Shown: positions 1-64,000 of the stretch, one piece after another | Layout: each line of letters opens with the position of its first letter | How positions within the stretch are numbered: position 1 is the stretch's first letter | Virus record (IMG/VR): IMGVR_UViG_3300037484_000235 | Location: 32,001-96,000 of that record | Length of the DNA: 64,000 nt | DNA from: a virus | Taxonomy: Duplodnaviria; Caudoviricetes | Direction: 5' to 3' (one strand) | The notes under the pieces: generated by a model | The model's input: the letters and a program-made list of their open reading frames with translations, nothing else | Databases searched by the model: none | What the model was told of the DNA's origin: nothing | Position numbers and translations under genes: made by a program

Positions 1-106
1 TCGCATTTCCACCGACCTAATCCGAATGACTCGTCCCCAAGATCCCCATCATCTCGGGCAACGATCAGACGGGAGTCCGCAAGAATCAGGTTCTCGTAGA
101 CCTGCC

Positions 107-565
107 TCATACCCCACCTTCTGTCGCACCACCGTGCTGTGGACAAGCCACCTCTCGGACTACAAGGTGGCAGGTGCATCCTTCAAGGTAGTCACCATTC
201 TCAGGTCGGGACACGTTGCACAAGGCATCCCACGCAGCCAGTAGCCCACGCTCGATTCCAGACAGCCGATCCCCGGCCTCTTCCCAAGTCACAGAATAGA
301 CTTGGAGCTTGGCCCAAAGACCCGGCGCGTACTCCCCCGTGATGTCAAATTCCACAGTCGTGTAATCTACATCCACAGTCGGAATCCGAGTCTCACTCAC
401 GGTCGCGTGGACGGAAAGTTTGTTGTTCAGTATGCAAACAGGGTTCCCGCACTCATCACGAGATTCACCCTCATCTGCACGGCGGACTCTCTTCCAGAAG
501 GTACGCTCATGTTCATTCTTCCAGCCCCTGTTCGCAAACATGGCCTCAATCTCTTCGTACTTCAT
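107..565 (-). CDS. hypothetical protein
   Basis: 152 aa ORF, ATGA-coupled to upstream ORF; no recognised domain. Confidence 0.6.
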   Translation of the reverse strand: MKYEEIEAMFANRGWKNEHERTFWKRVRRADEGESRDECGNPVCILNNKLSVHATVSETRIPTVDVDYTTVEFDITGEYAPGLWAKLQVYSVTWEEAGDRLSGIERGLLAAWDALCNVSRPENGDYLEGCTCHLVVREVACPQHGGATEGGV

Positions 566-867
566 TTCGACACCTCACTCGGTGGGATAACGGAGAGGGT
601 GCTTTGGTGAAGCATCACCACCTCTTCGACGGAGCACTTCTCACACCGGACTGTCCGAAGGCCAGGACAGGCCAGGTCTGGCTGAACCCAGAATCTAACG
701 TCCTGCGGGGGGCTCGTAGGGGAAGCCGCTCTCACATGACGAACGGTCCCGTCAAACACAAAACGAGTCCCCCCGAATTTCAGTTGTGCACCCGAGAGGG
801 CACTTAGGGGGTCGTTAATCTGAATGACGGTTACCCGGACTCGGGTGCCTTTGGTCACGTAGGTCAT
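562..867 (-). CDS. hypothetical protein
   Basis: start moved to MTYVTKG, overlapping stop of 864-1124. Confidence 0.55.
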   Translation of the reverse strand: MTYVTKGTRVRVTVIQINDPLSALSGAQLKFGGTRFVFDGTVRHVRAASPTSPPQDVRFWVQPDLACPGLRTVRCEKCSVEEVVMLHQSTLSVIPPSEVSK

Positions 868-1124
868 GTGGTCTTTCGGTGACGGCGATAGAACTCCAGG
901 AGGGTCCACAGCCCGTCATCATGGAGAATGCCACCAAGCTGGAGCATCTCCTCTCGTGCCCTGGAGTCGCCCATACCACCGGCAAATCGGCGGGTCGCAT
1001 CGTCGTACCCCTGGACGATCACCTCCAATTCGGCGAGCTTCACTAGATGTTCAGCCTCCAGCACCTTCTCGCGTGCCAGGCGCTCTATTTCTTCTCGTGC
1101 GGCCCGTGCCTTTGTCATTGCCAT
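864..1124 (-). CDS. hypothetical protein
   Basis: first ORF after promoter 1145-1175, with RBS. Confidence 0.7.
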   Translation of the reverse strand: MAMTKARAAREEIERLAREKVLEAEHLVKLAELEVIVQGYDDATRRFAGGMGDSRAREEMLQLGGILHDDGLWTLLEFYRRHRKTT

Positions 1125-1144
1125 GGTAGATCTCCTACCTGTGT

Positions 1145-1175
1145 AACGGGGTGGGCTAGGGGGATTTACACGATT
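1145..1175 (-). promoter_or_regulatory. repeated phage promoter AATCGTGTAA-N17-CGTT
   Basis: motif read directly. Confidence 0.8.
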
Positions 1176-1278
1176 GTCGGATAGCGGTGACGGACCAATA
1201 TAGGACTATGACGGAGAACGCCAGAATCACCCCGGCAATCCAATCGAGGCCATTGTATCTATCGAACCAGTCTATCAC
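1156..1278 (-). CDS. 40-aa single-TM membrane peptide (not in ORF track)
   Basis: hand translation MIDWFDRYNGLDWIAGVILAFSVIVLYWSVTAIRQSCKSP; GTG start overlaps upstream TGA. Confidence 0.55.
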   Translation of the reverse strand: MIDWFDRYNGLDWIAGVILAFSVIVLYWSVTAIRQSCKSP

Positions 1279-1430
1279 TCGTCGTCTTCCTCATCCCCAT
1301 AGGAGCCCGGCGCACAGCACTCTTTGTCTGGTTCGCATTGGGCCTTTACGCATTCATCACAGAAATCCCCAGGTTCTCCGATTGTCGTCTCGAAACAATC
1401 TCGGCACCCACAGTGAATATATCCCGTCAT
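1275..1430 (-). CDS. 51-aa Cys-rich acidic protein (not in ORF track)
   Basis: hand translation MTGYIHCGCRDCFETTIGEPGDFCDECVKAQCEPDKECCAPGSYGDEEDDE; ATGA overlap. Confidence 0.6.
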   Translation of the reverse strand: MTGYIHCGCRDCFETTIGEPGDFCDECVKAQCEPDKECCAPGSYGDEEDDE

Positions 1431-1825
1431 CGGTAGGCACTCAGCCAGCTGGCAATCTCGGAGATGGTCTTGCCCGTCAAGTCAGCGGTGTGGTCCTCGA
1501 AGGTTGAGGTGTTTGTTGCCCCACCCTCGACCGTGCACCCGTCTGAGTCGAACACGATCTCAATGGCCCATGGCCCGTTGTCCCATTCCGCCTGGACACC
1601 TCCAGTCGGCGTTGGGAAGATGCCTGGGGCACCGATGTCCGGGTGTGCAGCGAGTAGGGCGAAGAGCACCTCACGCGAGCGACTGAGTGCGGCACCGGAA
1701 GGTGCATCTCCATAGCCATCAAGCCAGCCTGGCTTCAGGAGGTCATAGCCATCATTAAGCCAGCCTGGCTTCAGGTCTCCCAGTTCCTTGATGCGTGCCT
1801 CCAATGCTTGTAGGGTCAGGGTCAT
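1427..1825 (-). CDS. hypothetical protein
   Basis: coupled ORF, 132 aa. Confidence 0.65.
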   Translation of the reverse strand: MTLTLQALEARIKELGDLKPGWLNDGYDLLKPGWLDGYGDAPSGAALSRSREVLFALLAAHPDIGAPGIFPTPTGGVQAEWDNGPWAIEIVFDSDGCTVEGGATNTSTFEDHTADLTGKTISEIASWLSAYR

Positions 1826-2088
1826 CGGTAGATCGGCCGTGTGCTAGGTTGTACATCCTCAGGGGACACCGTTGGGGCGAATCCACGAAGACGCAGGCCA
1901 CCAGTCTTCGTGACGCTCTCGACGACGTACGCTTCGTTCGGGTGCATGTACACTGAGGCTTTTCCCATGAAGAATCCGACCCGCCTCTTCTTGGCCTTGT
2001 GCTCGTCACGGTCAATCGCTGCTTGACGCTTCACGTCGGCAAGTCGGCACTCCACTTTGTCTCCAGGACGAAAATCGGTTTGGGTCAT
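1822..2088 (-). CDS. hypothetical protein
   Basis: coupled ORF, 88 aa. Confidence 0.65.
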   Translation of the reverse strand: MTQTDFRPGDKVECRLADVKRQAAIDRDEHKAKKRRVGFFMGKASVYMHPNEAYVVESVTKTGGLRLRGFAPTVSPEDVQPSTRPIYR

Positions 2089-2294
2089 TCTGGGCTCCCA
2101 TCTTCACTGACGTACACGTCCGTCCGGACCGTTAGATCAGCACCCACAGGGAATTTTGAGGCCCTGACCCCGGCCACAACCGGAGACCTCGCGCCGAGTG
2201 ACGACACCCAATAGTGATTTCCGTCCCACATCTCACAGATGTACTGCTTGCCGAGCCACAGCCCGATCCCAGCGGCGATCATTTCATCGGTCAC
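2085..2294 (-). CDS. hypothetical protein
   Basis: coupled ORF, 69 aa. Confidence 0.6.
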   Translation of the reverse strand: MTDEMIAAGIGLWLGKQYICEMWDGNHYWVSSLGARSPVVAGVRASKFPVGADLTVRTDVYVSEDGSPE

Positions 2295-2626
2295 TTCGGC
2301 ACCAGGAACATTGGATCGGTGATCCCCCGGGTCTGCTCATTGAAGGTGCTCTGCTGGGAGTCGAACCGAGCCATGAGGGAGGTATGTACCCCACTCACCA
2401 TCATCTTCTGGTGCCAGTCCGGGGGGTAGTCGTAGCCACGCCGGAGCTTGATGGCATCGCAGGTCGCTCGGAACTGTGCGTAGTTCTCGCAGGCGGTGAG
2501 TGCCTGGAACTCCTCGGGGGTCATGTTCGTTTCACGGGGGAGCGGACCACCGAGATTCTTTGCAATCTCTGGCGCTGCAATGTACCGGAGGTCTCGGAAG
2601 TTCTGCGTATCTTGGGGGGTGTGCAT
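2291..2626 (-). CDS. hypothetical protein
   Basis: coupled ORF, 111 aa. Confidence 0.6.
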   Translation of the reverse strand: MHTPQDTQNFRDLRYIAAPEIAKNLGGPLPRETNMTPEEFQALTACENYAQFRATCDAIKLRRGYDYPPDWHQKMMVSGVHTSLMARFDSQQSTFNEQTRGITDPMFLVPK

Positions 2627-2639
2627 GGGTCTTTCCTAA

Positions 2640-2882
2640 CTACGGGCGGAGCGTGAAGGCGTTGACAGAGAAGATCTTGGTGGGCTTCTTCACAGCCCAG
2701 ATCTCCACGCGAGAAGGGCCGCAGCACTCACAGTCAGTGACCACCTTGTGTCGGAATTCATCCCCAAGAACATTGGAGAGGTTCCAGAGATTCTCAACAC
2801 GAGCCAGTCTGGCGCTCAGCATGAAGGGGAACTCCGCCTTGCGGAAGGCTCGGAACACACGACGCTTTTCATACTTTCCCAT
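2640..2882 (-). CDS. hypothetical protein
   Basis: 80 aa ORF with RBS; CECC motif. Confidence 0.6.
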   Translation of the reverse strand: MGKYEKRRVFRAFRKAEFPFMLSARLARVENLWNLSNVLGDEFRHKVVTDCECCGPSRVEIWAVKKPTKIFSVNAFTLRP

Positions 2883-2891
2883 TGGTTCCTC

Positions 2892-3242
2892 CTAGATGTC
2901 CCGACTGAGCGTGTGACGGTTTTCTTCTTCGTCGAGGGCTCGATCGACGCTGGCGTACATGAGTTCCTGAGACGAGTAGGCTTCTGAGCCGTAGCGGGGG
3001 GCCGTTTCCGCCCAGTGGCCTGAGTTCCTCGGATCCGTGCCCGCAGCCTTGATGTTGGAGAACAGGCGGGCCATGCGTGGAGGCAAGGCGTAGCCCTTGC
3101 GCACCTCCCGGTAGAAGTGGTTCCACCGGCGGCCATCCGGGCTCTCGGCAACGATGTAGTGGAGAAGGGAGAATTCGTCCTCACCAAATTCAGTCAGGCC
3201 GACCTTGACCAAGTCGTTGCGGGCGAAGTACACGAACTTCAT
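2892..3242 (-). CDS. hypothetical protein
   Basis: 116 aa ORF in operon. Confidence 0.65.
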   Translation of the reverse strand: MKFVYFARNDLVKVGLTEFGEDEFSLLHYIVAESPDGRRWNHFYREVRKGYALPPRMARLFSNIKAAGTDPRNSGHWAETAPRYGSEAYSSQELMYASVDRALDEEENRHTLSRDI

Positions 3243-3418
3243 GACGTGATCTCCTCGGGGGTGCGGTCGATGATCTTGGCAGCCATGTAGGCGAGCCAGA
3301 TCGCTTCGGGGGTGGCAGACGTGGAGAAGTGCTCCGCAATCTCTGGGCCCGTAAGACCCTGGCAGACCGCCGCGCGTACGCGGTTGATGAGCTTCTCTGT
3401 GTCGTTCGTGGTGTCCAT
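3239..3418 (-). CDS. 59-aa hypothetical protein (not in ORF track)
   Basis: MDTTNDTEKL... directly after promoter and AGGTGAG RBS; ATGA overlap downstream. Confidence 0.7.
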   Translation of the reverse strand: MDTTNDTEKLINRVRAAVCQGLTGPEIAEHFSTSATPEAIWLAYMAAKIIDRTPEEITS

Positions 3419-3429
3419 CTCACCTATGT

Positions 3430-3459
3430 GACGGGTGGGTAGAGGAACATTACACGATT
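3430..3459 (-). promoter_or_regulatory. repeated promoter AATCGTGTAA-N16-CGTC
   Basis: motif read directly. Confidence 0.8.
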
Positions 3460-3472
3460 GCCAAACCGATTT

Positions 3473-3814
3473 CTATGTGCGCCCGCCGTCGTCCGACCAC
3501 TGGCCCAGCTCCCGGAGACTGAGCTTGGCTTCGTCGTGGTGCCAACAAAACACGCAAGAAGGCCGACCGTTGCCTGTAGGCACACCTCTCGTGCAGAAGC
3601 CAGCAGGATCCACACGATGCATGGTCCCGTCCGCAATTATCGCAGGCGGGTAACTTGTGCCCAGATCGAAGAACAAGGGCATCTCGAAGGTTATCTTGAA
3701 GGGTGATGGTCGTGCTCGGCTTTTAAGGGTCACCAAACTCAGGTCCCGACGATCTTCCCTGGGCCAAGTCCAAACGAAGTCGGACACCAATTTCCCGTCA
3801 GGGTAGTCCGTCAT
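3473..3814 (-). CDS. hypothetical protein
   Basis: 113 aa ORF. Confidence 0.6.
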   Translation of the reverse strand: MTDYPDGKLVSDFVWTWPREDRRDLSLVTLKSRARPSPFKITFEMPLFFDLGTSYPPAIIADGTMHRVDPAGFCTRGVPTGNGRPSCVFCWHHDEAKLSLRELGQWSDDGGRT

Positions 3815-3816
3815 GA

Positions 3817-4296
3817 TCAGTACTGGTAGCGACTTCGGTTCTGCGGGGGTTCGATGCCCTCCGCACGAAGACGATCCAAGTTCTCCGGTGTGTTGCAGAT
3901 CTTCTCGAACACCTCGAACACGCCGCCACTCTTGCCGTCCGCCGAACAGCTGAGTCCCTGGTCATCCCGATTCTTGTTGGGGGCGTTCCCTGGGTACTGA
4001 TTGGCTGCTATGAGGATGAGCAGGCGAGGCTCGACAGGAACCCCCGGGAAGAGTGGGGTGGTCGGTTCGTAGACGCCGAGAGAGAATGTGAACCCATACC
4101 CGTGACTGAAGATGGTCGCAGGGCACCCCAACTGAATTGCTTCCCGTACGGTCTTCCACTCCTCTTCCGTAAGTGGGCGTGTTTCCGTGTAGATGCCATG
4201 AGGGCGATGATGAGGGCGCCCACTAAAGTAGTCCACTGTGGGGGTGCTGGTGTGGATGTCCTTCCACAGGGCGAGCAAGGTCTCAGCTGTGTTCAT
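3817..4296 (-). CDS. hypothetical protein
   Basis: start moved to MNTAETLL (ATGA overlap). Confidence 0.6.
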   Translation of the reverse strand: MNTAETLLALWKDIHTSTPTVDYFSGRPHHRPHGIYTETRPLTEEEWKTVREAIQLGCPATIFSHGYGFTFSLGVYEPTTPLFPGVPVEPRLLILIAANQYPGNAPNKNRDDQGLSCSADGKSGGVFEVFEKICNTPENLDRLRAEGIEPPQNRSRYQY

Positions 4297-4655
4297 GGGT
4301 CTAGATCCTTGAGTTTCTGAGCCAGTTCCCGATAGCGCTCTACCCCCATCACACCCATCGGACTCAAAGGTTCCTTTCCAGAGTCCGAGTTCTTGGGGGT
4401 ATCCCCCGAGACATAAGGAAACTCCAATTGCCCCCACCGTGGGTCGGACTCGGGTAGCAACACTACGAATGCCCGGAACCCCTCCCCATCCGCCGCAGTC
4501 GACTCGAAGGCACAGTTGGGAGCTACGCCTTGGAGTAGCACATCGCAGGCGTCTCTCAGACGCGTGAGCGCCACAGAGTCGCCTATGATGTACACCTCCT
4601 CATGTTCTCGGAAAGGAGCGTAGACGTGCAGCGAATTAGGGAAGGTTCGGTCCAC
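4293..4655 (-). CDS. hypothetical protein
   Basis: 120 aa coupled ORF. Confidence 0.6.
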   Translation of the reverse strand: MDRTFPNSLHVYAPFREHEEVYIIGDSVALTRLRDACDVLLQGVAPNCAFESTAADGEGFRAFVVLLPESDPRWGQLEFPYVSGDTPKNSDSGKEPLSPMGVMGVERYRELAQKLKDLDP

Positions 4656-4660
4656 GGATT

Positions 4661-5341
4661 CTACCTTGTTGCAACCGCCCGCTCTTCGGAGGCGAGAGGC
4701 CGACGACGGAACGAGTGGTTGATTGAGTGCACATTCGCGATGCGCAGGAATCCGGGCTCATCATGCTTGAGCATGAGTGCCTGACTCAGCATCGTGTCCG
4801 CATCCGGAACCCCGTCTCGGGGGTGCGCACAGAGGGACCTGACGACCTTTCCGTTTTCGTCAAGGACATCCACGTTCGCGCTCCGCCCACGGTTGATCCG
4901 GTACTTCTTGCCGGACTTCGAGCAGAGCATGAACCAGTCCTGGTTGGTGAGCTGGGCCCGTTGTTCGTCCGTCAGGTGCGCTCGAAGTAGGGCTTCTGCT
5001 CGCCCGTCGGCTGCGGCGCGTTCACTGGCCCGGAGTGCATCCTTGACTGCCCACTCCTGGCGCCGAAGCTCATCGCGTGCAATCCGTTCCGTACGCTGGG
5101 CGTCAGTCTCTGGTGCGCGGGGTGCCGCTGCTGAAACGTAGGACTGAACCCAAAGTGGCCAGATACCACTTGTGCCAGCACTTGTAACGGAGAGCGTCTG
5201 GGAATTCCAGGCGTTCCACACAAGGCTATTTGTAGTATTGGTACAAGCCGTTGTGGAGGAGTCCAACCACCCCTTCCATATAAGAAGTGGTTTGGGGCTG
5301 TACACAGCCTCCGTCGGTGCCGTTATGACCGACGTGGGCAT
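4661..5341 (-). CDS. partner of ubiquitin-like protein (WxxW/ST-rich N-term, coiled coil, C-terminal LCAHP domain)
   Basis: start MPTSV 1 nt after stop of GG-ending ORF; motifs YRIxxG.NV, LCAHP, DxMLxQxLxL..DE..FL..AN. Confidence 0.7.
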   Translation of the reverse strand: MPTSVITAPTEAVYSPKPLLIWKGWLDSSTTACTNTTNSLVWNAWNSQTLSVTSAGTSGIWPLWVQSYVSAAAPRAPETDAQRTERIARDELRRQEWAVKDALRASERAAADGRAEALLRAHLTDEQRAQLTNQDWFMLCSKSGKKYRINRGRSANVDVLDENGKVVRSLCAHPRDGVPDADTMLSQALMLKHDEPGFLRIANVHSINHSFRRRPLASEERAVATR

Positions 5342-5342
5342 T

Positions 5343-5648
5343 TCAACCACCGGCCATTGGCGGGACAAGTACGACGCGTCCGGCCTTGGGGTCGAACTCG
5401 GTCATCTGGTCCCCGTTGACCCCCTTCTCATCGGTGCGGAAGGCGAGGTATCCCTTTGCCCGAAGGTCATCGAAGCTACGACGAGCATCGTCGCATTCGA
5501 TGACCTTCGTTGGATCCCAGATCTTTTTCACGTCCCCAGAGAGCCCCATCGTCTCGAAGACGAGGTTACCCTCTCGGACGAGAGCCTGTAGCGCATCCTC
5601 GTTGAGGACTTCCTTGGTTCCATCGTGCCGCTGAATCTCGAAATTCAT
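5343..5648 (-). CDS. ubiquitin/ThiS-MoaD-like small protein ending in di-glycine
   Basis: C-terminus RVVLVPPMAGG-stop resembles the last strand and GG of beta-grasp carriers. Confidence 0.6.
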   Translation of the reverse strand: MNFEIQRHDGTKEVLNEDALQALVREGNLVFETMGLSGDVKKIWDPTKVIECDDARRSFDDLRAKGYLAFRTDEKGVNGDQMTEFDPKAGRVVLVPPMAGG

Positions 5649-5718
5649 CTGTGTATGTCTTTCTGTTGTCCCCCTAAGGGAGAACCTGTGCTGCCTTACG
5701 CTTTACCGTCAAGAAGTC

Positions 5719-6102
5719 TCACCCTTCTCCAAGAATTCTCTTCGCCATGAAGCGAAGGTGAATTGCAGAACTTTCAAATCGATCTGGACTGACCCAACGG
5801 TAGTGGATGGAACTTGCACCATGGTAGGGGCCGCGCGAGACCTTCGGTGCGTCTTCAACCCGAGCATTGTTCTTTGCAGCGTAGCTGCGCCACTGGCGCT
5901 CACAGTCCGCTAGGGACTCTTCAATCCCGATGCCCTGCCAAATGGCAACATAGAAGAGCCGTTGGATACGTGGCATCTCTGAGTCGGCCTGATCTGCCCC
6001 AGACATGGATTTGATCATGTACTCGTGCTGCTGCCCAAGTTGGCGCATCTGAACGAAGAGCTGCTCCTCTTGTGCCTCGGTGATGCCCGGACCTCGAATC
6101 AC
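5719..6102 (-). CDS. hypothetical protein
   Basis: GTG start VIRGPG overlapping upstream stop. Confidence 0.55.
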   Translation of the reverse strand: MIRGPGITEAQEEQLFVQMRQLGQQHEYMIKSMSGADQADSEMPRIQRLFYVAIWQGIGIEESLADCERQWRSYAAKNNARVEDAPKVSRGPYHGASSIHYRWVSPDRFESSAIHLRFMAKRILGEG

Positions 6103-6233
6103 GGCAGACCTCCCTTGGTTCGTTTGGTGAGCTTGTCGCTGAACGTGAGGCCAACCTTCTTGGGGGCGTGCATGCGTGTTCCGACAAAGTATCCGACCGT
6201 GAATCCAACGATGACTACGAGCGCGTACCCCAT
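6099..6233 (-). CDS. 44-aa single-TM peptide with basic tail (not in ORF track)
   Basis: MGYALVVIVGFTVGYFVGTRMHAPKKVGLTFSDKLTKRTKGGLP; coupled at both ends. Confidence 0.6.
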   Translation of the reverse strand: MGYALVVIVGFTVGYFVGTRMHAPKKVGLTFSDKLTKRTKGGLP

Positions 6234-6673
6234 CACTGTTCGTCCCCGTCCTTACGTGACAGAGCCCCCTCATGTTCGTCCTTGAGACGCCGCAACGCCC
6301 ACGCATCGATTGCGGCGAAGAGGGCGGAGCGGACACTTTCTACGTGCGCCACGTCATCCGGGGCGAATCGTGATGCCTGCGCTTGTGTACACGCACCAGC
6401 ATGGTCACGCACCGCCGCCACGATTTCTGCATCGTTTTGCGATCCTACCACCCATGAAACCCCAGAGCACAAATCCCCGTAATTCTTGTGATCTCGGGGC
6501 ATGTCGCAGGTCACCCCAGGGAAACCGGGAATCGGATCCCCACAAAGGTCGTCTCTCTCGTAAAGACGACGATGCACGTCGACCGGTTCAGCACACAAGT
6601 CGCAAGTGTCGTAATCCTTTCCACGCCAGGGCTGGAATCGATGCGGAGCATACACTCTGTTTTCATTCGTCAT
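6233..6673 (-). CDS. hypothetical protein with CxxC motif
   Basis: start MTNENRV; CDLC..H. Confidence 0.6.
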   Translation of the reverse strand: MTNENRVYAPHRFQPWRGKDYDTCDLCAEPVDVHRRLYERDDLCGDPIPGFPGVTCDMPRDHKNYGDLCSGVSWVVGSQNDAEIVAAVRDHAGACTQAQASRFAPDDVAHVESVRSALFAAIDAWALRRLKDEHEGALSRKDGDEQ

Positions 6674-6869
6674 AGTCAGGTTCCCGATGAGAGAGGAGTG
6701 CACCGCAGATAACACCAGTGAAGGCAACTAGGATAGTCGTGATAATCCACCCAGCCCCACCATCTGGGAGATCACTGAATCGTGCCGTGGGTCCTAGAAC
6801 GATGAGTGCCACTACTGCGGGAAGCGTCACCGAAGTCATGGGAATTGCAAATGACAGAAATCGTCTCAT
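6663..6869 (-). CDS. small two-TM membrane protein
   Basis: start MRRFLSF; two hydrophobic segments. Confidence 0.6.
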   Translation of the reverse strand: MRRFLSFAIPMTSVTLPAVVALIVLGPTARFSDLPDGGAGWIITTILVAFTGVICGALLSHREPDYDE

Positions 6870-7186
6870 AGGCTTACACTGCGACGCCAGGAATCCATGA
6901 AGGAAGCCAGATTGAGTATGCCCACGGGGTTGGCCGAGTGCACCAGGAACATGGGAACGGCCTGCACCCCATCCCAGTACTCGTTCGCCAGCCACTTGAG
7001 AAAGTCCATGGCCCGATCCTCACCACCGAGGTCGTGATCCAGAGACATGAGCGCGGGCATCCCCCGCTCCGAGACCAGAGCCTTGGCTGCCTCAGTCGAA
7101 CGGGCAACCGTCCAGGGTGTCACGTCCATGGGAGAGGGATCCCTCAGGTCATCCAGGTACAAACTCCAGGTCACTGAGTCTTCCAC
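6866..7186 (-). CDS. cyclic-phosphate-processing receiver (cREC/REC-like) domain protein
   Basis: motifs LYLDDxR, WxxxR, SLDHDLG, HSANPVG. Confidence 0.8.
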   Translation of the reverse strand: MEDSVTWSLYLDDLRDPSPMDVTPWTVARSTEAAKALVSERGMPALMSLDHDLGGEDRAMDFLKWLANEYWDGVQAVPMFLVHSANPVGILNLASFMDSWRRSVSL

Positions 7187-7530
7187 TCTTCTACGAACTT
7201 ACGCATGTCCCGCTCTGCTTCCCACGAACCCGTGAGGTAGCGGACGGTGTGCGGTGGGTTGTTCGGGTACATCCGCTTGGCTTCCACCAGAACGTCCATA
7301 CCGTTCTCGTGACCGACGATGTTGAAATCGAGGTACATCACCTCGGGCGGTCCATAGCACTGGAGGTAGAACACGGCCATGTCGTAGCTGGTGGCCCACA
7401 AGAGAAGCGGAATCTCTTCCTGCTTCGTTTCGATCCCGTAGGGCATTGCCCCGTTGGGACCTTCCATGTTCGAGGGGAACGAGCGCGGGGTGCACACATC
7501 ATCCAGGAAGAGCTGCCACTTGATGCGCAT
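7171..7530 (-). CDS. divergent cyclic-phosphate receiver-like paralogue
   Basis: LFLDD..P, W..S...A, GPP.VMYLDF, G.D; lacks DHDLG and HSxN histidines. Confidence 0.55.
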   Translation of the reverse strand: MRIKWQLFLDDVCTPRSFPSNMEGPNGAMPYGIETKQEEIPLLLWATSYDMAVFYLQCYGPPEVMYLDFNIVGHENGMDVLVEAKRMYPNNPPHTVRYLTGSWEAERDMRKFVEEWKTQ

Positions 7531-7553
7531 GGTGAGTGCCTTACACCTCTCGC

Positions 7554-7742
7554 TCAGCCCGGAGGAATGAACGTCTTGGTGTCCTGTCCGAAGGGACGAT
7601 GAATCAGAGCGCCGGGATAATCGTCCCGTACGTTTTCGAGGACGATGCGGGCCTCCCCGATGTCCTTGCATCCGATTCCAGCGAAGCGGCTGTCGTACAC
7701 CACGAAGTACGTGGTCTTGATCGTTTCGGTCTTGGTCGTCAT
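7554..7742 (-). CDS. hypothetical protein
   Basis: first ORF after promoter 7769-7798. Confidence 0.65.
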   Translation of the reverse strand: MTTKTETIKTTYFVVYDSRFAGIGCKDIGEARIVLENVRDDYPGALIHRPFGQDTKTFIPPG

Positions 7743-7768
7743 TGGGTTCCTACCTTCCTCACTTAGGT

Positions 7769-7798
7769 AACGGGTGGGGGCCCACGATTTACACGATT
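7769..7798 (-). promoter_or_regulatory. repeated promoter AATCGTGTAA-N16-CGTT
   Basis: motif read directly. Confidence 0.85.
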
Positions 7799-7827
7799 CG
7801 TTTTCTTCCTATGGGCGTAAGGTGAGT

Positions 7828-7890
7828 GTCTCCCTCCTACGGCTGTCCACTGCCCCCCCAGTTCCGGACGGCCAAGTTGAGGAGGGGGAC
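7828..7890. terminator. long intergenic hairpin (terminator or processing site)
   Basis: GTCTCCCTCCT/AGGAGGGGGAC outer stem plus nested GGC/GCC, GTCC/GGAC, ACTG/CAGT; followed by GTTTCTCTCT on +. Confidence 0.45.
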
Positions 7891-7898
7891 GTTTCTCT

Positions 7899-8576
7899 CT
7901 ATGGGGGCCCAAGCCTGGTAGCAAGAGATGGTGCGTAGGGCTTTGCCGTACGCACCAGGTAGCCAGGTGCCCACGGATCAAGATCACAGGCAAGTCTGTA
8001 GACATCCGTCTCGGCGCAACCCTCGAACTGGGTGAGCCACTTACGTGCATTCTCCGGGGTGTACCTGGTATCCCCCCTTGAAATCGACTCTTCTATGAAT
8101 TCCCGAATCACGATGAGAGCAAGATCTCGCGGTAAAATGTACTCACATCGGGTTTCGTCATAGGATTCCCGTACATGGGTCACTGCGGGTCGACCATCCT
8201 GGAGGATGTATAATGTGACCTTCGTAGAGACCCCCGTCTCTTTGTTCCTCGGTAGGATTTCCTTGGTAGCACCTTCAAGAACATCTCGCATCGGATGTTC
8301 AGTAGATATGCAATCGTGACCCACGAGGTGTTTCGCCTCCCGCACATCGGAATCTTCCTTGGGTTCCCGAACACGTGCCTTGTGACCCATAGGGCACGGT
8401 CTTAGATTGGTGCATCTTTCGCCTGTGGAAAGTAGGACGTTGCATACAATGGTGCACCTCTCACACTCGACGCCCCAGTCTCCCTTCTTACCGACGAGCC
8501 TGCCGCCATTCGCAGCAACATATACGTCGCACCTTCGACATAGCCCCGCGTAGGAATTTGATCTTTTCTTCATCAC
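7899..8576 (-). CDS. hypothetical protein with N-terminal Zn-binding motifs
   Basis: CxxC...CxxC and C...CxxC..H pattern. Confidence 0.65.
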   Translation of the reverse strand: MMKKRSNSYAGLCRRCDVYVAANGGRLVGKKGDWGVECERCTIVCNVLLSTGERCTNLRPCPMGHKARVREPKEDSDVREAKHLVGHDCISTEHPMRDVLEGATKEILPRNKETGVSTKVTLYILQDGRPAVTHVRESYDETRCEYILPRDLALIVIREFIEESISRGDTRYTPENARKWLTQFEGCAETDVYRLACDLDPWAPGYLVRTAKPYAPSLATRLGPP

Positions 8577-8582
8577 CCGGGT

Positions 8583-8612
8583 AACGGATGAAGGAGATCA
8601 CTTTTCACGTTT
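8583..8612 (-). promoter_or_regulatory. promoter variant AAACGTGAAA-N16-CGTT
   Basis: same spacing, GAAA instead of GTAA. Confidence 0.65.
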
Positions 8613-8917
8613 CACGGTCTATCAGACTCACAGGTCATGGGTCTTGCGTTTTCAGCTGCTGGAAGGATCGCATTTGAGGTAGTGGTACACCCCACGGCCA
8701 TCGGATTGAGCCGCTTCTCGCAAGCGGTTTTCCGAACTGGGGCTCGTGTATCCCACACGACCAGGGTGTCTTCCAGAGAGTACAAAGCGATTGTGTGGTT
8801 GAGAGTTGTGTCTGTGCCAATGTTCAAGAGCTTGTGCAAGCCTGCGTCCTTCGAGTTCATTGCCACACGAGACGTGACGCGTGGATGAAGATACAGGTGT
8901 AAGGTGCAGAAGAAGTC

Positions 8918-9184
8918 ATGCATGGGTACCCCATAAACTTCAATGACCCAAGATACTCGAACAGGGTGTGTGGGTCTTGTAACTGTCAGACAGGGTGCTG
9001 CGCCAATCAAGCGCTTCTGAAGCGGATAGGGGATAATGCATATCTCCGCCAGAGACTTGCTCTTTGGGAGGGGATTATTGTTGGATCACATCCTCCTCCA
9101 TCAGAGCCACGAAAGAATCGGAAAGAACGCCGCTTGAAGGAGCACCTGTCTCGGTGTGGTCCACCTGCAAAAAGGCGTTGGTGA
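8918..9184 (+). CDS. hypothetical Cys-rich basic protein
   Basis: 88 aa, CGSCNC..CC. Confidence 0.45.
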   Translation: MHGYPINFNDPRYSNRVCGSCNCQTGCCANQALLKRIGDNAYLRQRLALWEGIIVGSHPPPSEPRKNRKERRLKEHLSRCGPPAKRRW

Positions 9185-9238
9185 CGTGGTATGAAAGCCC
9201 CGTTTTCAAGGCTCTATCCTGCGCTTAGGTAGGCCCCC

Positions 9239-9520
9239 ATGAGCAGCAGTAAACCCCAGTCAATTCCGGTCCAGATCAACAACGTCGTGGACATCCGATT
9301 TGCCAGGGTCAAGAAACTATCCAGAGCATTCTTTGCAGACTTGAACTCGGCAGTCCCAGATGACAGATTGGTGCCAATGGCATTTGAGTTCATTGAGACA
9401 CTCAGGGGCTCAGGACAAGTACCCACAGCGCCAGTTAAGAGGGTCATCCTCAAGCACGCGATGCTAGTAGCACTTCTTGACACGCTTCGGAGTGAGAAGG
9501 TGCGCCGGAATCGACCTTAG
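9239..9520 (+). CDS. hypothetical protein
   Basis: 93 aa ORF converging on minus operon. Confidence 0.5.
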   Translation: MSSSKPQSIPVQINNVVDIRFARVKKLSRAFFADLNSAVPDDRLVPMAFEFIETLRGSGQVPTAPVKRVILKHAMLVALLDTLRSEKVRRNRP

Positions 9521-9819
9521 TCGGTGAGGTACTCCCACAGACACCCATCGAAATGGACCCTTCGATTGATCTCTTCCCAGAGGGCGTACAACGCAGGTTC
9601 ACTACCTAGGATTTTGGCAGCAAAGTTGGAGTTGAGAACTGGACCTTCGGGGGTCCACAACACCAGAATGTCTTTCCCACCAAGATCTGAGATCTTGTCT
9701 GGGTGATCTGCAAAGTAGGTCAGGAGCCATCGGATGCGGTCAGCACGAATTTCCTGCTTCTGGTCCCTGGATTGCTCACCTGCTTCCGCAATCCCATCCA
9801 TCCATTCTTTTGTGCTCAT
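9517..9819 (-). CDS. hypothetical protein
   Basis: start MSTKEW, ATGA overlap. Confidence 0.6.
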   Translation of the reverse strand: MSTKEWMDGIAEAGEQSRDQKQEIRADRIRWLLTYFADHPDKISDLGGKDILVLWTPEGPVLNSNFAAKILGSEPALYALWEEINRRVHFDGCLWEYLTD

Positions 9820-10028
9820 AGCGCCAACTCCACTGCATGTTCCAGGGCACGAATGCACTCAGTGCACTTGGTATCCACGAATAGATCCAGCCCCCATCCG
9901 TGCTTGGCCAGAAGTCCACATTCCGCTTTTCTATCATGGTTCACGGCGTGCAGCTTCCAGCCAGTTTGAGCTGCTGAGTGACTGTTGCGTGGGTTTGTAG
10001 TACGCCACTTAGTCATGAGACCGCTCAA
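9816..10028 (-). CDS. hypothetical protein
   Basis: 70 aa, LHAV..CG..CxxC. Confidence 0.5.
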   Translation of the reverse strand: MSGLMTKWRTTNPRNSHSAAQTGWKLHAVNHDRKAECGLLAKHGWGLDLFVDTKCTECIRALEHAVELAL

Positions 10029-10602
10029 AGGGACGGAGTTTCAGTTCCTCGCCAACTAGCGCCCGAAGGCGACGGAGTTTTAACTCGTCACTGACTAGCT
10101 TGTCGTGGAGTTTGAAATCGTCCTGAGTCCAATACCGGACTCGATTGTAATCAGGGATCTTACCCCTTAGGTGTTCCCATGCTTTTTGTAGAGTCCACCT
10201 GATTGGTTTCCGTCCTGTTCTCAACCAGGGCCAGTTCTTGGGGTCTGATTGTTGAACACACCATCTGTTCGATCCACTGGGGATACCTCTCCATCGCCTT
10301 TGACGTGGAGACTTCCTAAGGGACTCAGATTGAGCCAGGCTCCTGGCTCTACATACTTCACAATGGTACGGAGCATACAGTCCTGTGTTCCCTGGCTGGT
10401 TGCACCCTTTGCAGCGCACTGTTCCACACACCCGATCAAGATGGGCCAGAGCCTCATCCGCAAGATGGACGAACCCTCCTTGGCGAGCTAGCTTCTCAGC
10501 TTCGTAGATGAGTTCCCTGTCCCCAGAGCGGATGGCTGCCGTCACCGTCTCCCGGATGGGAACGATGCTTCTAGTGCCACGGTATTTTCGTACTGGGTCC
10601 AC
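10009..10602 (-). CDS. hypothetical protein with Zn-finger-like CxxC pairs
   Basis: probable GTG start; CKGC..CEVC. Confidence 0.55.
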   Translation of the reverse strand: MDPVRKYRGTRSIVPIRETVTAAIRSGDRELIYEAEKLARQGGFVHLADEALAHLDRVCGTVRCKGCNQPGNTGLYAPYHCEVCRARSLAQSESLRKSPRQRRWRGIPSGSNRWCVQQSDPKNWPWLRTGRKPIRWTLQKAWEHLRGKIPDYNRVRYWTQDDFKLHDKLVSDELKLRRLRALVGEELKLRPFERSHD

Positions 10603-10609
10603 CGGTACT

Positions 10610-10954
10610 TTAGGACGCCTTGTGCATCTCGATGAACGCGATGAGGGCGTCTGCGCGCTCCGACTTCTGAGGGCCGGAGACATCGACACCCTTGATGTTC
10701 TTGTAGCGGACCTCGAAGTACCCGTTCATCAAGGCCACGACATTGGCGTTCGGATAGCCACAGATGGTCCGCGCCTCAGCTCGAAGAGATTCGTACCTTT
10801 CCCAGTAGCCCGCAGGCCACTTCTTCGCAGTCTCGTCCTTGTCCTTGTGGCTCCAGTTGCCGTTGGTGTCGTCATCCTCGTGGAGGGTGTGTGCGAAGCG
10901 TTCGTCGTTCAGAATTGAGTCGTTCATGATTGTCTCGGGGTCGTTTCTTCTCAT
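10610..10954 (-). CDS. hypothetical protein
   Basis: first ORF after promoter 10993-11023. Confidence 0.65.
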   Translation of the reverse strand: MRRNDPETIMNDSILNDERFAHTLHEDDDTNGNWSHKDKDETAKKWPAGYWERYESLRAEARTICGYPNANVVALMNGYFEVRYKNIKGVDVSGPQKSERADALIAFIEMHKAS

Positions 10955-10992
10955 GTGGCCAAATCTTGGACACGATTACCTTACGCTCAGGG

Positions 10993-11023
10993 AACGATTA
11001 GGCGAGGAATAATTTACACGATT
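10993..11023 (-). promoter_or_regulatory. repeated promoter (N17), left member of divergent pair
   Basis: AATCGTGTAA-N17-CGTT. Confidence 0.75.
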
Positions 11024-11034
11024 CGCAATTCCAG

Positions 11035-11064
11035 AATCGTGTAAATCGCCTGCGCTCCGCCGTA
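11035..11064 (+). promoter_or_regulatory. repeated promoter, right member of divergent pair
   Basis: AATCGTGTAA-N16-CGTA then GGTGAGG RBS. Confidence 0.8.
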
Positions 11065-11082
11065 ACTGTGGTGAGGGTACCC

Positions 11083-11337
11083 ATGTCGTCCACCGAAGCA
11101 GAGATCAATGACGCAATCGAGGCGCTCACGTCCCCCGCACGGGAGAGACGATTGGCGGCTAGTCTTGACATGCGTGGCCTATGTCCGGCTGACTGCTACT
11201 GGCAAACGGAAGAGGAGCAACAGGCCCTGGACCGGCTGCAACTAGAGCTGATCCGAGTGCAGCCGACCACAGAACAGATTCGGGAGCGCGTCGCTCAGAA
11301 ACGTGCTGCCAGGTTGGCATCTGGAGAAAAGTCATGA
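11083..11337 (+). CDS. hypothetical protein
   Basis: ATG after RBS, MSSTEAE. Confidence 0.7.
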   Translation: MSSTEAEINDAIEALTSPARERRLAASLDMRGLCPADCYWQTEEEQQALDRLQLELIRVQPTTEQIRERVAQKRAARLASGEKS

Positions 11338-11642
11338 GCTGGTACCACTTTCACTGCAATTCAGGCGCCGGACACCAGTCGTTCCACGAGACCTACAGGT
11401 GGATCGATGCCCCCAATAAAGACGACCTGGAGTGTTACTGGGAAGATTGGGTCCGGGATGGGTACTGGCATGATGCCATTGGCGGAATCGACAAGGTCAA
11501 ATCTCTGCCGAAGGAGTGGCATGAGCGTCTAGTCGACAAGTACAAGAACAGAATCCTGCACAGCCGAGAGATGCTTGTTCTACTGGGTAAGACGCCAGTG
11601 AGGGCACCAAAGCGGGTGGCACGCAAGGAGAAGACGCCATGA
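11334..11642 (+). CDS. hypothetical protein
   Basis: ATGA-coupled. Confidence 0.7.
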   Translation: MSWYHFHCNSGAGHQSFHETYRWIDAPNKDDLECYWEDWVRDGYWHDAIGGIDKVKSLPKEWHERLVDKYKNRILHSREMLVLLGKTPVRAPKRVARKEKTP

Positions 11643-12043
11643 AGAGTCTGGTTTCGTTTCCCTTGACGAATCCACCGGATGACTTTCTCACGTGGTCCGT
11701 CAAAGGAGAGTCGGGCTGGTCGGATGAAAAGCTGTTCGTCGAGGCACGTGCCTGCGCTTGGGAGGGTGATGTAAAGGCGGCCGTTGTTGTGAACAACGGC
11801 CAGATTCTCGAAGTCTGTGACGCCTCTACCTTGTCCCTCTTCCAGCTTGCCCTCACCCTCCTCACTTGTGAGGCTTGCAACGGCTGTGAGCTTTGCTGCA
11901 TGGAGGGTGAATGTCAAGGTTGTGGGCAATGTGAGGTTTCCGACTTCGATGACACCATGGATGGTGACGCTGGTTCCGCGCTTTCCTCAGCAGGATTTGG
12001 GACGGACGAAGACTATGGCGGCCCCTGTGACTTCGAGTCATAA
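11639..12043 (+). CDS. hypothetical protein with Cys cluster and acidic GTDEDYG tail
   Basis: CEACNGCELCC..CQGCGQC; DGDAGSALSSAGFGTDEDYG. Confidence 0.7.
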   Translation: MKSLVSFPLTNPPDDFLTWSVKGESGWSDEKLFVEARACAWEGDVKAAVVVNNGQILEVCDASTLSLFQLALTLLTCEACNGCELCCMEGECQGCGQCEVSDFDDTMDGDAGSALSSAGFGTDEDYGGPCDFES

Positions 12044-12257
12044 GCTCGACTACCGGGACCAACTGCGGCCACGAAACAAGGAAGACCTATTGGCTGCACT
12101 CGTGGGACTCATTGGGGACTTCATGTACCCGAGTGATGTAGAGGAGGCTCTCATCATGATCGAAGTGCTCTGCCGTCATCACTACGTCGATGGCTACAAC
12201 TCCGCCACCAAACAGTTTGGGATCGGGCGGGAGTTCTTCAAGGAAGACCTGAAGTAA
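12027..12257 (+). CDS. hypothetical protein
   Basis: GTG start, 76 aa. Confidence 0.55.
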   Translation: MTSSHKLDYRDQLRPRNKEDLLAALVGLIGDFMYPSDVEEALIMIEVLCRHHYVDGYNSATKQFGIGREFFKEDLK

Positions 12258-12321
12258 CATCTGGTGTATGGTGTGTTTGAAAGGTTCGCCCCCTGTAAAA
12301 TAGGGCGTGAATTGAAACACC

Positions 12322-12855
12322 ATGACTGACGCCGATGACCGATCCACAAATGACGACCTGACTGATGACTACGACCCCAACGACTTAGGGGATCTCCAGT
12401 GTGGTATGATTTCATCCACAAGATCAGCGGTGTGTATTCTGAATCCTGGACATGGGGGTATGCACCGTGTCTTTTCCGTTACAACCCACAGTTTTGGACC
12501 CAGGAAGCCTATCCCATTTCCGGATCTGGAAAACATTAACCCAGGAATCCGAGAGACAGTCAGGCTCCTAAATCAGAATGGCTTCCGGACTACAGATAGT
12601 GGTGACGGAAAGACAGGTGACTATTCGTGTGACCGTCCCTACCCATACGTGTCGATTGCTTCAACCCGTGCGGGGTTGATCCAGGATGCAGACGACATCG
12701 CCTTTCTGTTCTCTGAGCACGGTGTTCAAGTCGGAGAACTCACCGAAGAGGGTGAAGGCCCCTACATCCAGGCGATGTACACCCCTCAGGTAAAAAACTG
12801 CGCAATCATCGACATTCAGAATGTCGATGACAAGCTGTTGGGGCTCGTACCCTAA
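12322..12855 (+). CDS. hypothetical protein
   Basis: 177 aa; GF.T.DSGDG motif. Confidence 0.65.
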   Translation: MTDADDRSTNDDLTDDYDPNDLGDLQCGMISSTRSAVCILNPGHGGMHRVFSVTTHSFGPRKPIPFPDLENINPGIRETVRLLNQNGFRTTDSGDGKTGDYSCDRPYPYVSIASTRAGLIQDADDIAFLFSEHGVQVGELTEEGEGPYIQAMYTPQVKNCAIIDIQNVDDKLLGLVP

Positions 12856-14459
12856 CCCTTGGTGACGTGCCCATCGTAGAAGTGGAAGAAGACCGGGACC
12901 CTCTCGATCCCCAGCTCCGCCGCAATGGCCAGTCGATGATTCCCTTCACCAACCTTGACTCCGCCTTTACGACCGATTTGGAGGTGCACGGTGCTCCCCT
13001 TCTTCCATCCTCGGCTGTTCATACTGTCCATCAGCTCGTCCCATTCATGTGGTTCCAGACGAGCCTTGTCCCGAGTCCAAACGTACTCCCTGTAGGGTAG
13101 TAGCTCAGACAGACGGACCATCACGGGCATGTCGTCCTCGTACATCTTGTCCCCGAGCTTTTGCCAGTTCGCAATCACGTCTCCCAGGCCCGTGTAGTTG
13201 GAGTAGTACCCAGCGGTACGACCACCATGTGTAACAGTGCCCAACGCCGCCCGCACGGCGTCCTGCAAACGGTCTGGTTGGAAGGCGAGCATTGGTGTGC
13301 TCAGCATCGCCTCGCGAGCTAGAGGGGCCAGTGCGCCCCGGTCTCGGCCCTGTAGGTTGAACTCTGTGATGAGGGCCGTGTTGTCGATCGGTGGCTTCTT
13401 GAGCTTCTCGAAGAACTCGTCAGCCTCATCGCTGATCATCCCCGTGGTGATTTCCCGGAGTCTGACTTGTTGAGGCTTCGTCAGGAAAGCTACGGGCTGC
13501 GACCCAAGCCCAAGGTCTGCCAGATCCAGAAGCAACGCCACCGCACGGTTCCCGTTGCTGAACTGCTTTGCCATGTACGAGGCAAACGGAGCCTCACTTT
13601 GGATCATTTCCGAGAGGGTCTCGATCAGGCCCAGGTGAGCCATTGTGAGAAGGGCCCCACGTGCATTAGGGGTGTCCAGAATGTCTTGCACCAAGATCGT
13701 GGCAATCGCCTCCCATGGCATCTTCTTCATCTTGGGGGCGTTACGCCGGACACTGGCCGCAACCTCATCGGTCAGATCAAGCTCGTACTTGATCGAGAAT
13801 TTAATCAGTCTGAGCATACGTGTTGGATCGTCGGAGAATGTTCGGTCCGGATCCAACGGTGTGTGGAGCATTCGCTCTTCGAGGTGCTGCACGCCAAGAC
13901 CCGTAAGGTCGATGACTTCTGCGTAGTCAGGTCCGTTTGCTAGGTCGAGCAGTCTCCAGAGCAGAGAATTGAGCGTGAAGTCGCGTCGATTTATATCCTC
14001 TTCGATGGTGGCTGGTTGGACATCGGTGGGCTTGTAGCCTTTTCCTTTCCCTTCGGCTCCACCGTAGGACTCTTTGCGCGCATTCGCGATTTCCAGAATT
14101 TCACCCTTCAGCGAGTGGCCCTCAAGTTCCCATTCTCCCTTAATTGTCAGTATGACAACCCCATACTGATTGGTTGTGAGATTCGTTGGGGCTGGGATAG
14201 CCTTGGCCAGTTGATTTGCAAACCACTCTGAGTTCTTGCCGAGCGCGATGGAATCTACGACGACGTCCAAATCATTGATTGGGTACTTGGATCCACCAGG
14301 GTCCATCATGAAGTTACGCACGGCCCCACCAACCACGTAAACGTGACTAGCCACACCCAATTCGATTGCTGTGCGAGACAAGAACTTCATCAGCGCCACT
14401 GAGCGTGCATGCGACCCAGCGTTGAGAAAGCGAGTTGCGACTTGAGATGCTTGATCCAT
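12852..14459 (-). CDS. cca: class II tRNA nucleotidyltransferase/poly(A) polymerase (CCA-adding type) fused to C-terminal ParB/sulfiredoxin-like domain
   Basis: VVGGAVR, DLDVVV, RKESY, EDINRRDFTLNSL, FSDDPTRMLR; C-term GEGNHRL..A..LG...VPV; no HD domain seen. Confidence 0.88.
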   Translation of the reverse strand: MDQASQVATRFLNAGSHARSVALMKFLSRTAIELGVASHVYVVGGAVRNFMMDPGGSKYPINDLDVVVDSIALGKNSEWFANQLAKAIPAPTNLTTNQYGVVILTIKGEWELEGHSLKGEILEIANARKESYGGAEGKGKGYKPTDVQPATIEEDINRRDFTLNSLLWRLLDLANGPDYAEVIDLTGLGVQHLEERMLHTPLDPDRTFSDDPTRMLRLIKFSIKYELDLTDEVAASVRRNAPKMKKMPWEAIATILVQDILDTPNARGALLTMAHLGLIETLSEMIQSEAPFASYMAKQFSNGNRAVALLLDLADLGLGSQPVAFLTKPQQVRLREITTGMISDEADEFFEKLKKPPIDNTALITEFNLQGRDRGALAPLAREAMLSTPMLAFQPDRLQDAVRAALGTVTHGGRTAGYYSNYTGLGDVIANWQKLGDKMYEDDMPVMVRLSELLPYREYVWTRDKARLEPHEWDELMDSMNSRGWKKGSTVHLQIGRKGGVKVGEGNHRLAIAAELGIERVPVFFHFYDGHVTKG

Positions 14460-14495
14460 GAGGGCTCCACCCAATGCAGAAAATAGACGGCTTCG

Positions 14496-14687
14496 CTAAG
14501 GCCGTGGCTTGGAACGACGTACGCGAGGTCTAGAAATACCAATCTGCTCGATGAGATCACTAGCCTTGCGGAATTCGCACTCCAGGCACGAGCACGTATC
14601 CCCACATCCCATACTCTTCGTTGTTGCAGCGTTTCGAAGTCGCAGCACTTCTCTTGCGGCACGGATTTTTTCTGCCAGACTCATCAT
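14496..14687 (-). CDS. hypothetical protein
   Basis: 63 aa, CGDTCSCLEC. Confidence 0.55.
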   Translation of the reverse strand: MMSLAEKIRAAREVLRLRNAATTKSMGCGDTCSCLECEFRKASDLIEQIGISRPRVRRSKPRP

Positions 14688-14926
14688 GGACCCATCCCCA
14701 CAAAGGAATTAGGCCCGTCCACAATGGCTTCGGTCTCTCTTCCTGTTGGGCTTAGCAGACGGAGACGGACACACAGTCGACCCCACCAAGGATGCTTTTC
14801 TTCCGCCGAGAGAATCTTGTAGGGCACTAGGATCATTTTGAAATCCGGTGGGTACCACTCTGGCATGTCTAGGGTCTTACCTACCACATAGCGTCTAGAT
14901 GGGGTGTCCCTGTATGGATGGGTCAT
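14684..14926 (-). CDS. hypothetical protein
   Basis: 80 aa coupled ORF. Confidence 0.55.
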   Translation of the reverse strand: MTHPYRDTPSRRYVVGKTLDMPEWYPPDFKMILVPYKILSAEEKHPWWGRLCVRLRLLSPTGRETEAIVDGPNSFVGMGP

Positions 14927-14934
14927 ACGAGGGA

Positions 14935-15261
14935 CTATTCTGGAGTGTCAATCGACCGATATTCCACAGGTCGGCCTTTGGACTCAGCACGCTCAATACC
15001 GAACCTCATCCCACGTGAGATGCCACGGTCTGTGTAGACGACCGTGGCATCCGCTTTCAATCCCCACGCAAGACCCGCTTCGATACCCCTGGTGCGCTCT
15101 TCCAGAATGAGGTCATCAAGGACGCCATCCTGTGTGTAGAGCAGGTGGCTTGCAAAGGGGGCCTCACCACGTAGAAGGGAATCTCGCATGCACCGTCGTG
15201 CATAGAGCTTGTTCGCCTCTACGTCACCTGCAAATGGACTCTCAAGGATGACGAGTCTCAT
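14935..15261 (-). CDS. conserved phage protein (deoxyribosyltransferase-like fold, uncharacterised)
   Basis: VILESPFAG, ARR, GEAPFASHLLY, GISxGM..G motifs. Confidence 0.65.
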   Translation of the reverse strand: MRLVILESPFAGDVEANKLYARRCMRDSLLRGEAPFASHLLYTQDGVLDDLILEERTRGIEAGLAWGLKADATVVYTDRGISRGMRFGIERAESKGRPVEYRSIDTPE

Positions 15262-15328
15262 GCTGCAAGTCTGTGTTCTGGGCTTGCCACAGCCAAGTAG
15301 ATACTAAGAGGGGGCGAGAATACTAGAC

Positions 15329-15868
15329 TCATTTGGAAATACCATCCTCTAGATTACGGGAAGCCGTGACGCCGACCTGATCCTGATACTTGGAACTCGT
15401 CCCATAGGGTTTTTCGGCGCTGCCTAGAAGAGCATGAAAGCTTACCTGACAGATCGAGTCCCCCTCTTGAAGCTCCACTGGCGGTCCCGCGATATCTAGC
15501 TCCAGGGTGATGTTCCCGGCAAATCCAGGGTCAATGAACCCAGCTGTGGCATGAATCCTAAGACCGACACGACCCCAGGATGAGCGGCCGTCAACTCTGC
15601 CTACAAGATCTCTGGGCATCACGATACGTTCCCGGGTCCCAATCAGATAGAGCATACCTGGTTTTAGAACCCAGGATCCAACGGGAACAAGTTCCGAGCG
15701 TCCTGGTCGCAATGCCACTCCGTAGGGCGCAGTAACCCTACATAGTGGGCCCACGATTGTCAGGTCTACAGACGCCGGTTGAACCCTCCCCTCGATCTCC
15801 AGGGCCCTGTGGTGGTCTGGAAACAGGGTTGGGAGTAACAGCTTGATCTGAGAGTCCTGAAGAATCAT
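15329..15868 (-). CDS. dcd: dCTP deaminase
   Basis: QPASVDL, GRSSWGRxGL, AGFIDPGFxGxITLEL, YQDQ. Confidence 0.9.
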   Translation of the reverse strand: MILQDSQIKLLLPTLFPDHHRALEIEGRVQPASVDLTIVGPLCRVTAPYGVALRPGRSELVPVGSWVLKPGMLYLIGTRERIVMPRDLVGRVDGRSSWGRVGLRIHATAGFIDPGFAGNITLELDIAGPPVELQEGDSICQVSFHALLGSAEKPYGTSSKYQDQVGVTASRNLEDGISK

Positions 15869-15925
15869 GTGCGTTACGATACCACCAGACTTGAGAGATT
15901 GAATGGCGGCACTGGGGCCCCTGCT

Positions 15926-16660
15926 TCAATACTCTTTTCTGGGATACCTGCCACCGTTCTCAATGGCCACGACCTGAGCCTGAGCCGCATCATACAGGCG
16001 CAGACCCTCGACGTGAGCGGGCCAGTCCCGTGCGGGGTTACACCCCTGCACTCGGTCTGCGGCACGCAGGGACTCAACTGCCATGCTTGTGCAGTCCCCT
16101 GGGCTAGGGCCATAGCGACTGACGATCTTCTGGGGGCCCCTCAGTTCAGGAGGGCAGCAGATGTAGAGATCTGCACGAGCGTAGAACTGCCTGCTTACCA
16201 CCCTGCCAATAGCATCCACACTGACCTCGGGGACAGCATCCGGCGTGTACCGTCCGAGGAACTGGCACTCTTTGCAGGTGTGTGGGTACTCCGGCACGGG
16301 CCGTGGCGTGCAGGGCGGATGACGTCGAGCGTAGTCATCGAGGATGGCATCGGCCTGCTTGGGGGTCAGGCGGGTAGGGTTGGGGCTCTCTGTGAACTCT
16401 TCGGGGGTGAACCGGAAACCGCCTGGCATCACATCGATTGTTCCAGGTGGTAAGCCCTCGATTGTGGTTGTACCACCCACCACCGGGCGCAGCTCCCCAT
16501 CTTCGGTGGCGTGAGCATAGAGCGCGTCAATGACCACATCGATTTCGGCAAGGGCCCGGACCTCTAGAGCCTCTTGAATGTCACCAGGCGGAGTAATGCG
16601 CATCGCCTCGCCATAGGCTCGAATTGCTTCCTTGAGATTACGGGCAGTCATACGATCCAC
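15926..16660 (-). CDS. hypothetical protein
   Basis: 244 aa; CxxC.FLG and DLY.C motifs as in 19720-20001. Confidence 0.6.
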   Translation of the reverse strand: MDRMTARNLKEAIRAYGEAMRITPPGDIQEALEVRALAEIDVVIDALYAHATEDGELRPVVGGTTTIEGLPPGTIDVMPGGFRFTPEEFTESPNPTRLTPKQADAILDDYARRHPPCTPRPVPEYPHTCKECQFLGRYTPDAVPEVSVDAIGRVVSRQFYARADLYICCPPELRGPQKIVSRYGPSPGDCTSMAVESLRAADRVQGCNPARDWPAHVEGLRLYDAAQAQVVAIENGGRYPRKEY

Positions 16661-16875
16661 TTACCCCTGATTTTCGAAGCGTGGAGTACGCATCGACGCT
16701 CGCCTGGATTCTTGCCCACCTCGTAAATTGCGAATCGAACCACCGCGTGAGTGTGGATGATGTTCGAGAGTTCGTGTAACGCGTCCACGATGGTGTCCGC
16801 GTCTCTACTGGCGTCCCCCTGATTTTTCATGGTCCATACGACCTCGAAGTGATCCTTCTTACGGGCGGTAGTCAT
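16648..16875 (-). CDS. hypothetical protein
   Basis: 75 aa in operon. Confidence 0.6.
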   Translation of the reverse strand: MTTARKKDHFEVVWTMKNQGDASRDADTIVDALHELSNIIHTHAVVRFAIYEVGKNPGERRCVLHASKIRGKWIV

Positions 16876-17206
16876 GTGTGATCTTCCCCTTTCTCAGGCG
16901 TTCGGTGAGGGCCCCTGCGATGAGGGCCTGGCGGATGGTCTTCCCCACTTCGGCCTCGATGGTGTCCCGCTCACCTCGGGATACCAGGAAGTCCTTGGTC
17001 CATCGGCCTCGGCCAGTGCGATATTCGAAGCGGACTAGAAACAATCCATCAGCCTTAGAGGGTGCGACTCGCAGACGTCGCCACTCACCTGAGGTAGGTG
17101 AGGGCTCCGGATTGTCTCGCAAGGTCTCTCGCACGCGGTTGAGTCCCCAGACCAGAAAGACCAGGACTAGCCAGCCCGTGACTGCGATGAAGAAAAAGAC
17201 CGTCAT
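16859..17206 (-). CDS. hypothetical protein with N-terminal TM anchor
   Basis: hydrophobic first 22 aa. Confidence 0.6.
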   Translation of the reverse strand: MTVFFFIAVTGWLVLVFLVWGLNRVRETLRDNPEPSPTSGEWRRLRVAPSKADGLFLVRFEYRTGRGRWTKDFLVSRGERDTIEAEVGKTIRQALIAGALTERLRKGKITHDYRP

Positions 17207-17218
17207 GCTTTGACCTGC

Positions 17219-17410
17219 TTATTTCACGTTTTCAAGCTGAGCGACAAGCGCCATGACGTCTTCTAGAACACTGGCTGCTACAAGAGAACGATTCACGTAT
17301 GGGTTCGCATGAGGAACCCCACTAAGATGCTCCTCATCGCAAGCATCTGCGATTTTCATGAGCCGTTCACGTTCGACGAGCAATTTCTTGATCAAGTCAG
17401 ACTTGGTCAC
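17219..17410 (-). CDS. hypothetical protein
   Basis: 63 aa coupled. Confidence 0.6.
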   Translation of the reverse strand: MTKSDLIKKLLVERERLMKIADACDEEHLSGVPHANPYVNRSLVAASVLEDVMALVAQLENVK

Positions 17411-17634
17411 ACGTCCTCGACTCGGATTACGACCCGCACGATGCGCACGAGGGGGCCCAGAGGGTGTCCACTCAGAGCCTTTTCGGCCTCTGCCAGATTT
17501 GAGAATCGGTAGGAATCCACTGCGTCATCAATCCACTGATGTGGACGTGAGTCCCCCTCTGGATTGATGAAGGAGGCATTGAGATAGCCCCTCTCGTAGA
17601 GACGCAGGGTGTACCACACCCACTGAGTGGTCAT
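17407..17634 (-). CDS. hypothetical protein
   Basis: 75 aa coupled. Confidence 0.6.
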   Translation of the reverse strand: MTTQWVWYTLRLYERGYLNASFINPEGDSRPHQWIDDAVDSYRFSNLAEAEKALSGHPLGPLVRIVRVVIRVEDV

Positions 17635-17870
17635 TTGAGATTGGCCTCATGATCTCGCTTGAGCAGGATCATGATCTTCGAGCGGGCCTCACGGAAGGCA
17701 ACAGACTCCCCCTTGGCCTCACCCCAGTTGAAGAGCATGGTCTCCCGGGCAGGGCCCTTCGCTCGCTTGGCAGCCAGTTCAAACCCGGTAGCTGCCTTGA
17801 GGTTGTGCTCCGCCTCATCCAGTAGCTCGTTGGCGATGGCCTCCAGCTTCATTCGTGTGCTCAGGTCCAT
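17631..17870 (-). CDS. hypothetical helical protein
   Basis: start MDLSTRM. Confidence 0.6.
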   Translation of the reverse strand: MDLSTRMKLEAIANELLDEAEHNLKAATGFELAAKRAKGPARETMLFNWGEAKGESVAFREARSKIMILLKRDHEANLK

Positions 17871-17877
17871 TAGCGTG

Positions 17878-18063
17878 TTACTCCCTTGCCTGGGGTGTGG
17901 GATAGACACATCGGCATTCTACAGGGGCCGGACTCATCTTTGGATCCAAGGAGAGCTTGATCATGGCCACCGCAATCGCGAAGAGGGAGATGGAAATGAG
18001 AAAGAGGAAGAAGAAAACGGTGCTCGAATCCTCGATTGCCACCGTCTTGGGTGTGGTCAGCAT
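17878..18063 (-). CDS. small single-TM membrane protein
   Basis: MLTTPK...VFFFLFLISISLFAIAVAMI. Confidence 0.55.
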   Translation of the reverse strand: MLTTPKTVAIEDSSTVFFFLFLISISLFAIAVAMIKLSLDPKMSPAPVECRCVYPTPQARE

Positions 18064-18284
18064 GGTGCGATCTCTCGCCGGAAATACACACCATGCCGAT
18101 TGAGAGGTGTGTACGGCTTGTCCAACACTGGACGGTTGTCGACGGGCTTGGGGGCCTTCGAAGCCTTGTCCAACTTCACAACGTAGAGCATCGCCCCACG
18201 GTCGATGGGATGAATAGTGGAAATCACGGTCCCCGTCCCTCGTGGTGTACTCACAGTGGAACCAATCGATAGTCGTGTCTTCAT
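18057..18284 (-). CDS. hypothetical (SH3-like beta) protein
   Basis: IGSTVSTPRGTGTV pattern. Confidence 0.5.
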   Translation of the reverse strand: MKTRLSIGSTVSTPRGTGTVISTIHPIDRGAMLYVVKLDKASKAPKPVDNRPVLDKPYTPLNRHGVYFRREIAPC

Positions 18285-18613
18285 GGGGTCTCTCCGCAGG
18301 CCGGGCAGTTGTCTCGAAACTCCAGGAGGTCACCACAGTGCGAGCACACGGGCTCTACAGGCGGCACGAAGCCCTGGCAGGCTGCGATGAGTCCCACGGC
18401 CTCTACGACGCGTATAACGCTTCCCAGGCGCAGTACGACGTACGTGCGGACGTTGGACAGGTGTCCCGCCACGATGACGATGGCATCGCCTTCGTCGAAC
18501 ACCCAGGCTTGGGTTTCAGCCCAAGAGCCTGTGCGGGGGTCTCGGTAGCGCACATCTCGTGTAGCTGAGGAAATCTCAGAGTGCTTGACCAGTCGGAGAT
18601 TGGTAGGTGTCAT
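18281..18613 (-). CDS. hypothetical protein with C-terminal Zn ribbon
   Basis: CSHCG...CPACG. Confidence 0.6.
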   Translation of the reverse strand: MTPTNLRLVKHSEISSATRDVRYRDPRTGSWAETQAWVFDEGDAIVIVAGHLSNVRTYVVLRLGSVIRVVEAVGLIAACQGFVPPVEPVCSHCGDLLEFRDNCPACGETP

Positions 18614-18840
18614 GACGTGCTCTTGCAGTACTCTCCGACCGACATGCCTGCACGGATTGCGGCACGGGCCGTTGCCGCCACAAGCTCGAACCACAGCTTG
18701 CGCACAATGCGGGCCTCGTGGTCTGCCTGGTCCGCTACACGACTCGCCTCACACTCAGGACAGGTGGTGAAGTTGTGCGATGCGCCGACTACAGCTACAT
18801 GCGCCAGTGAGGGATTCGGCGTGATGACAGGGGTGTTCAT
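18610..18840 (-). CDS. hypothetical protein
   Basis: first ORF after promoter 18858-18887. Confidence 0.7.
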   Translation of the reverse strand: MNTPVITPNPSLAHVAVVGASHNFTTCPECEASRVADQADHEARIVRKLWFELVAATARAAIRAGMSVGEYCKSTS

Positions 18841-18857
18841 GATGTCCTCACCTGTGT

Positions 18858-18887
18858 AACTGGCGAGACTCAGCCGATTACACGATT
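18858..18887 (-). promoter_or_regulatory. repeated promoter AATCGTGTAA-N16-AGTT
   Basis: motif read directly. Confidence 0.75.
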
Positions 18888-19090
18888 CAACGGGCCTTCT
18901 TTTGGAGGCAGTCCCTCAGCCGGGCATCCGCTTCCAGGTAGGCAGCAAAGGCCGCCCCCACGTCCTTGAGGAGAGGTTGAATCTCCGGATCCTCGGGAGT
19001 CACGGAGGCAGCCAGGAAATCAGGACGTACCGCATCCGAAAGGAAAAGAGCACTGAAGTGGGGGGTATCCATGGTGTTAGGGCGGGTCAT
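18887..19090 (-). CDS. hypothetical protein
   Basis: start MTRPNT, ATGA overlap. Confidence 0.6.
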   Translation of the reverse strand: MTRPNTMDTPHFSALFLSDAVRPDFLAASVTPEDPEIQPLLKDVGAAFAAYLEADARLRDCLQKKAR

Positions 19091-19269
19091 GCGCAGGGCT
19101 CTACTCGTGCAGTGAAGGACCGTCCGAGGCGTACCAGGGCGTTCTCTGCGCCTCGCAGCGTGCGGTAGACTCGTGCGGAGTACCCGCCGGGCCCGATGAG
19201 GTGTGTCCACTCCCCTGTGGTAGCGAGCACCAGTGCTGGATTCACCGTGGAGCGCAGGATGTAGATCAC
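19087..19269 (-). CDS. hypothetical protein
   Basis: GTG start VIYILRS. Confidence 0.55.
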   Translation of the reverse strand: MIYILRSTVNPALVLATTGEWTHLIGPGGYSARVYRTLRGAENALVRLGRSFTARVEPCA

Positions 19270-19273
19270 TTGC

Positions 19274-19390
19274 TTACCAGAACTTTGCGATGAAGTGATA
19301 GAGGACCATGGCAATAGTGCTGAAGACTGCCACAGCGACTACGATGGACAGAAGCTCCACCAGTGTGAATCCGGAGTTTCGCTTGATCAT
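19274..19390 (-). CDS. 38-aa prepilin-like peptide (type IV pilin N-terminus only; not in ORF track)
   Basis: MIKRNSG-FTLVELLSIVVAVAVFSTIAMVLYHFIAKFW; basic leader, G/F site, E5, hydrophobic helix; promoter and RBS upstream. Confidence 0.8.
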   Translation of the reverse strand: MIKRNSGFTLVELLSIVVAVAVFSTIAMVLYHFIAKFW

Positions 19391-19416
19391 TGGATGTGTG
19401 TTCCTCTCACCTAAGT

Positions 19417-19446
19417 AACGAGTGGGGCCTTGTGGATTACACGATT
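19417..19446 (-). promoter_or_regulatory. repeated promoter AATCGTGTAA-N16-CGTT (extra upstream box at 19469-19478)
   Basis: motif read directly. Confidence 0.85.
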
Positions 19447-19477
19447 TCGGAGGATTTCGCGCAGTGGATTACACGAT

Positions 19478-19711
19478 TCAGTGACGGCAGAGATTGGCAA
19501 GCCTCAGGATTGCGGCCTGAAGGTCAAGTCCATGCCCCTGGCCATCTGCCTCCTCGTTTCGCGCTACTACAAAACCCCCGCGTCCAGCTACGAATCCACC
19601 AGTATGGTATGCGATCATAGGGAGGGTACGAGAGGCCGACACGTCGATGTCCTCGATGGCCTTGAGCAAGGCCAGGGCATTCTTGATTCTTTCCGCAGTG
19701 GGCTTGGTCAT
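19478..19711 (-). CDS. hypothetical protein
   Basis: 77 aa. Confidence 0.55.
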   Translation of the reverse strand: MTKPTAERIKNALALLKAIEDIDVSASRTLPMIAYHTGGFVAGRGGFVVARNEEADGQGHGLDLQAAILRLANLCRH

Positions 19712-19719
19712 GGGTATCC

Positions 19720-20001
19720 TCAGGTCCCGGAGAGACCGGCGTCCTTCGCAATCAGGTAGGCAACTCGTAGTGCTCGGTTGGAGGCGTCCATGTGGTCGGC
19801 ACGGGTGTCCTGGGTGAGGCTCTTCGCGAAGACCATCCCAGAGACGTAGTCGGGACCGTCTGAGCTGTGCCGGGCGATGACCGTGCTGCCGGTAGCTTGC
19901 TTGCAGTGGTAGAGGTCATGCTTCTCGTACGTTCCGAGGAACGTGCAGACTTCGCAGTCGTGATCGAACTTGGGGTTCCCCGTGTCAGGTAGCTTTTTCA
20001 T
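19720..20001 (-). CDS. hypothetical protein
   Basis: start MKKLPDT; HDCEVCTFLG..DLYHC. Confidence 0.6.
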   Translation of the reverse strand: MKKLPDTGNPKFDHDCEVCTFLGTYEKHDLYHCKQATGSTVIARHSSDGPDYVSGMVFAKSLTQDTRADHMDASNRALRVAYLIAKDAGLSGT

Positions 20002-20123
20002 GGCACCCCCATGACTTTCTGGAGAGCAAGAATGACGACCTCTACCAGCATCACGACCAGGATGAAGCCGAGCACCATCCCGAATCCGATCTCTATCTTG
20101 AGCATCAGCGTCTTGATTTTCAT
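19998..20123 (-). CDS. 41-aa single-TM peptide
   Basis: MKIKTLMLKIEIGFGMVLGFILVVMLVEVVILALQKVMGVP; coupled at both ends. Confidence 0.55.
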   Translation of the reverse strand: MKIKTLMLKIEIGFGMVLGFILVVMLVEVVILALQKVMGVP

Positions 20124-20410
20124 GCCGTCTCCGAGTGTCGTGCGAACCAGTCCTTGAGCCAGAGCCACCGACCCGCATTGGCATGGGTCGAGGCCGCCTG
20201 CTTGGCTTCCTTGCGGCTGTTGAACGTGCCGTTTTGGAGGACCCCATCGATCCGAAGTCTCCACTTGCGAGTGTAGCCCGTCTCGACGCCCCACGTAGTC
20301 TCAATGAGGTAGGGGCCGCAGACTCGGGCATCACCGTCTTCGACCGAGACGACAGGGATGCGCTCCCAGACGAGCTTGGGGTACGAGCGAACGGCTGGGA
20401 TGGTGGTCAT
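20120..20410 (-). CDS. hypothetical protein
   Basis: first ORF after promoter. Confidence 0.7.
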   Translation of the reverse strand: MTTIPAVRSYPKLVWERIPVVSVEDGDARVCGPYLIETTWGVETGYTRKWRLRIDGVLQNGTFNSRKEAKQAASTHANAGRWLWLKDWFARHSETA

Positions 20411-20430
20411 GGTGGTTCTCTCACCTGTAT

Positions 20431-20460
20431 AACGGGCGAGTGGACCGGGATTACACGATT
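20431..20460 (-). promoter_or_regulatory. repeated promoter AATCGTGTAA-N16-CGTT
   Basis: motif read directly. Confidence 0.85.
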
Positions 20461-20511
20461 TCGGTCACTCCGTGTCTTCCGGCCAGGGATTGATCTGAAT
20501 TCCACGCACCC

Positions 20512-21051
20512 TCACTGAAATACAACCCCGCCGTGATCCCCAGCGTTGATGAGGGATACCTCCCACTTCTCGCACCACCGAAGGAACGCATCCCCGTGGC
20601 TATATGGGACCAAGCCAATCGAACTTGTGGCTTCTCCCATAGGCAGGGCGTTGGCGTAGCTGCGGATGACCCCAGCATGCTCTGCGAAGTCACGGGCAAG
20701 ACTCACGCAGTGGTCTCCACCAATCACACCCTCGCAGTCAGACATGGCAATCAGCCAGCCGAATGCCCGTTCGAAGACACTCGGGTCCGTCCATGTGAGA
20801 TGGTTGAACGCTGTGCAATCCATGCCGTGGATTGCCTGGGTAAGATGATCTCTCATCCTGGAATGACCCATGTAGGAGATGCTCGCGCCAGGCCAACGTT
20901 TCTCGGCCGTATAGAGCCCCGTCACCAAGCCCCCAGCGTTGCGGACGAAGTTGGGGTTGACGTAGACCCATACCTGGCCGTCGACTTCATTGAAGTGGTC
21001 AGTTGCCCGAGCCAACTGGAGTCCGCTGTACACCGTTGTGTCTAGTCCCAT
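20512..21051 (-). CDS. hypothetical protein
   Basis: 179 aa; SDCEG.IG motif. Confidence 0.65.
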   Translation of the reverse strand: MGLDTTVYSGLQLARATDHFNEVDGQVWVYVNPNFVRNAGGLVTGLYTAEKRWPGASISYMGHSRMRDHLTQAIHGMDCTAFNHLTWTDPSVFERAFGWLIAMSDCEGVIGGDHCVSLARDFAEHAGVIRSYANALPMGEATSSIGLVPYSHGDAFLRWCEKWEVSLINAGDHGGVVFQ

Positions 21052-21062
21052 GACGTGTTCTC

Positions 21063-21311
21063 TTACTCGATTTCGATTTTGGTGCGCTTGGCATCGTAAG
21101 CATATGCCGCCTGTGTGATCGCCAAGTTACCTACGGAGCACGCGACTCGCAGGTCATCAGCTGCCTTGAGGGCGTCAAAGACTGCATCCAGGTCATTGTA
21201 GACATTGAACTCCCTACGCTGGGCCTGTGCCTTCTGTTTGATGGTGCGTCCAACCGACTCCGTGGCGAAGTACTTACGGATGATGGCTCGAAACTGATTG
21301 TGTGTTGTCAT
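21063..21311 (-). CDS. hypothetical protein
   Basis: 82 aa. Confidence 0.6.
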   Translation of the reverse strand: MTTHNQFRAIIRKYFATESVGRTIKQKAQAQRREFNVYNDLDAVFDALKAADDLRVACSVGNLAITQAAYAYDAKRTKIEIE

Positions 21312-21365
21312 GCGATGCGCTCGTTGGTGGTCCCAGGCTTGATGAGACCATGAGGACTACACGAT

Positions 21366-21815
21366 TCACCAGAGATCTTCCGAGTAGAGAATCTTTCCGA
21401 TGGGGTAGCCTGGGTCTCTCAAAGGCTGCTTTGCGGCCTTGGCAAGCTTAGCCGCTACCCCACGCGTCACATACCGCCCGTGACTTGTTACGAAGCCCTG
21501 GCTCCTGCCCTGAACATTGAGAGAGTGCAGCCCCAAATGGAACAGTCGCTGCCGCATGATTGTGTCGTGTCGACCGGGGCGTCTAATGCTCCAAATCTCC
21601 CCATCGATACGCATGGCCGCTTGAAAGACAGTCTCTACTTCCCCAGGAAGCACGGGGTGCTCAAGCATTTCCCCCACGGGTGTGCGGCTCAAGAGCAGGG
21701 TGCGACCGCATCCCGCACAGGCGCCGCAGTAGCCATGGTCTACAGCCGGGCCCGTGTTGCCCGTGCCCGAACAGTGCAGGCAGGGGATGCCATAGGTCTT
21801 CAGGTAGGGGTTCAC
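21366..21815 (-). CDS. conserved phage protein (QGF.TS.GR...SEDLW family) with N-terminal Cys-rich repeat
   Basis: CLHCSGTG..CGACAGCG; RPGRHD; QGFVTSHGRYV; LYSEDLW. Confidence 0.65.
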   Translation of the reverse strand: MNPYLKTYGIPCLHCSGTGNTGPAVDHGYCGACAGCGRTLLLSRTPVGEMLEHPVLPGEVETVFQAAMRIDGEIWSIRRPGRHDTIMRQRLFHLGLHSLNVQGRSQGFVTSHGRYVTRGVAAKLAKAAKQPLRDPGYPIGKILYSEDLW

Positions 21816-22135
21816 AGCATAGCCTCTATCACCAGGGCCCTGAGATCCACCTTGGAGAAACCATTGGGGGCAACGACGTATACACCCTCAGGGGTCTCCA
21901 GCAGGTCACCCACCGAAGTCGAGCGCGGGCTCTGGAGGGTCAGCATCTTCACACCGTCCGCCTTGGACCAATCCGAATCAATGTGCTGGCTGGCCTTGAA
22001 GGCATCTCCAAGAGATGGAACCTCCAGAACGGCCACCGCATCGAAGTTCACGAGAGGCGCGACCTCACCGCACGAGACAGCCCAGCGAACGTTCCTACTC
22101 GCATCCGACCGAAGGTGAAAGACTGTGACTCGCAT
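21812..22135 (-). CDS. YodL-like domain protein
   Basis: RSTSVGDLL....YVVAPNGF motif. Confidence 0.55.
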   Translation of the reverse strand: MRVTVFHLRSDASRNVRWAVSCGEVAPLVNFDAVAVLEVPSLGDAFKASQHIDSDWSKADGVKMLTLQSPRSTSVGDLLETPEGVYVVAPNGFSKVDLRALVIEAML

Positions 22136-22154
22136 GTGTGTTCCTCACCGGTGT

Positions 22155-22184
22155 AACGCTTGGCCTACCATCGATTACACGATT
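22155..22184 (-). promoter_or_regulatory. repeated promoter AATCGTGTAA-N16-CGTT
   Basis: motif read directly. Confidence 0.85.
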
Positions 22185-22193
22185 GCGTGTACG

Positions 22194-22511
22194 TCACTTA
22201 CACCTGATGATGGAGACTTTCACCAGACGGCCGAATGACGCACGCTGCGTACGTGCAATCGAGCGGGCGAGGTCCATCCGCTGCCTTCGCTTCTCGCGGA
22301 AGATGAGGCGCCAGGGCTTGTCGATGATGAGTTTGTTGATCTCCTCCTGGACGCGCTGCTCCCGCTCGGCATCGGTCATCAGGTCGGACCACATCGCCAC
22401 CGACGCTCGCCGGATTGCCGTGATGCGGCAATGCAGTTCCACATCACGGCTCTGCTCCGCCCTCTTGAGTTGACGCGCCCACCGACGGCGCTTCTTCGAC
22501 GCAATGCTCAC
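22194..22511 (-). CDS. hypothetical basic protein
   Basis: 105 aa coupled. Confidence 0.55.
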   Translation of the reverse strand: MSIASKKRRRWARQLKRAEQSRDVELHCRITAIRRASVAMWSDLMTDAEREQRVQEEINKLIIDKPWRLIFREKRRQRMDLARSIARTQRASFGRLVKVSIIRCK

Positions 22512-23248
22512 AGACAGGGGTCCCCGCAGTTAGCACAGCCCCCATTGATACCGCGTCGTTCGTTGTTGCAGCACGCCGCATCGGGCTTGTTCGGGTCGTT
22601 CTGAGCGTCAAGGGCTTCTTGCCCCGTCAGACGCGGGTTGTACTCGTTGTACACCTGACGGTACGTACCATCCGCCTGTAGAACGTACCCGTCGGACTCC
22701 AGATCTGCATGCAGCAGATCACGGTCCTGCTTGCGCATCGCAAGCACATAGGGGTGGGTGTCCATATTGCGGCGAAGCCACCCCTCATGGTGCTCCCCCG
22801 CCCCAAGTCGTCCCTCCCCACTCCCGTGCCGCCCTGCAAAGAAGCTGAGGGCCCGGCGCAGCATCTTCTCCTGGTCTGCCAGGAACGAGAGGGCGTCATC
22901 CCGGGTCTGACCCCGCACAGGACACACAGCCATGCGTGCTGCATCCACCACGGCCCACAGCTGCTCCCAGACCTCCGGGTGACAGTCTGGACGCTCTGGC
23001 CCCGCACCGGCCTTCACCTTCCCGTAGGTGGCAAGGGAGGGACCGTCGCCGTTCGTGAGATCACCAAGCCGTGCAAGGAGCGCGGCCTTCGCCGTGGCAG
23101 CTCGCTCCACCTTCTCCGCAGGGGTGAGTGCCCGGTGCCGCCAGCACTTGCCGTCGTACTTGCCAGGCAGCTTGCACCCGTCGGAGATGGTGCCTCGCCC
23201 CACATGCTCCATGCAGTCGGGAACAGTCTTCTTCTTGGTCTTAGTCAT
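22508..23248 (-). CDS. hypothetical protein
   Basis: 246 aa, Cys motifs at both ends; first after promoter. Confidence 0.7.
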   Translation of the reverse strand: MTKTKKKTVPDCMEHVGRGTISDGCKLPGKYDGKCWRHRALTPAEKVERAATAKAALLARLGDLTNGDGPSLATYGKVKAGAGPERPDCHPEVWEQLWAVVDAARMAVCPVRGQTRDDALSFLADQEKMLRRALSFFAGRHGSGEGRLGAGEHHEGWLRRNMDTHPYVLAMRKQDRDLLHADLESDGYVLQADGTYRQVYNEYNPRLTGQEALDAQNDPNKPDAACCNNERRGINGGCANCGDPCL

Positions 23249-23267
23249 GTATCTTCCTCACCAGTGT

Positions 23268-23297
23268 AACGGGCGGGACTCAGCCGATTACACGATT
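23268..23297 (-). promoter_or_regulatory. repeated promoter AATCGTGTAA-N16-CGTT
   Basis: 28/30 identical to 18858-18887. Confidence 0.85.
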
Positions 23298-23311
23298 GCC
23301 CTAGGTCGTAT

Positions 23312-23536
23312 TCATCGACCCCTTGCTGACACACCATTGAGCAGATCGGCTGCTTCACGGAGTGATTCCGCATGGTGGTAGTTTGAGTTCTCGTCACGAT
23401 CCGCTTGGTTCAGGAGGCGTTCCTGTGCAGCAAACACACCCATCTGCCACGCTTCGTGGAGAGCGCGACGGAACTCGCGCTTTGTCTTCGGTAGCGTCGC
23501 TAGTGCGTCGCCGTACTTGGGTAGCGGCTTGGTCAT
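23312..23536 (-). CDS. hypothetical protein
   Basis: 74 aa after promoter. Confidence 0.65.
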   Translation of the reverse strand: MTKPLPKYGDALATLPKTKREFRRALHEAWQMGVFAAQERLLNQADRDENSNYHHAESLREAADLLNGVSARGR

Positions 23537-23555
23537 GGGTTTTCCTCACCAAGGT

Positions 23556-23585
23556 AACGGATGGCCTTTTGCGAAGTACACGATT
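23556..23585 (-). promoter_or_regulatory. promoter variant AATCGTGTAC-N16-CGTT
   Basis: motif read directly. Confidence 0.75.
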
Positions 23586-23587
23586 CC

Positions 23588-24367
23588 TCAGGCTGTGCTC
23601 TTCTCGATGAAGAGCACGCAGGTGTTGACGAGGGTGCCGCTCTCCCGGAATGACCCAGGGTGCAAGTCGGTGATTGTGCCCCCCGCCTCACTCACCCAAG
23701 TACGGAACTCCGCATGCCGCCGATCCTGACGGAAGAGAACGCTAGAGGGCAGGACACACACGAGGATGCCACCTACCTTGAGGAGTCGGTACGCGAGCCG
23801 AGCGTGGTCAAGATGATCATTCAGGTTGATCTTGCAGAACGGGGGGTTCATCACCACACGATCGAACTCAGGCGTGAATACGCTGCCCCCAAATCCCATT
23901 TCCATGAAGTCATCGATCGGAGACACATCACATACGTCAGGGAATGTCTTGACGAGGTGGTGCCGCATCTTCTGATCGCGCTCAATGGCCCACACCTTCC
24001 CGGCGCCAGCTGCGATCAACGCACGTACGATGTTTCCAGTTCCAGCACTGGGCTCTAGACAGATGTGTCCAGATTCAACTCCTGCCATGCCCACCAGTTC
24101 GATTGCTAGCTGAGGCGGTGTAGGGAAAAACCCGATGTCCTTGTGCGTCGTGACCTCACCCATGAGGATGGCTTGATCAATGCGTTCTGCCGCATCCCCA
24201 TCAAAGACGTGGGCCTTGGCCTTGCGTTCCCACTTGCCACCTAGGGCTGTGAGCACTTCGTTCACCTTGGTGTAGAGTTTGCGGTCTAGTTGATCAACAA
24301 TGACCGCTTGATTTCCTACGCACTTGACGGTCGACAGGACGATCTGGACTTCGGGAGAGATCTTCAT
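23588..24367 (-). CDS. SAM-dependent (N6-adenine-type) DNA methyltransferase, orphan
   Basis: FFPTP, LEPSAGTG, VVMNPPF, FRESGT. Confidence 0.85.
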   Translation of the reverse strand: MKISPEVQIVLSTVKCVGNQAVIVDQLDRKLYTKVNEVLTALGGKWERKAKAHVFDGDAAERIDQAILMGEVTTHKDIGFFPTPPQLAIELVGMAGVESGHICLEPSAGTGNIVRALIAAGAGKVWAIERDQKMRHHLVKTFPDVCDVSPIDDFMEMGFGGSVFTPEFDRVVMNPPFCKINLNDHLDHARLAYRLLKVGGILVCVLPSSVLFRQDRRHAEFRTWVSEAGGTITDLHPGSFRESGTLVNTCVLFIEKSTA

Positions 24368-24739
24368 TTAGCTGCGTGCTCCAGGATACCGTATGTTGTA
24401 CTTCGTCATGAACTTCGCACGGGACTCTTTGGCTTCCTTTTCGAAGGTCTCCGCTAGTTTTCGAAGAAGGAAGGCCTCATCGGTCTTGCCGTCTGCGAAC
24501 GACTTCCCAGATAGCTCACGGAATCGGGGCCAGAAGTCTTCTTGCATAGAGACCTGGCCCAGTTCGAAGTTCTTAGTCCTCAGGGTTTCGAGAGGGTCCC
24601 CCTCAGACTCATCGCCTAGATCCCCGTTGAGAGCGTTGTTGTGAAAGCCAATCGGACACACGAAATTGACGCAGTGTTCGTAGCTCTGTTCCTCGCACAC
24701 CAAACACTTGGAACTCTTTCCGTCTTTTGCTTTGCTCAC
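24368..24739 (-). CDS. hypothetical protein
   Basis: GTG start overlapping upstream stop. Confidence 0.55.
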   Translation of the reverse strand: MSKAKDGKSSKCLVCEEQSYEHCVNFVCPIGFHNNALNGDLGDESEGDPLETLRTKNFELGQVSMQEDFWPRFRELSGKSFADGKTDEAFLLRKLAETFEKEAKESRAKFMTKYNIRYPGARS

Positions 24740-24999
24740 GTTGGTACCTCTTCCAGGGGCCATGAAATTGCAGGCCAGTAGGCAACGACTCCCTTGCCCA
24801 TATTGTCAGTAGTCGGGCGGAACCCAACCACTGAGGTAAGTTCGCCGGCCTCCACGTTGCTGTGCACGCGGACTGATACACAGAGCCCACCATGCATACC
24901 ACGACCAGAGTAGGGCTCAGGCTCGTATCCTGCGGTATCGAGTGCCACGATGACGGCTTCCAAATCGGAAGCGCGTCCCACATAAAAACGCCTGGTCAT
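24736..24999 (-). CDS. hypothetical protein
   Basis: YSGRGM.G..C motif, common in phage ORFs. Confidence 0.65.
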   Translation of the reverse strand: MTRRFYVGRASDLEAVIVALDTAGYEPEPYSGRGMHGGLCVSVRVHSNVEAGELTSVVGFRPTTDNMGKGVVAYWPAISWPLEEVPT

Positions 25000-25196
25000 C
25001 TGTAGCCTCTGTCGGATAGCTCTTTTCGTACGGACTTCACGGCCTTTAGCCGTGTCTTGTAGGTCTCTTTAGGGACTTCTCGTGTTCCGTCTTCTGTTTC
25101 CGTAAGCCACTCGTATTGACCACAGAGAGACTCTTCCAGGTATGCCTCTAGGCGTCGAAGAACGAAGCGACGTGCTTCTTGGTACTCAGTGCTCAC
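24996..25196 (-). CDS. hypothetical protein
   Basis: 66 aa coupled. Confidence 0.6.
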   Translation of the reverse strand: MSTEYQEARRFVLRRLEAYLEESLCGQYEWLTETEDGTREVPKETYKTRLKAVKSVRKELSDRGYR

Positions 25197-25612
25197 CTGG
25201 TTACCGTTGATTCAGGCGGCGTTGTTTTCCAAGTGTCTCCAGTTGAAAGGTCGGCAATCTTGACCAGATCGGTGGATCGAGCAATGATTCTCTCAAGTGC
25301 AGCTCGCGGGTCATTAGTGTGACCATCTCGGATGTTCATGGCGTCCATCTTGATGCTCTGGGCGCACGAGATGACCTGCATCATGGGAGTATCCTGCTTG
25401 AACACAGGTCCCTCTTCCGGCAGGTCCATCCACTTCTCCCAGTGGACTTCAAGTGCTCGTAGCAGGTGCTGACCCGCCCCGTTCCGCAGTAGAATAGCGA
25501 TTCGAGAGGAGAGGGGGAGTTGCTCCATCCACCGAGTCTTGTCTTCTCTGGTGAGCATGTGCTCGACCAGTTCGATGCTGTGGTGTCCGAAGCCCTTCTT
25601 ATTGGTGGTCAT
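25193..25612 (-). CDS. hypothetical protein
   Basis: start MTTNKKG. Confidence 0.6.
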   Translation of the reverse strand: MTTNKKGFGHHSIELVEHMLTREDKTRWMEQLPLSSRIAILLRNGAGQHLLRALEVHWEKWMDLPEEGPVFKQDTPMMQVISCAQSIKMDAMNIRDGHTNDPRAALERIIARSTDLVKIADLSTGDTWKTTPPESTVTR

Positions 25613-25929
25613 GACGATTTGAATCTGAGTGTGATGGGATCCGTGATCGAGTCCCACTGGTCGTCCAGCCTGTTGAGAAGGGCGCACCGAAGGCACTTAC
25701 GATCTCTCTGACGATTGGTGTCCGTGCACCGGTAGTCGTGCTGCACAATTCCCAGGATGGTCTTAGGATTCTCCAGGAAGAGCACGAGGAAGGCACTCTG
25801 GGCGGCAGCCTCCTTGGCTTCAAGCGCAAGGCGCTCCGCCTTCTCCCGAGCCTCACGATCATCGTTGCGGCGCTTGGCCTCAGCGAAGATCTCCACGTCG
25901 GTGAACTTCTTGATGTCAGCCACGGTCAT
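25609..25929 (-). CDS. hypothetical protein
   Basis: start MTVADIK. Confidence 0.6.
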   Translation of the reverse strand: MTVADIKKFTDVEIFAEAKRRNDDREAREKAERLALEAKEAAAQSAFLVLFLENPKTILGIVQHDYRCTDTNRQRDRKCLRCALLNRLDDQWDSITDPITLRFKSS

Positions 25930-26203
25930 TGATCTCCCTCTGGGCAGTGGACAGCTCGACCGCAGATTCCAGCGCCAACACAGCCTCATCATGCAGGTAC
26001 CTGGGCATCACGCCGAGTCCCTCTTCCACGATCAGCTCCAGGGCTTCCTGCATCTTCAGCATGCGTTCGCGCTCTTGCTTGGTCATCATGGGGGTGTCCA
26101 GTACTTCGGTTGGCCACTCAATGGACGTCGCTGTGCAATCTGCCTTGGGGCCAATCTTGCGTGGTACTCGGAGCGTCTTCGTCCTGGGCTTCTTTTCGGT
26201 CAT
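25916..26203 (-). CDS. hypothetical protein
   Basis: 95 aa. Confidence 0.6.
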   Translation of the reverse strand: MTEKKPRTKTLRVPRKIGPKADCTATSIEWPTEVLDTPMMTKQERERMLKMQEALELIVEEGLGVMPRYLHDEAVLALESAVELSTAQREINDRG

Positions 26204-26211
26204 GACAATTC

Positions 26212-26433
26212 TCAGCGTCGATGGGGGTAATACATTCGAAGATACTTCTCAGAGATGCGCCATGGTTGAACGCTTCTTGGGGGTGGATTTACGCTCTCCA
26301 CCAGAAGCATCCCTTGCTCGTTGGGCTCGTACTCCGGGAATTTCCCACAAGTTCCTACGATGATCACACCGGATGAGGAATCCACTCCTGGCTCCCATCT
26401 TTGACCAACCTGGAGTTCCTCAGGATCCGTCAT
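26212..26433 (-). CDS. hypothetical protein
   Basis: 73 aa. Confidence 0.55.
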   Translation of the reverse strand: MTDPEELQVGQRWEPGVDSSSGVIIVGTCGKFPEYEPNEQGMLLVESVNPPPRSVQPWRISEKYLRMYYPHRR

Positions 26434-26699
26434 CGCTTGGACATCCTAACGGGTGATTTCTTCTTGACGGGCATCCCGCCGCGAATGGTGAGCACCTTGC
26501 CGTGTAGGTTGCTCAGAGCTTCAATCGGCGTGTCCCCCTGTGCCTGTGTGTTGACGATGTTCTGCCAACCCGCGCTGGACAACACGGTGTAGCCAGCGTA
26601 CCAAAACAGGACACCCTTCTTGTCGATCACAGGACCGAGCTTTACCCGACGGCGAGTCATCCAGGCAAACCACTCAGCCTCAGTCTTGGGTGTCTTCAT
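26430..26699 (-). CDS. hypothetical protein
   Basis: 89 aa coupled. Confidence 0.6.
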   Translation of the reverse strand: MKTPKTEAEWFAWMTRRRVKLGPVIDKKGVLFWYAGYTVLSSAGWQNIVNTQAQGDTPIEALSNLHGKVLTIRGGMPVKKKSPVRMSKR

Positions 26700-26887
26700 G
26701 CCTTGTATCCCCTTGCCTTGTATCCCCTTGCCTTGTACGCCTTTAGATCAGCTTTCAGAATGCAGATGCTGCAAGTCCCGCATTCGTCTTCGCACTCACG
26801 GAGCCCTACGACCATTTCTGCGGAATAAATCAGATTCCACAGGAGGTCTGCCTTGGTCTTGCGAGGGGTCTTCGTCTTGGTCGTCAT
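26696..26887 (-). CDS. hypothetical protein with YKARG tandem repeat
   Basis: first ORF after promoter; ends YKARGYKARGYKA. Confidence 0.65.
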   Translation of the reverse strand: MTTKTKTPRKTKADLLWNLIYSAEMVVGLRECEDECGTCSICILKADLKAYKARGYKARGYKA

Positions 26888-26906
26888 GGGCTTTCCTCAC
26901 CTAAAT

Positions 26907-26936
26907 AACGGGTCAGCCCCCAGGGATTACACGATT
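26907..26936 (-). promoter_or_regulatory. repeated promoter AATCGTGTAA-N16-CGTT
   Basis: motif read directly. Confidence 0.85.
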
Positions 26937-26982
26937 CCGGGCCTGTGTAACGAACGGACCCATTCCACCCAAACCAGCGGAT

Positions 26983-27243
26983 TCACCGCCCTTTCATTCG
27001 CTGGCCATGCCGCTTGCGTTGTTCACGTTCAATGCGCTTTCGTTCGTGGGTCTTGCCCTGGGGTCCTACCGATTTGCCCTTGTTGTAACACCACTTAGGC
27101 AGAGTGGGAGGCATCGGAAGATCCTCGTGCTGCACTGGTCGCACTTCGAGCAGTATCACTGGATCGTTGCGATGCTGACGCAGCAGCTCGGCCTGAAGAG
27201 CTACTTCGGCAACCATGAGTAGGACAGTCTTGGGGCTTCTCAC
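26983..27243 (-). CDS. hypothetical protein
   Basis: 86 aa. Confidence 0.5.
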   Translation of the reverse strand: MRSPKTVLLMVAEVALQAELLRQHRNDPVILLEVRPVQHEDLPMPPTLPKWCYNKGKSVGPQGKTHERKRIEREQRKRHGQRMKGR

Positions 27244-27246
27244 GGG

Positions 27247-27516
27247 CTAGTCCTTCGGGAAGTCGAATTTGTCGACTGTGGCTGCCTTCCAGGCTCGAAG
27301 TTCCTCAAAGTCACGAAGCTCGTACTCCGTGACCTGGCCCGGGTAGATGTCCGAGATGTATAGGCGCTGGCCGTAGCAATCCACAACCCAATCTCCCACA
27401 CGGAACTCCCGGCGAACCTTGCGAAGCTCTTCTGCGACGAGCTTTTGGAGAGCGAGGGTCAGTTGGTCTGCCACCTTGGAGGGGAGTTCGTCTGGGATGT
27501 CTAGTGTGATTTTCAT
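27247..27516 (-). CDS. hypothetical protein
   Basis: 89 aa; ribbon-helix-helix-like start, FRVGDWV. Confidence 0.6.
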   Translation of the reverse strand: MKITLDIPDELPSKVADQLTLALQKLVAEELRKVRREFRVGDWVVDCYGQRLYISDIYPGQVTEYELRDFEELRAWKAATVDKFDFPKD

Positions 27517-27884
27517 GCGGGGGTCTTTCGGTCTTGAGCGTGCTGGAAGGCTGTCTCAGGGCTTGCCTGCTCCAAAAGGTTGTTCCATGCCTCAGCAGCG
27601 ACCCTTGCCCTCTTGTTCGCCTCGAACGCAAGAGAACGCAGTCGCAAGTAAGCCGCATGCGCTTCTCGCAAACGAACGAGCATCTCAGCGTCGCACTCAC
27701 GCTTGTACTCAGTAGCTGCGCCCAAGGCGTCCTCAACCGTGGGACGGGCCCCACCCCGTTCATTGGCCGCAGCCGCAGCCTGGAACCCTGCCAGGACGTC
27801 TGGGTGGTCACTGGGGGGTACGTATCCGAACGAGACCCAGACCTTCCAGCCGGTGATAAACGCGGCGCGTTGGCAGGTGTTCAC
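27513..27884 (-). CDS. hypothetical protein
   Basis: 123 aa coupled. Confidence 0.6.
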   Translation of the reverse strand: MNTCQRAAFITGWKVWVSFGYVPPSDHPDVLAGFQAAAAANERGGARPTVEDALGAATEYKRECDAEMLVRLREAHAAYLRLRSLAFEANKRARVAAEAWNNLLEQASPETAFQHAQDRKTPA

Positions 27885-28114
27885 GACTCGCTCCCCGGGC
27901 CCCAGCGGTGGTCACAGGCGCAGCACCGGAACTCCTGGCGTGAGCCCTGGCACCCGTTGTCCTCAGTGTCCTTGCACCCGCAAGAGGGGCACTCGGAGCC
28001 CTCAGCTTGGCGCACAGACTTTGCGAGTGATCGGAGCTGGATCTGACGCTCCAGGTCCGTGAAGGGAGCAAGCAGGATACCGAGAGTGATTTGATCGATG
28101 GTCTTGGGGGTCAT
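27881..28114 (-). CDS. Zn-ribbon protein
   Basis: CPSCG..EDNG..FRCCACDHRW. Confidence 0.6.
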   Translation of the reverse strand: MTPKTIDQITLGILLAPFTDLERQIQLRSLAKSVRQAEGSECPSCGCKDTEDNGCQGSRQEFRCCACDHRWGPGSES

Positions 28115-28305
28115 GGGGCCTCCGGATGAAATGTGAGGTTGCTTGGACCAGCGTAATAGCCACTCTTGTATGCCTGCACCGCGTACCCACGCTCGTAACC
28201 AATGAGTCGGTCCGTAGGCCAGCCGTGCTCTACGGCCCAAGTTCGCGCCGCAACGAGCGTTGGCCAGTAGTAAATGCCGCGATGCGTCTTTAGCGTGTCG
28301 TCCAT
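28111..28305 (-). CDS. hypothetical protein
   Basis: AGGAG RBS, MDDTLKT. Confidence 0.65.
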   Translation of the reverse strand: MDDTLKTHRGIYYWPTLVAARTWAVEHGWPTDRLIGYERGYAVQAYKSGYYAGPSNLTFHPEAP

Positions 28306-28317
28306 AGTTCTCCTGAG

Positions 28318-28413
28318 TGGCGCTACATCACACACGCGGTGAGCCATGATCCCAAGGGTCGCCCTTGCTGGCCCTGGGTAGCGCCGTTCCTAGCGGTTCG
28401 TGTGCGGTGTAGC
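28318..28413 (-). ncRNA. candidate CCA-ended structured RNA (acceptor-like helix)
   Basis: GCUACA/UGUAGC + C.A + CGCACACG/CGUGUGUG, then G-CCA; internal hairpins; directly downstream of a promoter. Confidence 0.5.
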
Positions 28414-28428
28414 GTCTCTCACCTAGGT

Positions 28429-28458
28429 AACGGTTGAGCCCACCAGGATTACACGATT
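28429..28458 (-). promoter_or_regulatory. repeated promoter AATCGTGTAA-N16-CGTT (no ATG follows)
   Basis: motif read directly. Confidence 0.85.
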
Positions 28459-28463
28459 ACAGG

Positions 28464-28757
28464 CTATCGATCGTAGAACCTCGCGTTTGGGTTCTCACGA
28501 AGGAAATCACCAAGTTCTTTGATCTGCTCCTCAACCCACTCGGGTTTGCCCTCGAAAACTGCTGTGTTCCAGGGCTGCTTGACCCAATCCGGTTCTGGCC
28601 AAAGATTGCGAAGCCACTCACAGTAGGCTGCGTAGCGGGCCTGAGTCGTCGTGTGGGAGAGGATGCGGTAAGTCACCTCTGTAGGTGTCTGCGCCAAGCC
28701 CATCGTCTTGCGATGCTTGCCATGTGCGCCGTTATCGACCCCCAGATTCATACTCAT
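28464..28757 (-). CDS. hypothetical protein
   Basis: 97 aa; L.QTPT..T..IL motif. Confidence 0.65.
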   Translation of the reverse strand: MSMNLGVDNGAHGKHRKTMGLAQTPTEVTYRILSHTTTQARYAAYCEWLRNLWPEPDWVKQPWNTAVFEGKPEWVEEQIKELGDFLRENPNARFYDR

Positions 28758-28761
28758 GGTG

Positions 28762-28947
28762 TTAGCGTCCAGTCTCGTTGTCTACGACCGTCTCGATGGT
28801 GTCCCCACCTTCGGGAGTCTGCGCCACACGCACCGCCACACACTCTTGGCAGCACCAAATGACCAGACGCCCTTGACCGCTCTTGGTCTCTAGCTCGGGC
28901 CGACGACCCCAGCGGTGGGTCACGCAGAACTGCTTGATCGTGGTCAT
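28762..28947 (-). CDS. hypothetical protein
   Basis: first ORF after promoter, MTTIKQF. Confidence 0.65.
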   Translation of the reverse strand: MTTIKQFCVTHRWGRRPELETKSGQGRLVIWCCQECVAVRVAQTPEGGDTIETVVDNETGR

Positions 28948-28964
28948 GATGTCCTCACCTGTAT

Positions 28965-28994
28965 AACGGTCGGGGACCAGAGGATTACATGATT
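28965..28994 (-). promoter_or_regulatory. promoter variant AATCATGTAA-N16-CGTT
   Basis: motif read directly. Confidence 0.8.
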
Positions 28995-29002
28995 CAGGAC
29001 CA

Positions 29003-29156
29003 AATCCACTCCTACAAGCTGCCCTCGACCCCAGCTCCACCCCCGGCCTAGGATGGGGGCTTCTTTGACTGGTAGGTTAGGTCGTGATTGCAATCACACC
29101 TACTGCGGCTTTTGCATGCCGGAGCCCATTTCGAGAGCAGCTTGTAGAAGTGGATT
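29003..29156 (-). ncRNA. candidate structured RNA: 26-bp terminal stem enclosing a multibranch core
   Basis: arms 29003-29028 and 29131-29156 are reverse complements at 24/26; both mismatches become G.U on the minus strand. Confidence 0.55.
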
Positions 29157-29173
29157 CTTAGCGCTGAGGGACC

Positions 29174-29395
29174 TCATGACTTCCTCAGCTTTGCCAGCTC
29201 GGTTTCCATCCGGTCCCCGAATGCAGCCGCTTCCTTGAAGAGGATTCCAAGATCCCCGGGGATCTGCTCACCCACCTTCTCAAAAGGAACGGATTGCAGT
29301 TGCCGAACGGCTTCTTCAAGATTTCGTCGCATATCGCGCACGATACGTTCCCGTTCGTTTAGAGGCAGACCCTCCCATGTCGTAGAGGTGCTCAT
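29174..29395 (-). CDS. hypothetical protein
   Basis: 73 aa. Confidence 0.6.
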   Translation of the reverse strand: MSTSTTWEGLPLNERERIVRDMRRNLEEAVRQLQSVPFEKVGEQIPGDLGILFKEAAAFGDRMETELAKLRKS

Positions 29396-29400
29396 GGCCC

Positions 29401-29706
29401 TCAGGTGTCCTCTCGCATGCCACCACGAAGGCGGTCTGCTACGTCTTCGAGGCCCCGTCGGAGACTCGGTGGCATCTCCGTGCCCTCGATCATCTTGAGC
29501 GCCGACTCACAGATGTTCTTGAAGCGGGCCCGTGCGCTCTTGCCCGTGGACTTGGGCAGCCCGTAGGCCGTTGCCGCATGGCAGTCCGCCAGGTAGAGGG
29601 CGATGCTCTTCCAGTGAGCGGCCTCCTGCTCCGCCGTGGTGACGGCTGCGCTCAGGCGGTCGATGCGCTCGTTGCTGGTCTCAGGCTTGGTGAGATCGTG
29701 GGTCAT
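29401..29706 (-). CDS. hypothetical protein
   Basis: first ORF after promoter. Confidence 0.7.
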   Translation of the reverse strand: MTHDLTKPETSNERIDRLSAAVTTAEQEAAHWKSIALYLADCHAATAYGLPKSTGKSARARFKNICESALKMIEGTEMPPSLRRGLEDVADRLRGGMREDT

Positions 29707-29728
29707 TTGACGGTTCCCTCACCTGTAT

Positions 29729-29758
29729 AACGGGTGAGGGCCAGACGATTACACGACG
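29729..29758 (-). promoter_or_regulatory. repeated promoter with 11-bp tandem duplication of the upstream box (second box 29760-29769)
   Basis: ACGATTACACG-ACGATTACACG-ATT on +. Confidence 0.8.
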
Positions 29759-29768
29759 ATTACACGAT

Positions 29769-30554
29769 TCATCGGCGAGGATACTGCGGGCGAGGGATCT
29801 TCCCACCCCCAGCAAGCAGGTCCATGGGCACCTCTGTGCCGAACTTGCTTCCACCAGTGATCCGCACGAATCCCGGAGGTAGACCCGGATCTCGGTGCAC
29901 CCGGCCAAGGGCCTGTGTCACATCCCCCAGAGGCATTCCAGGAGTCCGACGCACCGTGGACTTGTCCGACGGACGTACCGGGCGCTCCTCATTGCGGATG
30001 ATGGTCTTCGTGACCCCGGCCCGCATCGCAGCCTCAAGCTGGTCCATGACGGCCATGCGCCCCGCTCGGGACTGAGGTGGTGTAGGCGCAATCTCAGGCA
30101 CCTTGCAGCGGCCACAACACGGGCCGAGGTGCTCGTCTTCTGCTGCATTGCACTCAGGCTCCGCAGGTTGGCCAAAAGGGAGTGCTTCCAGTTCGTGCCG
30201 GGCGATGCGGCGGCCCACGATGTTGACCTGGCGCAGGTCAGTGGCAATAGCCGTGAGAGCGAGTACAAGAGGGTGAGTCTCCCCGTCGAAGTGCTCCACG
30301 TAGCGGCTGCGTTCGACCTTGAGACGTCCAAGAGCAATCTTCTTGCCCTTCTCACGATCGAACACCTCACCTGGGATGAGATACGTGAAGAACGTGTCTG
30401 GCAGGGGCCCAGGCTCAGTTACCCAGTGCGGGGGCTTGTTGACGGAGTACGCGATGTAGAGCGACGAGCCCTTGATTTGAGTCACGAGGGTCATGACTCG
30501 GTCTGGATTGCGCAGGTCTTGGATGTATCGAATCTTGGTATTTGGAGTAGTCAT
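29769..30554 (-). CDS. hypothetical protein
   Basis: start MTTPNTK; two-part ORF. Confidence 0.6.
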   Translation of the reverse strand: MTTPNTKIRYIQDLRNPDRVMTLVTQIKGSSLYIAYSVNKPPHWVTEPGPLPDTFFTYLIPGEVFDREKGKKIALGRLKVERSRYVEHFDGETHPLVLALTAIATDLRQVNIVGRRIARHELEALPFGQPAEPECNAAEDEHLGPCCGRCKVPEIAPTPPQSRAGRMAVMDQLEAAMRAGVTKTIIRNEERPVRPSDKSTVRRTPGMPLGDVTQALGRVHRDPGLPPGFVRITGGSKFGTEVPMDLLAGGGKIPRPQYPRR

Positions 30555-30577
30555 TGTGTTCTCTACGCTCTTTGAAG

Positions 30578-31216
30578 TCAAGATTTGTGCTTCCAGTCAG
30601 CGAAAAGCGTGAGCCACTCTTCGAATGGTACAAAGCGATCGTACGTCCACCATCCACCAGCCTCGTTTGCGTAGTCCATCAAACTAGCCAGCTCCCTCTC
30701 AGTTACGAGACCCATTCCGTACTTAAGGTCTCCACTGCCACAGGCGGCTTCCCACAGATCGGATTCAATCTCCGAACTCCAACCAGCGCACCACGTCTCT
30801 TCAGAGATTTCCCGAATACGGCTATCCAGGAGAAGTGCAGCATTCTGGTTCCGTGCCTCACGTAATGAGGCCTCACGTGCGCCCATACGATTCTTCTGGA
30901 TCTCAGCATGTCTAGCGAGACCATCCTCAGCGATCACACGTTGTGTCGGCCAACACATATCGCAACAATCTGACGGCTGCCACACCATCACATCCTGTTC
31001 TTCCGGGATGTTGTCGGACCAACGGTCGTAGAATTTACCGCAGTGCTTACACGTGCAGCATTGTTCGGCGTGCGCACGGCTACCCTCGGCATATCGAGCC
31101 ACGTTCTCATCTGTATTCGAGGTCATGCACGTGCCTGCACCTCCGATGTGACGACACTTGCTGCACACCCAAGCATAGGTCACACCATCTGGTCCGAACA
31201 ATCGGAACGCTTCCAT
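30578..31216 (-). CDS. hypothetical protein with CxxC motifs
   Basis: 212 aa. Confidence 0.6.
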   Translation of the reverse strand: MEAFRLFGPDGVTYAWVCSKCRHIGGAGTCMTSNTDENVARYAEGSRAHAEQCCTCKHCGKFYDRWSDNIPEEQDVMVWQPSDCCDMCWPTQRVIAEDGLARHAEIQKNRMGAREASLREARNQNAALLLDSRIREISEETWCAGWSSEIESDLWEAACGSGDLKYGMGLVTERELASLMDYANEAGGWWTYDRFVPFEEWLTLFADWKHKS

Positions 31217-31219
31217 CTT

Positions 31220-31642
31220 CTACCCCTTTGTCCAAGTCCAAACGTACGAGGCTGTCTTGAATCCAGCGCTCCGAACCCGCTTCTTCTTGAAACCATTTTT
31301 CTCGTAGAACCTCTGTTGGTCTTCTGGGTTTGCCCCATACCCACCCGGCACAACATGTACCTTTGTGGCACCCATCGAGACTGCCTTCTCCAGTGCGAGA
31401 TTCAACAGTGTGGACCCGATGCCCTTGCCCCTTACCTCTGGAGATCCTTGCACTATAGCCCTAGCTACCCACCAGTCCTCAGGGCCCCCGAGAGTGTCTA
31501 GGTCGACAGTCCCACGATTCATCCCGGCATACCAGGAAGCTGAGCAGGATTGTCCATGCCCTTGGACGACAACCTTGCCTGGTGGGAGACTCGGGTTTGC
31601 GAGGAGTAGTGTTTCGGACTCCTGGGTCTGTTGCGTTACCAC
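31220..31642 (-). CDS. GNAT-family acetyltransferase
   Basis: VRGKGIGSTLL motif A; FYEKNGF motif B. Confidence 0.8.
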   Translation of the reverse strand: MVTQQTQESETLLLANPSLPPGKVVVQGHGQSCSASWYAGMNRGTVDLDTLGGPEDWWVARAIVQGSPEVRGKGIGSTLLNLALEKAVSMGATKVHVVPGGYGANPEDQQRFYEKNGFKKKRVRSAGFKTASYVWTWTKG

Positions 31643-31649
31643 GGGTGAT

Positions 31650-32075
31650 TTACTCTTCCGGTACCAAATCTGTCTTGCCAGTCAGGTAGTCGAGAAGATC
31701 GAGACGCCCACCGTAATTGGCCCGGATCGTCTTTCTTCCGAGAAATCTATGGGCATAGATCCTGTGCCACCCGTCAATAATCACTGGGATGGGGTAGACA
31801 TTACCCCCATCACACACGTTGTCCACGCTGATGGGATCTTCAAGGCCCTCTGGATTTAATAATATCCAACGGATTCTGGCGACGTGCCATCTTCGGTAAG
31901 CTGGGATCTCTGGGTCATCCGGCCGAGTGGTGTGGTCCCCTGCGCCGAGGACCCCGATGTCCTTGTTTGATGCCTTGCTGACAGATCTGAGTGTGAGGCG
32001 CGGACTGCATCCCCAGGGATCTTCCCCCTTGGGGATGAATTTTGATAGGCGAGAGAGGATGAGTACATCAGACAT
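31650..32075 (-). CDS. ParB/sulfiredoxin-like domain protein
   Basis: PISVD...IIDGWHR..A; start could be 32141. Confidence 0.7.
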   Translation of the reverse strand: MSDVLILSRLSKFIPKGEDPWGCSPRLTLRSVSKASNKDIGVLGAGDHTTRPDDPEIPAYRRWHVARIRWILLNPEGLEDPISVDNVCDGGNVYPIPVIIDGWHRIYAHRFLGRKTIRANYGGRLDLLDYLTGKTDLVPEE

Positions 32076-32316
32076 GGGAACCACCGGGTAGGTGTGGAAG
32101 GAGTCCGTTCTCTCGAAGCCACGCTTTCTCGTCTTGCTCAAACTTGTCGCTGTCCATTCGAATCAGGTACAGGGCCTGGTCGTACCCATCTTGAGCAGTG
32201 ACGACAGATCCATCCCAGCTCACTGGGGATCTCATTGCCCCGATCGCCTTGTTGAGAACCGGGTGATTTCGATTCTCGTTGTAGGCTTCCAGCTTGGAGA
32301 GCAGGCCGTCCATCAC
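32068..32316 (-). CDS. hypothetical protein
   Basis: 82 aa coupled. Confidence 0.55.
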   Translation of the reverse strand: MMDGLLSKLEAYNENRNHPVLNKAIGAMRSPVSWDGSVVTAQDGYDQALYLIRMDSDKFEQDEKAWLRENGLLPHLPGGSHV

Positions 32317-32489
32317 CCCTCCTTAAACATCTCGTCGGCCAGCCTTCGAACAGCACTGGCTGAAAGCTCGTAAGCGATTGCGCAGCCGTCATCGAAGTCA
32401 CCTTCCGCGTTCTGCCTGGAGGACTTGGCGTCATGCTCCAGCTTGGCAGCGAGAGCTTCGAGCTTCTTCACGGTCTTGAACTTGTCCAT
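32313..32489 (-). CDS. hypothetical protein
   Basis: start MDKFKTV. Confidence 0.6.
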   Translation of the reverse strand: MDKFKTVKKLEALAAKLEHDAKSSRQNAEGDFDDGCAIAYELSASAVRRLADEMFKEG

Positions 32490-32908
32490 CAGCAGTGCTC
32501 CCAATCGTAGGCCACTAGGCGGCCATCCTTGGTTGTCCCGACTTGCCCGCAGTCCACCGACCACGTCCAATCAGCTTTCTCCGACCAACCTACGTGCTTG
32601 ACGGACTCCATGCGTAAAATCGGCAATCCGAACCTCGTGGACAGTTCCTGGTCGAACCAAGCACGGGCCCGAGGCTCCCACTGGTTATCACACGTATGTT
32701 CCTCGTAGCAGTTGGCATCGATCCCACTCAGGACGGTGGGAACCTTGATTACAGTGTCACCATCACGGAAGACTGCCCGGTGACGACCCACCATAGGCTC
32801 TCCAAAGACCTGGGTGAGTGCGGCACGGGCCTGCTCAAAGAGACATGGGTCCGGCTCGATGCACACCTCGACTGGGCGGGGCTTGGGGCGTTGCTTGGGC
32901 GGATGCAC
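32489..32908 (-). CDS. small protein-kinase-like fold protein
   Basis: GRHRAVF, VIKVP, ANCYE, D..Q.G....G.LVAYD. Confidence 0.55.
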   Translation of the reverse strand: MHPPKQRPKPRPVEVCIEPDPCLFEQARAALTQVFGEPMVGRHRAVFRDGDTVIKVPTVLSGIDANCYEEHTCDNQWEPRARAWFDQELSTRFGLPILRMESVKHVGWSEKADWTWSVDCGQVGTTKDGRLVAYDWEHC

Positions 32909-32912
32909 AGGA

Positions 32913-33107
32913 TCACTCCTTCAGGGCACGGAGGGCCACGCATGCCATGCGAAGTTCCTCCCGCTCAAGCGACGTGCGGTGCCTCAGGACGACCTTGTTG
33001 CGCCGCGCAGACTTCAGCGTCGAGTAGGTCGGACGGTGGCGAAAGCCCATCGTGACCTTGTACTCGAAGTGCTCGATCGCTTCCAGGGTCTTCTTGGTGG
33101 GGGTCAC
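32913..33107 (-). CDS. hypothetical basic protein
   Basis: GTG after GAGGA RBS and promoter. Confidence 0.6.
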   Translation of the reverse strand: MTPTKKTLEAIEHFEYKVTMGFRHRPTYSTLKSARRNKVVLRHRTSLEREELRMACVALRALKE

Positions 33108-33127
33108 GGTGTCTTCCTCGTCTAGAT

Positions 33128-33158
33128 AACGGGTGACCCACCCATAGATTACACGATC
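33128..33158 (-). promoter_or_regulatory. repeated promoter GATCGTGTAA-N17-CGTT
   Basis: motif read directly. Confidence 0.75.
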
Positions 33159-33166
33159 GGTAACCC

Positions 33167-33421
33167 CTATTCGTCGTTGGATTCGGATCCGAAGAGTTCG
33201 TCCAGACGAAACTTCAGTGTGCGGGGCATGGCACAGTACTCGACCAACTTCCTGGTTTCTGGCTTGGACTTGAACGCATCCGAACCAGGCAAAGCTCCAC
33301 GCTCCCCACGGAGGTCTACCTCCCAGGTCCAGATGTCTTCCAAAAGCTTTTCCATGAGCTTTGCCCGAGCAAGCTCTTCCGCCAGATTCTCTAGGGTTGG
33401 GAATGTGTTGTCGCTGCGCAT
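33167..33421 (-). CDS. hypothetical protein
   Basis: GGAGG RBS, MRSDNTF. Confidence 0.6.
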   Translation of the reverse strand: MRSDNTFPTLENLAEELARAKLMEKLLEDIWTWEVDLRGERGALPGSDAFKSKPETRKLVEYCAMPRTLKFRLDELFGSESNDE

Positions 33422-33444
33422 TTGGTCTGTCCCTCCATCTAGAC

Positions 33445-33474
33445 AACGGGTGGGGGCCCAGAGTTTATATGCTT
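33445..33474 (-). promoter_or_regulatory. degenerate promoter AAGCATATAA-N16-CGTT
   Basis: spacer similar to that of 7769-7798. Confidence 0.5.
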
Positions 33475-33489
33475 GAGGACACCAGACGG

Positions 33490-33984
33490 TCATTCCTTTG
33501 ATGGATCTGGACCTACACCCAAGTCAACGAGATTCGATCCGGCAAATTGAAGAGATACCCGAGGTGTACCTTCAATTTCCTCGATTGCTGACAACACAGA
33601 TGATCGGACCTCCTTTTTGAGGCCCGATATACGACGCACTATGTTAGGGTGGCACTCGTAAGTGCAGGTCTCCTCAAACAGGGCGCTAAACACCATTGGG
33701 GTGATGGATCTCTTCAAGGCAGCAATGTCGGTTTTTTTGGACACTTGGAGGATGCTTTTTGGGAGAGTCACCATGGCACGGGTCATTCCCGTTCCTTCGA
33801 TGACTACAGTCCCAGGTATCTTGCGCTTGAGCTTAGCCTGGTTGCGTAGCTCGTCTTTCAATGGCACAAGAGCTTCATTTGCACGCTTGATGACATCCCA
33901 AAGGCGTGCCCCCGCTGCAATCCGGACCTCTAGTGGGAGGTTCGGATCTTTAGCAGCAAGCATGTCACGATCAGGATCGTCCAC
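33490..33984 (-). CDS. hypothetical protein (possible Gp157/Mu Gam-like helical protein)
   Basis: K..LR...K...GT..IEG..V pattern; family uncertain. Confidence 0.55.
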   Translation of the reverse strand: MDDPDRDMLAAKDPNLPLEVRIAAGARLWDVIKRANEALVPLKDELRNQAKLKRKIPGTVVIEGTGMTRAMVTLPKSILQVSKKTDIAALKRSITPMVFSALFEETCTYECHPNIVRRISGLKKEVRSSVLSAIEEIEGTPRVSLQFAGSNLVDLGVGPDPSKE

Positions 33985-33988
33985 AGCG

Positions 33989-34876
33989 CTACTTAGACGG
34001 GAAGCTTTCGGCGCGCACTACACCCTCACCAGGGATGTAGTAGCAAGCGTCCCCTTCCTTGATCTGGCTCCCGGATCTTGCACAGATCCCATCGTGTTGA
34101 GCAACCATCTTTTTCCCCTCAGGGGCAGGAGTCACACGTGCGACGGTCTGTGTATCTGAGAGAACAGACCCAATGATCGGCCTCAATTTGTCGATAGCCC
34201 TTTGGTTCTCTTTCGAGGATCCAGATGCAGCGACTGCGGCTATTCTGGCTGAGAGATTCGACAGCCCCTTAGCCAGGGTAGTTCCACACGGACTCGCAAG
34301 GGGGCAGTTAGTACAAGCTGGATCCTTCGAAGACCAGTATCCGTAACAGGGCGTATTGCCCTTGACGAGACTTCGAATGTAAGGATCCTGCATCCAGGCA
34401 GGTGCCCCGGTATCCTCTTGGGGGATTGGGGACCTGACAACAATAGGTTCCAGAGCCACTACAGGAATGGACTCCTTGACGTGTTGTGTGACTGACGGCA
34501 CTTCAGGTGAAACCACTGCCTTGGGCTCCTTCGGTGCCTTGGGCTCCTTCGGTGCCTCAGGTGCAGACTTCAGTCCGTTGAACTTCGTCCAATCCGCGAC
34601 CACTTCCCATCCTAGGGGGGTCAACCTCGTTGCCGTTGGACCGGGACCTGTGATGAGTCCCTTCTTGCGGAGGTGTGAAACCGCGTTGCTCATCGGGATG
34701 AGGACCGCAGGTCGCTTGTCCTTGAGACCCATGCAGTCACGCGTGAGTCCTAGATTGGCTAGTGCAAGATCCGAGAATACCGGGTAAGGATGACACGCAT
34801 CTTTGTCATCCTTACCGAGGGCGGCCAGAGCGTTGCAGATCGGTTTGTGCAGTTCGGAACCAGAAACGTTGGTCAT
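33989..34876 (-). CDS. winged-helix protein with short KxP linker and C-terminal Cys motifs
   Basis: N-terminal domain paralogous to 34956-35492; LRKKGLI...LTPLG; CYG..S..CTNCP..C. Confidence 0.65.
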   Translation of the reverse strand: MTNVSGSELHKPICNALAALGKDDKDACHPYPVFSDLALANLGLTRDCMGLKDKRPAVLIPMSNAVSHLRKKGLITGPGPTATRLTPLGWEVVADWTKFNGLKSAPEAPKEPKAPKEPKAVVSPEVPSVTQHVKESIPVVALEPIVVRSPIPQEDTGAPAWMQDPYIRSLVKGNTPCYGYWSSKDPACTNCPLASPCGTTLAKGLSNLSARIAAVAASGSSKENQRAIDKLRPIIGSVLSDTQTVARVTPAPEGKKMVAQHDGICARSGSQIKEGDACYYIPGEGVVRAESFPSK

Positions 34877-34927
34877 TGTGTGCGCGGTTCATCCCCATTT
34901 GCACAGGGAATACCTTTCTGGTTCTGT

Positions 34928-34957
34928 AACTCTTGGGATCGCCCTGTTTTCACGATC
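34928..34957 (-). promoter_or_regulatory. promoter variant GATCGTGAAA-N16-AGTT
   Basis: motif read directly. Confidence 0.6.
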
Positions 34958-35492
34958 AGATCGTCGGAACAGTCGGTTCCGCGGATTCCTCAGCTACCAC
35001 AGGGGCGACAGCCTTGGGCGCCTTCGGTGCCTTGGGCGCCTTGGGGGCCTTCGGTGCCTTGGGGGCCTTCGGTGCCTTGGGGGCCTTCGGTGCCTTGGGG
35101 GCCTTCGGTGCCTTGGGTGCCTTGGGTGCCTTGGGTGCCTTGGGCTCCTTCGGTGCCTTCGGTGCCTTGACAGGCATCTTCGGGAGTTCCGCACGTCCCT
35201 CTGCCACATCCCATCCAAGTGAAGTCAACTTGGACTTGCGACCATCGGATACGATGACACCACGCTGACGGAGGCTGAAAAGTGCGTTGCTCATCGGGAT
35301 GAGAACCGCAGCTCTCTTGTCCTTGAGACCCATGCAATCGAGCGTGAGGTTCAGGGACGCCAGTGCGTGATTTGCGAAGTCCATGAACTGGTGCCAGGAA
35401 TCCCTGTCGGCCTTGCCGAGTTCGGCTAGGGAGGCGTAGATTGGCTTGATGAGATCGCCCTGCGAAACCGTCTTTGTCGTTGTATTCGTCAT
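34956..35492 (-). CDS. winged-helix protein with histone-H1-like (KAP)n tail
   Basis: shares DCMGLKDKR.AVLIPMSNA with 33989-34876; about 17 K[A/E]P units. Confidence 0.75.
   Translation of the reverse strand: MTNTTTKTVSQGDLIKPIYASLAELGKADRDSWHQFMDFANHALASLNLTLDCMGLKDKRAAVLIPMSNALFSLRQRGVIVSDGRKSKLTSLGWDVAEGRAELPKMPVKAPKAPKEPKAPKAPKAPKAPKAPKAPKAPKAPKAPKAPKAPKAPKAPKAPKAVAPVVAEESAEPTVPTI
35011..35168 (-). repeat. 9-bp coding tandem repeat (18 units, higher-order 18-bp unit)
   Basis: GCCTT/TCCTT recurs every 9 bp from 35011 to 35164. Confidence 0.95.
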
Positions 35493-35555
35493 GATATTTC
35501 TCCGGATCTGAACACGAACTGTTTGGTGTTTACTGCATTGATTATGACAGGCCGC

Positions 35556-36743
35556 TCACCAACCATCGGTTAGTGGTCTGTCAGAAATGTGAGAGGTGTC
35601 CCCCTCATTGACCAGGCCCCCCTTGATATGTGGGTCCATGATCCTCTTGACGTTCTCCCTAGTGTCAGCATCTGGCATTCCGTCGAGAACGACCCGGGCG
35701 GCACGTTTGAGAAGTACCTCAAGCGCTACTGTACGTGGTAGGATCTCCAGAAGATCCTCAGCCGCACTTGCCCACGAGCAGACTGTACGGTGGCTCCACT
35801 CACAGTAGACTTCTTCCTTCTCTACACCTTCACGTACTGCAAATGTAGCACGCATCATAGTGCTGATTGCATTCGGAGCACGTTCCGCGAGCAGGGGGAA
35901 CTTTGCTTTCGCGATTGGCTCTTCGTCACGTAGATCCATTGAGTGGAACTGAATCTTACGCTCGAAGCGATCCAAAATGGATGCATCAATTGGATTTGAT
36001 GAGATGCATCGTCCCGTAGTGTCTCCGGCACCCGATGAATTTGCGGTGGCTACGATGGTTGTACCAGGAAACACCGGATAGATTTCACCGGTTGGCCCGC
36101 TGATGCGACCCTGGATTGAATCCAGTATCTGACGAAGCTCCTCCGCTTGTTGGCGTGTGGCCCGATCAAAATCTGAGAGGATAATCAGGTAAGGTACGCG
36201 CCTTCCACTACCGGTCAAGTAACCGTCTCGGAGAGCCTTGAGAAGAACTCCCTCTTCCCACTTCGTTCCTTGGGCGTCAAAGCTTCGTGTGAACTTCCAG
36301 GATTGGAGATCAGCACCCTGGACGACAGAAAAGAGAAGCGAGGGACGCCTGGTCATAGCACAGAGTGCCGACACGGCTGCGTCTTTGCCAACTCCAGGGG
36401 CGCCCCACACCCAAATCGAACGGCATTTCTTGACTGCTACAGCTACGTCCTGTACATCCCTGGCGAGAGGGCCGTGGGTTGGAACAGTGTAATGTGCTGG
36501 CATTGGCAAACAGGCGGATGCAGGAACCTCTATGTCAACTGGAAATGTCACCCCCGCGAACTTCAGAGAGAGCCCCTCTACAGTAGCTTCTTTCCGCTTC
36601 CCTGTGGTGGCCTCCGGGTACTGCACTAGGTACCCATCGAGTGACAGATCGTGTTCGTTGACGAGGTGATCCCCAAGCCAATGGGCTTCTATGCCACAGA
36701 TACGGCACTTGGCGAGACCAGATTGGGTAGCGATCATGTTCAT
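35556..36743 (-). CDS. CobS-like/MoxR-family AAA+ ATPase with N-terminal C2H2 Zn finger
   Basis: CRIC..H..EH; Walker A GAPGVGKD; ATAN..G.GD; LDRF; start may be TTG at 36770. Confidence 0.85.
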   Translation of the reverse strand: MNMIATQSGLAKCRICGIEAHWLGDHLVNEHDLSLDGYLVQYPEATTGKRKEATVEGLSLKFAGVTFPVDIEVPASACLPMPAHYTVPTHGPLARDVQDVAVAVKKCRSIWVWGAPGVGKDAAVSALCAMTRRPSLLFSVVQGADLQSWKFTRSFDAQGTKWEEGVLLKALRDGYLTGSGRRVPYLIILSDFDRATRQQAEELRQILDSIQGRISGPTGEIYPVFPGTTIVATANSSGAGDTTGRCISSNPIDASILDRFERKIQFHSMDLRDEEPIAKAKFPLLAERAPNAISTMMRATFAVREGVEKEEVYCEWSHRTVCSWASAAEDLLEILPRTVALEVLLKRAARVVLDGMPDADTRENVKRIMDPHIKGGLVNEGDTSHISDRPLTDGW

Positions 36744-36797
36744 TTGAGGACTAGATTGAGCGGCAGCCAATCACTGATTGATTCCTTACGCTTTCCA

Positions 36798-36827
36798 AAC
36801 GAACGAGGCGACTCATCTTACACGTTA
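36798..36827 (-). promoter_or_regulatory. promoter TAACGTGTAA-N16-CGTT driving AAA+ gene
   Basis: motif read directly. Confidence 0.7.
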
Positions 36828-36919
36828 TGGGCAATCTTTCTCATAACCAATCGAAATTGCTGCATATTTTATTTCAACACACAGCTACCAATTGGGGACA
36901 GTACCCGGTAGGATTGCTG

Positions 36920-36949
36920 GATCGTGAAAAACTACTTTACCCAAACGTT
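36920..36949 (+). promoter_or_regulatory. promoter GATCGTGAAA-N16-CGTT driving vWA gene
   Basis: motif read directly; AAGGAG RBS follows. Confidence 0.7.
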
Positions 36950-36969
36950 GGGTGTGTAAGAAGGAGAAG

Positions 36970-39042
36970 ATGACCTCTACTACAGGTAAGGACATGATGG
37001 CAGGTTCGATTTCAGGGGCACGGGTGCGCTCGGGTCATCGGGCAAGCCTGTTTGGGATCTTGGGCAGAAAGATGATCCCCATCCACAGCAGTGGAACCGG
37101 ATTCATGATGCGGGGGCACTTCCCGTTCCGCCAGGTGCTCCAGAAGATAGTTGCGCACTCTAAAATCTCGGTTGACCCCCCCACTGATCTTATCTTCCGC
37201 AAGTGGGCCAGTCAAATCTCCAAGGACTCGAAGGTCAAACCGAGTATCCAAATCGCAGAGACAGGGGACCTGCTCACACGTCGTGAGTACATGGCACTGA
37301 TCGGAGGAGCGAATCATGAGGGGTGGCATCATCTCTACACTGCTCAGGGACCTGTGACAGGGGAAGAGTTGTCTCAATCTATCCTACCTGGCTATAGGGT
37401 CGGTGTACCGTACCACTTGTACCCCGATCTGTTGAGTGCATCCCAAAATGTCTTTGAGGACATCCACATTGAAAGGATTGGATGCGCGGAGTTTCCTGGT
37501 GCCTACACGAAGATGGCGGATCTGGCAGATTTCATTCTGGACCAGGAATCCAAAGCTCTCAAATCGAATCCTGAAACGAAAGAGTCTGCGGCTGGTACTG
37601 CGTTGTGTTTGATCCGTGAAGTTGGTTTCGGCTACAACACGGTGAAAACCAGAGCAGCGATGGATCACTATCGCTCGACGCACCCGGAAATCGTTGATCT
37701 TGTACTCAACGGTGCACTTTCGCCAGTCCTACGTGAGGCCATTCCGGATGTGTCCACACCGGCTGCAATCCTTCAAGCCAAAGAAAACAAGGGATTGTCT
37801 ACAACTCTTGCCCTTCGGTTTATTGCGCTGCTTCACGAACTGGTCGTGGCCCCACCTACCCCACCTGAACCGGAAAATCAAGGGGAGACACAACAGAACG
37901 ATCCAGAACAGGATCCAGAACAGGATGATCTGAAAGATCCGGAATCGAGTAATGGAGACCCGGTAGACCTCAGCAAGGAAGAAAGACCTGGAGGCACCTC
38001 CCCGGACGGTTCTGGTGAGGCTGCGGCGGCGATTCTCCAGTCTATACCCGATGGCGTGTTAGATTATGCGAGTGCTCTAGAGCAGGCTGTCTCAAATGCA
38101 CTCAAAGCGGAGGACAAGACCCAGGAAGCTGGCGAGATGCCCTACCGACCCTACACCACAACTCAAGATCAGACACTCAAACCTACGGAAAATGAGCCTG
38201 AAGCTCGTCTTCTAATCAAGAAGGTCATTGCCGGAACCAAGAGGGAGACATCGTTCCTTCGATCCAAGCTTCGACTCATGTTTCGTGCACTAGAGGATGG
38301 TGCCAGGTTCCATGGTGTTCGAAAAGGGACTGGGCTCTCTGAACGATTTCTGGTGGACACATTGGCTTCAATCCAAGATGGAAAGGACCCCTCTCGGGCT
38401 TTCTACGAGGACTCCACGTCGATGGACACATCGATAGCTGTTTGCATCGTAGTGGATGAGAGTTCCTCAATGTCTAGAAAGCTCAAAGACACAAGCGCAA
38501 TCCTCTACACCCTGTGTCAGTCCCTAGATTCGATTGAGGCTAACTTCTCTGTAGTGGGATTCCGTGACAGAGATATTGGCTATGTTCAGGGGGCGAAGAC
38601 CAATGTCGTTTACCACCGTCACGGTCCTATCACATACGACATTTTCAAGAGTTTTGAAGAAAAGTTCCGTAGCGTTTCATGGCGACTTGGGAACATCAAA
38701 GCAACCGGAGGCACTCCAATGGCCGATGGTATCGAGTTCGCCCTCAACGCTCTTTCAACACGACGGGAGGGGCACCGAATCCTTTTTGTAGTCACTGACG
38801 GTCAACCAAATCCAAACCACAGGCCAATCATTAAGGGTCAAATTCGCCGCGCCCAAGCGGCTGGTATTCTTGTCATCGGTGTGGGACTTGGAAAAGACGC
38901 CAGGTACGTTCAAACAACCTTCCCAGACAACGTGTGGGCCATGACCCTATCGAGTATCCCTGCTCTCCTTGTTGCCAAACTTCACGAAATGGTCAGAAAG
39001 ATTGGTACCTCTAAGCGAGGGATTCGAGTCAAGTCTGTCTGA
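36970..39042 (+). CDS. CobT-like vWA protein (HExxH N-term, acidic linker, MIDAS)
   Basis: NHEGWHH; VVDESSSM; GGTP; VVTDGQP; VIGVGLG. Confidence 0.85.
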   Translation: MTSTTGKDMMAGSISGARVRSGHRASLFGILGRKMIPIHSSGTGFMMRGHFPFRQVLQKIVAHSKISVDPPTDLIFRKWASQISKDSKVKPSIQIAETGDLLTRREYMALIGGANHEGWHHLYTAQGPVTGEELSQSILPGYRVGVPYHLYPDLLSASQNVFEDIHIERIGCAEFPGAYTKMADLADFILDQESKALKSNPETKESAAGTALCLIREVGFGYNTVKTRAAMDHYRSTHPEIVDLVLNGALSPVLREAIPDVSTPAAILQAKENKGLSTTLALRFIALLHELVVAPPTPPEPENQGETQQNDPEQDPEQDDLKDPESSNGDPVDLSKEERPGGTSPDGSGEAAAAILQSIPDGVLDYASALEQAVSNALKAEDKTQEAGEMPYRPYTTTQDQTLKPTENEPEARLLIKKVIAGTKRETSFLRSKLRLMFRALEDGARFHGVRKGTGLSERFLVDTLASIQDGKDPSRAFYEDSTSMDTSIAVCIVVDESSSMSRKLKDTSAILYTLCQSLDSIEANFSVVGFRDRDIGYVQGAKTNVVYHRHGPITYDIFKSFEEKFRSVSWRLGNIKATGGTPMADGIEFALNALSTRREGHRILFVVTDGQPNPNHRPIIKGQIRRAQAAGILVIGVGLGKDARYVQTTFPDNVWAMTLSSIPALLVAKLHEMVRKIGTSKRGIRVKSV

Positions 39043-39046
39043 GCAC

Positions 39047-39553
39047 GTGGTAGAGTCCAGGGTGCGTGCATGTCCCGATTGCGGTCTTTCCTACCAAGAC
39101 CCAAAAACAGTCTCCGAGAAGAACGCTCCGTTCGTATGCCCTGCATGTCTACGAAAGGCCGCACCGCGCCCCCCTGGGGGTTGGCCCATCGAACCCAGAT
39201 GGGTGAATGATTCCCGAGGAAGGGGCGTATTTGCCTCCCGTGACATCCTCAAGGGGGAAACGGTCGAACGCTGTTGGGTGATGCCACTCCCGGTCGAAGA
39301 GTCCAAGATGACTCTCACCATTCCCACAATCAATCGCTATCTGTTTCCATGGTCGGATGGTCAGCGAGCAATGCTTTCGGGTGAGGGACTACTCTACAAC
39401 TTTGACTCATTGGAGGCCACCAGACGCCAGCCCAACATGGAGTGTGTCCTGCGCAGAGGGATTGCCGCCATCGAGTTCCGGGCGATTCGGGACATCCGAG
39501 AAAACGAAGAGTTGACTTGGAATTACAAACGGGCGGTGTCTCGCAGGGAGTAA
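39047..39553 (+). CDS. SET-domain lysine methyltransferase with N-terminal Zn ribbon
   Basis: CPDC..CPAC; GRGVFASRDI; AIRDIRENEELTWNY; probable GTG start. Confidence 0.85.
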   Translation: MVESRVRACPDCGLSYQDPKTVSEKNAPFVCPACLRKAAPRPPGGWPIEPRWVNDSRGRGVFASRDILKGETVERCWVMPLPVEESKMTLTIPTINRYLFPWSDGQRAMLSGEGLLYNFDSLEATRRQPNMECVLRRGIAAIEFRAIRDIRENEELTWNYKRAVSRRE

Positions 39554-39563
39554 GTCCCCTGAT

Positions 39564-40034
39564 ATGGCACCACCCATCTCCAAGTTCTCTGGGCGGTACC
39601 GATTTCTGTCCAACTTCTTCCCAGCCCCGATTGTCATGAGCTTCGTCCATGAGGGCAAGAGATACAGATTCCTCATGCCCACCGTCGAGAATGCTTTTCA
39701 GGCTGCAAAGGTGGACACTCACATCATTGGACGTGTGGCTCGCATCCGGGCCTTTGTGGACCTCACGGCTGGGGAGGCAAAGAGGGCCGGTCGAAAAGTT
39801 GCCCTCCGATCTGATTGGGAGGGGATCAAATTATCAATCATGCACGCTCTTCTGGTCCAGAAGTTCTCCCATGCGGATCTTCGGGCCAGGCTCCTTGCAA
39901 CGGGGGACACTGAGCTGATCGAGGGAAATACTTGGGGGGATACTTGGTGGGGTGTTGATTTGCGAACAGGTGAAGGCGAAAATCATCTTGGGAAGACGCT
40001 AATGCGGGTTCGAGCCGAGATTCAGAGCGCCTAA
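39564..40034 (+). CDS. NADAR (YbiA-like) N-glycosidase / ADP-ribosylhydrolase
   Basis: FLSNF, TVENAFQAAK, QKF, LIEGNTWGDTWWGV, GENHLGK.LM.VR. Confidence 0.9.
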   Translation: MAPPISKFSGRYRFLSNFFPAPIVMSFVHEGKRYRFLMPTVENAFQAAKVDTHIIGRVARIRAFVDLTAGEAKRAGRKVALRSDWEGIKLSIMHALLVQKFSHADLRARLLATGDTELIEGNTWGDTWWGVDLRTGEGENHLGKTLMRVRAEIQSA

Positions 40035-40057
40035 TCCATCTATTGGCCCCTAGAAGC

Positions 40058-40744
40058 ATGTCGAACCTTCGTTCTGGCCTCATCCGCCTCGCTCATAGCA
40101 AGCCAGAGTTTCGGCCTGCGATCCTGCCTCTGCTCAAGGAAGCCGGTTGTGAGAAACTCCCCGAAGGGGGTATGAGGGACAATTGCGAAAAGAAGGTCGA
40201 AGAGGGCAAGAAGGCATCCTCCTACCTCACTGAAGAGCAGTTTCGAGACAACAACCACACGCGCAACATGCGTTATCTAAACACGGCTCTTAAAGCGTTG
40301 TTGACGATTTCACGTTCTGTGAAATCCATTTACACCTCGGATGAGGGGGCACAACCGACGCGAGAGCAGTCGGCAGAGATGCTGATGACGGCTCAAGCCA
40401 TTGCGCTCAATGCTGGGGACATCGTCAAACTGGTGGGGCGTTCATCACGGACCACTAGAAGTAGGTCTTTCACCGCGAGTGCACGCCAAGAACTATTGTC
40501 CAAAACAGCCGCTTCGGAGATCCCTTTTTCGGAACTCCCAGAGCCTCAGATGGAACTCGTGAAGATCGTAGATCTGTCCCCGGTTACCATTTGGGATGGA
40601 GTCCACGGGTACATTGTGTCGTTCAAGAGCAGCTCACAAAGTGGGGCTCGGTTAGAGCGGGACACGCTCAAGAAGATTGTCGACCACAAGGACTTCCGTT
40701 GGATCTCCCCCTCTGGTAGGGGTAGCTTCTACATCGGGATGTGA
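40058..40744 (+). CDS. putative virion-internal protein with LRSxLIRLAH leader
   Basis: MSNLRSGLIRLAHSKPEFRPAILPLLKEAG; KxA junctions. Confidence 0.65.
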   Translation: MSNLRSGLIRLAHSKPEFRPAILPLLKEAGCEKLPEGGMRDNCEKKVEEGKKASSYLTEEQFRDNNHTRNMRYLNTALKALLTISRSVKSIYTSDEGAQPTREQSAEMLMTAQAIALNAGDIVKLVGRSSRTTRSRSFTASARQELLSKTAASEIPFSELPEPQMELVKIVDLSPVTIWDGVHGYIVSFKSSSQSGARLERDTLKKIVDHKDFRWISPSGRGSFYIGM

Positions 40745-41217
40745 GGACACCAATCATGGAACCCAAGAGTCAATCCAATCAGTCAAGTCTTGCTCAGCTA
40801 CTTGCCGTTCTCAGGGCAATCCACTGGAGTCATTGGACGGCTCACTGGCAAGTCAAGGGGACACCATCGTATAGCGATCACATCCTCTTCGATAGCCTAT
40901 ACACGGGGATCCCGGCTGAGATAGATGCTCTGGCCGAGAAGATGGTTGCCTATTTTGGCGCGGAGGCAGTTGCACCAATACCCAGCATGGCCCTCTCGCA
41001 GCAATTCCTTGCGACCCATAGCAGTGAGCCCAACGTGTACCGGCGCGCGTTGAAGATGGAACTCCAACTTCAACGGACGCTTAAGCAGGTATACGAGTCA
41101 ATTGAAGACTCCAATGAAATGAGCCTTGGGCTTGACGACTTTCTCATGGCTGTTTCAAACACCCATGAGACCTCAATCTATCTCCTCCGCCAGAGGTTGC
41201 GACCGTCAGCCGTCTGA
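40741..41217 (+). CDS. Dps/ferritin-like four-helix protein
   Basis: HW..HW.VKG, DH.LFD.LY, ID.LAEK. Confidence 0.8.
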   Translation: MRTPIMEPKSQSNQSSLAQLLAVLRAIHWSHWTAHWQVKGTPSYSDHILFDSLYTGIPAEIDALAEKMVAYFGAEAVAPIPSMALSQQFLATHSSEPNVYRRALKMELQLQRTLKQVYESIEDSNEMSLGLDDFLMAVSNTHETSIYLLRQRLRPSAV

Positions 41218-41859
41218 GTCCGGAGTAGATTCTTCCGCAGGACCGTTGATACCAGACATCTGCGATGCAGTGTCAGCGAGTGCTCTGGGTAGTAACTCCC
41301 CGTACTGCTCAACGGGGAGCAAGAACTTGCCGTCCTTTGTCTTCCCTGAGGCATCAAGTCCCTTGAGGAATTCCCCCATGACCGTGTAGAGGAAGTGCCA
41401 GACCTCGGGATTGCCCTGGGCGACAGGGTCCCCCTTCGCTGCCCAGACGAACTTCTTGGCGCGATTGACCAAGGCGAACATCTCCCGGGGCTTCAGGGAA
41501 CACCACAGGATGGTTCGGGTGCCCGAGGGGGATAGCTGATTCGTCGTGGCATCAAGGTGTGCTTCCAGCACGCGCTTGAAGAGTGCGGTGCGGGTGACGG
41601 TCTTCCCCTCATAGATCTCCGGGAACGCAGGGCTCCACACCCCCTGCTCGTAGGAGGACAGGAGGAAGTTCGATCCGTGAATCAGCCAGAACTCGTAGCC
41701 CGTCTGCGGATTCAAGGTGAAGTGTTCCAGGGAGTGCTTCTTCTTCTCCCGAAACTTGGTGGCTTCGCGGGCCTTTTCGATTTGTCGGTCTTTGGACCTG
41801 GCACTTGCCTTTTTTGCTCGTGTGCCTGCCTTCTGTGCTTTGTTCTTTGACATTCCCAC
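41206..41859 (-). CDS. hypothetical protein
   Basis: 217 aa, basic N-terminus. Confidence 0.6.
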   Translation of the reverse strand: MGMSKNKAQKAGTRAKKASARSKDRQIEKAREATKFREKKKHSLEHFTLNPQTGYEFWLIHGSNFLLSSYEQGVWSPAFPEIYEGKTVTRTALFKRVLEAHLDATTNQLSPSGTRTILWCSLKPREMFALVNRAKKFVWAAKGDPVAQGNPEVWHFLYTVMGEFLKGLDASGKTKDGKFLLPVEQYGELLPRALADTASQMSGINGPAEESTPDSDG

Positions 41860-41888
41860 ACCTTACACCCGGCGTAACGTACAACGTG

Positions 41889-43466
41889 ATGAATCCTGTT
41901 CTTGATCAGCAGAGGGCGTGGGAGCTTCTTTCGAGTGGCGCCCATGAAGTTGCACGCGTCGTGTCCAAGACCTTCGGCCCTGCGGGCGGCAAGGTCATGA
42001 TAGAGAAGGCAGGGTCGGTCCTTGTAACGACTGATGGGGCCGCACTCACACGCGAGACTCAGCTTGACGGTGCGAAGAGACTGGGTGCGACCCTCATCCG
42101 ATCTGCCGCAATCAAGACCGATGAGCAAGTTGGAGATGGGACTTCCACAACGGTGATCTTGGCGGACGCTCTCATCCGGGAGATTGGAAAGAGGGCTTGT
42201 GTGCACGGCTGGGATCCGGTGTGCACGGTAGCTCAAATCCGAGAAGCTCATCTGGAGGCAGAGGGTCAGATTCAGCATATGTCCCGCCTCGCAGATCGTG
42301 AGTGTTTGGATCGGATAGCCCTCATGGCTTCCCATGAAGACCCACTCATTGCCGAGAAGGTAGTTGAGGCGGTGCTTGCAGTAGGCGAGGGCGGGTCCGT
42401 GGTGATCTCGCCCTACGAGGGGACGGGGATTGTCCTTGAGCAGAAGGCCGGACTTTATCTCAATCAAGGGTGGACCTCCTTCGATATGGCACCGGCAGAC
42501 GGATCCACCGAGCGGGAGATGGATGGGCCTCTCGTGGCCGTGTTCCGCCAAGGACTTCGACGGGTGGGTGACATTGCGACTGCGATGGAGCAAGCGAGTC
42601 AGTGGCCGGGTCGTGGTCTCGTGGTGTTTGCGCCCAGTATCCAGGGGGATGCCCTCAAGACCCTCTTGGTCAATGACAAGAAGGGCGTGCTCTCGTGTGT
42701 GGGTGTCGAGTACTCGGGGTCATCTGCGGACCTGGACGACTGGCTTGAGGACATCTCGGCAGTCACCAATTCGATGATCGTGGATACAGGGACAGGGATG
42801 TCCCCTGAGAAGTTCGAGGGGTCGTGGTTGGGTTCCGCTCGAAGAGTGACCCTGACTCGGGAACACACACTCGTCGTCTCCTACCTGGATGGGGATATTC
42901 CCCAGAAGATTGATCTGAGAGTTGCCCAGCTTCGGGCGCGAGCCGAGGTCTCCCCCTACCCCTACGAGAAGGCCAAGCTCACGGAGCGTGCTTCGGCGAT
43001 CGATGGGGGCCTCTGTACGCTGCGGATCGGTGGACTCACCAAGCAGGAGGGTCAGGACCGTCGCTCACGGGTCGAGGATGCCCTCAAGGCTGTGCAGACG
43101 TGTCTGAGGGGCGGCGTGGTTCCTGGAGCGGGCTACGCGCTGTTCAGGGCCTGTGTGTGGCTCCCTCAGACCGAGGGCGGCGTGATACTGGACAGGGCTC
43201 TCATGTCGGTCCTGGGCACGCTGGCGAGCCGGGCGGGGGCAGAGCCTCAGACCGTTTTTCGGGAGGGCATGGAGGTCACTCTGTACGATCCCGATGGGTG
43301 GTACGGGTGGGATCCACTGCTTGGGGATTGGCGAGACTTCTGGGTGACGGCCCCACGAATCGTAGACCCCACTGAAGTCGTGTTGGCAGCTCTTAGGAAT
43401 GCCGTATCCGTTGCTTGTCAGATCGCTTTGTGCGGGGTGGTCCTTGGAGTGCACCCAAAACGATAA
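41889..43466 (+). CDS. groEL: divergent GroEL-like chaperonin
   Basis: TFGPAG, TTDG, GDGTST, GGVVPGAG, IVDPTEV..AL.NA.SVA; no GGM tail. Confidence 0.85.
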   Translation: MNPVLDQQRAWELLSSGAHEVARVVSKTFGPAGGKVMIEKAGSVLVTTDGAALTRETQLDGAKRLGATLIRSAAIKTDEQVGDGTSTTVILADALIREIGKRACVHGWDPVCTVAQIREAHLEAEGQIQHMSRLADRECLDRIALMASHEDPLIAEKVVEAVLAVGEGGSVVISPYEGTGIVLEQKAGLYLNQGWTSFDMAPADGSTEREMDGPLVAVFRQGLRRVGDIATAMEQASQWPGRGLVVFAPSIQGDALKTLLVNDKKGVLSCVGVEYSGSSADLDDWLEDISAVTNSMIVDTGTGMSPEKFEGSWLGSARRVTLTREHTLVVSYLDGDIPQKIDLRVAQLRARAEVSPYPYEKAKLTERASAIDGGLCTLRIGGLTKQEGQDRRSRVEDALKAVQTCLRGGVVPGAGYALFRACVWLPQTEGGVILDRALMSVLGTLASRAGAEPQTVFREGMEVTLYDPDGWYGWDPLLGDWRDFWVTAPRIVDPTEVVLAALRNAVSVACQIALCGVVLGVHPKR

Positions 43467-43498
43467 ACACCCTATCACCTAGACAAGGTGACGGGATT

Positions 43499-44737
43499 AT
43501 GCCCACCCCAAGAAATCTGTATGCTGCAATCGGGGGGACTCAGGAGAGTGCCCGTTCCGCAATCGGGGCGCTGGGTGAGGTCCAATCTGGAAACTCGTTG
43601 TATGTGGACTCCGTCTACGGTTCAAATGACACAGCGGCTCGGGGGCGCATTGACAAACCCTACCTGGCAGTTGCAGCGGCATTGGCCGCAGCCCAAGCAG
43701 GGGATGTTGTCCACGTTCGACCTGGAACATACCCCGTCACACCGTTCACAATTCCTGCCAATGTTTCCCTCGTTGGTGACATTAAACGGAGGACGCATCT
43801 GACATATACGGCTACGGGAAATGCCGCCATGATCACGATGGGTGTAGGGTCCAGCCTTAGGGAGATTACTATCGAGTTGTCGAGCGTTGGCCACCACACC
43901 CTCACTGGTGTTTGGTTTGACGACGCTACGGTTCAAACCGCGTATCTCAGGTCCGTTCATGTCCATGTGGACAACGCAGGGGCTGGTGCAGGTGCCAGCG
44001 ATGTTACTGGGGTTTTGGTCCAGTCTCTAGGAACCCAGGTGGTGGACAGCATCATGTTTGAGTCCACAATCACCGTGGATACGGTTGGGACGGGCCGTAA
44101 AAGATGCTTCCTAATGGACACATCGGTAGCGGATGCCAATCTGCAACACGTAGATATGCTGCTGAGTGCGCCTGCGTCCATCGATGCAATCGGGGCAGAG
44201 ATCAATATTGCGGGGGGTACGCTCCGCTATCTATCTGGTTTGGTGTCTGTCATTGCGGCGGTGTCCCCCACGACAAATGCCGACATATCTCAAACGGCGG
44301 GATTCCTACGGATGGGGGCGGTGACGCTTCTAGACAGTAGTTGTAAGGGTTTGGCATTTACAACCGTGGGGCAGAACTCCCCTGTCATCTTTGGGGATCC
44401 TGGGGGCATCACAGGCAACTTGTTCCTGCGTCCAGGTGGTGGATCAGGCAGTATCACGGAAGCTGACAATCAGCTGTATGTGGCCACGAGGTCCATCATT
44501 CAGGCGTTGTCAGCTCACGCAAATACTGGTCCAGGCGGGGTACTAACTTGCGTAGTCACTGTGCGCGTCAACGGGGTTCCCACCACATTGACGCTGACAC
44601 TTACGGGTGTGCAAACCAGCGGGACTGACCTGGTGCACGCTGTTGAAGTGCCTGCCGGTTCCCTTGTCTCCGTGCACGCGGCGGACGCTGGTGCAACTAC
44701 TGATCTCAATGTGTCCTTCCTAATCTCAGGCTGGTAA
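43499..44737 (+). CDS. beta-helix tail fibre/spike-like protein
   Basis: LYVD...G.N.....PY..A...A..GD.V.VRPGTY; G/T/V-rich beta content. Confidence 0.65.
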   Translation: MPTPRNLYAAIGGTQESARSAIGALGEVQSGNSLYVDSVYGSNDTAARGRIDKPYLAVAAALAAAQAGDVVHVRPGTYPVTPFTIPANVSLVGDIKRRTHLTYTATGNAAMITMGVGSSLREITIELSSVGHHTLTGVWFDDATVQTAYLRSVHVHVDNAGAGAGASDVTGVLVQSLGTQVVDSIMFESTITVDTVGTGRKRCFLMDTSVADANLQHVDMLLSAPASIDAIGAEINIAGGTLRYLSGLVSVIAAVSPTTNADISQTAGFLRMGAVTLLDSSCKGLAFTTVGQNSPVIFGDPGGITGNLFLRPGGGSGSITEADNQLYVATRSIIQALSAHANTGPGGVLTCVVTVRVNGVPTTLTLTLTGVQTSGTDLVHAVEVPAGSLVSVHAADAGATTDLNVSFLISGW

Positions 44738-44747
44738 AAGGATCCCA

Positions 44748-45416
44748 ATGGCTGTTACTTTTCTTGACCTGACGGGGGAATCCCGAAACCCACCACCACC
44801 CAAGACGGCGTCAGATGGCTCCAAGAATCCTATCTGTCGGCTTAAGAACAGCAAAGTTCTCGTTCGAGACCCTAAGACCATCACTGGCATTGGCATCCAC
44901 CAGACCGCTTGTGTCTTTGGACCAGCGGACAACTTGATCAAGAGGCATCGCAGAGCGTTCGACGTGCCATCCCACGCTCTGGCCTTTAGGGATGGTGTGG
45001 TGGCTACCGCGTTCCCGATGCTCTGGTACATGTACCACGGACACCGACTTAACGCCTTCACCTACGGCCTGGAAATCGAGGGACAGTACCCAGGTCTTCT
45101 CGATGACCCAGCGACTCCACAGCGTGAGGACATTCAGACTGCTTGGAAGGGCATCACCCCACTCGATGATCTCACGATTGAGACAGCACGAGCCGCACTC
45201 AAATACCTCTATGAAGAGGGGTTGAAGCTCGGGTCGCCTGTCCAGTATGTATGGGCGCACCGGCAGTCCAACGACAAGAAGATTCACGACCCTGGGGCTG
45301 GGATTTGGAAGCATGTTGTTCTGGACTACGCAGTGGCTGTCCTGGGGCTCAAGGTCGAACCCAACAGGAAGTGGAACGATGGTAATCCTATCCCCGCCGC
45401 ATGGGGAAAGCCATGA
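44748..45416 (+). CDS. N-acetylmuramoyl-L-alanine amidase (Amidase_2), endolysin candidate
   Basis: IGIHQTA, SH, N....GLEIEG, AHRQS...DPG. Confidence 0.8.
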   Translation: MAVTFLDLTGESRNPPPPKTASDGSKNPICRLKNSKVLVRDPKTITGIGIHQTACVFGPADNLIKRHRRAFDVPSHALAFRDGVVATAFPMLWYMYHGHRLNAFTYGLEIEGQYPGLLDDPATPQREDIQTAWKGITPLDDLTIETARAALKYLYEEGLKLGSPVQYVWAHRQSNDKKIHDPGAGIWKHVVLDYAVAVLGLKVEPNRKWNDGNPIPAAWGKP

Positions 45417-46180
45417 CCGTAAAGATCGCACGAGCCAACGTTCGCCCCCAACGCCAGCCAAATCAGTACTCATGCTGTACCACAAGTTTAAGTATGAGCC
45501 TGGAGGCTTTGGGTCTCCCGTTGTCAGAGGTGGGTGTAGAGCAGGTGAACAAGGTGCTCGGAGCCCAGCCTCTTCAGGGCGCAAGTTGGGACCAGGTTGC
45601 GGGCGCGGCTTCGCACTTCGGTTGTAGGGCGACGCTCGTGGTCCCGTCCACTTTGGCCCAGGTACGGGCTTGGACAGATGCGGGAACCCCCGTTCTAATC
45701 GGTTGGAACACGGGTAGCGAGTGGAGCCACGCAAGTCTGATTTTCGACGTGACGGACACCCACGTTTACATTGCGGACCCCAACATCACCAATCCGGAAC
45801 GGACCACACACGTTCTGCCTCACGATGAGTTCTACGAGAAGTGGTACGAGAAGGCGGCACCCGGATATAAGATCCGACGCTCAGCCATGGCAATCGAGCG
45901 TGAGATCACACCAGACGGGAGACAGGTCATGGCCAGTTCTATTCACTCAAAGTTGGCATCCAAGGTTGCAACCCGATTCGTCGCCGGCAAGAAGCTCCCT
46001 GAAGTGTGGGCTGTGATGATGCCCAAGAACACATCGGAACTGGAAGACATTTGGTTCAATGCGGGGGAGTTCATTCAGTCTCAGTTCCAGGACCATGGGG
46101 GTGTTGTTCACCTCTTCGACAATCGTATGCAAGCTAGAGACGTAGCGAAGTTGCTTTTGAAGACTCTTCCGAGAGTCTAA
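45413..46180 (+). CDS. C39-like papain-fold cysteine peptidase plus C-terminal ASKVATRF module
   Basis: Q....SC..TSL; WSHA; YIADPN. Confidence 0.8.
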   Translation: MTVKIARANVRPQRQPNQYSCCTTSLSMSLEALGLPLSEVGVEQVNKVLGAQPLQGASWDQVAGAASHFGCRATLVVPSTLAQVRAWTDAGTPVLIGWNTGSEWSHASLIFDVTDTHVYIADPNITNPERTTHVLPHDEFYEKWYEKAAPGYKIRRSAMAIEREITPDGRQVMASSIHSKLASKVATRFVAGKKLPEVWAVMMPKNTSELEDIWFNAGEFIQSQFQDHGGVVHLFDNRMQARDVAKLLLKTLPRV

Positions 46181-46217
46181 GTTAGACCCCCTATAATCCC
46201 CCGGTGGGAGAACCCAT

Positions 46218-49200
46218 ATGCCCACCGCCGGAAAGCGCGAACGTCGTCAGATGAAGGACCGGGAAATGTCCCGGACCATCAAGTATGGTCCTCCGAGTCA
46301 TGAGGGACCTAGCGAAGATCAGTCTGCCATTTCAGGGGTCGGCTGGCGTGAACGTAAAGAACAAGGGCAAGCTGGGATGGCGGGTGCCGGACGAGGAGGT
46401 CGACACAAGTCTCCTCTTGACTACCAGCGCAATCCCAAGCACCGGGACCAAGCCGAAGAGCGCTACGCGGATGTGGGGAGCCCACTCTCAACCCGTCGGG
46501 ACTATGGGGAGAAGACAGCTCGGGCGCCTAAGACCATGGAAGACTTCGCAGGACACATTAGTGTCCTTGTGGGGGGCATCAAGGACTTACAGCGTGCAAC
46601 GAAGCGCCTCAAGCCTCAGTTGCTTGAGCTGAGTCAGTCCGTGGATTTTCTGCCAGACATGCTGGGGTCTGCCCCCACGATGTCTGGGGACATGTTCGGG
46701 AAGGAACTCGACCTCATCTCGCGGTCCACCGAGGAGATTGAGAACTTCATCGACGAGGCACAGCGGTCGGCCGCGCTCTTGGAGCGCGTGTTGACCTCTG
46801 ACCGAAATCTTCGATTGGCTGCGACCGAAGTACCTCCCGGCCTAAAGAAGGGTGACTACATCGAAGTCATCGTATGGGATCGGAAAGACGCGGATGCTGA
46901 TCGGGCGGGAAACGTTCACAGCACTTACCGTGTGGTTCGCATTGAGGGTCCGAAGATCCTTGGTGTGGATTTTGAAGGACACAAAGCCTTCATTGATGTG
47001 GGCGACCGAAACGTAAAGTCTGTTCACGTACTAGATGACGATGCTGTTCACAAATTCGGGGGGGCTGCGACCCTTACAATCGTAGACGGACACCTGGAGA
47101 AGCTCATGATCACTGCCTCTGATTTCGAAGACGCGCTCAAAGAGTCCAAGTTCGAGGAAGGCAAGCCAGCCGACCCCACGAAGAACATGAGTAAGGAAGA
47201 CGCCGCTGAATGGAAGCGTCAGACCGAAGAGCACAAGGATGAGTTTAAGACGGCCGGGGTGCCCGAGGACCATCAGTTGAAGATCCTCAAGGACACCGTG
47301 AAGAACCCAATGAAGGGGAAGTTCCTGGGAGGGCCCTCTGCGGAAGAGGCTGAGAAAACTCTGCGCGAGAAGTTTCACTTCACGGATAAGCAGATTACTA
47401 CTCTGAAGAAGGCGTCCGTTGGCAAGATCGCAAGTGTAACCGTAGGTGCCATTGCTAGCTTGGTGGCAGAGGAACTAGGTGCTTTCTCGTCAGCTATCAA
47501 GAAGACCGAGGATACTCTTGAGACCATCAAGGACAGCGACACAGATTGGAAGATCTGGGGCAAGAATTCTGAGGGAGAAGACTTTGAAGCTACTCTCACA
47601 GTCACTGGAAATGGCTACTACAGCCTCTATGTCTCTACTCAACTTGGGTCTCGAATGGGATTTTACATCATAGGCCCGCACGAGAGAGACCCATCGAAGA
47701 TCAACGGGGCCCTACGTGGGTACACTGATCTTACTTGGGACATGCAGGGGTCGACACGGCCTCGCTTGGCATCGATTAAGGACTACGAGGTTGCCCTGCG
47801 CGTTGCTTCCCCAGGGGACAGCAAGGAGTCCAAGTTTGAAGAGGGCAAGCCAGCGGATCCAACCGAGAACATGTCCAAGGAAGATGCTGCCGAGTGGAAG
47901 CGTCAGAATGAAGAGCACAAGGACGAGTTTAAGACCGCCAAGGCAACCTATGTAGACCCCTCCATCGTTGGGGCGAAGCGAGTTGTCGATGAAGCTCGTA
48001 AAGAACTTGATCTTCTTTGGAGTAAGGGGCCTATTGTGTCTGGGTCGCCGGAGGCAAATAAGGCTAAGGACGCGTACAGGAAGTTTGAGGAGGCCAGTAG
48101 GGATCTCATGGATACCTACAAGTCTCTCCAAAATTGGAGATCAGCAACTCTGTCGGTAGACGACTACGCTGAGAGCTTGCGCGAAGCGAAGTTCCCCAAG
48201 GACAAGTCCATGACCGTGGACGAGGTGTCCGAGGTTGTGGGCCCTGAATTCAAAGAGATGAACGAGGACCCCCCGGAGTCTGTCAAGAAGCTTCAGAAGG
48301 AAATGCAGGGCAAGTCTGCTAGTGAGAAGATTGCGTTCCACTCCAAGCCTGCAATCAAGGCCATCCGCGATTATTACCTCGAAGCCATGTCTAAGCCCCT
48401 TCAGGAGTCTCTGGGTAAGGCGCTCTCAGAGCTGTACTCAGGACCGGGGTCCGCTGGTGATGACGAGGACGGCTGGACCTACAGCAAGGCCCTACGCGAC
48501 CTAGGGCGTTGGTGGGACTCCGTGGGGACCACGCTCTACTACGACACCCAGAGTGGCTTGGTGGAAGAGAGCCTACCCACAGCCTATCAGGATGGCGATG
48601 AGATGGTTGAACCCATGCTTGAGGACTACATGGAGTTCTCCGAGCGTGATGGTGCAAAAGCAATCTTTGGAGCGCTGATCACCGATGGTGGGATGCGTCT
48701 GGGGTCTCAGAAGGCCTCCAGGTCATCCGATGTTTCGAAGCGGGAGTGGCAGCGTGCCCTCAAGACCGATGAGGACATGCTCGTGAGTCTCAATGCCAAC
48801 ATCAAGAAATTGGAGTCCGGGGAGACGGTCGAAAACCTCACCCTGGAAAACGCGAAGCTGATCAAGGGTGGCCTTGAGCAGGTCATTGAGAACAAGAAGA
48901 ACCTCATCAAGAAGTTCGCGAACCTGTCGGACGAGACCACAGACAAGACTGCCGAGTGGAAGGGCTGGGACGAGGACATGCCTGTCCAGGTCGCGTCTGA
49001 ACACGGCAGTGAGGTCTTCGAGAACCTTGCGGATGCTCGTCGCAAGTACCCCGAACTTGACCCTAAGAAGGGTGGTGGAGGCTTTCACTGGGCTATGCGT
49101 GGTGAGGTGAAGGGTCGCCCTGCCATCCGATTTGAGAGCCACGGCCTATACAGGGCCATCTCGCGTGATGCCTCAGTGCATGAGGCGGCGGCTGGCCTCT

Positions 49201-50000
49201 ACGGTTTCACGAAGGAAGCTGAACGGGTCTGTGGGTCGGCCACGAACAAGCTCGCCAAGTTCACGGCGAAGCTCGCCAAGGACATCTACTCGAAGGACGC
49301 CGAGACCCCAGGCTTTCTAGAGGAACACACGACACGCACTGCGTCCAAGGCCGCTCGGATGCTCCGTGCATCCATGGCTGACATCGGCCCAGGCAAACCC
49401 TCCAAGACCGCAGCCTACAATCCGTGGATCAAAGAGCTAGGTGGGACTACAGACTTTTCCTCCATCGAGGTAGGCAAGTCATTTTCGTTCCCCAAGAGCG
49501 AAGAGGTTCTCACGAAGATTAGCCCTCGGAAATACAGGGACTCCTCAGGCCACTCCTTTGCAACGGGTTCTGGAACATCCGTTGTCCAGATTAAGACCGC
49601 AGCCAAGAGCGGCAAGGGGCGCTATGGGTTCTCTGCGAAGACCGCCAAGCTAGCCCTTGAGGCTTGCCACGAAGTAGAGCACCAGGCGGGTGTGGTCGCA
49701 AGTGACCTGCACACGCGCATGGGTGCAAAGCACGCCAGCATCACGGGCTTCCTTAACAAGCACGCGAAGCGCGCTAAGTGTGGTTGGAGCGACATGATCC
49801 TCGAAGCGTATCCGACTCCGGATGAGGCTGAGGTTCTGGCTTCGAAGTCTGCATCCCTAGAGAGCTACAAGATCCACCCAACGGTGGATGAGATTCTCTC
49901 GTGGGACGGTAAGGGTGGACGCCTGGCCGCTTCGTTCCTTGCTTCTGAGGAAGAGGGGTCCGAGGATAAGCCTGAGAACGAGGATGACAATCTAGCCTGA
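46218..50000 (+). CDS. large modular putative virion polyprotein
   Basis: 1260 aa; duplicated 39-aa module; two G.YGF modules; many [K/R]xA junctions. Confidence 0.75.
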   Translation: MPTAGKRERRQMKDREMSRTIKYGPPSHEGPSEDQSAISGVGWRERKEQGQAGMAGAGRGGRHKSPLDYQRNPKHRDQAEERYADVGSPLSTRRDYGEKTARAPKTMEDFAGHISVLVGGIKDLQRATKRLKPQLLELSQSVDFLPDMLGSAPTMSGDMFGKELDLISRSTEEIENFIDEAQRSAALLERVLTSDRNLRLAATEVPPGLKKGDYIEVIVWDRKDADADRAGNVHSTYRVVRIEGPKILGVDFEGHKAFIDVGDRNVKSVHVLDDDAVHKFGGAATLTIVDGHLEKLMITASDFEDALKESKFEEGKPADPTKNMSKEDAAEWKRQTEEHKDEFKTAGVPEDHQLKILKDTVKNPMKGKFLGGPSAEEAEKTLREKFHFTDKQITTLKKASVGKIASVTVGAIASLVAEELGAFSSAIKKTEDTLETIKDSDTDWKIWGKNSEGEDFEATLTVTGNGYYSLYVSTQLGSRMGFYIIGPHERDPSKINGALRGYTDLTWDMQGSTRPRLASIKDYEVALRVASPGDSKESKFEEGKPADPTENMSKEDAAEWKRQNEEHKDEFKTAKATYVDPSIVGAKRVVDEARKELDLLWSKGPIVSGSPEANKAKDAYRKFEEASRDLMDTYKSLQNWRSATLSVDDYAESLREAKFPKDKSMTVDEVSEVVGPEFKEMNEDPPESVKKLQKEMQGKSASEKIAFHSKPAIKAIRDYYLEAMSKPLQESLGKALSELYSGPGSAGDDEDGWTYSKALRDLGRWWDSVGTTLYYDTQSGLVEESLPTAYQDGDEMVEPMLEDYMEFSERDGAKAIFGALITDGGMRLGSQKASRSSDVSKREWQRALKTDEDMLVSLNANIKKLESGETVENLTLENAKLIKGGLEQVIENKKNLIKKFANLSDETTDKTAEWKGWDEDMPVQVASEHGSEVFENLADARRKYPELDPKKGGGGFHWAMRGEVKGRPAIRFESHGLYRAISRDASVHEAAAGLYGFTKEAERVCGSATNKLAKFTAKLAKDIYSKDAETPGFLEEHTTRTASKAARMLRASMADIGPGKPSKTAAYNPWIKELGGTTDFSSIEVGKSFSFPKSEEVLTKISPRKYRDSSGHSFATGSGTSVVQIKTAAKSGKGRYGFSAKTAKLALEACHEVEHQAGVVASDLHTRMGAKHASITGFLNKHAKRAKCGWSDMILEAYPTPDEAEVLASKSASLESYKIHPTVDEILSWDGKGGRLAASFLASEEEGSEDKPENEDDNLA
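47141..47939 (+). repeat. duplicated 39-aa module (about 47140-47255 and 47823-47939)
   Basis: KESKFEEGKPADPT[K/E]NMSKEDAAEWKRQ[T/N]EEHKDEFKTA, 37/39 identical, many synonymous DNA changes. Confidence 0.9.
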
Positions 50001-50393
50001 TCCGTCAGGTTTATTGTTCTCGTCCGTGTGCTTCTTGATTGCTGCTAGCACGACCTTCCTCAGGTCGGGCCCGGAACGCAGGTGGCAGTTGCACTTTTGT
50101 CCCCCGCGGGTGCCACACCATTCTCCGTGCGGCACCCCCTCACGAGCCGCCGCAAAGACGGCCCGTGCTATAGCCATCTCGTAACGCAGAGGCAGCTCTG
50201 GCTTCTCGGGCTTGGGGGGAAGCATCGGCGTATCCCTCGTGTCCAGATTGATCTCCCGAAGCCGATCGAAGAAGATCACGAGAGACTGGGCTAGGGTATG
50301 CCTCAAGTCCATGGGGGTGTTAGGATCAAATCCTCCCCCCATCTCCATACGATGCATGACCTTGCGGTACGTCTTGTCGCCCTTGTAAGTCAT
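49992..50393 (-). CDS. hypothetical protein
   Basis: first ORF after promoter; HGEWC..CNC. Confidence 0.65.
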   Translation of the reverse strand: MTYKGDKTYRKVMHRMEMGGGFDPNTPMDLRHTLAQSLVIFFDRLREINLDTRDTPMLPPKPEKPELPLRYEMAIARAVFAAAREGVPHGEWCGTRGGQKCNCHLRSGPDLRKVVLAAIKKHTDENNKPDGSG

Positions 50394-50414
50394 GATCTCT
50401 TTGCTCACCTTGGT

Positions 50415-50444
50415 AACGGGTGGGCAAAGAGAGATTACATGATT
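50415..50444 (-). promoter_or_regulatory. promoter variant AATCATGTAA-N16-CGTT
   Basis: motif read directly. Confidence 0.8.
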
Positions 50445-50450
50445 TGCTTC

Positions 50451-51137
50451 TTACAAGGAATTGGGGTGCTGGGCGTTGTACGTCTCACTCTCCAGCTTCG
50501 AGATGCGTGCCCGATTCATCTCGGAGTTGATTCCCCCGCCGTACCAGGTATCGAGGAACTTGTAGAGGTACGTGAAGCCCTTGTCCTCTCGTTCGTCCCC
50601 CGAATAGAACGGGATGAGCTTGAGGCCCGCCGCCTTTGCCTTGATGATCTCGTCGAGGCGTGCGAGGCGCTCTTCCATCGAGTTCTTGTTGCTCTTGAGG
50701 AACGCGATGACCTTGGCCCGCTCGTCCTTGCGCTTCTTGATTCCGGCCTGTCGATCCGCTTCGGCCTTCTCACGGGCTTTGTGCTCCACTCGGATCTCCT
50801 GCTCCATGGAATCGGGGTCGATTCCTGCGGCTAGGATCAGGTTGTGGATGAGGGCGTGGAAGGAACGCGCTGTGCCCTTGTCTCCGAAGAGGGGGTAGCT
50901 CCACGCCTGGCTTCCGAAGAATGGACGCCGGAGGCGTCTCTCTGCTGTATCCCCCTTCTGGATCCACTGGTTCTTGCGACCAGCCTTCATGAACTCCTTC
51001 GTCAGTCCCTCAGTGGCGAGCCCGCAGTCGGGCACCCACGCGAGAAGCGCACGGGCCGCCTTGCGTGTCTCATTGTGGCAGGCATGACTGACCACGTCAC
51101 CGCAGTCCGGACAGATTACACGTACGCCGTTGCTCAT
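50451..51137 (-). CDS. hypothetical protein
   Basis: start MSNGVRVICPDC. Confidence 0.65.
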   Translation of the reverse strand: MSNGVRVICPDCGDVVSHACHNETRKAARALLAWVPDCGLATEGLTKEFMKAGRKNQWIQKGDTAERRLRRPFFGSQAWSYPLFGDKGTARSFHALIHNLILAAGIDPDSMEQEIRVEHKAREKAEADRQAGIKKRKDERAKVIAFLKSNKNSMEERLARLDEIIKAKAAGLKLIPFYSGDEREDKGFTYLYKFLDTWYGGGINSEMNRARISKLESETYNAQHPNSL

Positions 51138-51787
51138 CGCTTCTTCTCCTTGAACTTGTACTTGGTCAGGGTGACCTTGTGGATGCTGATAGTTCGGTTC
51201 TTTTCCGACCATTTGAGTACGGCCGACGCGTCCTTGCCCCTCTTGGGCAAGAGAACCCCCAACTCACTTTCCCCCGGGTCATTCCAGAAGATGCAAGTGT
51301 CCCCTACAGGTTCATCGAGCGTGAAAGAGGAAACTCCGTCCACCGAGTAGTACCCCTCACCCAGTTCCTTGACCCGGACCCAGACAAGATCCGTCTTCGG
51401 GAGTGCCTTGAGCTGACCCACGGTCATCACTCGTCCGCACGAGGAATAGGGCTCCCCTTCGACGAAGTACTGATTGATGTTGGGGGATGGGACGCGATGG
51501 TAGAGCCGTCGGAACCCACGCCACTGCCCAAGCCACTTCTCGGCTTCGCTTGCTTGCTCGTAGCGGCGTGACGTGTCCACCTCACACACTGGCTTACCCA
51601 TTCGCACGAGAGTCACCGTGAGCTTGAGCCCATTGCGACCCTTGCCGGGCCAGCGCAGGCGTGATCCTGAGATGTCAGAATCAGTGTTCGACCAACTCGA
51701 CTTGACCTCAGCCCGAAGGCCGAGTTCAGGGTGTGCGTTGATGTCCGCTGCAATGGCCTTAAGGGAGCGTTTTGTGGTGGCCAGCAT
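51134..51787 (-). CDS. hypothetical protein
   Basis: 217 aa coupled. Confidence 0.65.
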   Translation of the reverse strand: MLATTKRSLKAIAADINAHPELGLRAEVKSSWSNTDSDISGSRLRWPGKGRNGLKLTVTLVRMGKPVCEVDTSRRYEQASEAEKWLGQWRGFRRLYHRVPSPNINQYFVEGEPYSSCGRVMTVGQLKALPKTDLVWVRVKELGEGYYSVDGVSSFTLDEPVGDTCIFWNDPGESELGVLLPKRGKDASAVLKWSEKNRTISIHKVTLTKYKFKEKKR

Positions 51788-51788
51788 C

Positions 51789-52124
51789 CTAGAGCCCCTT
51801 CCGAGAAATCCCGAATCGCCAGGTAGGCCAGAACAGGTCGAAATTGGGGAGCGCCTCCACTAGCTCGTGGTGAATCTTGAGCGCCTTGACACGATCTCGA
51901 CTGGTTCCCTTCAGGAACGCCGTAGCCCGCCGAAGGAGCTTCTCGGTTGTGCTGCCTGTCGGCTTACACTTCTGCCGAGCTAGCTTCTCGATTATCTCGG
52001 CCTCTTCCGCGTTCAGCTGATCTCGCTTCATTTTGAGGAGATCCAGATCCGTCTTCAGTTCCAGACGCCTACGACACCGGTCACACACGCCACAGGAATG
52101 GGTCTTTGCCGTCTTGGTCGTCAT
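51789..52124 (-). CDS. hypothetical protein
   Basis: CGVCDRC then coiled coil. Confidence 0.6.
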   Translation of the reverse strand: MTTKTAKTHSCGVCDRCRRRLELKTDLDLLKMKRDQLNAEEAEIIEKLARQKCKPTGSTTEKLLRRATAFLKGTSRDRVKALKIHHELVEALPNFDLFWPTWRFGISRKGL

Positions 52125-52137
52125 CAGAGGGCTTCCT

Positions 52138-52404
52138 TCAGGCAACCACACCGGATATGGTGGTGAAACACTCGGTCGATGGCACGAATCGAGATCGCGC
52201 GTGGGACAGCGTAGGTCGTACCCACTGAAAACCATCTGGTCGGACTTCCTGAAGTCCAACGTGTCCAGCGGGTTCACTGACGAGTCGTGCCTCTTCGATG
52301 ACCGGATCTCCGTTCTCGATTCGGGTCACGCAGTAGTTCCGACGGTCGTGCCCTGCAAAGAGGTGTCCTACCAGACTGGGGATCTTGTTGGTGATGGGTG
52401 CCAT
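52138..52404 (-). CDS. hypothetical protein
   Basis: first ORF after promoter. Confidence 0.55.
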   Translation of the reverse strand: MAPITNKIPSLVGHLFAGHDRRNYCVTRIENGDPVIEEARLVSEPAGHVGLQEVRPDGFQWVRPTLSHARSRFVPSTECFTTISGVVA

Positions 52405-52429
52405 TTTGGTATCAGCCTTCTGCTGGTGT

Positions 52430-52459
52430 AACGGGTGAATCCAGGAGGATTACACCATT
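52430..52459 (-). promoter_or_regulatory. promoter variant AATGGTGTAA-N16-CGTT
   Basis: motif read directly. Confidence 0.75.
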
Positions 52460-52464
52460 GGGGA

Positions 52465-52626
52465 TCAACTTTTCCAGAAAGGATCCATGGCCGCATAGTC
52501 TGCCGCCTTCTTCGCGGCTCGTGCCCGGCACATCTTCAAGTCCTTGCAGAGGATGCGCGCACCCACATAGAACTTGACCTTGCGGGCATCGAAGTGGGTG
52601 TACCCACACAGGTAGCAGCGGTTCAT
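52465..52626 (-). CDS. 53-aa Cys-containing protein (not in ORF track)
   Basis: MNRCYLCG...ILCKDLKMC; ATGA overlap. Confidence 0.6.
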   Translation of the reverse strand: MNRCYLCGYTHFDARKVKFYVGARILCKDLKMCRARAAKKAADYAAMDPFWKS

Positions 52627-53249
52627 CGACGGCTCCGCGCCCAGGGGTCCCTCTTCTCACGAGCCTTATGGTACTCGCACTGAGAACGAGACCAGCTACC
52701 CTTCCAGTTTGCACGACGTCCAAACCGACGGCTGAGGGTCTTCATCTCCGCGAGATTGTCAGTGCAAATGTTATCCCAAATGTCGAACCAAGCCGTGTCC
52801 CACTTCTCCCCCTTGGGTGGGGTCCACGAGAGAATGTCCGCCTGGATGATCGTGACCCGGCCCGGGAACTTCTCCGTGAGCCAAGGGCCCGTCAGTGCGA
52901 TCACATCGCTCGAAAGCTCGATGATCGTGACGTGGGTGACCTCTGGCTTGTTGAGCATCGCCTGAGCAACCATGCCGATTCCGAGTCCCGCCACGAGACA
53001 GCGACCCCGGGCCTGACGGATGGCTTCCCGGTGGTCTCGAATCTCGTCCGGAGTATCACTCATGACCGTGGTGCCACCCCGCGAGAGCATCGTGTAGGTG
53101 CCCTCCGGCACCCCACGCCCGCCCCCACCGAAGACAGCCCGAAGGCGTTCCATCTCTGCGTCCTTGGGGGAAACGGTGAAGCGCTGGATGCTCCACGGAC
53201 CGGACTTGCCTTCCGGAACGTCGACTTGGTATCTGCTTGCTGTGTTCAT
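52623..53249 (-). CDS. SAM-dependent methyltransferase (spermidine-synthase-like fold)
   Basis: LVAGLGIG, VTIIE...D, ADI..W, FDIWD. Confidence 0.8.
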   Translation of the reverse strand: MNTASRYQVDVPEGKSGPWSIQRFTVSPKDAEMERLRAVFGGGGRGVPEGTYTMLSRGGTTVMSDTPDEIRDHREAIRQARGRCLVAGLGIGMVAQAMLNKPEVTHVTIIELSSDVIALTGPWLTEKFPGRVTIIQADILSWTPPKGEKWDTAWFDIWDNICTDNLAEMKTLSRRFGRRANWKGSWSRSQCEYHKAREKRDPWARSRR

Positions 53250-53268
53250 TGGTCTTCCTCACTTTTGA

Positions 53269-53298
53269 AACGAATGGGACCCCAAGGTTTACACGATC
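53269..53298 (-). promoter_or_regulatory. repeated promoter GATCGTGTAA-N16-CGTT, left member of divergent pair
   Basis: motif read directly. Confidence 0.8.
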
Positions 53299-53312
53299 GG
53301 GCGTAACAATCG

Positions 53313-53342
53313 GATCGTGTAAATGGTGGAGGGTCACTCGTT
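53313..53342 (+). promoter_or_regulatory. repeated promoter GATCGTGTAA-N16-CGTT, right member of divergent pair
   Basis: motif read directly. Confidence 0.85.
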
Positions 53343-53362
53343 ATACTAGTGAGAAATCGACC

Positions 53363-53641
53363 ATGGACCCCAAGAACACCGCCAAGCATGAATCCCAGCA
53401 CGCCAAGCAGATTGCTCTTCGTGAGCTGAAGGCTGCGAAGAACATACTCGGCACGGGCTGGAACCACGTCTCGGATGACGTTCGGTGGGGCCTTCTCTGT
53501 GCTGGCATCCTGGGCGTGATCGTCGGGCAGCATGCCATCGACAATGAAAATGCAACTCCCGGAGAGCTTGCTGCTGTGGCCATCTACGCGCACGAGCTTT
53601 GGAAGGCTGCCTACACCATTCGCGAAAACGGGTGGCGGTGA
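53363..53641 (+). CDS. hypothetical protein
   Basis: ATG after promoter. Confidence 0.7.
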   Translation: MDPKNTAKHESQHAKQIALRELKAAKNILGTGWNHVSDDVRWGLLCAGILGVIVGQHAIDNENATPGELAAVAIYAHELWKAAYTIRENGWR

Positions 53642-54078
53642 TGAGCCGCTTTGGGGAAGTCCGACGGAGTCATTACGCGGACGCTAGCGGGAAGCCCGTG
53701 TGTGCACCTGTCTTAGAGGGTCCCCACGCATGCGTTTCAGACCCGGTGTTGGTGAACTGCGCCCACTGCAAGCGTTGGCTGAAGGGGTACAAGGGTCCGG
53801 GGTGCATTGCAACCGTCGAGTCCGATGAGGGAGTCCCCAGCTACAGCATGCAGCGCATTCGAGTCACCCGTGCGAAGCGCTGTGACCGGAAGGCCACCAA
53901 GAAGATCGGTCACCTGGACCTGTGCACGGTCCACGCGAGAATGGCGCGTGAGGGATTCGTAGACGAGTTGGGCGGGGTGTCCTCGTCCAGTGACATCGCA
54001 AATGCCCGGAAGTACCCCAGGAATTTCCCCGGTGGGTTCAACAACTGGCACACCAAGTACCCGGAAAAGGACGACTGA
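53641..54078 (+). CDS. hypothetical Cys/His-rich protein
   Basis: H..C..CxxC; C..LC.VH. Confidence 0.65.
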   Translation: MSRFGEVRRSHYADASGKPVCAPVLEGPHACVSDPVLVNCAHCKRWLKGYKGPGCIATVESDEGVPSYSMQRIRVTRAKRCDRKATKKIGHLDLCTVHARMAREGFVDELGGVSSSSDIANARKYPRNFPGGFNNWHTKYPEKDD

Positions 54079-54450
54079 ATGGCCAAGACCAAGATCTACA
54101 CCGTCCGCAAGCTGAATCCACAACTTCTGGCACTTGCCGTCGAAGCGTACCGCCTCGCCGTCCAGTACGACCGTAGAAACGAACTCAAGTGGGAGACCCG
54201 TGGTGCCGAACTGCGAAAGGCAGACGAGTTCTCGCGCGTGCGGTGCGCGTGGGAGAACTCGTCTTTCTTGGGTGAGCGGATAGTGGCCAGGGCTTCGGAC
54301 GTGCTCCTGGCCATCGTTCGAGCTGACCGGATCCTGCCGGGACAGAATCCGTTTGATCTCCAGTTCTTCGACAAGAGCAAAGACAGAGACTTCCTGCGTG
54401 CACGCAAGGCTGTCGACGCGACCGTTTTAGCCTTCGGAGGGTTGCGATGA
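54079..54450 (+). CDS. hypothetical protein
   Basis: 123 aa. Confidence 0.65.
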   Translation: MAKTKIYTVRKLNPQLLALAVEAYRLAVQYDRRNELKWETRGAELRKADEFSRVRCAWENSSFLGERIVARASDVLLAIVRADRILPGQNPFDLQFFDKSKDRDFLRARKAVDATVLAFGGLR

Positions 54451-54767
54451 GTGGTTGCCTCTGGTGTGACGATCCTACCGAAGGCCACAAGCTCTGCGAA
54501 CCCTGCCGGGCAGTCAATGAGCACCCCCCGTTTCACTGCCACAAGCCCCAGCATGCCGTGCCAACTCTAGGACCGTCTTGTGCCCAGTGTGACTCGGAGA
54601 AGGCCCGGGAAGAGGCTCGTAGAGAGCGGAACGCACCCATGATAGCTCAGCTTCTCCAGATTCGAGCGGGTCTGATCCAGGACTGGAACAAGCCGTGGCC
54701 CGGGATGAACTTCGCGAAGGGAATGCTTGGTCAAAGCATCGACGCGGTTCTGGCTGAACTGAGTTAG
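54447..54767 (+). CDS. hypothetical Zn-binding protein
   Basis: CxxC..CxxC; C...H..CxxC. Confidence 0.65.
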   Translation: MSGCLWCDDPTEGHKLCEPCRAVNEHPPFHCHKPQHAVPTLGPSCAQCDSEKAREEARRERNAPMIAQLLQIRAGLIQDWNKPWPGMNFAKGMLGQSIDAVLAELS

Positions 54768-54985
54768 GCTTTGACGACGCCTGTTGTGACCATCCACCAA
54801 TGAAACGCAAGAGCCTGACGGGAAGGGAGCAAGACTCTCATTTCCGTCGAGCGCTTGTTGCCTGAGGTGCGAAACGCGAGGACAACAAGCTCTTTTCTGT
54901 TTGGGTCAAAGTTAGTGGTCTCTGTTGGCGTGTCCATGTTCATGGACACGTTACGCTTATCGGCTGGTGGAATCCAGTGCGACAT
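54764..54985 (-). CDS. hypothetical protein
   Basis: 73 aa with AGGTGA RBS. Confidence 0.55.
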   Translation of the reverse strand: MSHWIPPADKRNVSMNMDTPTETTNFDPNRKELVVLAFRTSGNKRSTEMRVLLPSRQALAFHWWMVTTGVVKA

Positions 54986-55138
54986 ATCACCTAGGGTAAC
55001 CTAGGATCTGCCGCAGCGCTAGTGGTGCCTCATCTGTTGTCACGCGTATTGGCCACCACCCATGATACATTTGGATGTTGTGATGAACAACACCCCCTCG
55101 GTGAGGCCCATCGATGCTGGCACCTTCTGGTGTTACGG

Positions 55139-55321
55139 TCAGTCCTCGTCTTCTGGTTCCATCGCCAGGTTTTTCTTCCACCATCCTGGACGCCCATTGT
55201 CTCTGAGCCTGCCACACGCCTCGTCCAACATGCCTACAGAACCGTGCTCCCATTGGCGGACCACCTCTGCGGCGTCTTCCAGAAGGGACTCGTAATTGGC
55301 CTTCAAGTTGTCGCTGGTCAC
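55139..55321 (-). CDS. hypothetical protein
   Basis: 60 aa coupled. Confidence 0.55.
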   Translation of the reverse strand: MTSDNLKANYESLLEDAAEVVRQWEHGSVGMLDEACGRLRDNGRPGWWKKNLAMEPEDED

Positions 55322-55764
55322 GGATCCTCGCTAAGCAAGAGAGATTCCATAGCCTCATCCATAGCCTTATCGAAAGCCATCTCGTAACGCCTGTGGATTA
55401 CTAAGTCCTCAGCATCCATCTCTGCAAGCGTGTCTACACCACCATCCAACAGCGTACCGACAAGAGAGTCTATGGTAGTCTTGATTTCCTCAAGGGTTAA
55501 TGCTGTTTTAACGGTGGACACTGGAGAGCTTGTACCATGTTTTGCTTCCCACTCCAAGACGTATCCCAGACACTTGGGGCAGTTGGGGCGCCTCTTGGTG
55601 AGCCCCCGCTTGAAGTTCGCCCAGATTGTGCAGAGTGTCCACGCACCCCCATCTAGAAGTGAGGGGGGTGGTGAAAACTGACCTTGTATCAGGTGCCAAA
55701 CGTCCCCAACAAGGACGCAGTGGTACCCATCGCTGAAGAGCTTCTTCGGTGGGTCAGTAGCCAT
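55318..55764 (-). CDS. hypothetical protein
   Basis: WH...LC...CPKC. Confidence 0.6.
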   Translation of the reverse strand: MATDPPKKLFSDGYHCVLVGDVWHLIQGQFSPPPSLLDGGAWTLCTIWANFKRGLTKRRPNCPKCLGYVLEWEAKHGTSSPVSTVKTALTLEEIKTTIDSLVGTLLDGGVDTLAEMDAEDLVIHRRYEMAFDKAMDEAMESLLLSEDP

Positions 55765-55936
55765 CTTTGAACCATCCCCCACCCCTGAGAACGAATGACG
55801 GGGCCCCTGAGATCAGGCGGCGCACCTCTCCCTTGCACCCCTTCTTCCGGCACTTCTTCAGCGGGGGGTCTGAGATTTTCTGGTCTGCCTCAAAGGTCTT
55901 TTTGCACTTCGAGCACGCATAATCATAGAGAGGCAC
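55754..55936 (-). CDS. FmdB-family zinc-ribbon protein
   Basis: PLYDYACSKC...FE..Q......C..C...RLIS..SF.L.GGGW..DGY. Confidence 0.8.
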   Translation of the reverse strand: MPLYDYACSKCKKTFEADQKISDPPLKKCRKKGCKGEVRRLISGAPSFVLRGGGWFKDGY

Positions 55937-56216
55937 TAGTTCGCTCCGCCTTATCCACCCACCAGCGAATGTTCTGTTCGGCCTCAACCCTAGAAACACT
56001 CCTAGCACACCACGGCAGTGAGAGCTGGGAGTCTTCCGGAAGGCTCTTGCCCCGAGTGGCATCTACCACCAAAGCGTGAATCCCGTCGTGTGGGTCTTGG
56101 GACCACTCGCTCGGATGATCCTCCGCCCAGTACTCAGCATCCTTTGAGCTTTTCGCGACTACAAAAACCCGATAGTTGATCTCGACTTCGTAGAGCTTGT
56201 GGCCGTTGTCTTCCAT
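55923..56216 (-). CDS. hypothetical protein
   Basis: start MEDNGHK. Confidence 0.6.
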   Translation of the reverse strand: MEDNGHKLYEVEINYRVFVVAKSSKDAEYWAEDHPSEWSQDPHDGIHALVVDATRGKSLPEDSQLSLPWCARSVSRVEAEQNIRWWVDKAERTSASL

Positions 56217-56230
56217 TTGGACCCCAGCTC

Positions 56231-56515
56231 TCAGTTCAGGTTCTCGATGCGAACGGACTCTACCGCTTCCTGAACGCACTTCTCCAGATACTCAATGGCG
56301 CCGATCTCAGGCCAACCGCCTTCAAGAGCACGGTGCATACTTGCAGTGTAGTTCACTCGTCCATCCCACTTTTGACCACGAATCTGGTCCTTCATGTAAG
56401 CAACTAGCTTCTCACGTTCCTCAAAGCCAATGCTCACGTCAAGAAGCTTTCTCTTCTGACCGAGTTTCTGAGTCCTAAGCTTGAGCTTTCCGTCTTCAAT
56501 GTAGGCGTAGAGCAT
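56231..56515 (-). CDS. hypothetical protein
   Basis: 94 aa with GGAGG RBS. Confidence 0.6.
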   Translation of the reverse strand: MLYAYIEDGKLKLRTQKLGQKRKLLDVSIGFEEREKLVAYMKDQIRGQKWDGRVNYTASMHRALEGGWPEIGAIEYLEKCVQEAVESVRIENLN

Positions 56516-56589
56516 GGTGCGTCAACCTCCCATACACTGTGCGGGGTATGCCACCATCATCGCGGGACACGGCCGAAAGTTGCTTTTCA

Positions 56590-57420
56590 TCAGATGGCAA
56601 TTGGGAAGGAAATCGCCGGATGGGGGTCATACCCCACGAGCTTGGAATCGTCGTGCTTCCATAGAAAGATGGAGTTCGACGGCGCTACTGTCTCCAATGT
56701 CGGGAGCTGAAGCGATTCCCTAGAGAGCTGTTCTACAGCCCCCTCCATCTGATTGACGTAGATATGGGTGTCAGCCAGGAAGCCAATGAGCTTCCCCTCT
56801 AAAAGGCCACAGTGTCTCGCGATGAGGTGCAGCAAAAGAGCATACGACGCGATGTTGAACGGTAGGCCAAGCATGGTGTCGACAGATCGCTGAGACCACA
56901 GCAGGTCCAGTTTTCCATTGTTCACCAGAAGCTGGAACGCGAAGTGACATGGTGGTAGGGCCATTGCCGGTATGTCCGTTGGATTCCATGCAGAACAGAT
57001 GAGCCTGCGGTTCTTCGGATCGTCCTGGCAAAGGCGCAGGATGTTTGCAAGCTGGTCAATCCCGTTGAAGCTGCGCCACTGTGCACCATAAATGGGGCCC
57101 AGGTCTGGTTCGTTGCGCATCGCAAGGAAGGACTCCGAAGAGTGACCGTAAGGCACTTTGGCGGGGGAGCACCACTCGTCCCAGATGGTACACTTGCGCT
57201 CCTGATACCATCTCTTGTCTGTGACCCCGTTGATGAAACCCTCAAGCTCAACTTTTACGGATCGGAACGGGACCCTCTTCGTAGTCAACAGGGGGAATCC
57301 GTTCCCCATGTCGTGCTCAAAGAGAACCCCAGACAGCGAGCGGGTGTCAACCCCCGTGCGGTTGGGTTTTAGTTGCCCCTCACGGATGATGCGCCGCACT
57401 ATGGTCTGATAGGAATGCAT
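56590..57420 (-). CDS. thyA: thymidylate synthase
   Basis: FPLLTTK, LGPIYGAQWR, MALPPCH, QRSVD..LGLPFNIASY, DTHIY.N. Confidence 0.95.
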   Translation of the reverse strand: MHSYQTIVRRIIREGQLKPNRTGVDTRSLSGVLFEHDMGNGFPLLTTKRVPFRSVKVELEGFINGVTDKRWYQERKCTIWDEWCSPAKVPYGHSSESFLAMRNEPDLGPIYGAQWRSFNGIDQLANILRLCQDDPKNRRLICSAWNPTDIPAMALPPCHFAFQLLVNNGKLDLLWSQRSVDTMLGLPFNIASYALLLHLIARHCGLLEGKLIGFLADTHIYVNQMEGAVEQLSRESLQLPTLETVAPSNSIFLWKHDDSKLVGYDPHPAISFPIAI

Positions 57421-57439
57421 GATCCTCTGTATTTCTCTC

Positions 57440-57943
57440 TTATAACTTCAAACCCATCGCACGCATCTTGAGGAGTGCCTCAGCATTCCCCCGGGCATCA
57501 TCCAGAGGGTCATGCGTGTGCTTGGTTCCTCGAAGGTGCTTAAAGTTCTGACGGGTGTCATTCACCATCCCCTTGTAGAGGGATCCAAGATTTGTTGAGC
57601 TGAAACCAAATGGGCAGTGCCCCAAGAAGTGGTGAAAGTACCAGCAGACAAATTGCCAGTCAAATCCATTGTTGTCCGAGATGAACATCGGTCGGGGGAT
57701 TGTGGAGAGCCACTGGGAGAATGCCTCCATCCCATCTGTGGCAAATGGGAACTCAAGCGTCTCTTCCCTGGAATGTCCGCTGATGGCTAGTGCCTCGGGA
57801 ATCCACCTTTCGGAGATTGGTCGGAACCGAGCGGCAAAGGTCCGGTTGAGACCAGGCTCCACTACGATGGCCCCAAGGGAAATCATAGAGAAGTCCCCGG
57901 GGATCGGCCCATCGGTTTCCACGTCCACCATAACGTACGTCAT
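57440..57943 (-). CDS. DEDDh 3'-5' exonuclease (RNase T / RNase AS-like)
   Basis: VDVETDGP, DN.GFDW, H.PLDDA. Confidence 0.85.
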   Translation of the reverse strand: MTYVMVDVETDGPIPGDFSMISLGAIVVEPGLNRTFAARFRPISERWIPEALAISGHSREETLEFPFATDGMEAFSQWLSTIPRPMFISDNNGFDWQFVCWYFHHFLGHCPFGFSSTNLGSLYKGMVNDTRQNFKHLRGTKHTHDPLDDARGNAEALLKMRAMGLKL

Positions 57944-58134
57944 GGTGCCACCCACAGGTCGTGTGCCATTGCGTTAGCCCCACAGCGGGAACAGCTTGCA
58001 CTGTCCGAAAGGTCAGTCGATTGGGTAGGTCCATCCCAGACGTGCTCGCATGTACCCTCCGGGCACTTGCACTGGCAAGTTCTTGAAGATGGCCCACAGA
58101 AGAACAATGAAATGGCAGACTCAGTGGTGTTCAC
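57940..58134 (-). CDS. small Cys-rich protein
   Basis: probable GTG start; CEH.WDGP..CSRCG..AM.HD. Confidence 0.55.
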   Translation of the reverse strand: MNTTESAISLFFCGPSSRTCQCKCPEGTCEHVWDGPTQSTDLSDSASCSRCGANAMAHDLWVAP

Positions 58135-58388
58135 TTGCGGCCTTTTTTCTCTGTGATGATAGTGATTGGAACCACCGTCTCGCACTCGATCTCACGGATG
58201 ATCCGACCAAGAGCCCGTCGAAGTTCCTTGGCATCCTCAACAGAGATGTGGGCGACCCCAGTTTTCTCATTGGATGAAGCCAGAATCTTGACCAACCCCT
58301 TACCATTTCCTGAATGGCCGATTTCCGCAATACCCTCTTGCCAGGCAGATACTATCCTCACAGACCACCTCCGCGCTCGGTCCTTCAC
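58131..58388 (-). CDS. hypothetical protein
   Basis: 85 aa coupled. Confidence 0.5.
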   Translation of the reverse strand: MKDRARRWSVRIVSAWQEGIAEIGHSGNGKGLVKILASSNEKTGVAHISVEDAKELRRALGRIIREIECETVVPITIITEKKGRK

Positions 58389-59005
58389 TTGGACCCACCT
58401 GTCAGGGAGTCACCTGTGTGGAACAACGGCCAGCGAGATTCCCACCCGTAGTGATTGGACACCACCCGGTAGGCGTCCTTGAAGAGGATCACAAGCTCAG
58501 AGATTCTCGTGTCCATCTGAGGGCCCTCTGCGGCCAAGACGACTTCAAGCGCTGCATCTGAGTAGCCACGGATGGCCTTGAGACCCCATTTTGGTGGAGC
58601 GAGGAACAGGTCGAGGACATTTGATGTCTTGTCGGCGATCTTGATCGCCTGACCCTCGATGCCCATGCTTCGCATCTTGCCGAGCTGGAAGATGTGCTTC
58701 GCTTCCCGGTCTTTCTTGACGTCATCCGGAAGTGTGAGGTCGTGGACCAGCCCCGCTACGTGGACACCGAACTTGGTGTTGATCTGTTCGATTGTGACTC
58801 TGGTGTCCTCTACTGTGTCGTGTAGAAGAGCGGCAATCAATGTGCTCGGGTCATTGAATCCAGCCTGGGAGACCCGACTGGATACATCGAAGCAGTGATT
58901 GACGTATGGGGTCCGAATCTCCCCACCACGGACCTGATCGAGGTGTGCGTTTGTTGCGAACTTCACAGCTTCCATGAGCTGTGGTACTAGGATTTCTGGT
59001 TTCAT
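58385..59005 (-). CDS. HD-domain small alarmone hydrolase (Mesh1/SpoT-hydrolase-like)
   Basis: FA..AH..Q.R, PYVNH, AALLHDTVEDT, IKIADK.SN. Confidence 0.88.
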   Translation of the reverse strand: MKPEILVPQLMEAVKFATNAHLDQVRGGEIRTPYVNHCFDVSSRVSQAGFNDPSTLIAALLHDTVEDTRVTIEQINTKFGVHVAGLVHDLTLPDDVKKDREAKHIFQLGKMRSMGIEGQAIKIADKTSNVLDLFLAPPKWGLKAIRGYSDAALEVVLAAEGPQMDTRISELVILFKDAYRVVSNHYGWESRWPLFHTGDSLTGGSK

Positions 59006-59016
59006 TTTGGAACCAC

Positions 59017-59247
59017 TTACGCCTTTTTGCCGGACTCCAAGTAAATCTCCGCCAGAGTCTTATTGGGCAGGGTGGGGTCTTGGATATCCCGTGCGAGCAT
59101 GTCTAGCTCGGCTGCGAACTTCTTGCGATTGGCACCGCGCATCAGATCCGCTAGGGTACTGACCATCCCTGCGCAACGGTTGCGTTCCGTCCTTTGGGCT
59201 TCTCGAACAAGGTCTTCATCCCGGGGGTCTAGGCGCTTGAGGTTCAT
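59017..59247 (-). CDS. hypothetical protein
   Basis: start MNLKRLD. Confidence 0.6.
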   Translation of the reverse strand: MNLKRLDPRDEDLVREAQRTERNRCAGMVSTLADLMRGANRKKFAAELDMLARDIQDPTLPNKTLAEIYLESGKKA

Positions 59248-59630
59248 CACATTGGCCCGCTCTTTCTGAACTGATCTTCGCAACACCACGTTCCGGTCGC
59301 CCATTCAGTAAGGGGGAGAATTCGCCCCTGACAGAACGGGCAGGGCTTTACGATCCTGAGACCAGAGCTGGCTAGATCCAGAGTGGCCTGCACCTTGGCC
59401 GTCACGAGTCCGTACCACTCTCCGCCAGGTAGAGCGTTGCAAGCGGGGCAGAGGATGTCCCCGTGGTCCAAGTCAATCTTGAAGTCAGGGGCAGGTACAA
59501 TCACCCGACGGAATTCAAATGGGGCACCACCACATTTGGGATGCGAAAGATGTGGGTCGAAGACGCTGAGCCAGTGCCACACCCGATCGAAACCACGTGC
59601 CGCGAATCGCTTCTCTGGTTTGTCGCTCAT
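59247..59630 (-). CDS. hypothetical Zn-ribbon protein
   Basis: CPAC..CPFC..CC. Confidence 0.6.
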   Translation of the reverse strand: MSDKPEKRFAARGFDRVWHWLSVFDPHLSHPKCGGAPFEFRRVIVPAPDFKIDLDHGDILCPACNALPGGEWYGLVTAKVQATLDLASSGLRIVKPCPFCQGRILPLTEWATGTWCCEDQFRKSGPM

Positions 59631-59635
59631 GATAC

Positions 59636-59863
59636 TCAACTCTCTTGAAAGACACCCAGATTGGTCACGGGCTGGCAGGTTGCACTGCATGTCAGGCACC
59701 ACATTCCCTTCCGTACGTAGTCCCCAACCAACATTGCACAAAGATCCTTGGATACACGGTACCTACCCGTGGAAATGTGTCCGATGTGACCGCATTCAAG
59801 AGTCACGCGGATCTCACGGGGAGCTTTCTTTCTGGTTGCCACGCCGCCCCTAACCCTCTTCAT
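59636..59863 (-). CDS. hypothetical protein
   Basis: LECGH..CLTC. Confidence 0.55.
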   Translation of the reverse strand: MKRVRGGVATRKKAPREIRVTLECGHIGHISTGRYRVSKDLCAMLVGDYVRKGMWCLTCSATCQPVTNLGVFQES

Positions 59864-60056
59864 TGGCGAGGAAGCGGACTGCAACCCGCGACACGCGACG
59901 GGTCTCACGAGCGTTGGCCTTCTTGGCATCCGACTTACGCCCCCGCACACAGCAAGAGCAGTTGAGCCCACCGGGTCCGTGCACCGAGTGTGTGTGGCAG
60001 ACACGACGAACACTACTACGGAGAGGGAGATACATTTGCAGTCCTTTCAGTTCCAC
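59850..60056 (-). CDS. hypothetical basic protein
   Basis: CHTH..GG..C.CC. Confidence 0.45.
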   Translation of the reverse strand: MELKGLQMYLPLRSSVRRVCHTHSVHGPGGLNCSCCVRGRKSDAKKANARETRRVSRVAVRFLANEEG

Positions 60057-60337
60057 TCCAGAAGGATCCAGATTCCTCCCTGACGAAGGTCTACGACTCG
60101 CGAGAAGTAGTACAGGTTACCCGATCGAATGACCCAGTCGTGCCCGAAGTCTTCGAGGAACGCTGTATGAAGGTGGATCGGCATGAAGGGGAGAGTGGGG
60201 GACTTGCTTTCATCCGTAAAGAACTGGAGCGTCCAGACTCGGTTTGGGCGTCCGGGAAGAGTCGGCCCACCAGCGAAGGGCACATGTCCTCGCGCAGTTT
60301 CACTCTTGGGCATCCAGACCAGTTCTTGACGGGGCAT
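60047..60337 (-). CDS. hypothetical protein
   Basis: AGAGG RBS immediately after tRNA-like RNA. Confidence 0.6.
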   Translation of the reverse strand: MPRQELVWMPKSETARGHVPFAGGPTLPGRPNRVWTLQFFTDESKSPTLPFMPIHLHTAFLEDFGHDWVIRSGNLYYFSRVVDLRQGGIWILLEWN

Positions 60338-60350
60338 GACGTGTTCCTCT

Positions 60351-60439
60351 TGGTGCCGGGTCAGGGAATTGAACCCTCAGATTTTAACCTGCCCCCAACC
60401 CTTGCGGGCCACCGCCTGGTGCTTCGAGGGGGTACCGAC
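60351..60439 (-). ncRNA. tRNA-like RNA with T-arm, acceptor 3' strand and ACCA but non-canonical 5' half
   Basis: GAGGG-UUCAAUU-CCCUG-ACCCGGC-A-CCA has exact tRNA 49-76 spacing; 5' GUCGG pairs with CCGGC; no 7-nt anticodon loop. Confidence 0.6.
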
Positions 60440-60461
60440 GTTGTGCTCTCTACACCCTAGT

Positions 60462-60491
60462 AACGGCAGGTAGGAGGATCATTACACGGTT
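60462..60491 (-). promoter_or_regulatory. promoter AACCGTGTAA-N16-CGTT driving tRNA-like RNA
   Basis: motif read directly; divergent pair. Confidence 0.8.
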
Positions 60492-60514
60492 CCCAGTCGA
60501 TTTTTCACTCGACG

Positions 60515-60544
60515 AATCGTGTAAAGAACCTTCCACCATACGTT
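60515..60544 (+). promoter_or_regulatory. repeated promoter AATCGTGTAA-N16-CGTT
   Basis: motif read directly. Confidence 0.85.
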
Positions 60545-60562
60545 ACACAGGCGAGGATGCAC

Positions 60563-61348
60563 ATGACCACCAATGCAAAGTCGGTTCTGGTAGCGGGATG
60601 CCTGGCGGAGATGGTTGAGGACGCTGGGGGTTCCCCTCGCTTCATCAGCTTCGCAACCCGCCTTTCGGGGGAAGTCCGTGGCTCGGGGGCCAACCGGATG
60701 CGTCGTGGAGATCACGTCATGGAATACACGCTCCTGACGGGATTTAGCTACATGAACATGGTCCGGAGGTCCGCACGCATGTTGCAAGAAGCCCTGCTCA
60801 GCCCATACTTTGTGGGCGAGGTGGTTGCCCTTCTGGCAGAGACCGTCGATGAACAGACCGGAGAGCCCATCAACGACACCGACGTACTGGACGCCATCTT
60901 TGGTACTGAACGGGGGCGCAAGGGTTTGCTTACGGCCTACAGTGAAACCCTGGCTGAGTCCAACACCTCCAGCAACGACCACGTTTACGAGCCCCTCATG
61001 GTGGATGGGGAGGAAGTCTCTGGGTGCAAGGTCTACACGGGCGAGGGTGACCCCACGGACCCGAAGGCGCCGGTTCCGGGCACCATGTACCTGAAGGGTG
61101 TCGAGATCTCCAGCCGGTGCGTCGAGAAGAGCCCCAATGGGGACAAGATCCTGAGCAAGCGGGGCGCCGTGGCCCTCGCCAAGGACTTCATCGAAGCCCG
61201 TCTCGCTCTTCCTGCAAGCACCTACCGCACGTTCCGCCTGTTGCCTGGAGAGGCCCTGAGCCTCAAGTGCGGTGGGGTCTCTCTCCACGCCGCAGAGGGT
61301 GAAGAGGCGCAGCCGGGGGCTGCTCGGATCGGGACGTTGATCGCCTGA
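60563..61348 (+). CDS. hypothetical protein
   Basis: 261 aa after promoter and RBS. Confidence 0.75.
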   Translation: MTTNAKSVLVAGCLAEMVEDAGGSPRFISFATRLSGEVRGSGANRMRRGDHVMEYTLLTGFSYMNMVRRSARMLQEALLSPYFVGEVVALLAETVDEQTGEPINDTDVLDAIFGTERGRKGLLTAYSETLAESNTSSNDHVYEPLMVDGEEVSGCKVYTGEGDPTDPKAPVPGTMYLKGVEISSRCVEKSPNGDKILSKRGAVALAKDFIEARLALPASTYRTFRLLPGEALSLKCGGVSLHAAEGEEAQPGAARIGTLIA

Positions 61349-61411
61349 CCGCGCATTTTGGTCTATATCTTCGGGTCTACGTCAGGAAATTTCTCCCTGC
61401 ACAGGCCCATC

Positions 61412-61966
61412 ATGAGTAATCCACGACAAGCCATCAATCTCCCGAAAGACGTAGAACGCTACGTCGAAGAGGGAAAAGACCAGGGTCTTACCGAAGACGT
61501 GGCCTGGCCAGTTGCTTGGAGTAGGTACTGCAAAAAGAATCCTGGCAGTGACCACTGCCACAAGTCCAAGGATGAGTATTTTCCTGGGCGAAAGGCTGAG
61601 GACGTGAGTTTAGCAAAGCGTGTGGCACAGCGGTATGCAACGCTCCAGAGCAACTCTGTTGTGGGTAGTCCAATTCGCCAGAGGATCAACTCTGAACTCA
61701 TCCGAGAGGGGATGGACGGTAACACCCGGTTCAAGTCTCCCGGAATGGCGTTGGCGAAAATCAACAGTGTGCTCCAGAAATTCAAGATTGAGTGGGATGA
61801 AGTCATCGATTCTTGGCGATTAAAGCAATCCAAAGGTCAAATGATGGTGACCTTGGCTACGCAGACAGCAGACCCTTTCTCCCCTGTTTCAATCGAGAAC
61901 ACAGCACTGTCGTTCCACTGGGACACACTTGAGTCTGGCATTGAAGTCATTGCCTATCTAGGATGA
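61412..61966 (+). CDS. putative virion protein (ChaB-like N-terminus, AKRVAQRY module)
   Basis: LP..V....E..AW.VAWS.Y; shared AxxVAxR[F/Y] motif. Confidence 0.55.
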   Translation: MSNPRQAINLPKDVERYVEEGKDQGLTEDVAWPVAWSRYCKKNPGSDHCHKSKDEYFPGRKAEDVSLAKRVAQRYATLQSNSVVGSPIRQRINSELIREGMDGNTRFKSPGMALAKINSVLQKFKIEWDEVIDSWRLKQSKGQMMVTLATQTADPFSPVSIENTALSFHWDTLESGIEVIAYLG

Positions 61967-61968
61967 TC

Positions 61969-63072
61969 ATGTCAAATCTTCGATCTAAGCTCATCCGGCT
62001 TGCCCACGCCAACCCAGAGTTGCGTGCAGATCTCCTGCCCCTCTTGAAGAAGATCGCAGGGGAAGAGGATCCGAGAGTTCAAGGTCTCAGCTCAGCAGAT
62101 CGAAAGGTCTACGATCGGTGGCTCTCCGAGGGGGAACCCGAGCTTGCGGACCGTTGGCTCAACAGGGTCTCCCCCATCGAGGATTCTAGCTCTGTGCTGT
62201 GGGACAAGATTGACGCCATCGTGAAGAGTGCACGAGAACGCTCAATGAAAGAGGGAAAGACTGTCTGGAAAGATAACACACCCCAGCACCTTCCCCTGTT
62301 CCGGAAGTACCTTGAAGAGGGCCTGAAAAAGGTCTTCCCTGGGGTGTCTATCAAGCGACAGATTGACCACGTTGTTCATGACCCGCAGGATAGATTCAAG
62401 ACACGCATGGATATCACGGACTACCTCCACAGGTATCTGCAAGGTAACCCAGCGAAGTTCGCAAGTGACAAAGAGGCGGGCCTTCCCCGTTCGACCTACC
62501 TACCGAAGGACAACGACACCCTCACTGAGCGCATCAATACTCCAGAAGGCCTGGACATCTGGACTTGGGAGATGCCAATTAGAGGAAACCCAGCCTATAG
62601 TGCCATCGCTTTCGCTGGCAAAGCTGACAAGCCTCTTTGGCAGTTCAACTACTCAGATTTCTCACGACGAGAGCGCCAGATTCAAGACACCATCAAGAAC
62701 TACGAGGCCGGTGCTGAGGCCAAGCGCAAGCGCCAGGAAGAGCGCAAGCAGTTCCAGCACGGACTCCAAGTAGGGGACATTCTTGTGGCCTCGTGGGGCT
62801 ATGACCAAACAAATGTCAACTGGTACGCCGTAGTCGGGGTGCCTACCGTAAAGATGGTTCTGGTACGAGAGATTGGATCCAAGATCATCTCTTCCGATGG
62901 GTCTGGATCAGACAGAGTTGTCCCAGACCCCAGTAGGCCCATTGGCAGTGTTCTGAGACGCATTCCAGGAGGCACCGCAGGAAATCCCAGGGTCAAGATT
63001 GAAGACAGCATAGTGGCCCACAAGTGGGAGGGGAGGCCTGAGCGTGCAACTTCTAGTGGTTGGGGGCACTGA
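61969..63072 (+). CDS. putative virion-internal protein with LRSxLIRLAH leader
   Basis: MSNLRSKLIRLAHANPELRADLLPLLKKIAG; internal KFAS/KEAG junctions; F..GDILV.SWGYDQTNV.WY module. Confidence 0.7.
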   Translation: MSNLRSKLIRLAHANPELRADLLPLLKKIAGEEDPRVQGLSSADRKVYDRWLSEGEPELADRWLNRVSPIEDSSSVLWDKIDAIVKSARERSMKEGKTVWKDNTPQHLPLFRKYLEEGLKKVFPGVSIKRQIDHVVHDPQDRFKTRMDITDYLHRYLQGNPAKFASDKEAGLPRSTYLPKDNDTLTERINTPEGLDIWTWEMPIRGNPAYSAIAFAGKADKPLWQFNYSDFSRRERQIQDTIKNYEAGAEAKRKRQEERKQFQHGLQVGDILVASWGYDQTNVNWYAVVGVPTVKMVLVREIGSKIISSDGSGSDRVVPDPSRPIGSVLRRIPGGTAGNPRVKIEDSIVAHKWEGRPERATSSGWGH

Positions 63073-64000
63073 TGACATACAACGAAGCTGTGGCCCTCCA
63101 GGAGGCCCTCCTAAAAGAGCTTCGCAAGGAGGCTGTTAGGAAGGATAGATACGAGCCAGTCCTGTCCACTCCACGCAAGATTCCATTCAAACCCAAGAAG
63201 TACTTGAGTGGTGGAGATCTGGTCCTGCGTCGAATAGCACTCTCGGCTAAGCGAGATGCAAGACATCAGAATGAGACTCGGGCTATGGACCTGCCATTAC
63301 CCGAACGGTACACCAACGAGATCAACCATGCCCTCGGATACAGCACCCTTCCATCGGAGCGCCAAGAGATTCTTGTGGAAGCCACTCGTGTGTACAACGA
63401 GAAGTTCAACTCAGTGATCCAGGAAGAGGCCCAGATGAAGACCGCAGCAGAAGTCACCAAGTCCACCGTCAAGTCCTGGATGAAGAAGAACGTGGCCGAC
63501 CACGTTGATCCCAAGACTGACGAAGTCAATGCCACAGGTCTTGCTGAGGCAGCTGCCCAGGAGTTCGACAAGAAGGATCTTGGGGGATGGCTCGACGACG
63601 AGAGTCATTGGGTTTGGGAGATAGCATCAGACGTGGCTGAGGCCCATGAGAAGTCCTCGAAGAAGGCAGGCAGACTTCGCTCTGGTCTGATCCATCTCGC
63701 ACACGCTAATCCTGATCTGCGCCCACACCTACTTCCGCTTTTGGTGCGAAAGGAGTCGAACTTCGTCCAACCCATCCTTGAAGGGATGACACTCACGATC
63801 CTTGGAAAGCCACACAAGGTGATGGGGGTGACTCGCGGGACGGAGTGGGATCTGTACTCATTTGATGATGGGTTCAGCTTCAGAAACATCAAAAGCAATA
63901 GGGAAGACCCTGGATCCAAAGTGGGGGGTGACCTCTACAAGAATGGCAAGCCAGTAGGAAAGCACCTGTCCCCCATAGAAGTGAAGAGGATTCTCCAAGA
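63072..64000 (+). CDS. putative modular virion protein, truncated by window end (not in ORF track)
   Basis: hand-read open frame MTYNEAV...; internal LRSGLIHLAHANPDLRPHLLPLL at 63675-63743. Confidence 0.75.
   Translation, partial: MTYNEAVALQEALLKELRKEAVRKDRYEPVLSTPRKIPFKPKKYLSGGDLVLRRIALSAKRDARHQNETRAMDLPLPERYTNEINHALGYSTLPSERQEILVEATRVYNEKFNSVIQEEAQMKTAAEVTKSTVKSWMKKNVADHVDPKTDEVNATGLAEAAAQEFDKKDLGGWLDDESHWVWEIASDVAEAHEKSSKKAGRLRSGLIHLAHANPDLRPHLLPLLVRKESNFVQPILEGMTLTILGKPHKVMGVTRGTEWDLYSFDDGFSFRNIKSNREDPGSKVGGDLYKNGKPVGKHLSPIEVKRILQ

Follow-up and report, generated by a model that had tools for sequence, protein, structure and literature searches.

The window, i.e. the whole 64,000-nucleotide stretch of DNA that was analysed, corresponds to bases 32001-96000 of the 252.5-kb IMG/VR record IMGVR_UViG_3300037484_000235 (Caudoviricetes), a phage record whose completeness CheckV estimates at 57%. 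It has a GC content of ∼57% and carries a large-phage gene set with GroEL, thymidylate synthase and a VWA + AAA_5 (CobT/CobS-like) pair, as well as a CCA-adding-type nucleotidyltransferase. The genes of the pair are divergent, with the AAA_5 (CobS/MoxR-like) ATPase at 35556-36770 on the minus strand and the 696-aa VWA (CobT-like) protein at 36952-39042 on the plus strand; the phage GroEL gene lies downstream of them at 41805-43466. Elsewhere in the window, a 259-aa protein (23588-24367, minus strand) matches internal segments of very large phage proteins (phrog_9133 and phrog_15406) that are annotated as DNA methyltransferases; one module of these proteins apparently exists here as a separate protein.

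The original prediction placed a stand-alone prepilin peptide of 38 amino acids at positions 19274-19390. An ORF is present at exactly these coordinates, on the minus strand, and its translation is the one originally given (Table 1); the plus-strand frame of the same interval was rejected as a gene because its translation is unrelated and meaningless. The gene, referred to here as the micro-prepilin, has a GC3 of 0.69, equal to that of bona fide genes of the window, and a GC2 of 0.31, as expected for a membrane helix. It is present in a single copy in the phage record; no other N_methyl match was found in the 252.5 kb and no peptidase A24 gene in this 57% complete record. A megablast search with the 12-kb stretch around the ORF (14000-26000) returned no cultured-phage match. 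Among the neighboring proteins, a search for relatives of one of 179 aa found none, and another of 149 aa matched two distant loci only, at 35-38% identity, which is uninformative for related phages. No RNA runs containing the locus were found, and the DNA matches, from groundwater, freshwater, soil and wetland samples, were all partial.

Table 1. Positions, within the window, of the micro-prepilin gene, its peptide elements and cistrons, and the copies of the promoter/SD module.
Feature	Position	Strand	Remarks
Micro-prepilin gene, 38 codons	19274..19390	-	ATG 19390-19388, TAA 19276-19274
Leader M1-G7, basic, 7 residues	within 19274..19390	-	
Predicted PilD site G7/F8	G7 19372-19370, F8 19369-19367	-	
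Glu5 of the mature form	19357-19355	-	
C-terminal H-F-I-A-K-F-W	19277..19297	-	stop codon directly after
Shine-Dalgarno region AGGTGAGAGGAA	19401..19412	-	10 nt before ATG; part of the conserved module
Downstream promoter box CGTTAC, -10-like	19415..19420	-	fixed 14-bp spacing from upstream box
Upstream promoter box AATCGTGTAATC, perfect match	19435..19446	-	
Second, tandem perfect upstream box	19467..19478	-	without CGTTAC partner at the right distance
Second cistron, ∼60 aa, GTG start	19087..19266	-	begins 4 nt past the micro-prepilin stop
Third cistron, ∼67 aa	18887..19090	-	ATG overlaps preceding TGA (ATGA coupling)
12-mer copies, ≤1 mismatch (1/2)	3448-3459, 18876-18887, 19435-19446, 19467-19478, 20449-20460, 21355-21366, 22173-22184, 23286-23297	-	
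12-mer copies, ≤1 mismatch (2/2)	26925-26936, 28447-28458, 28983-28994, 29758-29769, 33147-33158, 50433-50444, 52448-52459	-	
Full-module sites, 2 mismatches in the 12-mer	1148, 7772, 23559, 60465	-	position of the CGTTA box
Full-module site, 2 mismatches in the 12-mer	60541	+	position of the CGTTA box

The region upstream of the gene contains a sequence module that recurs in the phage genome. Its 12-mer, AATCGTGTAATC, occurs 13 times in the window at ≤2 mismatches, against 0.11 occurrences expected. Genome-wide, 27 full sites combine the 12-mer (≤2 mismatches) with a CGTTA(C) box placed 13-15 bp (mostly 14) after it and a Shine-Dalgarno (SD) sequence of the type AGGTGAGGA, usually followed by a start codon on the same strand. 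Nearly all of these sites directly precede small genes in the same orientation, and the layout of the module reads AATCGTGTAATC, 14 bp, CGTTAC, 2-3 nt, GGTGAGGA, about 6-12 nt, ATG. Two sites, at 28447 and 60465, are followed by no obvious ORF. The four-element unit is, judged by this recurrence, a bipartite phage-specific promoter/SD module. Its spacing and CGT-containing -10-like box recall, we infer, promoters of alternative or ECF-type sigma factors, and the module suggests that the phage may encode, or redirect, a sigma factor or an RNA polymerase for its use.

The micro-prepilin is the predicted first member of three coupled small genes. The tandem upstream box abuts the stop of the preceding gene (19478-19711), and the micro-prepilin ORF exactly occupies the gap up to the next coupled cistron. 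This second cistron, with a GC3 of 0.70, has no Pfam or PHROG match, and the third ends at the start of the next promoter box (18876-18887). The original claim that the peptide is expressed first from its own promoter is thus supported at the level of the sequence by a perfect copy of the 27-copy phage motif directly upstream, from which the micro-prepilin would be transcribed.

In the translation, positions -1, +1, +2 and +5 are occupied by Gly, Phe, Thr and Glu, respectively; a hydrophobic run comes next, and the predicted mature peptide has 31 aa. The NCBIfam model TIGR02532 (IV_pilin_GFxxxE) recognizes a class III signal with 17.0 bits against a cut-off of 16.3, and the Pfam model PF07963 (N_methyl) falls narrowly below its own (20.5 bits against 21.2, E = 3.3e-4). 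PHROG pilin families aligned over their N-terminal 24-30 positions only, and a look-up in the ESM Atlas returned generic N_methyl fragments only, with scores ≤0.80. A strict prepilin regular expression that includes the hydrophobic tail hit a single site of the 252.5-kb genome, as two overlapping matches, but no site in 60 genomes simulated with a second-order Markov model. AlphaFold2, run with 101 family sequences, modeled one uninterrupted helix over residues 10-37 with a mean pLDDT of 90.5; the alpha1-C segment and globular head of type IV pilins are absent from both the translation and the model. A prepilin signal lacking a globular head, as originally proposed, is borne out by the TIGR02532 score and the single modeled helix. 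The gene is genuine and, as translated, would encode a prepilin signal and an alpha1-N helix only.

Homology searches provide the strongest evidence that the peptide is real. Lack of conservation had been named beforehand as what would speak against it, and tblastn, pattern, phmmer and profile searches all found homologues. A tblastn search of GenBank phages gave a full-length match in the T5-like Aeromonas phage vB_AdhS_TS3 (Demerecviridae), where a 37-codon ORF (OP820700.1 7483-7596; L007:1504-1617, plus strand) sits in an unannotated gap between two hypothetical genes; it shares the leader, reads G|FTLIEL at the cleavage site and likewise ends in HFIAKFW-stop. With P0008 and P0006 as queries, tblastn matched nothing in the phage collection, although TS3 has a close copy, probably on account of the low-complexity filter. 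A pattern built from the back-translated tail and stop recovered 11 further loci in IMG/VR, whose contigs measure 5-210 kb with a GC content of 36-62%; their ORFs have 34-55 codons and, without exception, good ribosome-binding sites. When the window ORF alone was compared with 1.84e9 proteins in an exhaustive phmmer search, three other proteins only were returned (E 3-5e-4), all of them 36-38 aa long and combining a prepilin signal with HFI[A/S]KFW. A word-index search, which needs shared 5-mers, was run with the ORF extended by two in-frame upstream codons and returned only the ORF itself. A profile made from 14 members then yielded 153 clusters (90% identity) at E ≤0.01, nearly all of 36-45 aa. 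Source annotations of these matches name a prepilin-domain protein, PilE, PulG, PulJ or FimT, and many carry PF07963.

The family is defined by a length of 36-45 aa, a single transmembrane (TM) helix and the extreme C-terminus H-F-I-[A/S]-K-F-W, and the window ORF fits this definition. Among 120 listed family proteins, the C-terminus is HFIAKFW in 88 and HFISKFW in 17, an invariance that is partly ascertainment, as the pattern scan and the 5-mer word index favor the exact tail; the index-free phmmer search recovered the same architecture despite this bias. The motif G-[F/Y]-T-x-x-E is present in 98 of the 120. About 15-18% of members keep helix and tail but lack the G|F...E5 signal; this is the case for 22 of the 120 proteins listed and for 4 of the 11 loci from IMG/VR, and one such signal-less member (P0107) was seen on 23 contigs. 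Every degenerate codon position of the tail, and the stop codon across all three types, varies among loci. Selection therefore acts on the peptide, and this codon pattern points to purifying selection. The original prediction of a stand-alone gene is thus supported, and the gene is conserved.

Several relatives end early. A 31-codon stub (P0106; L033:3001-3096, plus strand), and likewise P0103 and P0112, has the same leader and helix and ends in ...IYVATH-stop, exactly where HFIAKFW would start. A hidden frameshift to FIAKFW was considered for these ...YVATH relatives and rejected, as no FIAKFW follows downstream in any frame; the stub is, as it reads, a natural tail-less variant. The string HFIAKFW is absent from the 8.4 million papers and preprints searched, and no published description of the family was found under phage-encoded truncated pilins or pilin-like proteins in jumbo phages. 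The HFIAKFW family is apparently undescribed so far.

The N-terminal part of the family resembles type IV pilins. Leaders are mostly of 5-7 residues, and the mature length is quantized, with 34 residues in 78 of 103 members and 31 residues, as in the window ORF, in 19 of 103. In the 34-residue class, F/Y1 is conserved at 96%, T2 at 100%, E5 at 94% and L6 at 80%; across the family measurements, T2 stands at 99-100% and E5 at 93-94%. Gly is enriched at mature positions 20/21 and, in the 34-residue class, position 24 is aromatic in 87% of members, the same places as P22 and Y24 of T4a pilins. Among solved pilins, MshA (E 8.5e-6), geopilin (2.8e-5) and PilA (2.9e-4) align with the family profile over the leader and the initial ∼20 residues. 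These PDB matches end at profile position 25-26 of 40, so the HFIAKFW tail is without a pilin counterpart, which would speak against a pilin reading. Type IV pilins and T2SS pseudopilins thus share with the micro-prepilin the leader, G-1, F1, T2, E5 and the first ∼20 hydrophobic residues, whereas the micro-prepilin lacks alpha1-C and a globular domain, ends at mature residue 31 and has a family-specific C-terminal third. To our knowledge, the shortest well-known pilin is Geobacter PilA-N, with 61 residues.

Within the TM helix, conservation has a period of 85-95 degrees, i.e. one conserved face, which suggests helix-helix packing. The C-terminus of the family reads V-A-x-H-F-I-[A/S]-K-F-W. Retention of the buried Glu at 94% argues for pilin-type interactions over mere anchoring. 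Together with the near-universal G-1/F1/T2, this residue argues for recognition of most members by prepilin peptidase and for pilin-type contacts. The invariant interfacial tail, the conserved face and the fixed length suggest, in turn, that the peptide has a specific partner and meets it at the inner membrane, on the periplasmic leaflet. The tail, which the original prediction missed, is the defining feature of the family and ∼15-18% of members lack the signal; the effector determinant is thus probably the tail and helix, not the signal alone.

Genomic context ties the family to phages. Its carriers are unrelated: jumbo phages, T5-like Aeromonas phages and a Paraburkholderia prophage. In Paraburkholderia sp. 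BR10872, the member lies in the prophage early operon between the S24 repressor and the ERF, YqaJ and SSB genes. The copies of TS3 and of ∼114-kb T5-like contigs belong to a cluster of small genes that runs rightward, ∼3.4 kb from the leftward pre-early genes dmp, A1 and A2; this position corresponds to the T5 first-step-transfer region, and the gene is a candidate for the pre-early class. In phage contigs of 353 kb and 497 kb, members occur within arrays of small ORFans. These contexts support a placement in phage early or host-takeover-type regions. No cellular type IV pilus (T4P) or type II secretion (T2SS) locus lies beside any family member inspected, all contexts being phage or prophage, and the tail pattern occurs in 4 of 185,579 species genomes, with a true member in one only. 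The HFIAKFW family is phage-restricted and almost absent from cellular genomes. The sole true member among these genomes (L024:434-601, plus strand) is on a 106-kb contig binned as Candidatus Uhrbacteria, which may be a phage contig mis-binned into a MAG.

An all-against-all comparison of the neighbors at 16 loci revealed no family-wide partner gene; neighbors are common only within related phage groups. A CCA-adding/PolyA_pol-type enzyme is encoded a few kb from the micro-prepilin both in the window (12852-14474, minus strand) and on the 497-kb contig (L027:10599-11678, plus strand), which may mean that these jumbo phages are distantly related, or that their early regions are composed alike. 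The 497-kb contig additionally encodes Thg1, NAD kinase and Lar.

The leader had also been read as a weak hint at a myxobacterial or deltaproteobacterial host, and this does not hold, as the leader is the consensus of the family and of T4a/T2SS proteins in general. NCBIfam models of the E. coli PpdD type (E 6e-4), Myxococcus PilA (4e-3), ComGE and GspJ match about equally, and the family profile matches Vibrio-type MshA best.

The original suggestion that the peptide jams T4P/T2SS or titrates PilD stays a hypothesis. The explanation that we favor, and to which we give roughly even chances, is that PilD processes the peptide into a headless pilin, which then acts at the inner membrane as a poison of T4P/T2SS assembly. 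The peptide would insert into the inner membrane with its N-terminus inside and its C-terminus outside, and host PilD would cleave it and probably N-methylate it. The resulting 31-residue headless pilin would mix with the pilins available to the T4P/T2SS assembly platform and could, through its conserved helix face and its aromatic/basic tail at the periplasmic membrane interface, bind a conserved component of the machine; by analogy with the pair formed by the 30-aa PfsE and PilC, the likeliest target would be the platform protein or the alignment subcomplex. Such binding would stall or poison filament assembly. The pay-off for the phage would be that pilus-dependent rival phages are excluded from the infected or lysogenized cell and that pilus and secretion functions are shut down.

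Some of the evidence sits uneasily with this explanation. Because ∼15-18% of members lack G|F...E5 and keep helix and tail, processing by PilD would seem dispensable for the tail's role. We know of no T5-like phage that uses pili as receptors, so that in these carriers the benefit would have to be against other phages. A complex prediction of Aeromonas hydrophila TapD (LEP4_AERHY) with the family member P0006 scored 0.01 and is evidence neither way.

Other readings were weighed against the same data. An ORF with only 38 codons and a Pfam N_methyl score just below cut-off might be suspected of being open by chance, or of being a 5' leader of the following gene that is not translated. Such an origin is contradicted by more than 150 homologous clusters of like length with synonymous codon drift and all three stops, by the perfect promoter/SD module upstream, by the absence of regular-expression matches in the 60 simulated genomes and by gene callers that had already called the ORF (P0002); conservation refutes it, and we assign it practically no probability. 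It is also conceivable, if improbable, that the peptide blocks PilD itself as a substrate mimic or tight-binding product, the helix occupying the substrate groove and the tail clamping a conserved periplasmic face, so that T4P, T2SS and competence pili would be starved of mature subunits. The peptide does contain a canonical PilD recognition site. The strong conservation of PilD from host to host would account for a tail that stays invariant while phage GC ranges over 36-62%, and signal-less members could still serve as pure groove binders. However, E5 is conserved at 93-94% although pilin genetics shows that it is not required for PilD cleavage, and the active site of PilD is at the cytoplasmic face, far from the tail.

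A small membrane effector unrelated to pili, which we consider rather unlikely but take more seriously than a PilD block, would use its TM helix and HFIAKFW against another conserved inner-membrane function: the DNA-entry route (exclusion of the T4 Imm/HK97 gp15 type), the divisome (Kil type), or envelope or lipid carriers. The class III signal would then be a mere insertion or maturation device that removes the charged leader. Consistent with this, the invariant part of the peptide is the tail, which has no homology to pilins and persists in the members without G[F/Y]TxxE (4/11 IMG/VR loci, 22/120 listed), and the prophage copy occupies the usual place of lambdoid kil- and sie-type genes. On the other hand, G-1, F/Y1, T2 and E5 are found in ∼82% of listed members and at 93-100% within the signal-bearing class, far more conservation than membrane insertion would require; positions 20-24 are similar to the hinge and Y24 of pilins; and known phage peptides of the same size and topology with a proven target (PfsE) act on T4P.

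Assembly poisoning by a headless pilin can also be framed more generally, and this we put forward as a tentative possibility: pan-phage, host-activated "poison subunits" that PilD trims to headless pilins of 31 or 34 residues and that polymerize into and break, or else lock, all class-III machines, or whose tail hits a universal inner-membrane target after PilD arming. Machines that depend on a class III signal, and that might equally tentatively be counted here, are T4P, T2SS and competence pili. If this poison-subunit reading is true in either form, no smaller functional pilin-like module than the micro-prepilin would be known, and jumbo, T5-like and temperate phages would share a general device for takeover or exclusion. 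If it is true that the peptide blocks PilD-dependent machines, pili and type II secretion could be inhibited by a minimal peptide, and one group of early genes of large phages that count as "ORFans" would be accounted for. As both TS3 and its host are cultured, the function of the family is directly testable.

Interference of phage proteins with type IV pili is known from only a few cases, all in Pseudomonas. PfsE of Pf4 is a 30-aa single-pass inner-membrane peptide with its N-terminus inside and a conserved aromatic cluster (Schmidt et al., mBio 2022, PMC8764522). PfsE attaches to the platform protein PilC, blocks T4P for a time and keeps pilus-dependent phages out, and it needs the aromatic cluster for all three (PMC8764522). 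PfsE would be the best functional analogue of the micro-prepilin, a likeness that is functional only and for which no homology is claimed: unlike the micro-prepilin, PfsE has no class III signal, carries its motif, YxWGW, in mid-helix and occurs in Pf phages only.

A single mention of truncated phage pilins in print comes from a study that describes, in virulent phages, a phage FimU and a truncated "P-PilA" of ∼60 N-terminal residues, the latter in six Pseudomonas phages (Sztanko et al., Cell Rep 2026, PMC12952977). P-FimU is a full minor pilin and was shown to be incorporated in the pilus, and the roles proposed, for superinfection exclusion, are incorporation without receptor sites or inhibition of T4P assembly (PMC12952977). 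P-PilA and P-FimU resemble the micro-prepilin in that a pilin N-terminus is phage-encoded, in that non-temperate phages are included and in the roles proposed. Compared by description only, P-PilA has ∼60 aa, against 31 mature residues ending in HFIAKFW-COOH for the micro-prepilin. That study makes no mention of an HFIAKFW tail. The HFIAKFW family spans many phage types and GC contents. The family is invisible to standard annotation, as exemplified by the unannotated TS3 copy, and is sharply delimited, with more than 150 clusters of headless prepilins of 31 or 34 residues across virulent, jumbo and temperate phages.

Follow-up and report, generated by a model that had tools for sequence, protein, structure and literature searches.

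A strongly folded stretch in the genome of a huge uncultured phage (28318-28413, minus strand), placed between a promoter and the ribosome-binding site of a small orphan gene, is most likely a built-in mRNA leader and not a separate tRNA-like gene. Its function is best explained, with a probability that we put at about 45%, as that of a cis-acting 5' leader that buries its own 5' end together with an orphan SD-like sequence, for stabilisation and/or double-strand-specific processing. Such a leader is favoured over a released acceptor mimic by the position of the stem in the modelled fold, by an orphan SD that is buried while the real one stays open, and by the difference from the true CCA-ended RNAs of the phage.

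Genomic setting and promoter family

The DNA analysed here (64,000 nt, hereafter the window) corresponds to 32001-96000 of an IMG/VR phage record that is 252.5 kb long and whose completeness is estimated at 57%. The whole record carries 46 tRNA genes and one tmRNA, with a YrlA-type Y RNA (59 bits) located within the tRNA array, and encodes a nucleotidyltransferase of the CCA-adding type (PF01743; window 12852-14474). From 18 to 36 kb, the window is a series of small minus-strand genes without PHROG or Pfam matches. Downstream of the element come a good SD, an ATG (28305-28303) and a 64-codon ORF (28111-28305, minus strand), which is translationally coupled to the next ORF (27881-28114), its stop overlapping the ATG of the latter (ATGA). 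The only match of this 64-codon ORF among 5.8 billion protein clusters is itself; it has no match in PHROG and its product belongs to no recognisable RNA-binding family. On the other side, a 97-codon ORF (28464-28757, minus strand) is the sole flanking gene with relatives, i.e. two homologues showing 65-67% identity and further remote ones that are weak. Metagenome runs from four studies (freshwater, wetland, groundwater and one without a label) yielded short DNA contigs at least 99% identical to 28029-28439, and the phage species therefore occurs in at least three sample types.

The promoter located ahead of the element (28427-28458, minus strand), already proposed in an initial annotation of this DNA, is real, being one of 38 copies of a family present in the 252-kb record. 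It consists of AATCGTGTAAT (28458-28448), a 15-nt spacer and CGTTAC (28432-28427), followed by CTA and then by GGTGAGAGA. This matches the family form ATCGTGTAAT-N15-CGTTAC-N3-GGTGAGG, the consensus of the whole family being ATCGTGTAA(T), N13-18, CGTTA(C), N3, GGTGAGG. Nearly all the copies are found between 7.8 and 113 kb of the genome and each is aimed at the next gene; examples are located at window positions 26935, 28457, 28993, 29757, 60490 and 60516, the copies of the window spanning 1174-60516. The two-box organisation presumably resembles that of ECF-sigma promoters (TGTAAC-N17-CGAC type). The record also carries, at genome 140462-140614 (plus strand; L028), an open frame of 206 codons that matches Sigma70 region 4 (ECF-type, PF08281; 33 bits), and the search for sigma region 2 gave no match in the whole record.

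In 28 of the 38 copies, GGTGAGG itself is the SD and the start codon lies 6-11 nt further on (counting any ATG or GTG that opens at least 30 codons and lies at most 30 nt from CGTTA). As the initial annotation had noticed, the promoter at 28427-28458 is followed by no ATG at the usual distance after GGTGAGAGA (28415-28423, minus strand), which lies mostly inside the terminal stem. Indeed, no ATG, GTG, TTG or near-cognate codon is found 13-17 nt from the first G of this orphan SD-like sequence, and the first good SD followed by an ATG is reached 122 nt after CGTTA. It is supported that this promoter drives a non-coding, strongly folded stretch ahead of a ribosome-binding site and an ORF. As 28 promoter copies lead straight into an SD and an ATG, the extra 100 nt are therefore an insertion-like exception within an mRNA leader.

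The other promoters devoid of a direct start codon include those of the tRNA array (genome 102284), of two tRNA-like units (window 60490 and genome 113084), of a T-arm-like hairpin unit (genome 101811) and of a 54-nt leader (genome 110333). Of the five further promoters of the family that drive non-coding RNA, four lead to tRNAs or tRNA-like RNAs whose CCA is encoded, and the prior for a tRNA-related product is therefore raised. The layout shared with the 60.4-kb element, pointed out initially, is borne out: the distance from CGTTA to ATG is 123 nt there and 122 nt here, and both units have the same promoter family, an orphan SD-like sequence, an RNA of about 90 nt, a CCA, an SD and an ORF. 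However, the T-arm of the 60.4-kb RNA is canonical (AGGG-UUCAAUU-CCCU) and its ACCA is free, whereas the present element has neither feature, and the likeness of their sequences is limited to a chance 7-mer. The GCAAGGG that had been taken as a link between both does not hold, as 44% of the shuffled versions of the present element also have a 7-mer in common with the 60.4-kb one.

Several of these exceptional units deserve a brief description. Behind the promoter at genome 110333-110390, GUGAGGA is included in a 7-bp hairpin (GUUGAGU...AUUCAAC) that begins directly after CGTTA, and a second SD, AAAGGAAAGG, is found with an ATG 54 nt downstream; this layout is a smaller form of a buried module SD followed by a second SD. 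At genome 113084-113290 (window coordinate about 81084, hence outside the window), the family promoter is intact as far as the site where the ATG would stand (GGTGAGGAAAGAACATC) and is followed by an RNA of about 165 nt with a tRNA-like start GGGGAUU, a D-arm GCAC-AAUGGUA-GUGC, a large insert, a T-arm GUGGG-UUCGAGU-CCCAC and ACCA. ARAGORN makes no call for this RNA, and the Rfam scores obtained nearby, for tRNA-Sec and tmRNA, are weak. At genome 101811-101960, also outside the window, a promoter copy precedes a non-coding T-arm-like hairpin (GCGGG-UCGAAUC-CCCGC) located about 400 nt ahead of the tRNA array.

The terminal stem and the inner rod

The minus strand from 28413 to 28318 reads GCUACA-C-CGCACACG ... 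CGUGUGUG-A-UGUAGC-GCCA, and RNAfold pairs its arms (28413-28399 and 28336-28322) with a probability of about 0.99. The initial annotation had described a 14-bp helix with a GCCA tail; its arms are real, whereas the free GCCA end does not stand, since these bases are predicted to pair with the leader. Pairing extends outward with C28414-G28321, G28416-C28319 and GAGU (28418-28421) facing ACUC (28314-28317), and GCCACUCA forms six Watson-Crick pairs out of eight with the leader UGAGAGAC. GCCA (28321-28318) therefore lies inside a 23-position stem, with 19 predicted pairs. The 5' arm of this stem (28399-28421, minus strand) is UGAG-A-G-A-CGCUACA-C-CGCACACG, the unpaired probability of its paired positions being close to 0, and its 3' arm (28314-28336, minus strand) is CGUGUGUG-A-UGUAGCG-C-C-A-CUCA. 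The limits of the stem are 28421, six bases past CGTTAC, and 28314, the first A of AGGAGA. This A forms the last stem pair and the remainder of the functional SD (AGGAGA; 28309-28314, minus strand) is predicted to be open, the unpaired probability of GGAGAA being about 0.9 in a 134-nt fold.

The 109-nt fold (28421-28313) reaches -48.3 kcal/mol with a z-score of -3.81, none of 200 shuffles being as good, and its minimum-energy and centroid structures are identical. The check proposed initially, a shuffled-sequence z-score obtained with RNAfold, gave -2.58 for the 96-nt core, so that the flanks contribute structure. Helices of this quality (at least 14 pairs in 15 positions, 13 or more of them Watson-Crick, span of 30-150 nt) number 11 and 16 on the two strands and 4-13 in Markov shuffles, i.e. 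a chance rate of about 8 per strand per 252 kb. Such a helix is thus not rare at the scale of the genome; calculated from this genome-wide shuffle rate, the number expected in one particular 110-nt gap is about 3e-4.

The wobble pair had been said to favour the minus strand; this argument fails. The minus strand carries a G9.U84 wobble and a C7.A86 mismatch, the two being exchanged on the plus strand, and the folding energies are -43.0 for the plus strand and -42.1 for the minus strand. As wobble and mismatch mirror each other between strands, they give no sign of selection at the RNA level, and the minus-strand assignment is based only on the orientation of the genes and of the promoter. An intrinsic terminator or attenuator, which requires a GC-rich hairpin and then a U-run, was also considered and rejected: the stem has no U-run, GGAGAACUAUG comes next, and no terminator-like site was found on the minus strand between 27500 and 29500.

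The inner part (28337-28398, minus strand) is predicted to continue the stem as one irregular rod including, in order, a 12-nt internal loop (AACCGCUAGGAA), CGG/CCG, GCUA/UGGC, a bulge AUCA and, at the tip, CCCAGGG/CCUUGGG closed by a 14-nt apical loop (CCAGCAAGGGCGAC). The pair probabilities of this inner rod are 0.7-0.9, and the best fold accounts for 23-45% of the ensemble and is equal to the centroid. The inner hairpins drawn in the initial annotation (CCG-CUAGGAA-CGG, GGGCCA/UGGCUC and AAGGG-CGA-CCCUU) have to be abandoned: their fold reaches -35.4 versus -42.1 kcal/mol for the best fold, i.e. it is 6.7 kcal/mol worse, with an ensemble probability of about 1e-5. The sole natural variant, an A>G change of the plus strand at 28355 (U59C on the RNA), replaces G40.U59 by a G-C pair in the best fold and would disrupt A49-U59 of the proposed hairpin; it comes from a single low-depth groundwater contig and is therefore weak evidence for either fold. 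The covering contigs (at least 99% identical) are too similar for covariation to be read from them.

The same variant is synonymous in the ACG frame (UUG to CUG), as would be expected if the stretch encoded a small peptide, either from a 30-codon frame starting at this ACG or as a 78-codon extension of the 64-codon ORF from the ATG at 28347. Both frames are open, but the ACG lies 2 nt past GGTGAG, versus 6-11 nt for the real starts of the module, the ATG at 28347 lacks an SD and is located within the rod, and AGGAGA-ACT-ATG at 28305 is the obvious start. Such a peptide is hardly credible.

A responsive cis-regulator, riboswitch-like or protein-binding, is distinctly improbable, but less so than the peptide. 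Its loops, namely AACCGCUAGGAA, the bulge AUCA and the apical loop of 14 nt, would recognise a ligand or a protein of phage or host origin, with a resulting change in downstream translation or stability. The position and size of the element are typical of cis-regulating leaders, it directly adjoins the SD, and its unpaired loops are predicted to be large and well defined on a stable scaffold. However, no Rfam family matches at E<=10, no homologue displays conserved loops, the downstream protein is an orphan from no recognisable RNA-binding family, and no alternative fold hiding the SD is evident, the best fold with its 23-45% of the ensemble being the centroid.

The CCA end and comparison with tRNA-type RNAs

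The initial statement that the element is not a tRNA and has no T-loop is confirmed. The characteristics of a tRNA or tRNA-like RNA (Rfam RF00005 clan), i.e. a cloverleaf, a T-arm with its T-loop, a D-arm and a 7-bp acceptor stem, were recognised in the element neither by ARAGORN, which finds no tRNA in the window, nor by cmscan, which yields no tRNA, tmRNA or tRNA-Sec match at E<=10 in 28280-28460. The same tools detect 46 tRNAs elsewhere in the genome. More broadly, an Rfam search of the whole window at gathering thresholds gives no match, and the only match at E<=10 in 28280-28460 is a meaningless lncRNA one (E 3.1).

Other RNA families were tried and rejected. YrlA (RF02553), the partner of the Ro60 of the phage, is defined by a terminal stem, handle loops AUGC ... 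CUUG and an enclosed tRNA-like module; there is no RF02553 match at E<=10 and the handle motifs of the Y RNAs of the array are absent from the stem. The small SRP RNA (4.5S, RF00169), a rod-like hairpin with the domain IV motif and a GNRA tetraloop, has no match at E<=10 in the whole record. The element and E. coli 4.5S RNA (NC_000913 ffs) have the blocks ACGCUAC, CGCGUGUG and GAUGUAGC in common, but 215 of 5000 shuffles reach the same alignment score (p about 0.04), several unrelated windows of the phage genome outscore the element against ffs, and the shared blocks pair with different partners in 4.5S RNA than in the element.

The CCA itself requires more attention. As 37 of the 46 phage tRNAs encode N-CCA, the motif is meaningful in this genome. 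A tRNA-type substrate of RNase P and CCA-adding enzymes carries a single-stranded 3' RCCA beside the acceptor helix, an unpaired leader and usually a U at position -1. In the element, the predicted fold pairs GCCA, the base at -1 is C and six of the eight leader-trailer positions form Watson-Crick pairs (eight leader bases versus the eight bases from N73 onward). The 37 CCA-bearing tRNAs have 0-5 such pairs out of eight (median 2) and the 60.4-kb RNA has 1, and U closes most of the 37 tRNA leaders. The element as modelled therefore does not look like a substrate of this type, and the acceptor-like helix with GCCA described initially is not supported as a functional tRNA-type 3' end, GCCA being predicted to pair with the leader in the primary transcript.

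A discrete RNA of about 95 nt could still be released by an RNase P cut before G28413 and trimming to GCCA. The resulting T-loop-less minihelix could engage the CCA-adding enzyme, or decoy host factors that attack tRNA 3' ends. Bacterial RNase P recognises a 3' RCCA and also cuts RNAs other than tRNAs, phage RNAs among them (PMC4919922), and leader-trailer pairing can aid RNase P at a tRNA-like structure in the eukaryotic MALAT1 (PMC8457004). This release keeps some probability because the other non-coding units of the family are tRNA-related and because RNase P accepts non-tRNAs bearing RCCA. It would also be consistent with the CCA encoded by 37 of 46 tRNAs and by the tRNA-like RNAs of the phage, with the helix-G-CCA in the exact tRNA register, with a leader length close to that of the 60.4-kb unit (122 versus 123 nt) and with the CCA-adding-type nucleotidyltransferase of the phage. 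Several features make it quite unlikely, however. The GCCA is predicted to be paired, the six leader-trailer pairs out of eight exceed those of all 37 CCA-bearing tRNAs, and the C at -1 pairs with the 'discriminator' G; T-loop, D-arm and elbow are all lacking, and the tRNA, tmRNA and YrlA models give no score even at E<=10; a CCA at one fixed position is found by chance in about 1.8% of cases; and the analogous leader of a relative described below (L008) has no terminal CCA. The pre-4.5S RNA, the P1/P7 C4 precursor (PMC4919922) and acceptor minihelices do display, like the element, a helix followed by a purine and CCA; unlike these RCCA substrates and minihelices, the element has an RCCA predicted to be paired with the leader, a C at N(-1) and no T-loop.

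It is still more doubtful that a free, CCA-tailed and T-loop-less rod would be an 'acceptor-end mimic' of a new kind, belonging with the 60.4-kb RNA and the Y RNAs to a set of non-decoding tRNA-related RNAs that these huge phages put behind early promoters. RNAs of this sort could occupy, or serve as decoys for, enzymes that act on tRNA 3' ends (host toxins, RNase P or CCA-adding enzymes). If a discrete CCA-ended RNA were released, it would represent a new, T-loop-less type among the many tRNA mimics of this phage and would be relevant to the conflicts between phages and hosts over tRNA. A helix followed by CCA is nevertheless insufficient for a tRNA-like label, and a tempting over-reading is thereby corrected.

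Relatives and comparison with known leaders

Blastn searches of the phage collection and of the E. coli genomes with the element gave no match. As no homologue was found in the collections searched, there is no covariation to examine. Within the phage genome, no second copy exists and paralogy ends at the promoter. One homologue of the 97-codon ORF (L009) lies on a contig that stops at that gene, and the remote homologues have short downstream gaps. The other close homologue is carried by a 2-kb Logan contig (L008), from a related phage, where its stop is followed by a promoter of the same type (AAGCGTGTAAG-N15-CGTTAC) and by a non-coding leader of about 260 nt (L008:385-645), in which a stem of about 21 bp with an A.C mismatch closes three hairpins (z -2.3). 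This leader does not align with the present one beyond the promoter and ends without CCA. It also contains a start-stop mini-frame (AGGAAAGAAGGCACACC-AUG-UAA) and two similar hairpins (GAAGGACC-GGGGG...).

Among large relatives, the closest is G001 (199 kb), which encodes an AAA_5 protein with 76% identity to that of the phage; its synteny with the window ends at about 31.2 kb, and the element is absent from its whole 199-kb record. Its promoter variant is AATCGTG[A/T]AA-N17-CGCTTAG-N3-GGTGAGG. At orthologous divergent promoters (window 60490 and G001 60542), an 89-nt tRNA-shaped RNA is found here and a direct ATG in G001. Matching promoters of L008 and G001 are thus followed by different or missing RNAs, so that the RNA 'cargo' varies between relatives.

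Another folded module is found close to the element. At window 29002-29157 (minus strand), a 27-bp stem closes a multi-branched element of about 155 nt (z -6.4) that adjoins the promoter at 28993 on its upstream side; both non-Watson-Crick pairs of this stem are U.G on the minus strand. Its counterpart in G001 (L017, about 14770-14945) lies directly behind a promoter and includes a T-arm-like hairpin GCUGG-UUCGAUU-CCAGC. The stem pattern of this 29.1-kb module is found only in G001 among viral contigs, the 11 matches in metagenome contigs being unrelated.

The absence of the element from G001, with a site that differs among relatives, would also fit a non-functional relic at the DNA level, i.e. 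a palindrome-ended piece that landed between the SD and the ATG of the module. This origin, as a dead miniature inverted-repeat element or as a recombination scar at the promoter cassette, tolerated thanks to the second SD, is possible but unlikely. The inverted repeat is equally good on either strand, excising 28414-28310 restores GGTGAGAGA-ACT-ATG with the normal spacing of the module, GAGA is present on both sides of the insert, and the divergent promoter pair at 60.5 kb also varies in RNA 'cargo' between relatives. However, two SD sequences would share GAGA anyway, the limits of the stem coincide exactly with the expected RNA start and the SD, unlike those of a random scar, the inner 62 nt fold too (z improving to -3.8), and no further copy was found in the genome, in 185,579 species genomes or in JGI metagenome contigs.

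A miniature inverted-repeat mobile element of the Correia/nemis-like type, recognised by dispersed copies, conserved terminal inverted repeats and a target-site duplication, was rejected as such: the element is present in a single genomic copy, its terminal-repeat pattern has no match in the 185,579 species genomes or the JGI metagenome contigs, and the flanking GAGA is ambiguous as a target duplication. Correia/nemis-type elements located in 5' UTRs are, like the present element, short, bounded by inverted repeats and able to form a long mRNA hairpin, but the present element is single-copy and without clear target duplication.

The preferred reading is that an early or middle phage mRNA carries the element as a structured 5' leader. 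Transcription would start a few bases past CGTTAC, around the G/U of GGUGAGAGA; the stem begins six bases past CGTTAC, which is the inferred start for an ECF-type promoter. As this start is placed by analogy, an RNA beginning further downstream would lose the outermost pairs. The first 109 nt or so of the transcript would fold into one irregular rod, whose 23-position stem would pair the 5' end, including the useless SD of the module, with the sequence up to AGGAGA, leaving the real SD (28314-28309) and the ATG at 28305 single-stranded. Parallels are the L008 leader behind its promoter of the same type and the promoter at genome 110333, with its GUGAGGA in a hairpin and its second SD. The paired 5' terminus would hinder 5'-end-dependent decay, as 5'-terminal stem-loops do in E. 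coli (protection by 5'-terminal base pairing is reviewed in PMC3997798), and the long near-perfect duplex may be cut by a double-strand-specific RNase of the RNase III type. Either action would determine how stable the message of the 64-codon gene and its coupled genes is and how well it is translated. A search of the 57%-complete fragment for a phage RNase III gene found none.

With chances a little below even, the element would thus be a new member, without relatives, of a familiar class of features, the structured mRNA leaders. If this is right, the device is ordinary (a structured 5' UTR) and the genome is unusual, and the main value of the observation lies in a phage group that reuses one promoter-SD cassette and places different RNA 'cargo' behind it.

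Two kinds of known systems can be compared with such a leader. Emory, Bouvet and Belasco reportedly described in 1992 the 5'-terminal stabilising stem-loops of the ompA and papA leaders. A stabiliser of this kind, as found in bacterial and phage mRNAs, is defined by a helix that begins about 0-4 nt from the 5' end of the RNA and by a longer mRNA half-life. The ompA/papA-type stem-loops are located in the leader, at or near the RNA 5' end, and leave the SD free, as predicted here. However, the present element is far larger (109 nt, with a 23-position stem and an inner rod) and its RNA start is inferred, and there is no sequence relation between them.

The T7 early region and the lambda N leader carry processing sites of RNase III. 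These sites and the present element have in common an imperfect long duplex located in an early phage transcript between promoter and gene, where a cut would remodel the 5' end of the mRNA. An RNase III site is expected to offer about two turns (about 20 bp) of mostly uninterrupted duplex and to be cleaved, and the element has 19 pairs in 23 positions. Each T7 site is one hairpin of about 50-60 nt that contains a characteristic internal loop, whereas here the duplex closes a longer irregular rod that, with its bulges and its 12-nt internal loop, is no textbook RNase III site.

Follow-up and report, generated by a model that had tools for sequence, protein, structure and literature searches.

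In the genome of an uncultured huge phage, an intergenic element of 154 nt proves to be real, conserved and portable; most likely it is a structured RNA that is handled through its long stem. It lies at positions 29003-29156 of the window, the stretch of 64,000 nucleotides that was analysed, which forms part of an IMG/VR virus record of 252,521 bp with an estimated completeness of 57% (here called G000); the phage is present in freshwater or groundwater samples. Comparison with a homologous element in a related phage (G001) indicates that the architecture is kept, with a stem of about 26 bp, an inner box and a spacer of about 103 nt, while the body is not, and that selection clearly maintains the pairing of the ends, the 12-bp box and the spacer length. 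The element is neither a retron nor a classical MITE, the two likenesses named by the initial annotation. Our tentative reading is that of a portable structured-RNA module, whose long helix would act as a stalk for processing by a double-strand RNase or for stability.

A long terminal helix in an intergenic gap

The element is bounded by two 26-nt arms, complementary at 24 of 26 positions, which enclose a spacer of 102 nt (Table 1). At the two mismatched positions the plus strand has C.A and the minus strand G.U, and in the predicted minus-strand fold all 26 arm positions are consecutively paired (24 Watson-Crick and two G.U pairs). The initial annotation had described the repeat and its mismatches in these terms, and both hold. 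Its conclusion that the G.U pairs speak for selection at the RNA level is weaker than was stated, as two transitions would give this outcome about 1 time in 4 by chance and wobble pairs also occur inside the element in the plus-strand fold. An inverted-repeat search of the whole record returned this repeat as the longest, with a runner-up matching at 16/18 positions; by our own estimate, about 1e-4 inverted repeats of at least 24/26 within 500 nt are expected by chance. The further copies that the initial annotation proposed to look for with BLASTn were not found in the record, in which BLAST and a covariance model give a copy number of one; this count, like the one for G001, refers to a partial record (45-57% complete for the two).

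Table 1. Features of the element and its surroundings. Positions refer to the window unless another record is named.
Feature	Position	Strand	Basis or remark
Terminal helix, 5' arm (as minus-strand RNA)	29131..29156	-	Inverted repeat I1, 26 nt, 92% complementary; fold
Terminal helix, 3' arm	29003..29028	-	Inverted repeat; fold
Box AAGCTGCCCTCG, inner end of left arm	29016..29027	.	Exact AAGCTGCNCTCG search; same register in both G001 arms
Box, second inverted copy (AAGCTGCTCTCG on minus strand)	29132..29143	.	Exact AAGCTGCNCTCG search
Interior, 102 nt	29029..29130	-	Multiloop closed by GGCUCC/GGAGCU (29121-29126 with 29033-29038), three hairpins; minimum-energy fold
Hairpin 1, GGC-AUGCAAAA-GCC	29107..29120	-	Minimum-energy fold
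Hairpin 2, around palindrome GTGATTGCAATCAC (29084-29097)	29078..29102	-	Repeat search; fold
Hairpin 3, CCCCC..GGGGG, loop containing CCUAGG	29039..29060	-	Inverted repeat I5; fold
Upstream gene B, ORFan	29174-29395	-	Last gene of two-gene unit with 29401-29706(-)
Promoter motif of gene B unit	29728-29753	-	Motif scan
Phage promoter motif (AATCATGTAATCC..ACCGTTATAC)	28960..28996 (motif at 28989-28964)	-	Immediately after element; then RBS AGGTGAGGA and gene C
Downstream gene C, 61 aa, Cys-rich ORFan	28762..28947	-	Exact product on record as called gene
G001 element	G001 28773-28924 = L017:8773-8924; also L008:20815-20966	+ (promoter-driven)	Inverted-repeat scan

The minus strand of the element has a predicted folding energy of -87.6 kcal/mol (z = -6.9) and the plus strand one of -77.1 kcal/mol (z = -5.4). 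When both strands of the record were scanned with a sliding fold of 160 nt, the element was the top minus-strand outlier among 6,300 scan windows (z = -5.9 against a GC regression), and on the plus strand it ranked second, behind a coding repeat. The better-folding strand in G000 is thus also the strand of the neighbouring genes; between about 19 and 36.8 kb of the window the genes, which are small ORFans, are all on the minus strand.

Within the helix, the minus-strand fold contains the GCUCC/GGAGC core and the three hairpins that the initial annotation had drawn, namely GGC-AUGCAAAA-GCC, the GUGAUUGCAAUCAC hairpin and CCCCC..GGGGG. At the DNA level, hairpins 2 and 3 are almost perfectly palindromic, their loops included. 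Folded alone, however, the 102-nt interior is no more stable than its shuffles (z = -0.3 on the minus strand and -1.1 on the plus strand), so that the four-way junction is a prediction at the level of chance. The repeat, the hairpins in the fold and the location in the gap are therefore the parts of the initial description that stand, and an interior structured above chance is the part that does not. A target search with 11-13-mers complementary to the loops and the linker gave no excess in the genome.

As initially annotated, the element fills the gap between the last stop codon of an operon and the next promoter: the gene B stop codon lies 17 nt ahead of it, and the promoter motif follows at a distance of about 7-13 nt. 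That motif, aATCrTGTAATC-N11-13-CCGTTAyay followed by AGGTGAGG and an ATG, occurs at least 15 times in the genome and mostly precedes small minus-strand ORFans (at 20430-33153 of the window and elsewhere); a scan of IMG/VR with it gave six unrelated single matches. The genes behind the promoter that follows the element are ORFans of 61 and 97 aa. For the first of these, gene C, no family match and no G001 homologue were found, and a homologue search with gene B returned gene B itself as the sole database match, an exact look-up being blank. Only the minus strand is plausibly transcribed at the element in G000.

Two further features of this region were noted. At the end of gene B, stop codon and ATG overlap (ATGA); this ATG, preceded by GAGGAAG, opens a frame of 25 codons (29103-29178, minus strand) that enters the 5' arm and hairpin 1. 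Ribosomes terminating or re-initiating at this ATGA would run into the stem, and if the element were taken out the frame would reach the ATGA at the start of gene C; the overlap is possibly due to chance. Separately, no start codon follows the promoter at 28453-28428 for about 125 nt, and in the predicted fold of this leader (28306-28430, minus strand; -50.2 kcal/mol, z = -2.7) a long-range helix encloses several hairpins. The gene behind it most likely starts at ATG 28305, after an AGGAG site, the 64-aa product being the one on record, and the layout of promoter, structured leader and gene resembles that of the G001 element.

Standard classes do not account for the element. An Rfam cmscan of 27000-31000, which the initial annotation had proposed, yielded no family at E values up to 10 apart from a sub-threshold match to a generic long hairpin (MIR7533, 30.7 bits against a gathering score of 230), which leaves no known ribozyme or riboswitch. 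ARAGORN returned nothing for the G000 or the G001 element, and a tRNA or tmRNA was discarded on these grounds. A coding function was rejected as well, as the plus-frame ORF runs antisense to gene B and is not preceded by a ribosome-binding site.

The likeness to retron msr-msd RNAs, suggested initially from the terminal repeats (a1/a2 in retrons) around hairpins, does not hold. The initial annotation had seen no reverse transcriptase, and a search for RVT_1 (PF00078) at E values up to 0.1 gave no match, neither next to the element nor elsewhere in the 252-kb record (57% complete). No retron RNA model matched, the arms are twice the usual retron length, and the small ORFans downstream have a promoter of their own.

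Compensatory change in a related phage

The closest phage record, G001, was found through the AAA_5 (MoxR-like) protein that G000 encodes 6.4 kb from its element (79% identity). Synteny between the two phages extends from the AAA_5 gene to the GNAT gene (31.3-31.6 kb of the window) and is then lost. The longest inverted repeat in G001 is a matching element, with arms that pair at 23/24 positions and can be extended to 27 (24-27 nt), around a spacer of 104 nt. Its fold gives z-scores of -7.8 and -7.5 on the two strands, and a single such element was found in this partial record. Independent assemblies from other samples contain it in identical or nearly identical form, which excludes an assembly artefact; three strain variants (L034, L036, L037) are 99-100% identical and so add no covariation.

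With the two elements aligned at the inner end of the stem, 15 of 27 pairs have the same bases, 9-10 have different bases on both sides but pair nonetheless, and 1-2 no longer pair. The outer 13 pairs vary from one phage to the other, whereas the inner 13 are conserved at 11 positions (AAGCTGCGCTCGC in G001, AAGCTGCCCTCGA in G000). This inner part contains a box, AAGCTGCNCTCG, whose exact sequence occurs in G000 in the two arms only (0.12 occurrences expected) and in G001 in both arms and one further place. The interiors show no sequence similarity in either orientation. Because the non-conserved outer arms stay paired, the element is better explained as a folded single strand than as two protein-binding boxes. 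The suggestion in the initial annotation that the fold is under selection is supported by this covarying stem, and also by compensatory changes in the GUGAUUGCAAUCAC hairpin of a third copy described below.

The surroundings of the G001 element suggest that the folded strand is RNA. It sits between two back-to-back copies of the promoter consensus and a plus-strand gene. One promoter of the pair drives a 103-aa gene away from the element, like the promoter at 28989 in G000, and the other fires into it, the stem starting about 13 nt past the CGCTTAG box. The ATG of a 114-aa gene follows 11 nt past the stem, so that the element is placed between an RBS-like stretch and this ATG. The consensus firing into the element is a variant of the G000 motif (AATCGTGtAAA..CGCTT..GGTGAGG), with 12 matches in that genome, often as back-to-back divergent pairs that are themselves inverted repeats. 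The plus strand, which this promoter would transcribe, also folds better than the minus strand (-91.7 and -83.4 kcal/mol, respectively). On the same strand the element contains a strict canonical T-arm, GCUGG-UUCGAUU-CCAGC. Strict T-arms number 41 in G001, 38 of them within the tRNA array and none on the minus strand; we estimate the chance of one landing in the interior at about 1e-3. It is thus mainly G001, through promoter placement, T-arm and the better fold of the transcribed strand, that points to RNA.

The T-arm aligns with, and is nearly identical to, the T-arms of the YrlA RNAs of these phages, and this raises the question of a divergent Y RNA, that is, a ligand of the phage Ro60 protein whose tRNA-like body sits on a long stem. 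A TROVE/Ro60 gene and a YrlA-like RNA are present in both phages, and a long stem with a variable body defines the class (RF02553, RF02565; PMC4201824). We nevertheless regard this identity as highly improbable. With E values up to 10, neither copy matched the Rfam YrlA or YrlB models and the G001 copy did not match the tRNA model, while the same search mode recovers the true YrlA RNAs of the two phages at 59 and 48 bits. The stem of the element is perfect and has no counterpart to the interrupted Ro60-binding helix of Y RNAs, which is present in the YrlA of G000 itself. The G001 copy has no D-arm and no long acceptor-like stem, and no T-arm was found in the G000 copy, which has no tRNA-like part. 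Both elements lie outside the tRNA/Y RNA array and far from the Ro60 gene: in G000 the TROVE gene is at 114.5 kb and the element at 61.0 kb (the separation is also given as 85 kb), and in G001 they are at 85.6 and 28.8 kb, 57 kb apart. Elsewhere in G001, a T-arm with an acceptor-like 3' end is followed by a strong terminator hairpin (135017-135237, plus strand), far from the tRNA array, and may represent a tRNA-like or tmRNA-like 3' domain.

The promoter placement in G001 also bears on termination. In T4-type phages, stem-loops joined to early promoters (PeSL) terminate effectively and mark shuffling points (PMC2839356), and the element could be the terminator or attenuator half of such a cassette, insulating the promoter at 28989. 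It shares with PeSL the association of a stem-loop with an early promoter in a hyperplastic, ORFan-rich region whose cassettes are gained, lost and shuffled among relatives, and in G000 the order of stop codon, element and promoter, in a promoter-dense and non-syntenic region, would fit. We find this explanation improbable all the same. No U-tract follows the stem (GGAUUUGGUCC; AUUUGGUCC), a further reason why an intrinsic terminator was rejected, and a terminator-like site was predicted only once in 28000-30000, at an inner hairpin of the plus strand. Other promoter copies whose upstream sequence was read have no such stem-loop, the stop codons abutting the promoters, whereas PeSL are short G/C hairpins present at most cassettes. 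The element is unique, has its own box and is ten times the size of a PeSL stem-loop, and in G001, where it lies downstream of a promoter and upstream of the gene, a terminator would silence that gene.

A site that acts as DNA would be a cruciform-prone palindrome with two inverted 12-bp protein-binding boxes about ten helical turns apart, involved in replication initiation, promoter control or recombination at module boundaries. Several observations agree with such a site. One copy is found in each phage, the box is conserved while the rest drifts, the box spacing is constant (102 and 104 nt), and hairpins 2 and 3 are almost perfectly palindromic through their loops. In both phages the element is immediately behind an early-type promoter, in G001 within a divergent promoter region, and a more distant relative (L032) has a 22/22 repeat with a nested repeat in its divergent VWA/AAA region. 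A pair of boxes, however, leaves the complementarity of the non-conserved outer 13 bp unexplained, and the canonical T-arm on the promoter-driven strand points to RNA. The element is not AT-rich (GC content 0.55), has no iterons, lies away from the GC-skew turning point of the record and comes with no candidate binding protein. We therefore consider a DNA site distinctly unlikely.

Contexts of the element and searches for further members

Gene order around the two elements differs: the gene for the CCA-adding enzyme is 1.7 kb from the element in G001 and 14.5 kb away, on the opposite side, in G000. A third copy was found in a sequencing run (X2) that holds the G000 phage at 100% identity elsewhere, on a contig of 171 nt that matches 29005-29078 at 85% and has unrelated sequence before the position of 29005. 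Hairpin 2 is present in the same register, with GTGATTGCAATCAC replaced by GCGGTTGCAACCGC, a double-sided change of two pairs that leaves the TTGCAA centre and loop intact. On the minus strand of this copy a likely gene start follows within about 20 nt, and the promoter seen in G000 is missing. The public contigs aligned to the G000 region left a gap at 29079-29166, and none spanned the element; among the sequencing runs listed as containing the phage, none was of RNA. The family thus has three members, one of them a fragment, which lie 3' of a gene (G000), 5' of a gene (G001) and directly before a likely gene start (X2).

An orthologous site without the element was also identified. The 114-aa protein of G001 has a 63%-identical orthologue in two other assemblies (L040/L041), where a promoter of the same type is followed by an RBS and then directly by the ATG; the element is likewise absent from more distant homologues of this gene. 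The check for empty sites in relatives, proposed in the initial annotation, gave this element-free site, in lineages that are too distant for insertion, deletion and cassette exchange to be separated. Three contexts and one element-free orthologous site make the element, by its distribution, portable.

Portability is also what would be expected of a selfish, non-autonomous palindromic insertion (MITE-like or Correia-like) into promoter-adjacent intergenic DNA, tolerated since its ends pair and loop out, with incidental effects on the RNA. The Correia elements of Neisseria (CREE/NEMIS) have 26-bp terminal inverted repeats around a core, measure about 154 bp and are intergenic, often 5' of genes and by promoters; they are co-transcribed, and their presence or absence differs between relatives (PMC2649163). 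Their mRNA hairpin, formed by the 26-bp repeats, is known to be bound and cleaved by RNase III (PMC2649163). The phage element has the same repeat length, total size and promoter-near intergenic setting, and also varies in presence between relatives, with members in three unrelated contexts, a changed gene order and the element-free L040/L041 site; the agreement in repeat length and size is coincidental.

The differences lead us to doubt such an origin. A genome carries 100-250 Correia elements, which share a conserved core and have an IHF site, whereas the phage-borne element has one copy in each of two large records and unrelated interiors of conserved length. There is no sequence similarity between the two (a GTGGATT string is in the opposite orientation and due to chance). 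The inner part of the arms is conserved while the outermost termini, the normal targets of a transposase, vary. No direct repeat flanks the element in G000 (minus strand, ..GCGCTAAG / element / TTGGTCC..) or in G001 (..GAGAGAGGT / element / GCCAAAC..), in agreement with the initial annotation, which had seen no target-site duplication. The MITE likeness it proposed is therefore retained in the portability of the element and the element-free orthologous site, and a classical MITE is rejected by the single copy, the missing duplication and the outer termini that differ between relatives. No serine or tyrosine recombinase and no TnpB were found in the G000 record (Resolvase, Phage_integrase and TnpB zinc-ribbon searches). 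An inverton was rejected on the first two of these searches and on the lack of any phage promoter motif or sigma-70-like site inside the element.

Wider searches returned no relative. Blastn against INPHARED phages, with 1.4 kb and with the element alone, was blank, and PLSDB plasmids gave chance matches of 27 nt only. Pattern scans of IMG/VR (palindrome, arm pair, and a hairpin-2 consensus that fits either of the known variants), JGI metagenomes (with an X2-type 30-mer and with gene B as anchor) and bacterial and archaeal GTDB genomes (arm pattern and hairpin-2 consensus) revealed no copy, and the translated element had no match among 5.8 billion proteins. A covariance model (R1) matched its own source in G000 and had no further match there, in G001 or in six other records; it was built from the G000 copy alone and missed the true G001 homologue, so its blanks mean little. 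Among relatives reached through the AAA_5 protein, either the contig ends just past that gene or no box-bearing repeat is present within 10 kb.

Some of these contigs have features of their own. In a more distant huge phage with a 68%-identical AAA_5 protein (ENA contig L032), the divergent VWA/AAA_5 intergenic region is occupied by a perfect 22/22 inverted repeat with a nested 16/17 repeat (L032:9589-9800). It forms a predicted hairpin of about 225 nt (-116 kcal/mol, z = -8.3) without a AAGCTGCNCTCG box, and a second repeat-closed element of 116 nt is found at L032:3406-3521. Three independent Logan assemblies of close relatives (L026, L027, L028) break 350-450 nt past the AAA_5 gene. In G000 this break point falls at a KAP-repeat gene (34956-35492), a repeat that probably cuts short-read assemblies of the lineage.

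A possible processing stalk and its meaning

The reading that we tentatively prefer is that of a structured-RNA module separated from its transcript through the terminal helix. Early genes and element would be co-transcribed, in G000 through read-through starting at the promoter at 29753 and in G001 from the element's own adjacent promoter. The paired ends would give a helix of about 26 bp, whose length and regularity would suit a host RNase III. RNase III acts on about 20 bp or more of uninterrupted double-stranded RNA, and 26 pairs are predicted in G000 and 24-27 in G001. Cleavage or binding of the outer, sequence-free part of the helix would separate the module from the flanking mRNA, which could set a stable 3' or 5' mRNA end and leave an RNA of about 110-130 nt. 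Such an RNA would retain the 12-bp inner helix (AAGCUGCNCUCG with CGAGNGCAGCUU) as a recognition handle, together with the variable body, which bears the T-arm in G001. The outer stem would then need only to pair, while the inner, conserved helix would stay with the released body. A self-contained module in early transcripts would fit a placement both 3' of a gene, as in G000, and 5' of a gene, as in G001, and the context-independent placement across G000, G001 and X2 argues for it.

RNase III stalks are familiar from the intercistronic sites of the T7 early region and from the long helices flanking pre-rRNAs. The element resembles them in having a helix of at least two turns, formed by sequences that flank a unit in a polycistronic transcript, with pairing kept over sequence, and it resembles the T7 sites in lying between early phage genes. 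The T7 sites, however, are short hairpins with an internal loop at several junctions, whereas here a single predicted helix of 26 bp encloses about 100 nt.

Several observations weigh against an RNA module and keep our preference tentative. Known phage RNase III sites punctuate many gene junctions, whereas there is one copy of the element per record. A DNA cruciform or single-stranded DNA hairpin would explain the compensatory evolution of the inverted repeat equally well. The interior in G000 is not significantly structured, has no T-arm and has nothing in common with that of G001, and, with respect to the flanking promoter that both phages share, it is not the same strand that folds better. 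At the orthologous gene, which works without it, the element is dispensable. Finally, the G000 record, 57% of the genome, gave no match to RNase III or dsrm domains, so that the enzyme would have to come from the host.

The element might represent a new class of modular phage non-coding RNA, in which a conserved 12-bp double-stranded handle (AAGCUGCNCUCG and its complement) on a processing stalk would be combined with a freely exchangeable body that measures about 100 nt and resembles a tRNA in one phage but not in the other. On the model of Y RNAs, the handle would recruit a protein and the body would choose the target, the whole moving as a cassette between promoter-proximal sites of the early region. 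We offer this as a speculative proposal that may well prove wrong.

Huge phages carry large RNA toolkits, which in G000 comprise about 50 tRNA genes, a TROVE/Ro60 gene with YrlA-like RNA and a CCA-adding enzyme. To our knowledge, almost nothing is known about how the long early transcripts of such phages are punctuated, or about their small RNAs. In this setting, the element stands out as the strongest minus-strand fold in 252 kb, matches no curated RNA family, and has an architecture that is conserved across phages whose surrounding genes are not. Its significance is modest for now, whether it is an RNA or an insertion. If it proves to be a palindromic insertion in single copy, it would be the unusual case of a Correia analogue carried by phages. 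If it is instead processed by an RNase and carries a protein-binding handle, it would be a compact natural 'excise-me' RNA cassette and would offer a testable entry into the RNA processing of uncultured huge phages.
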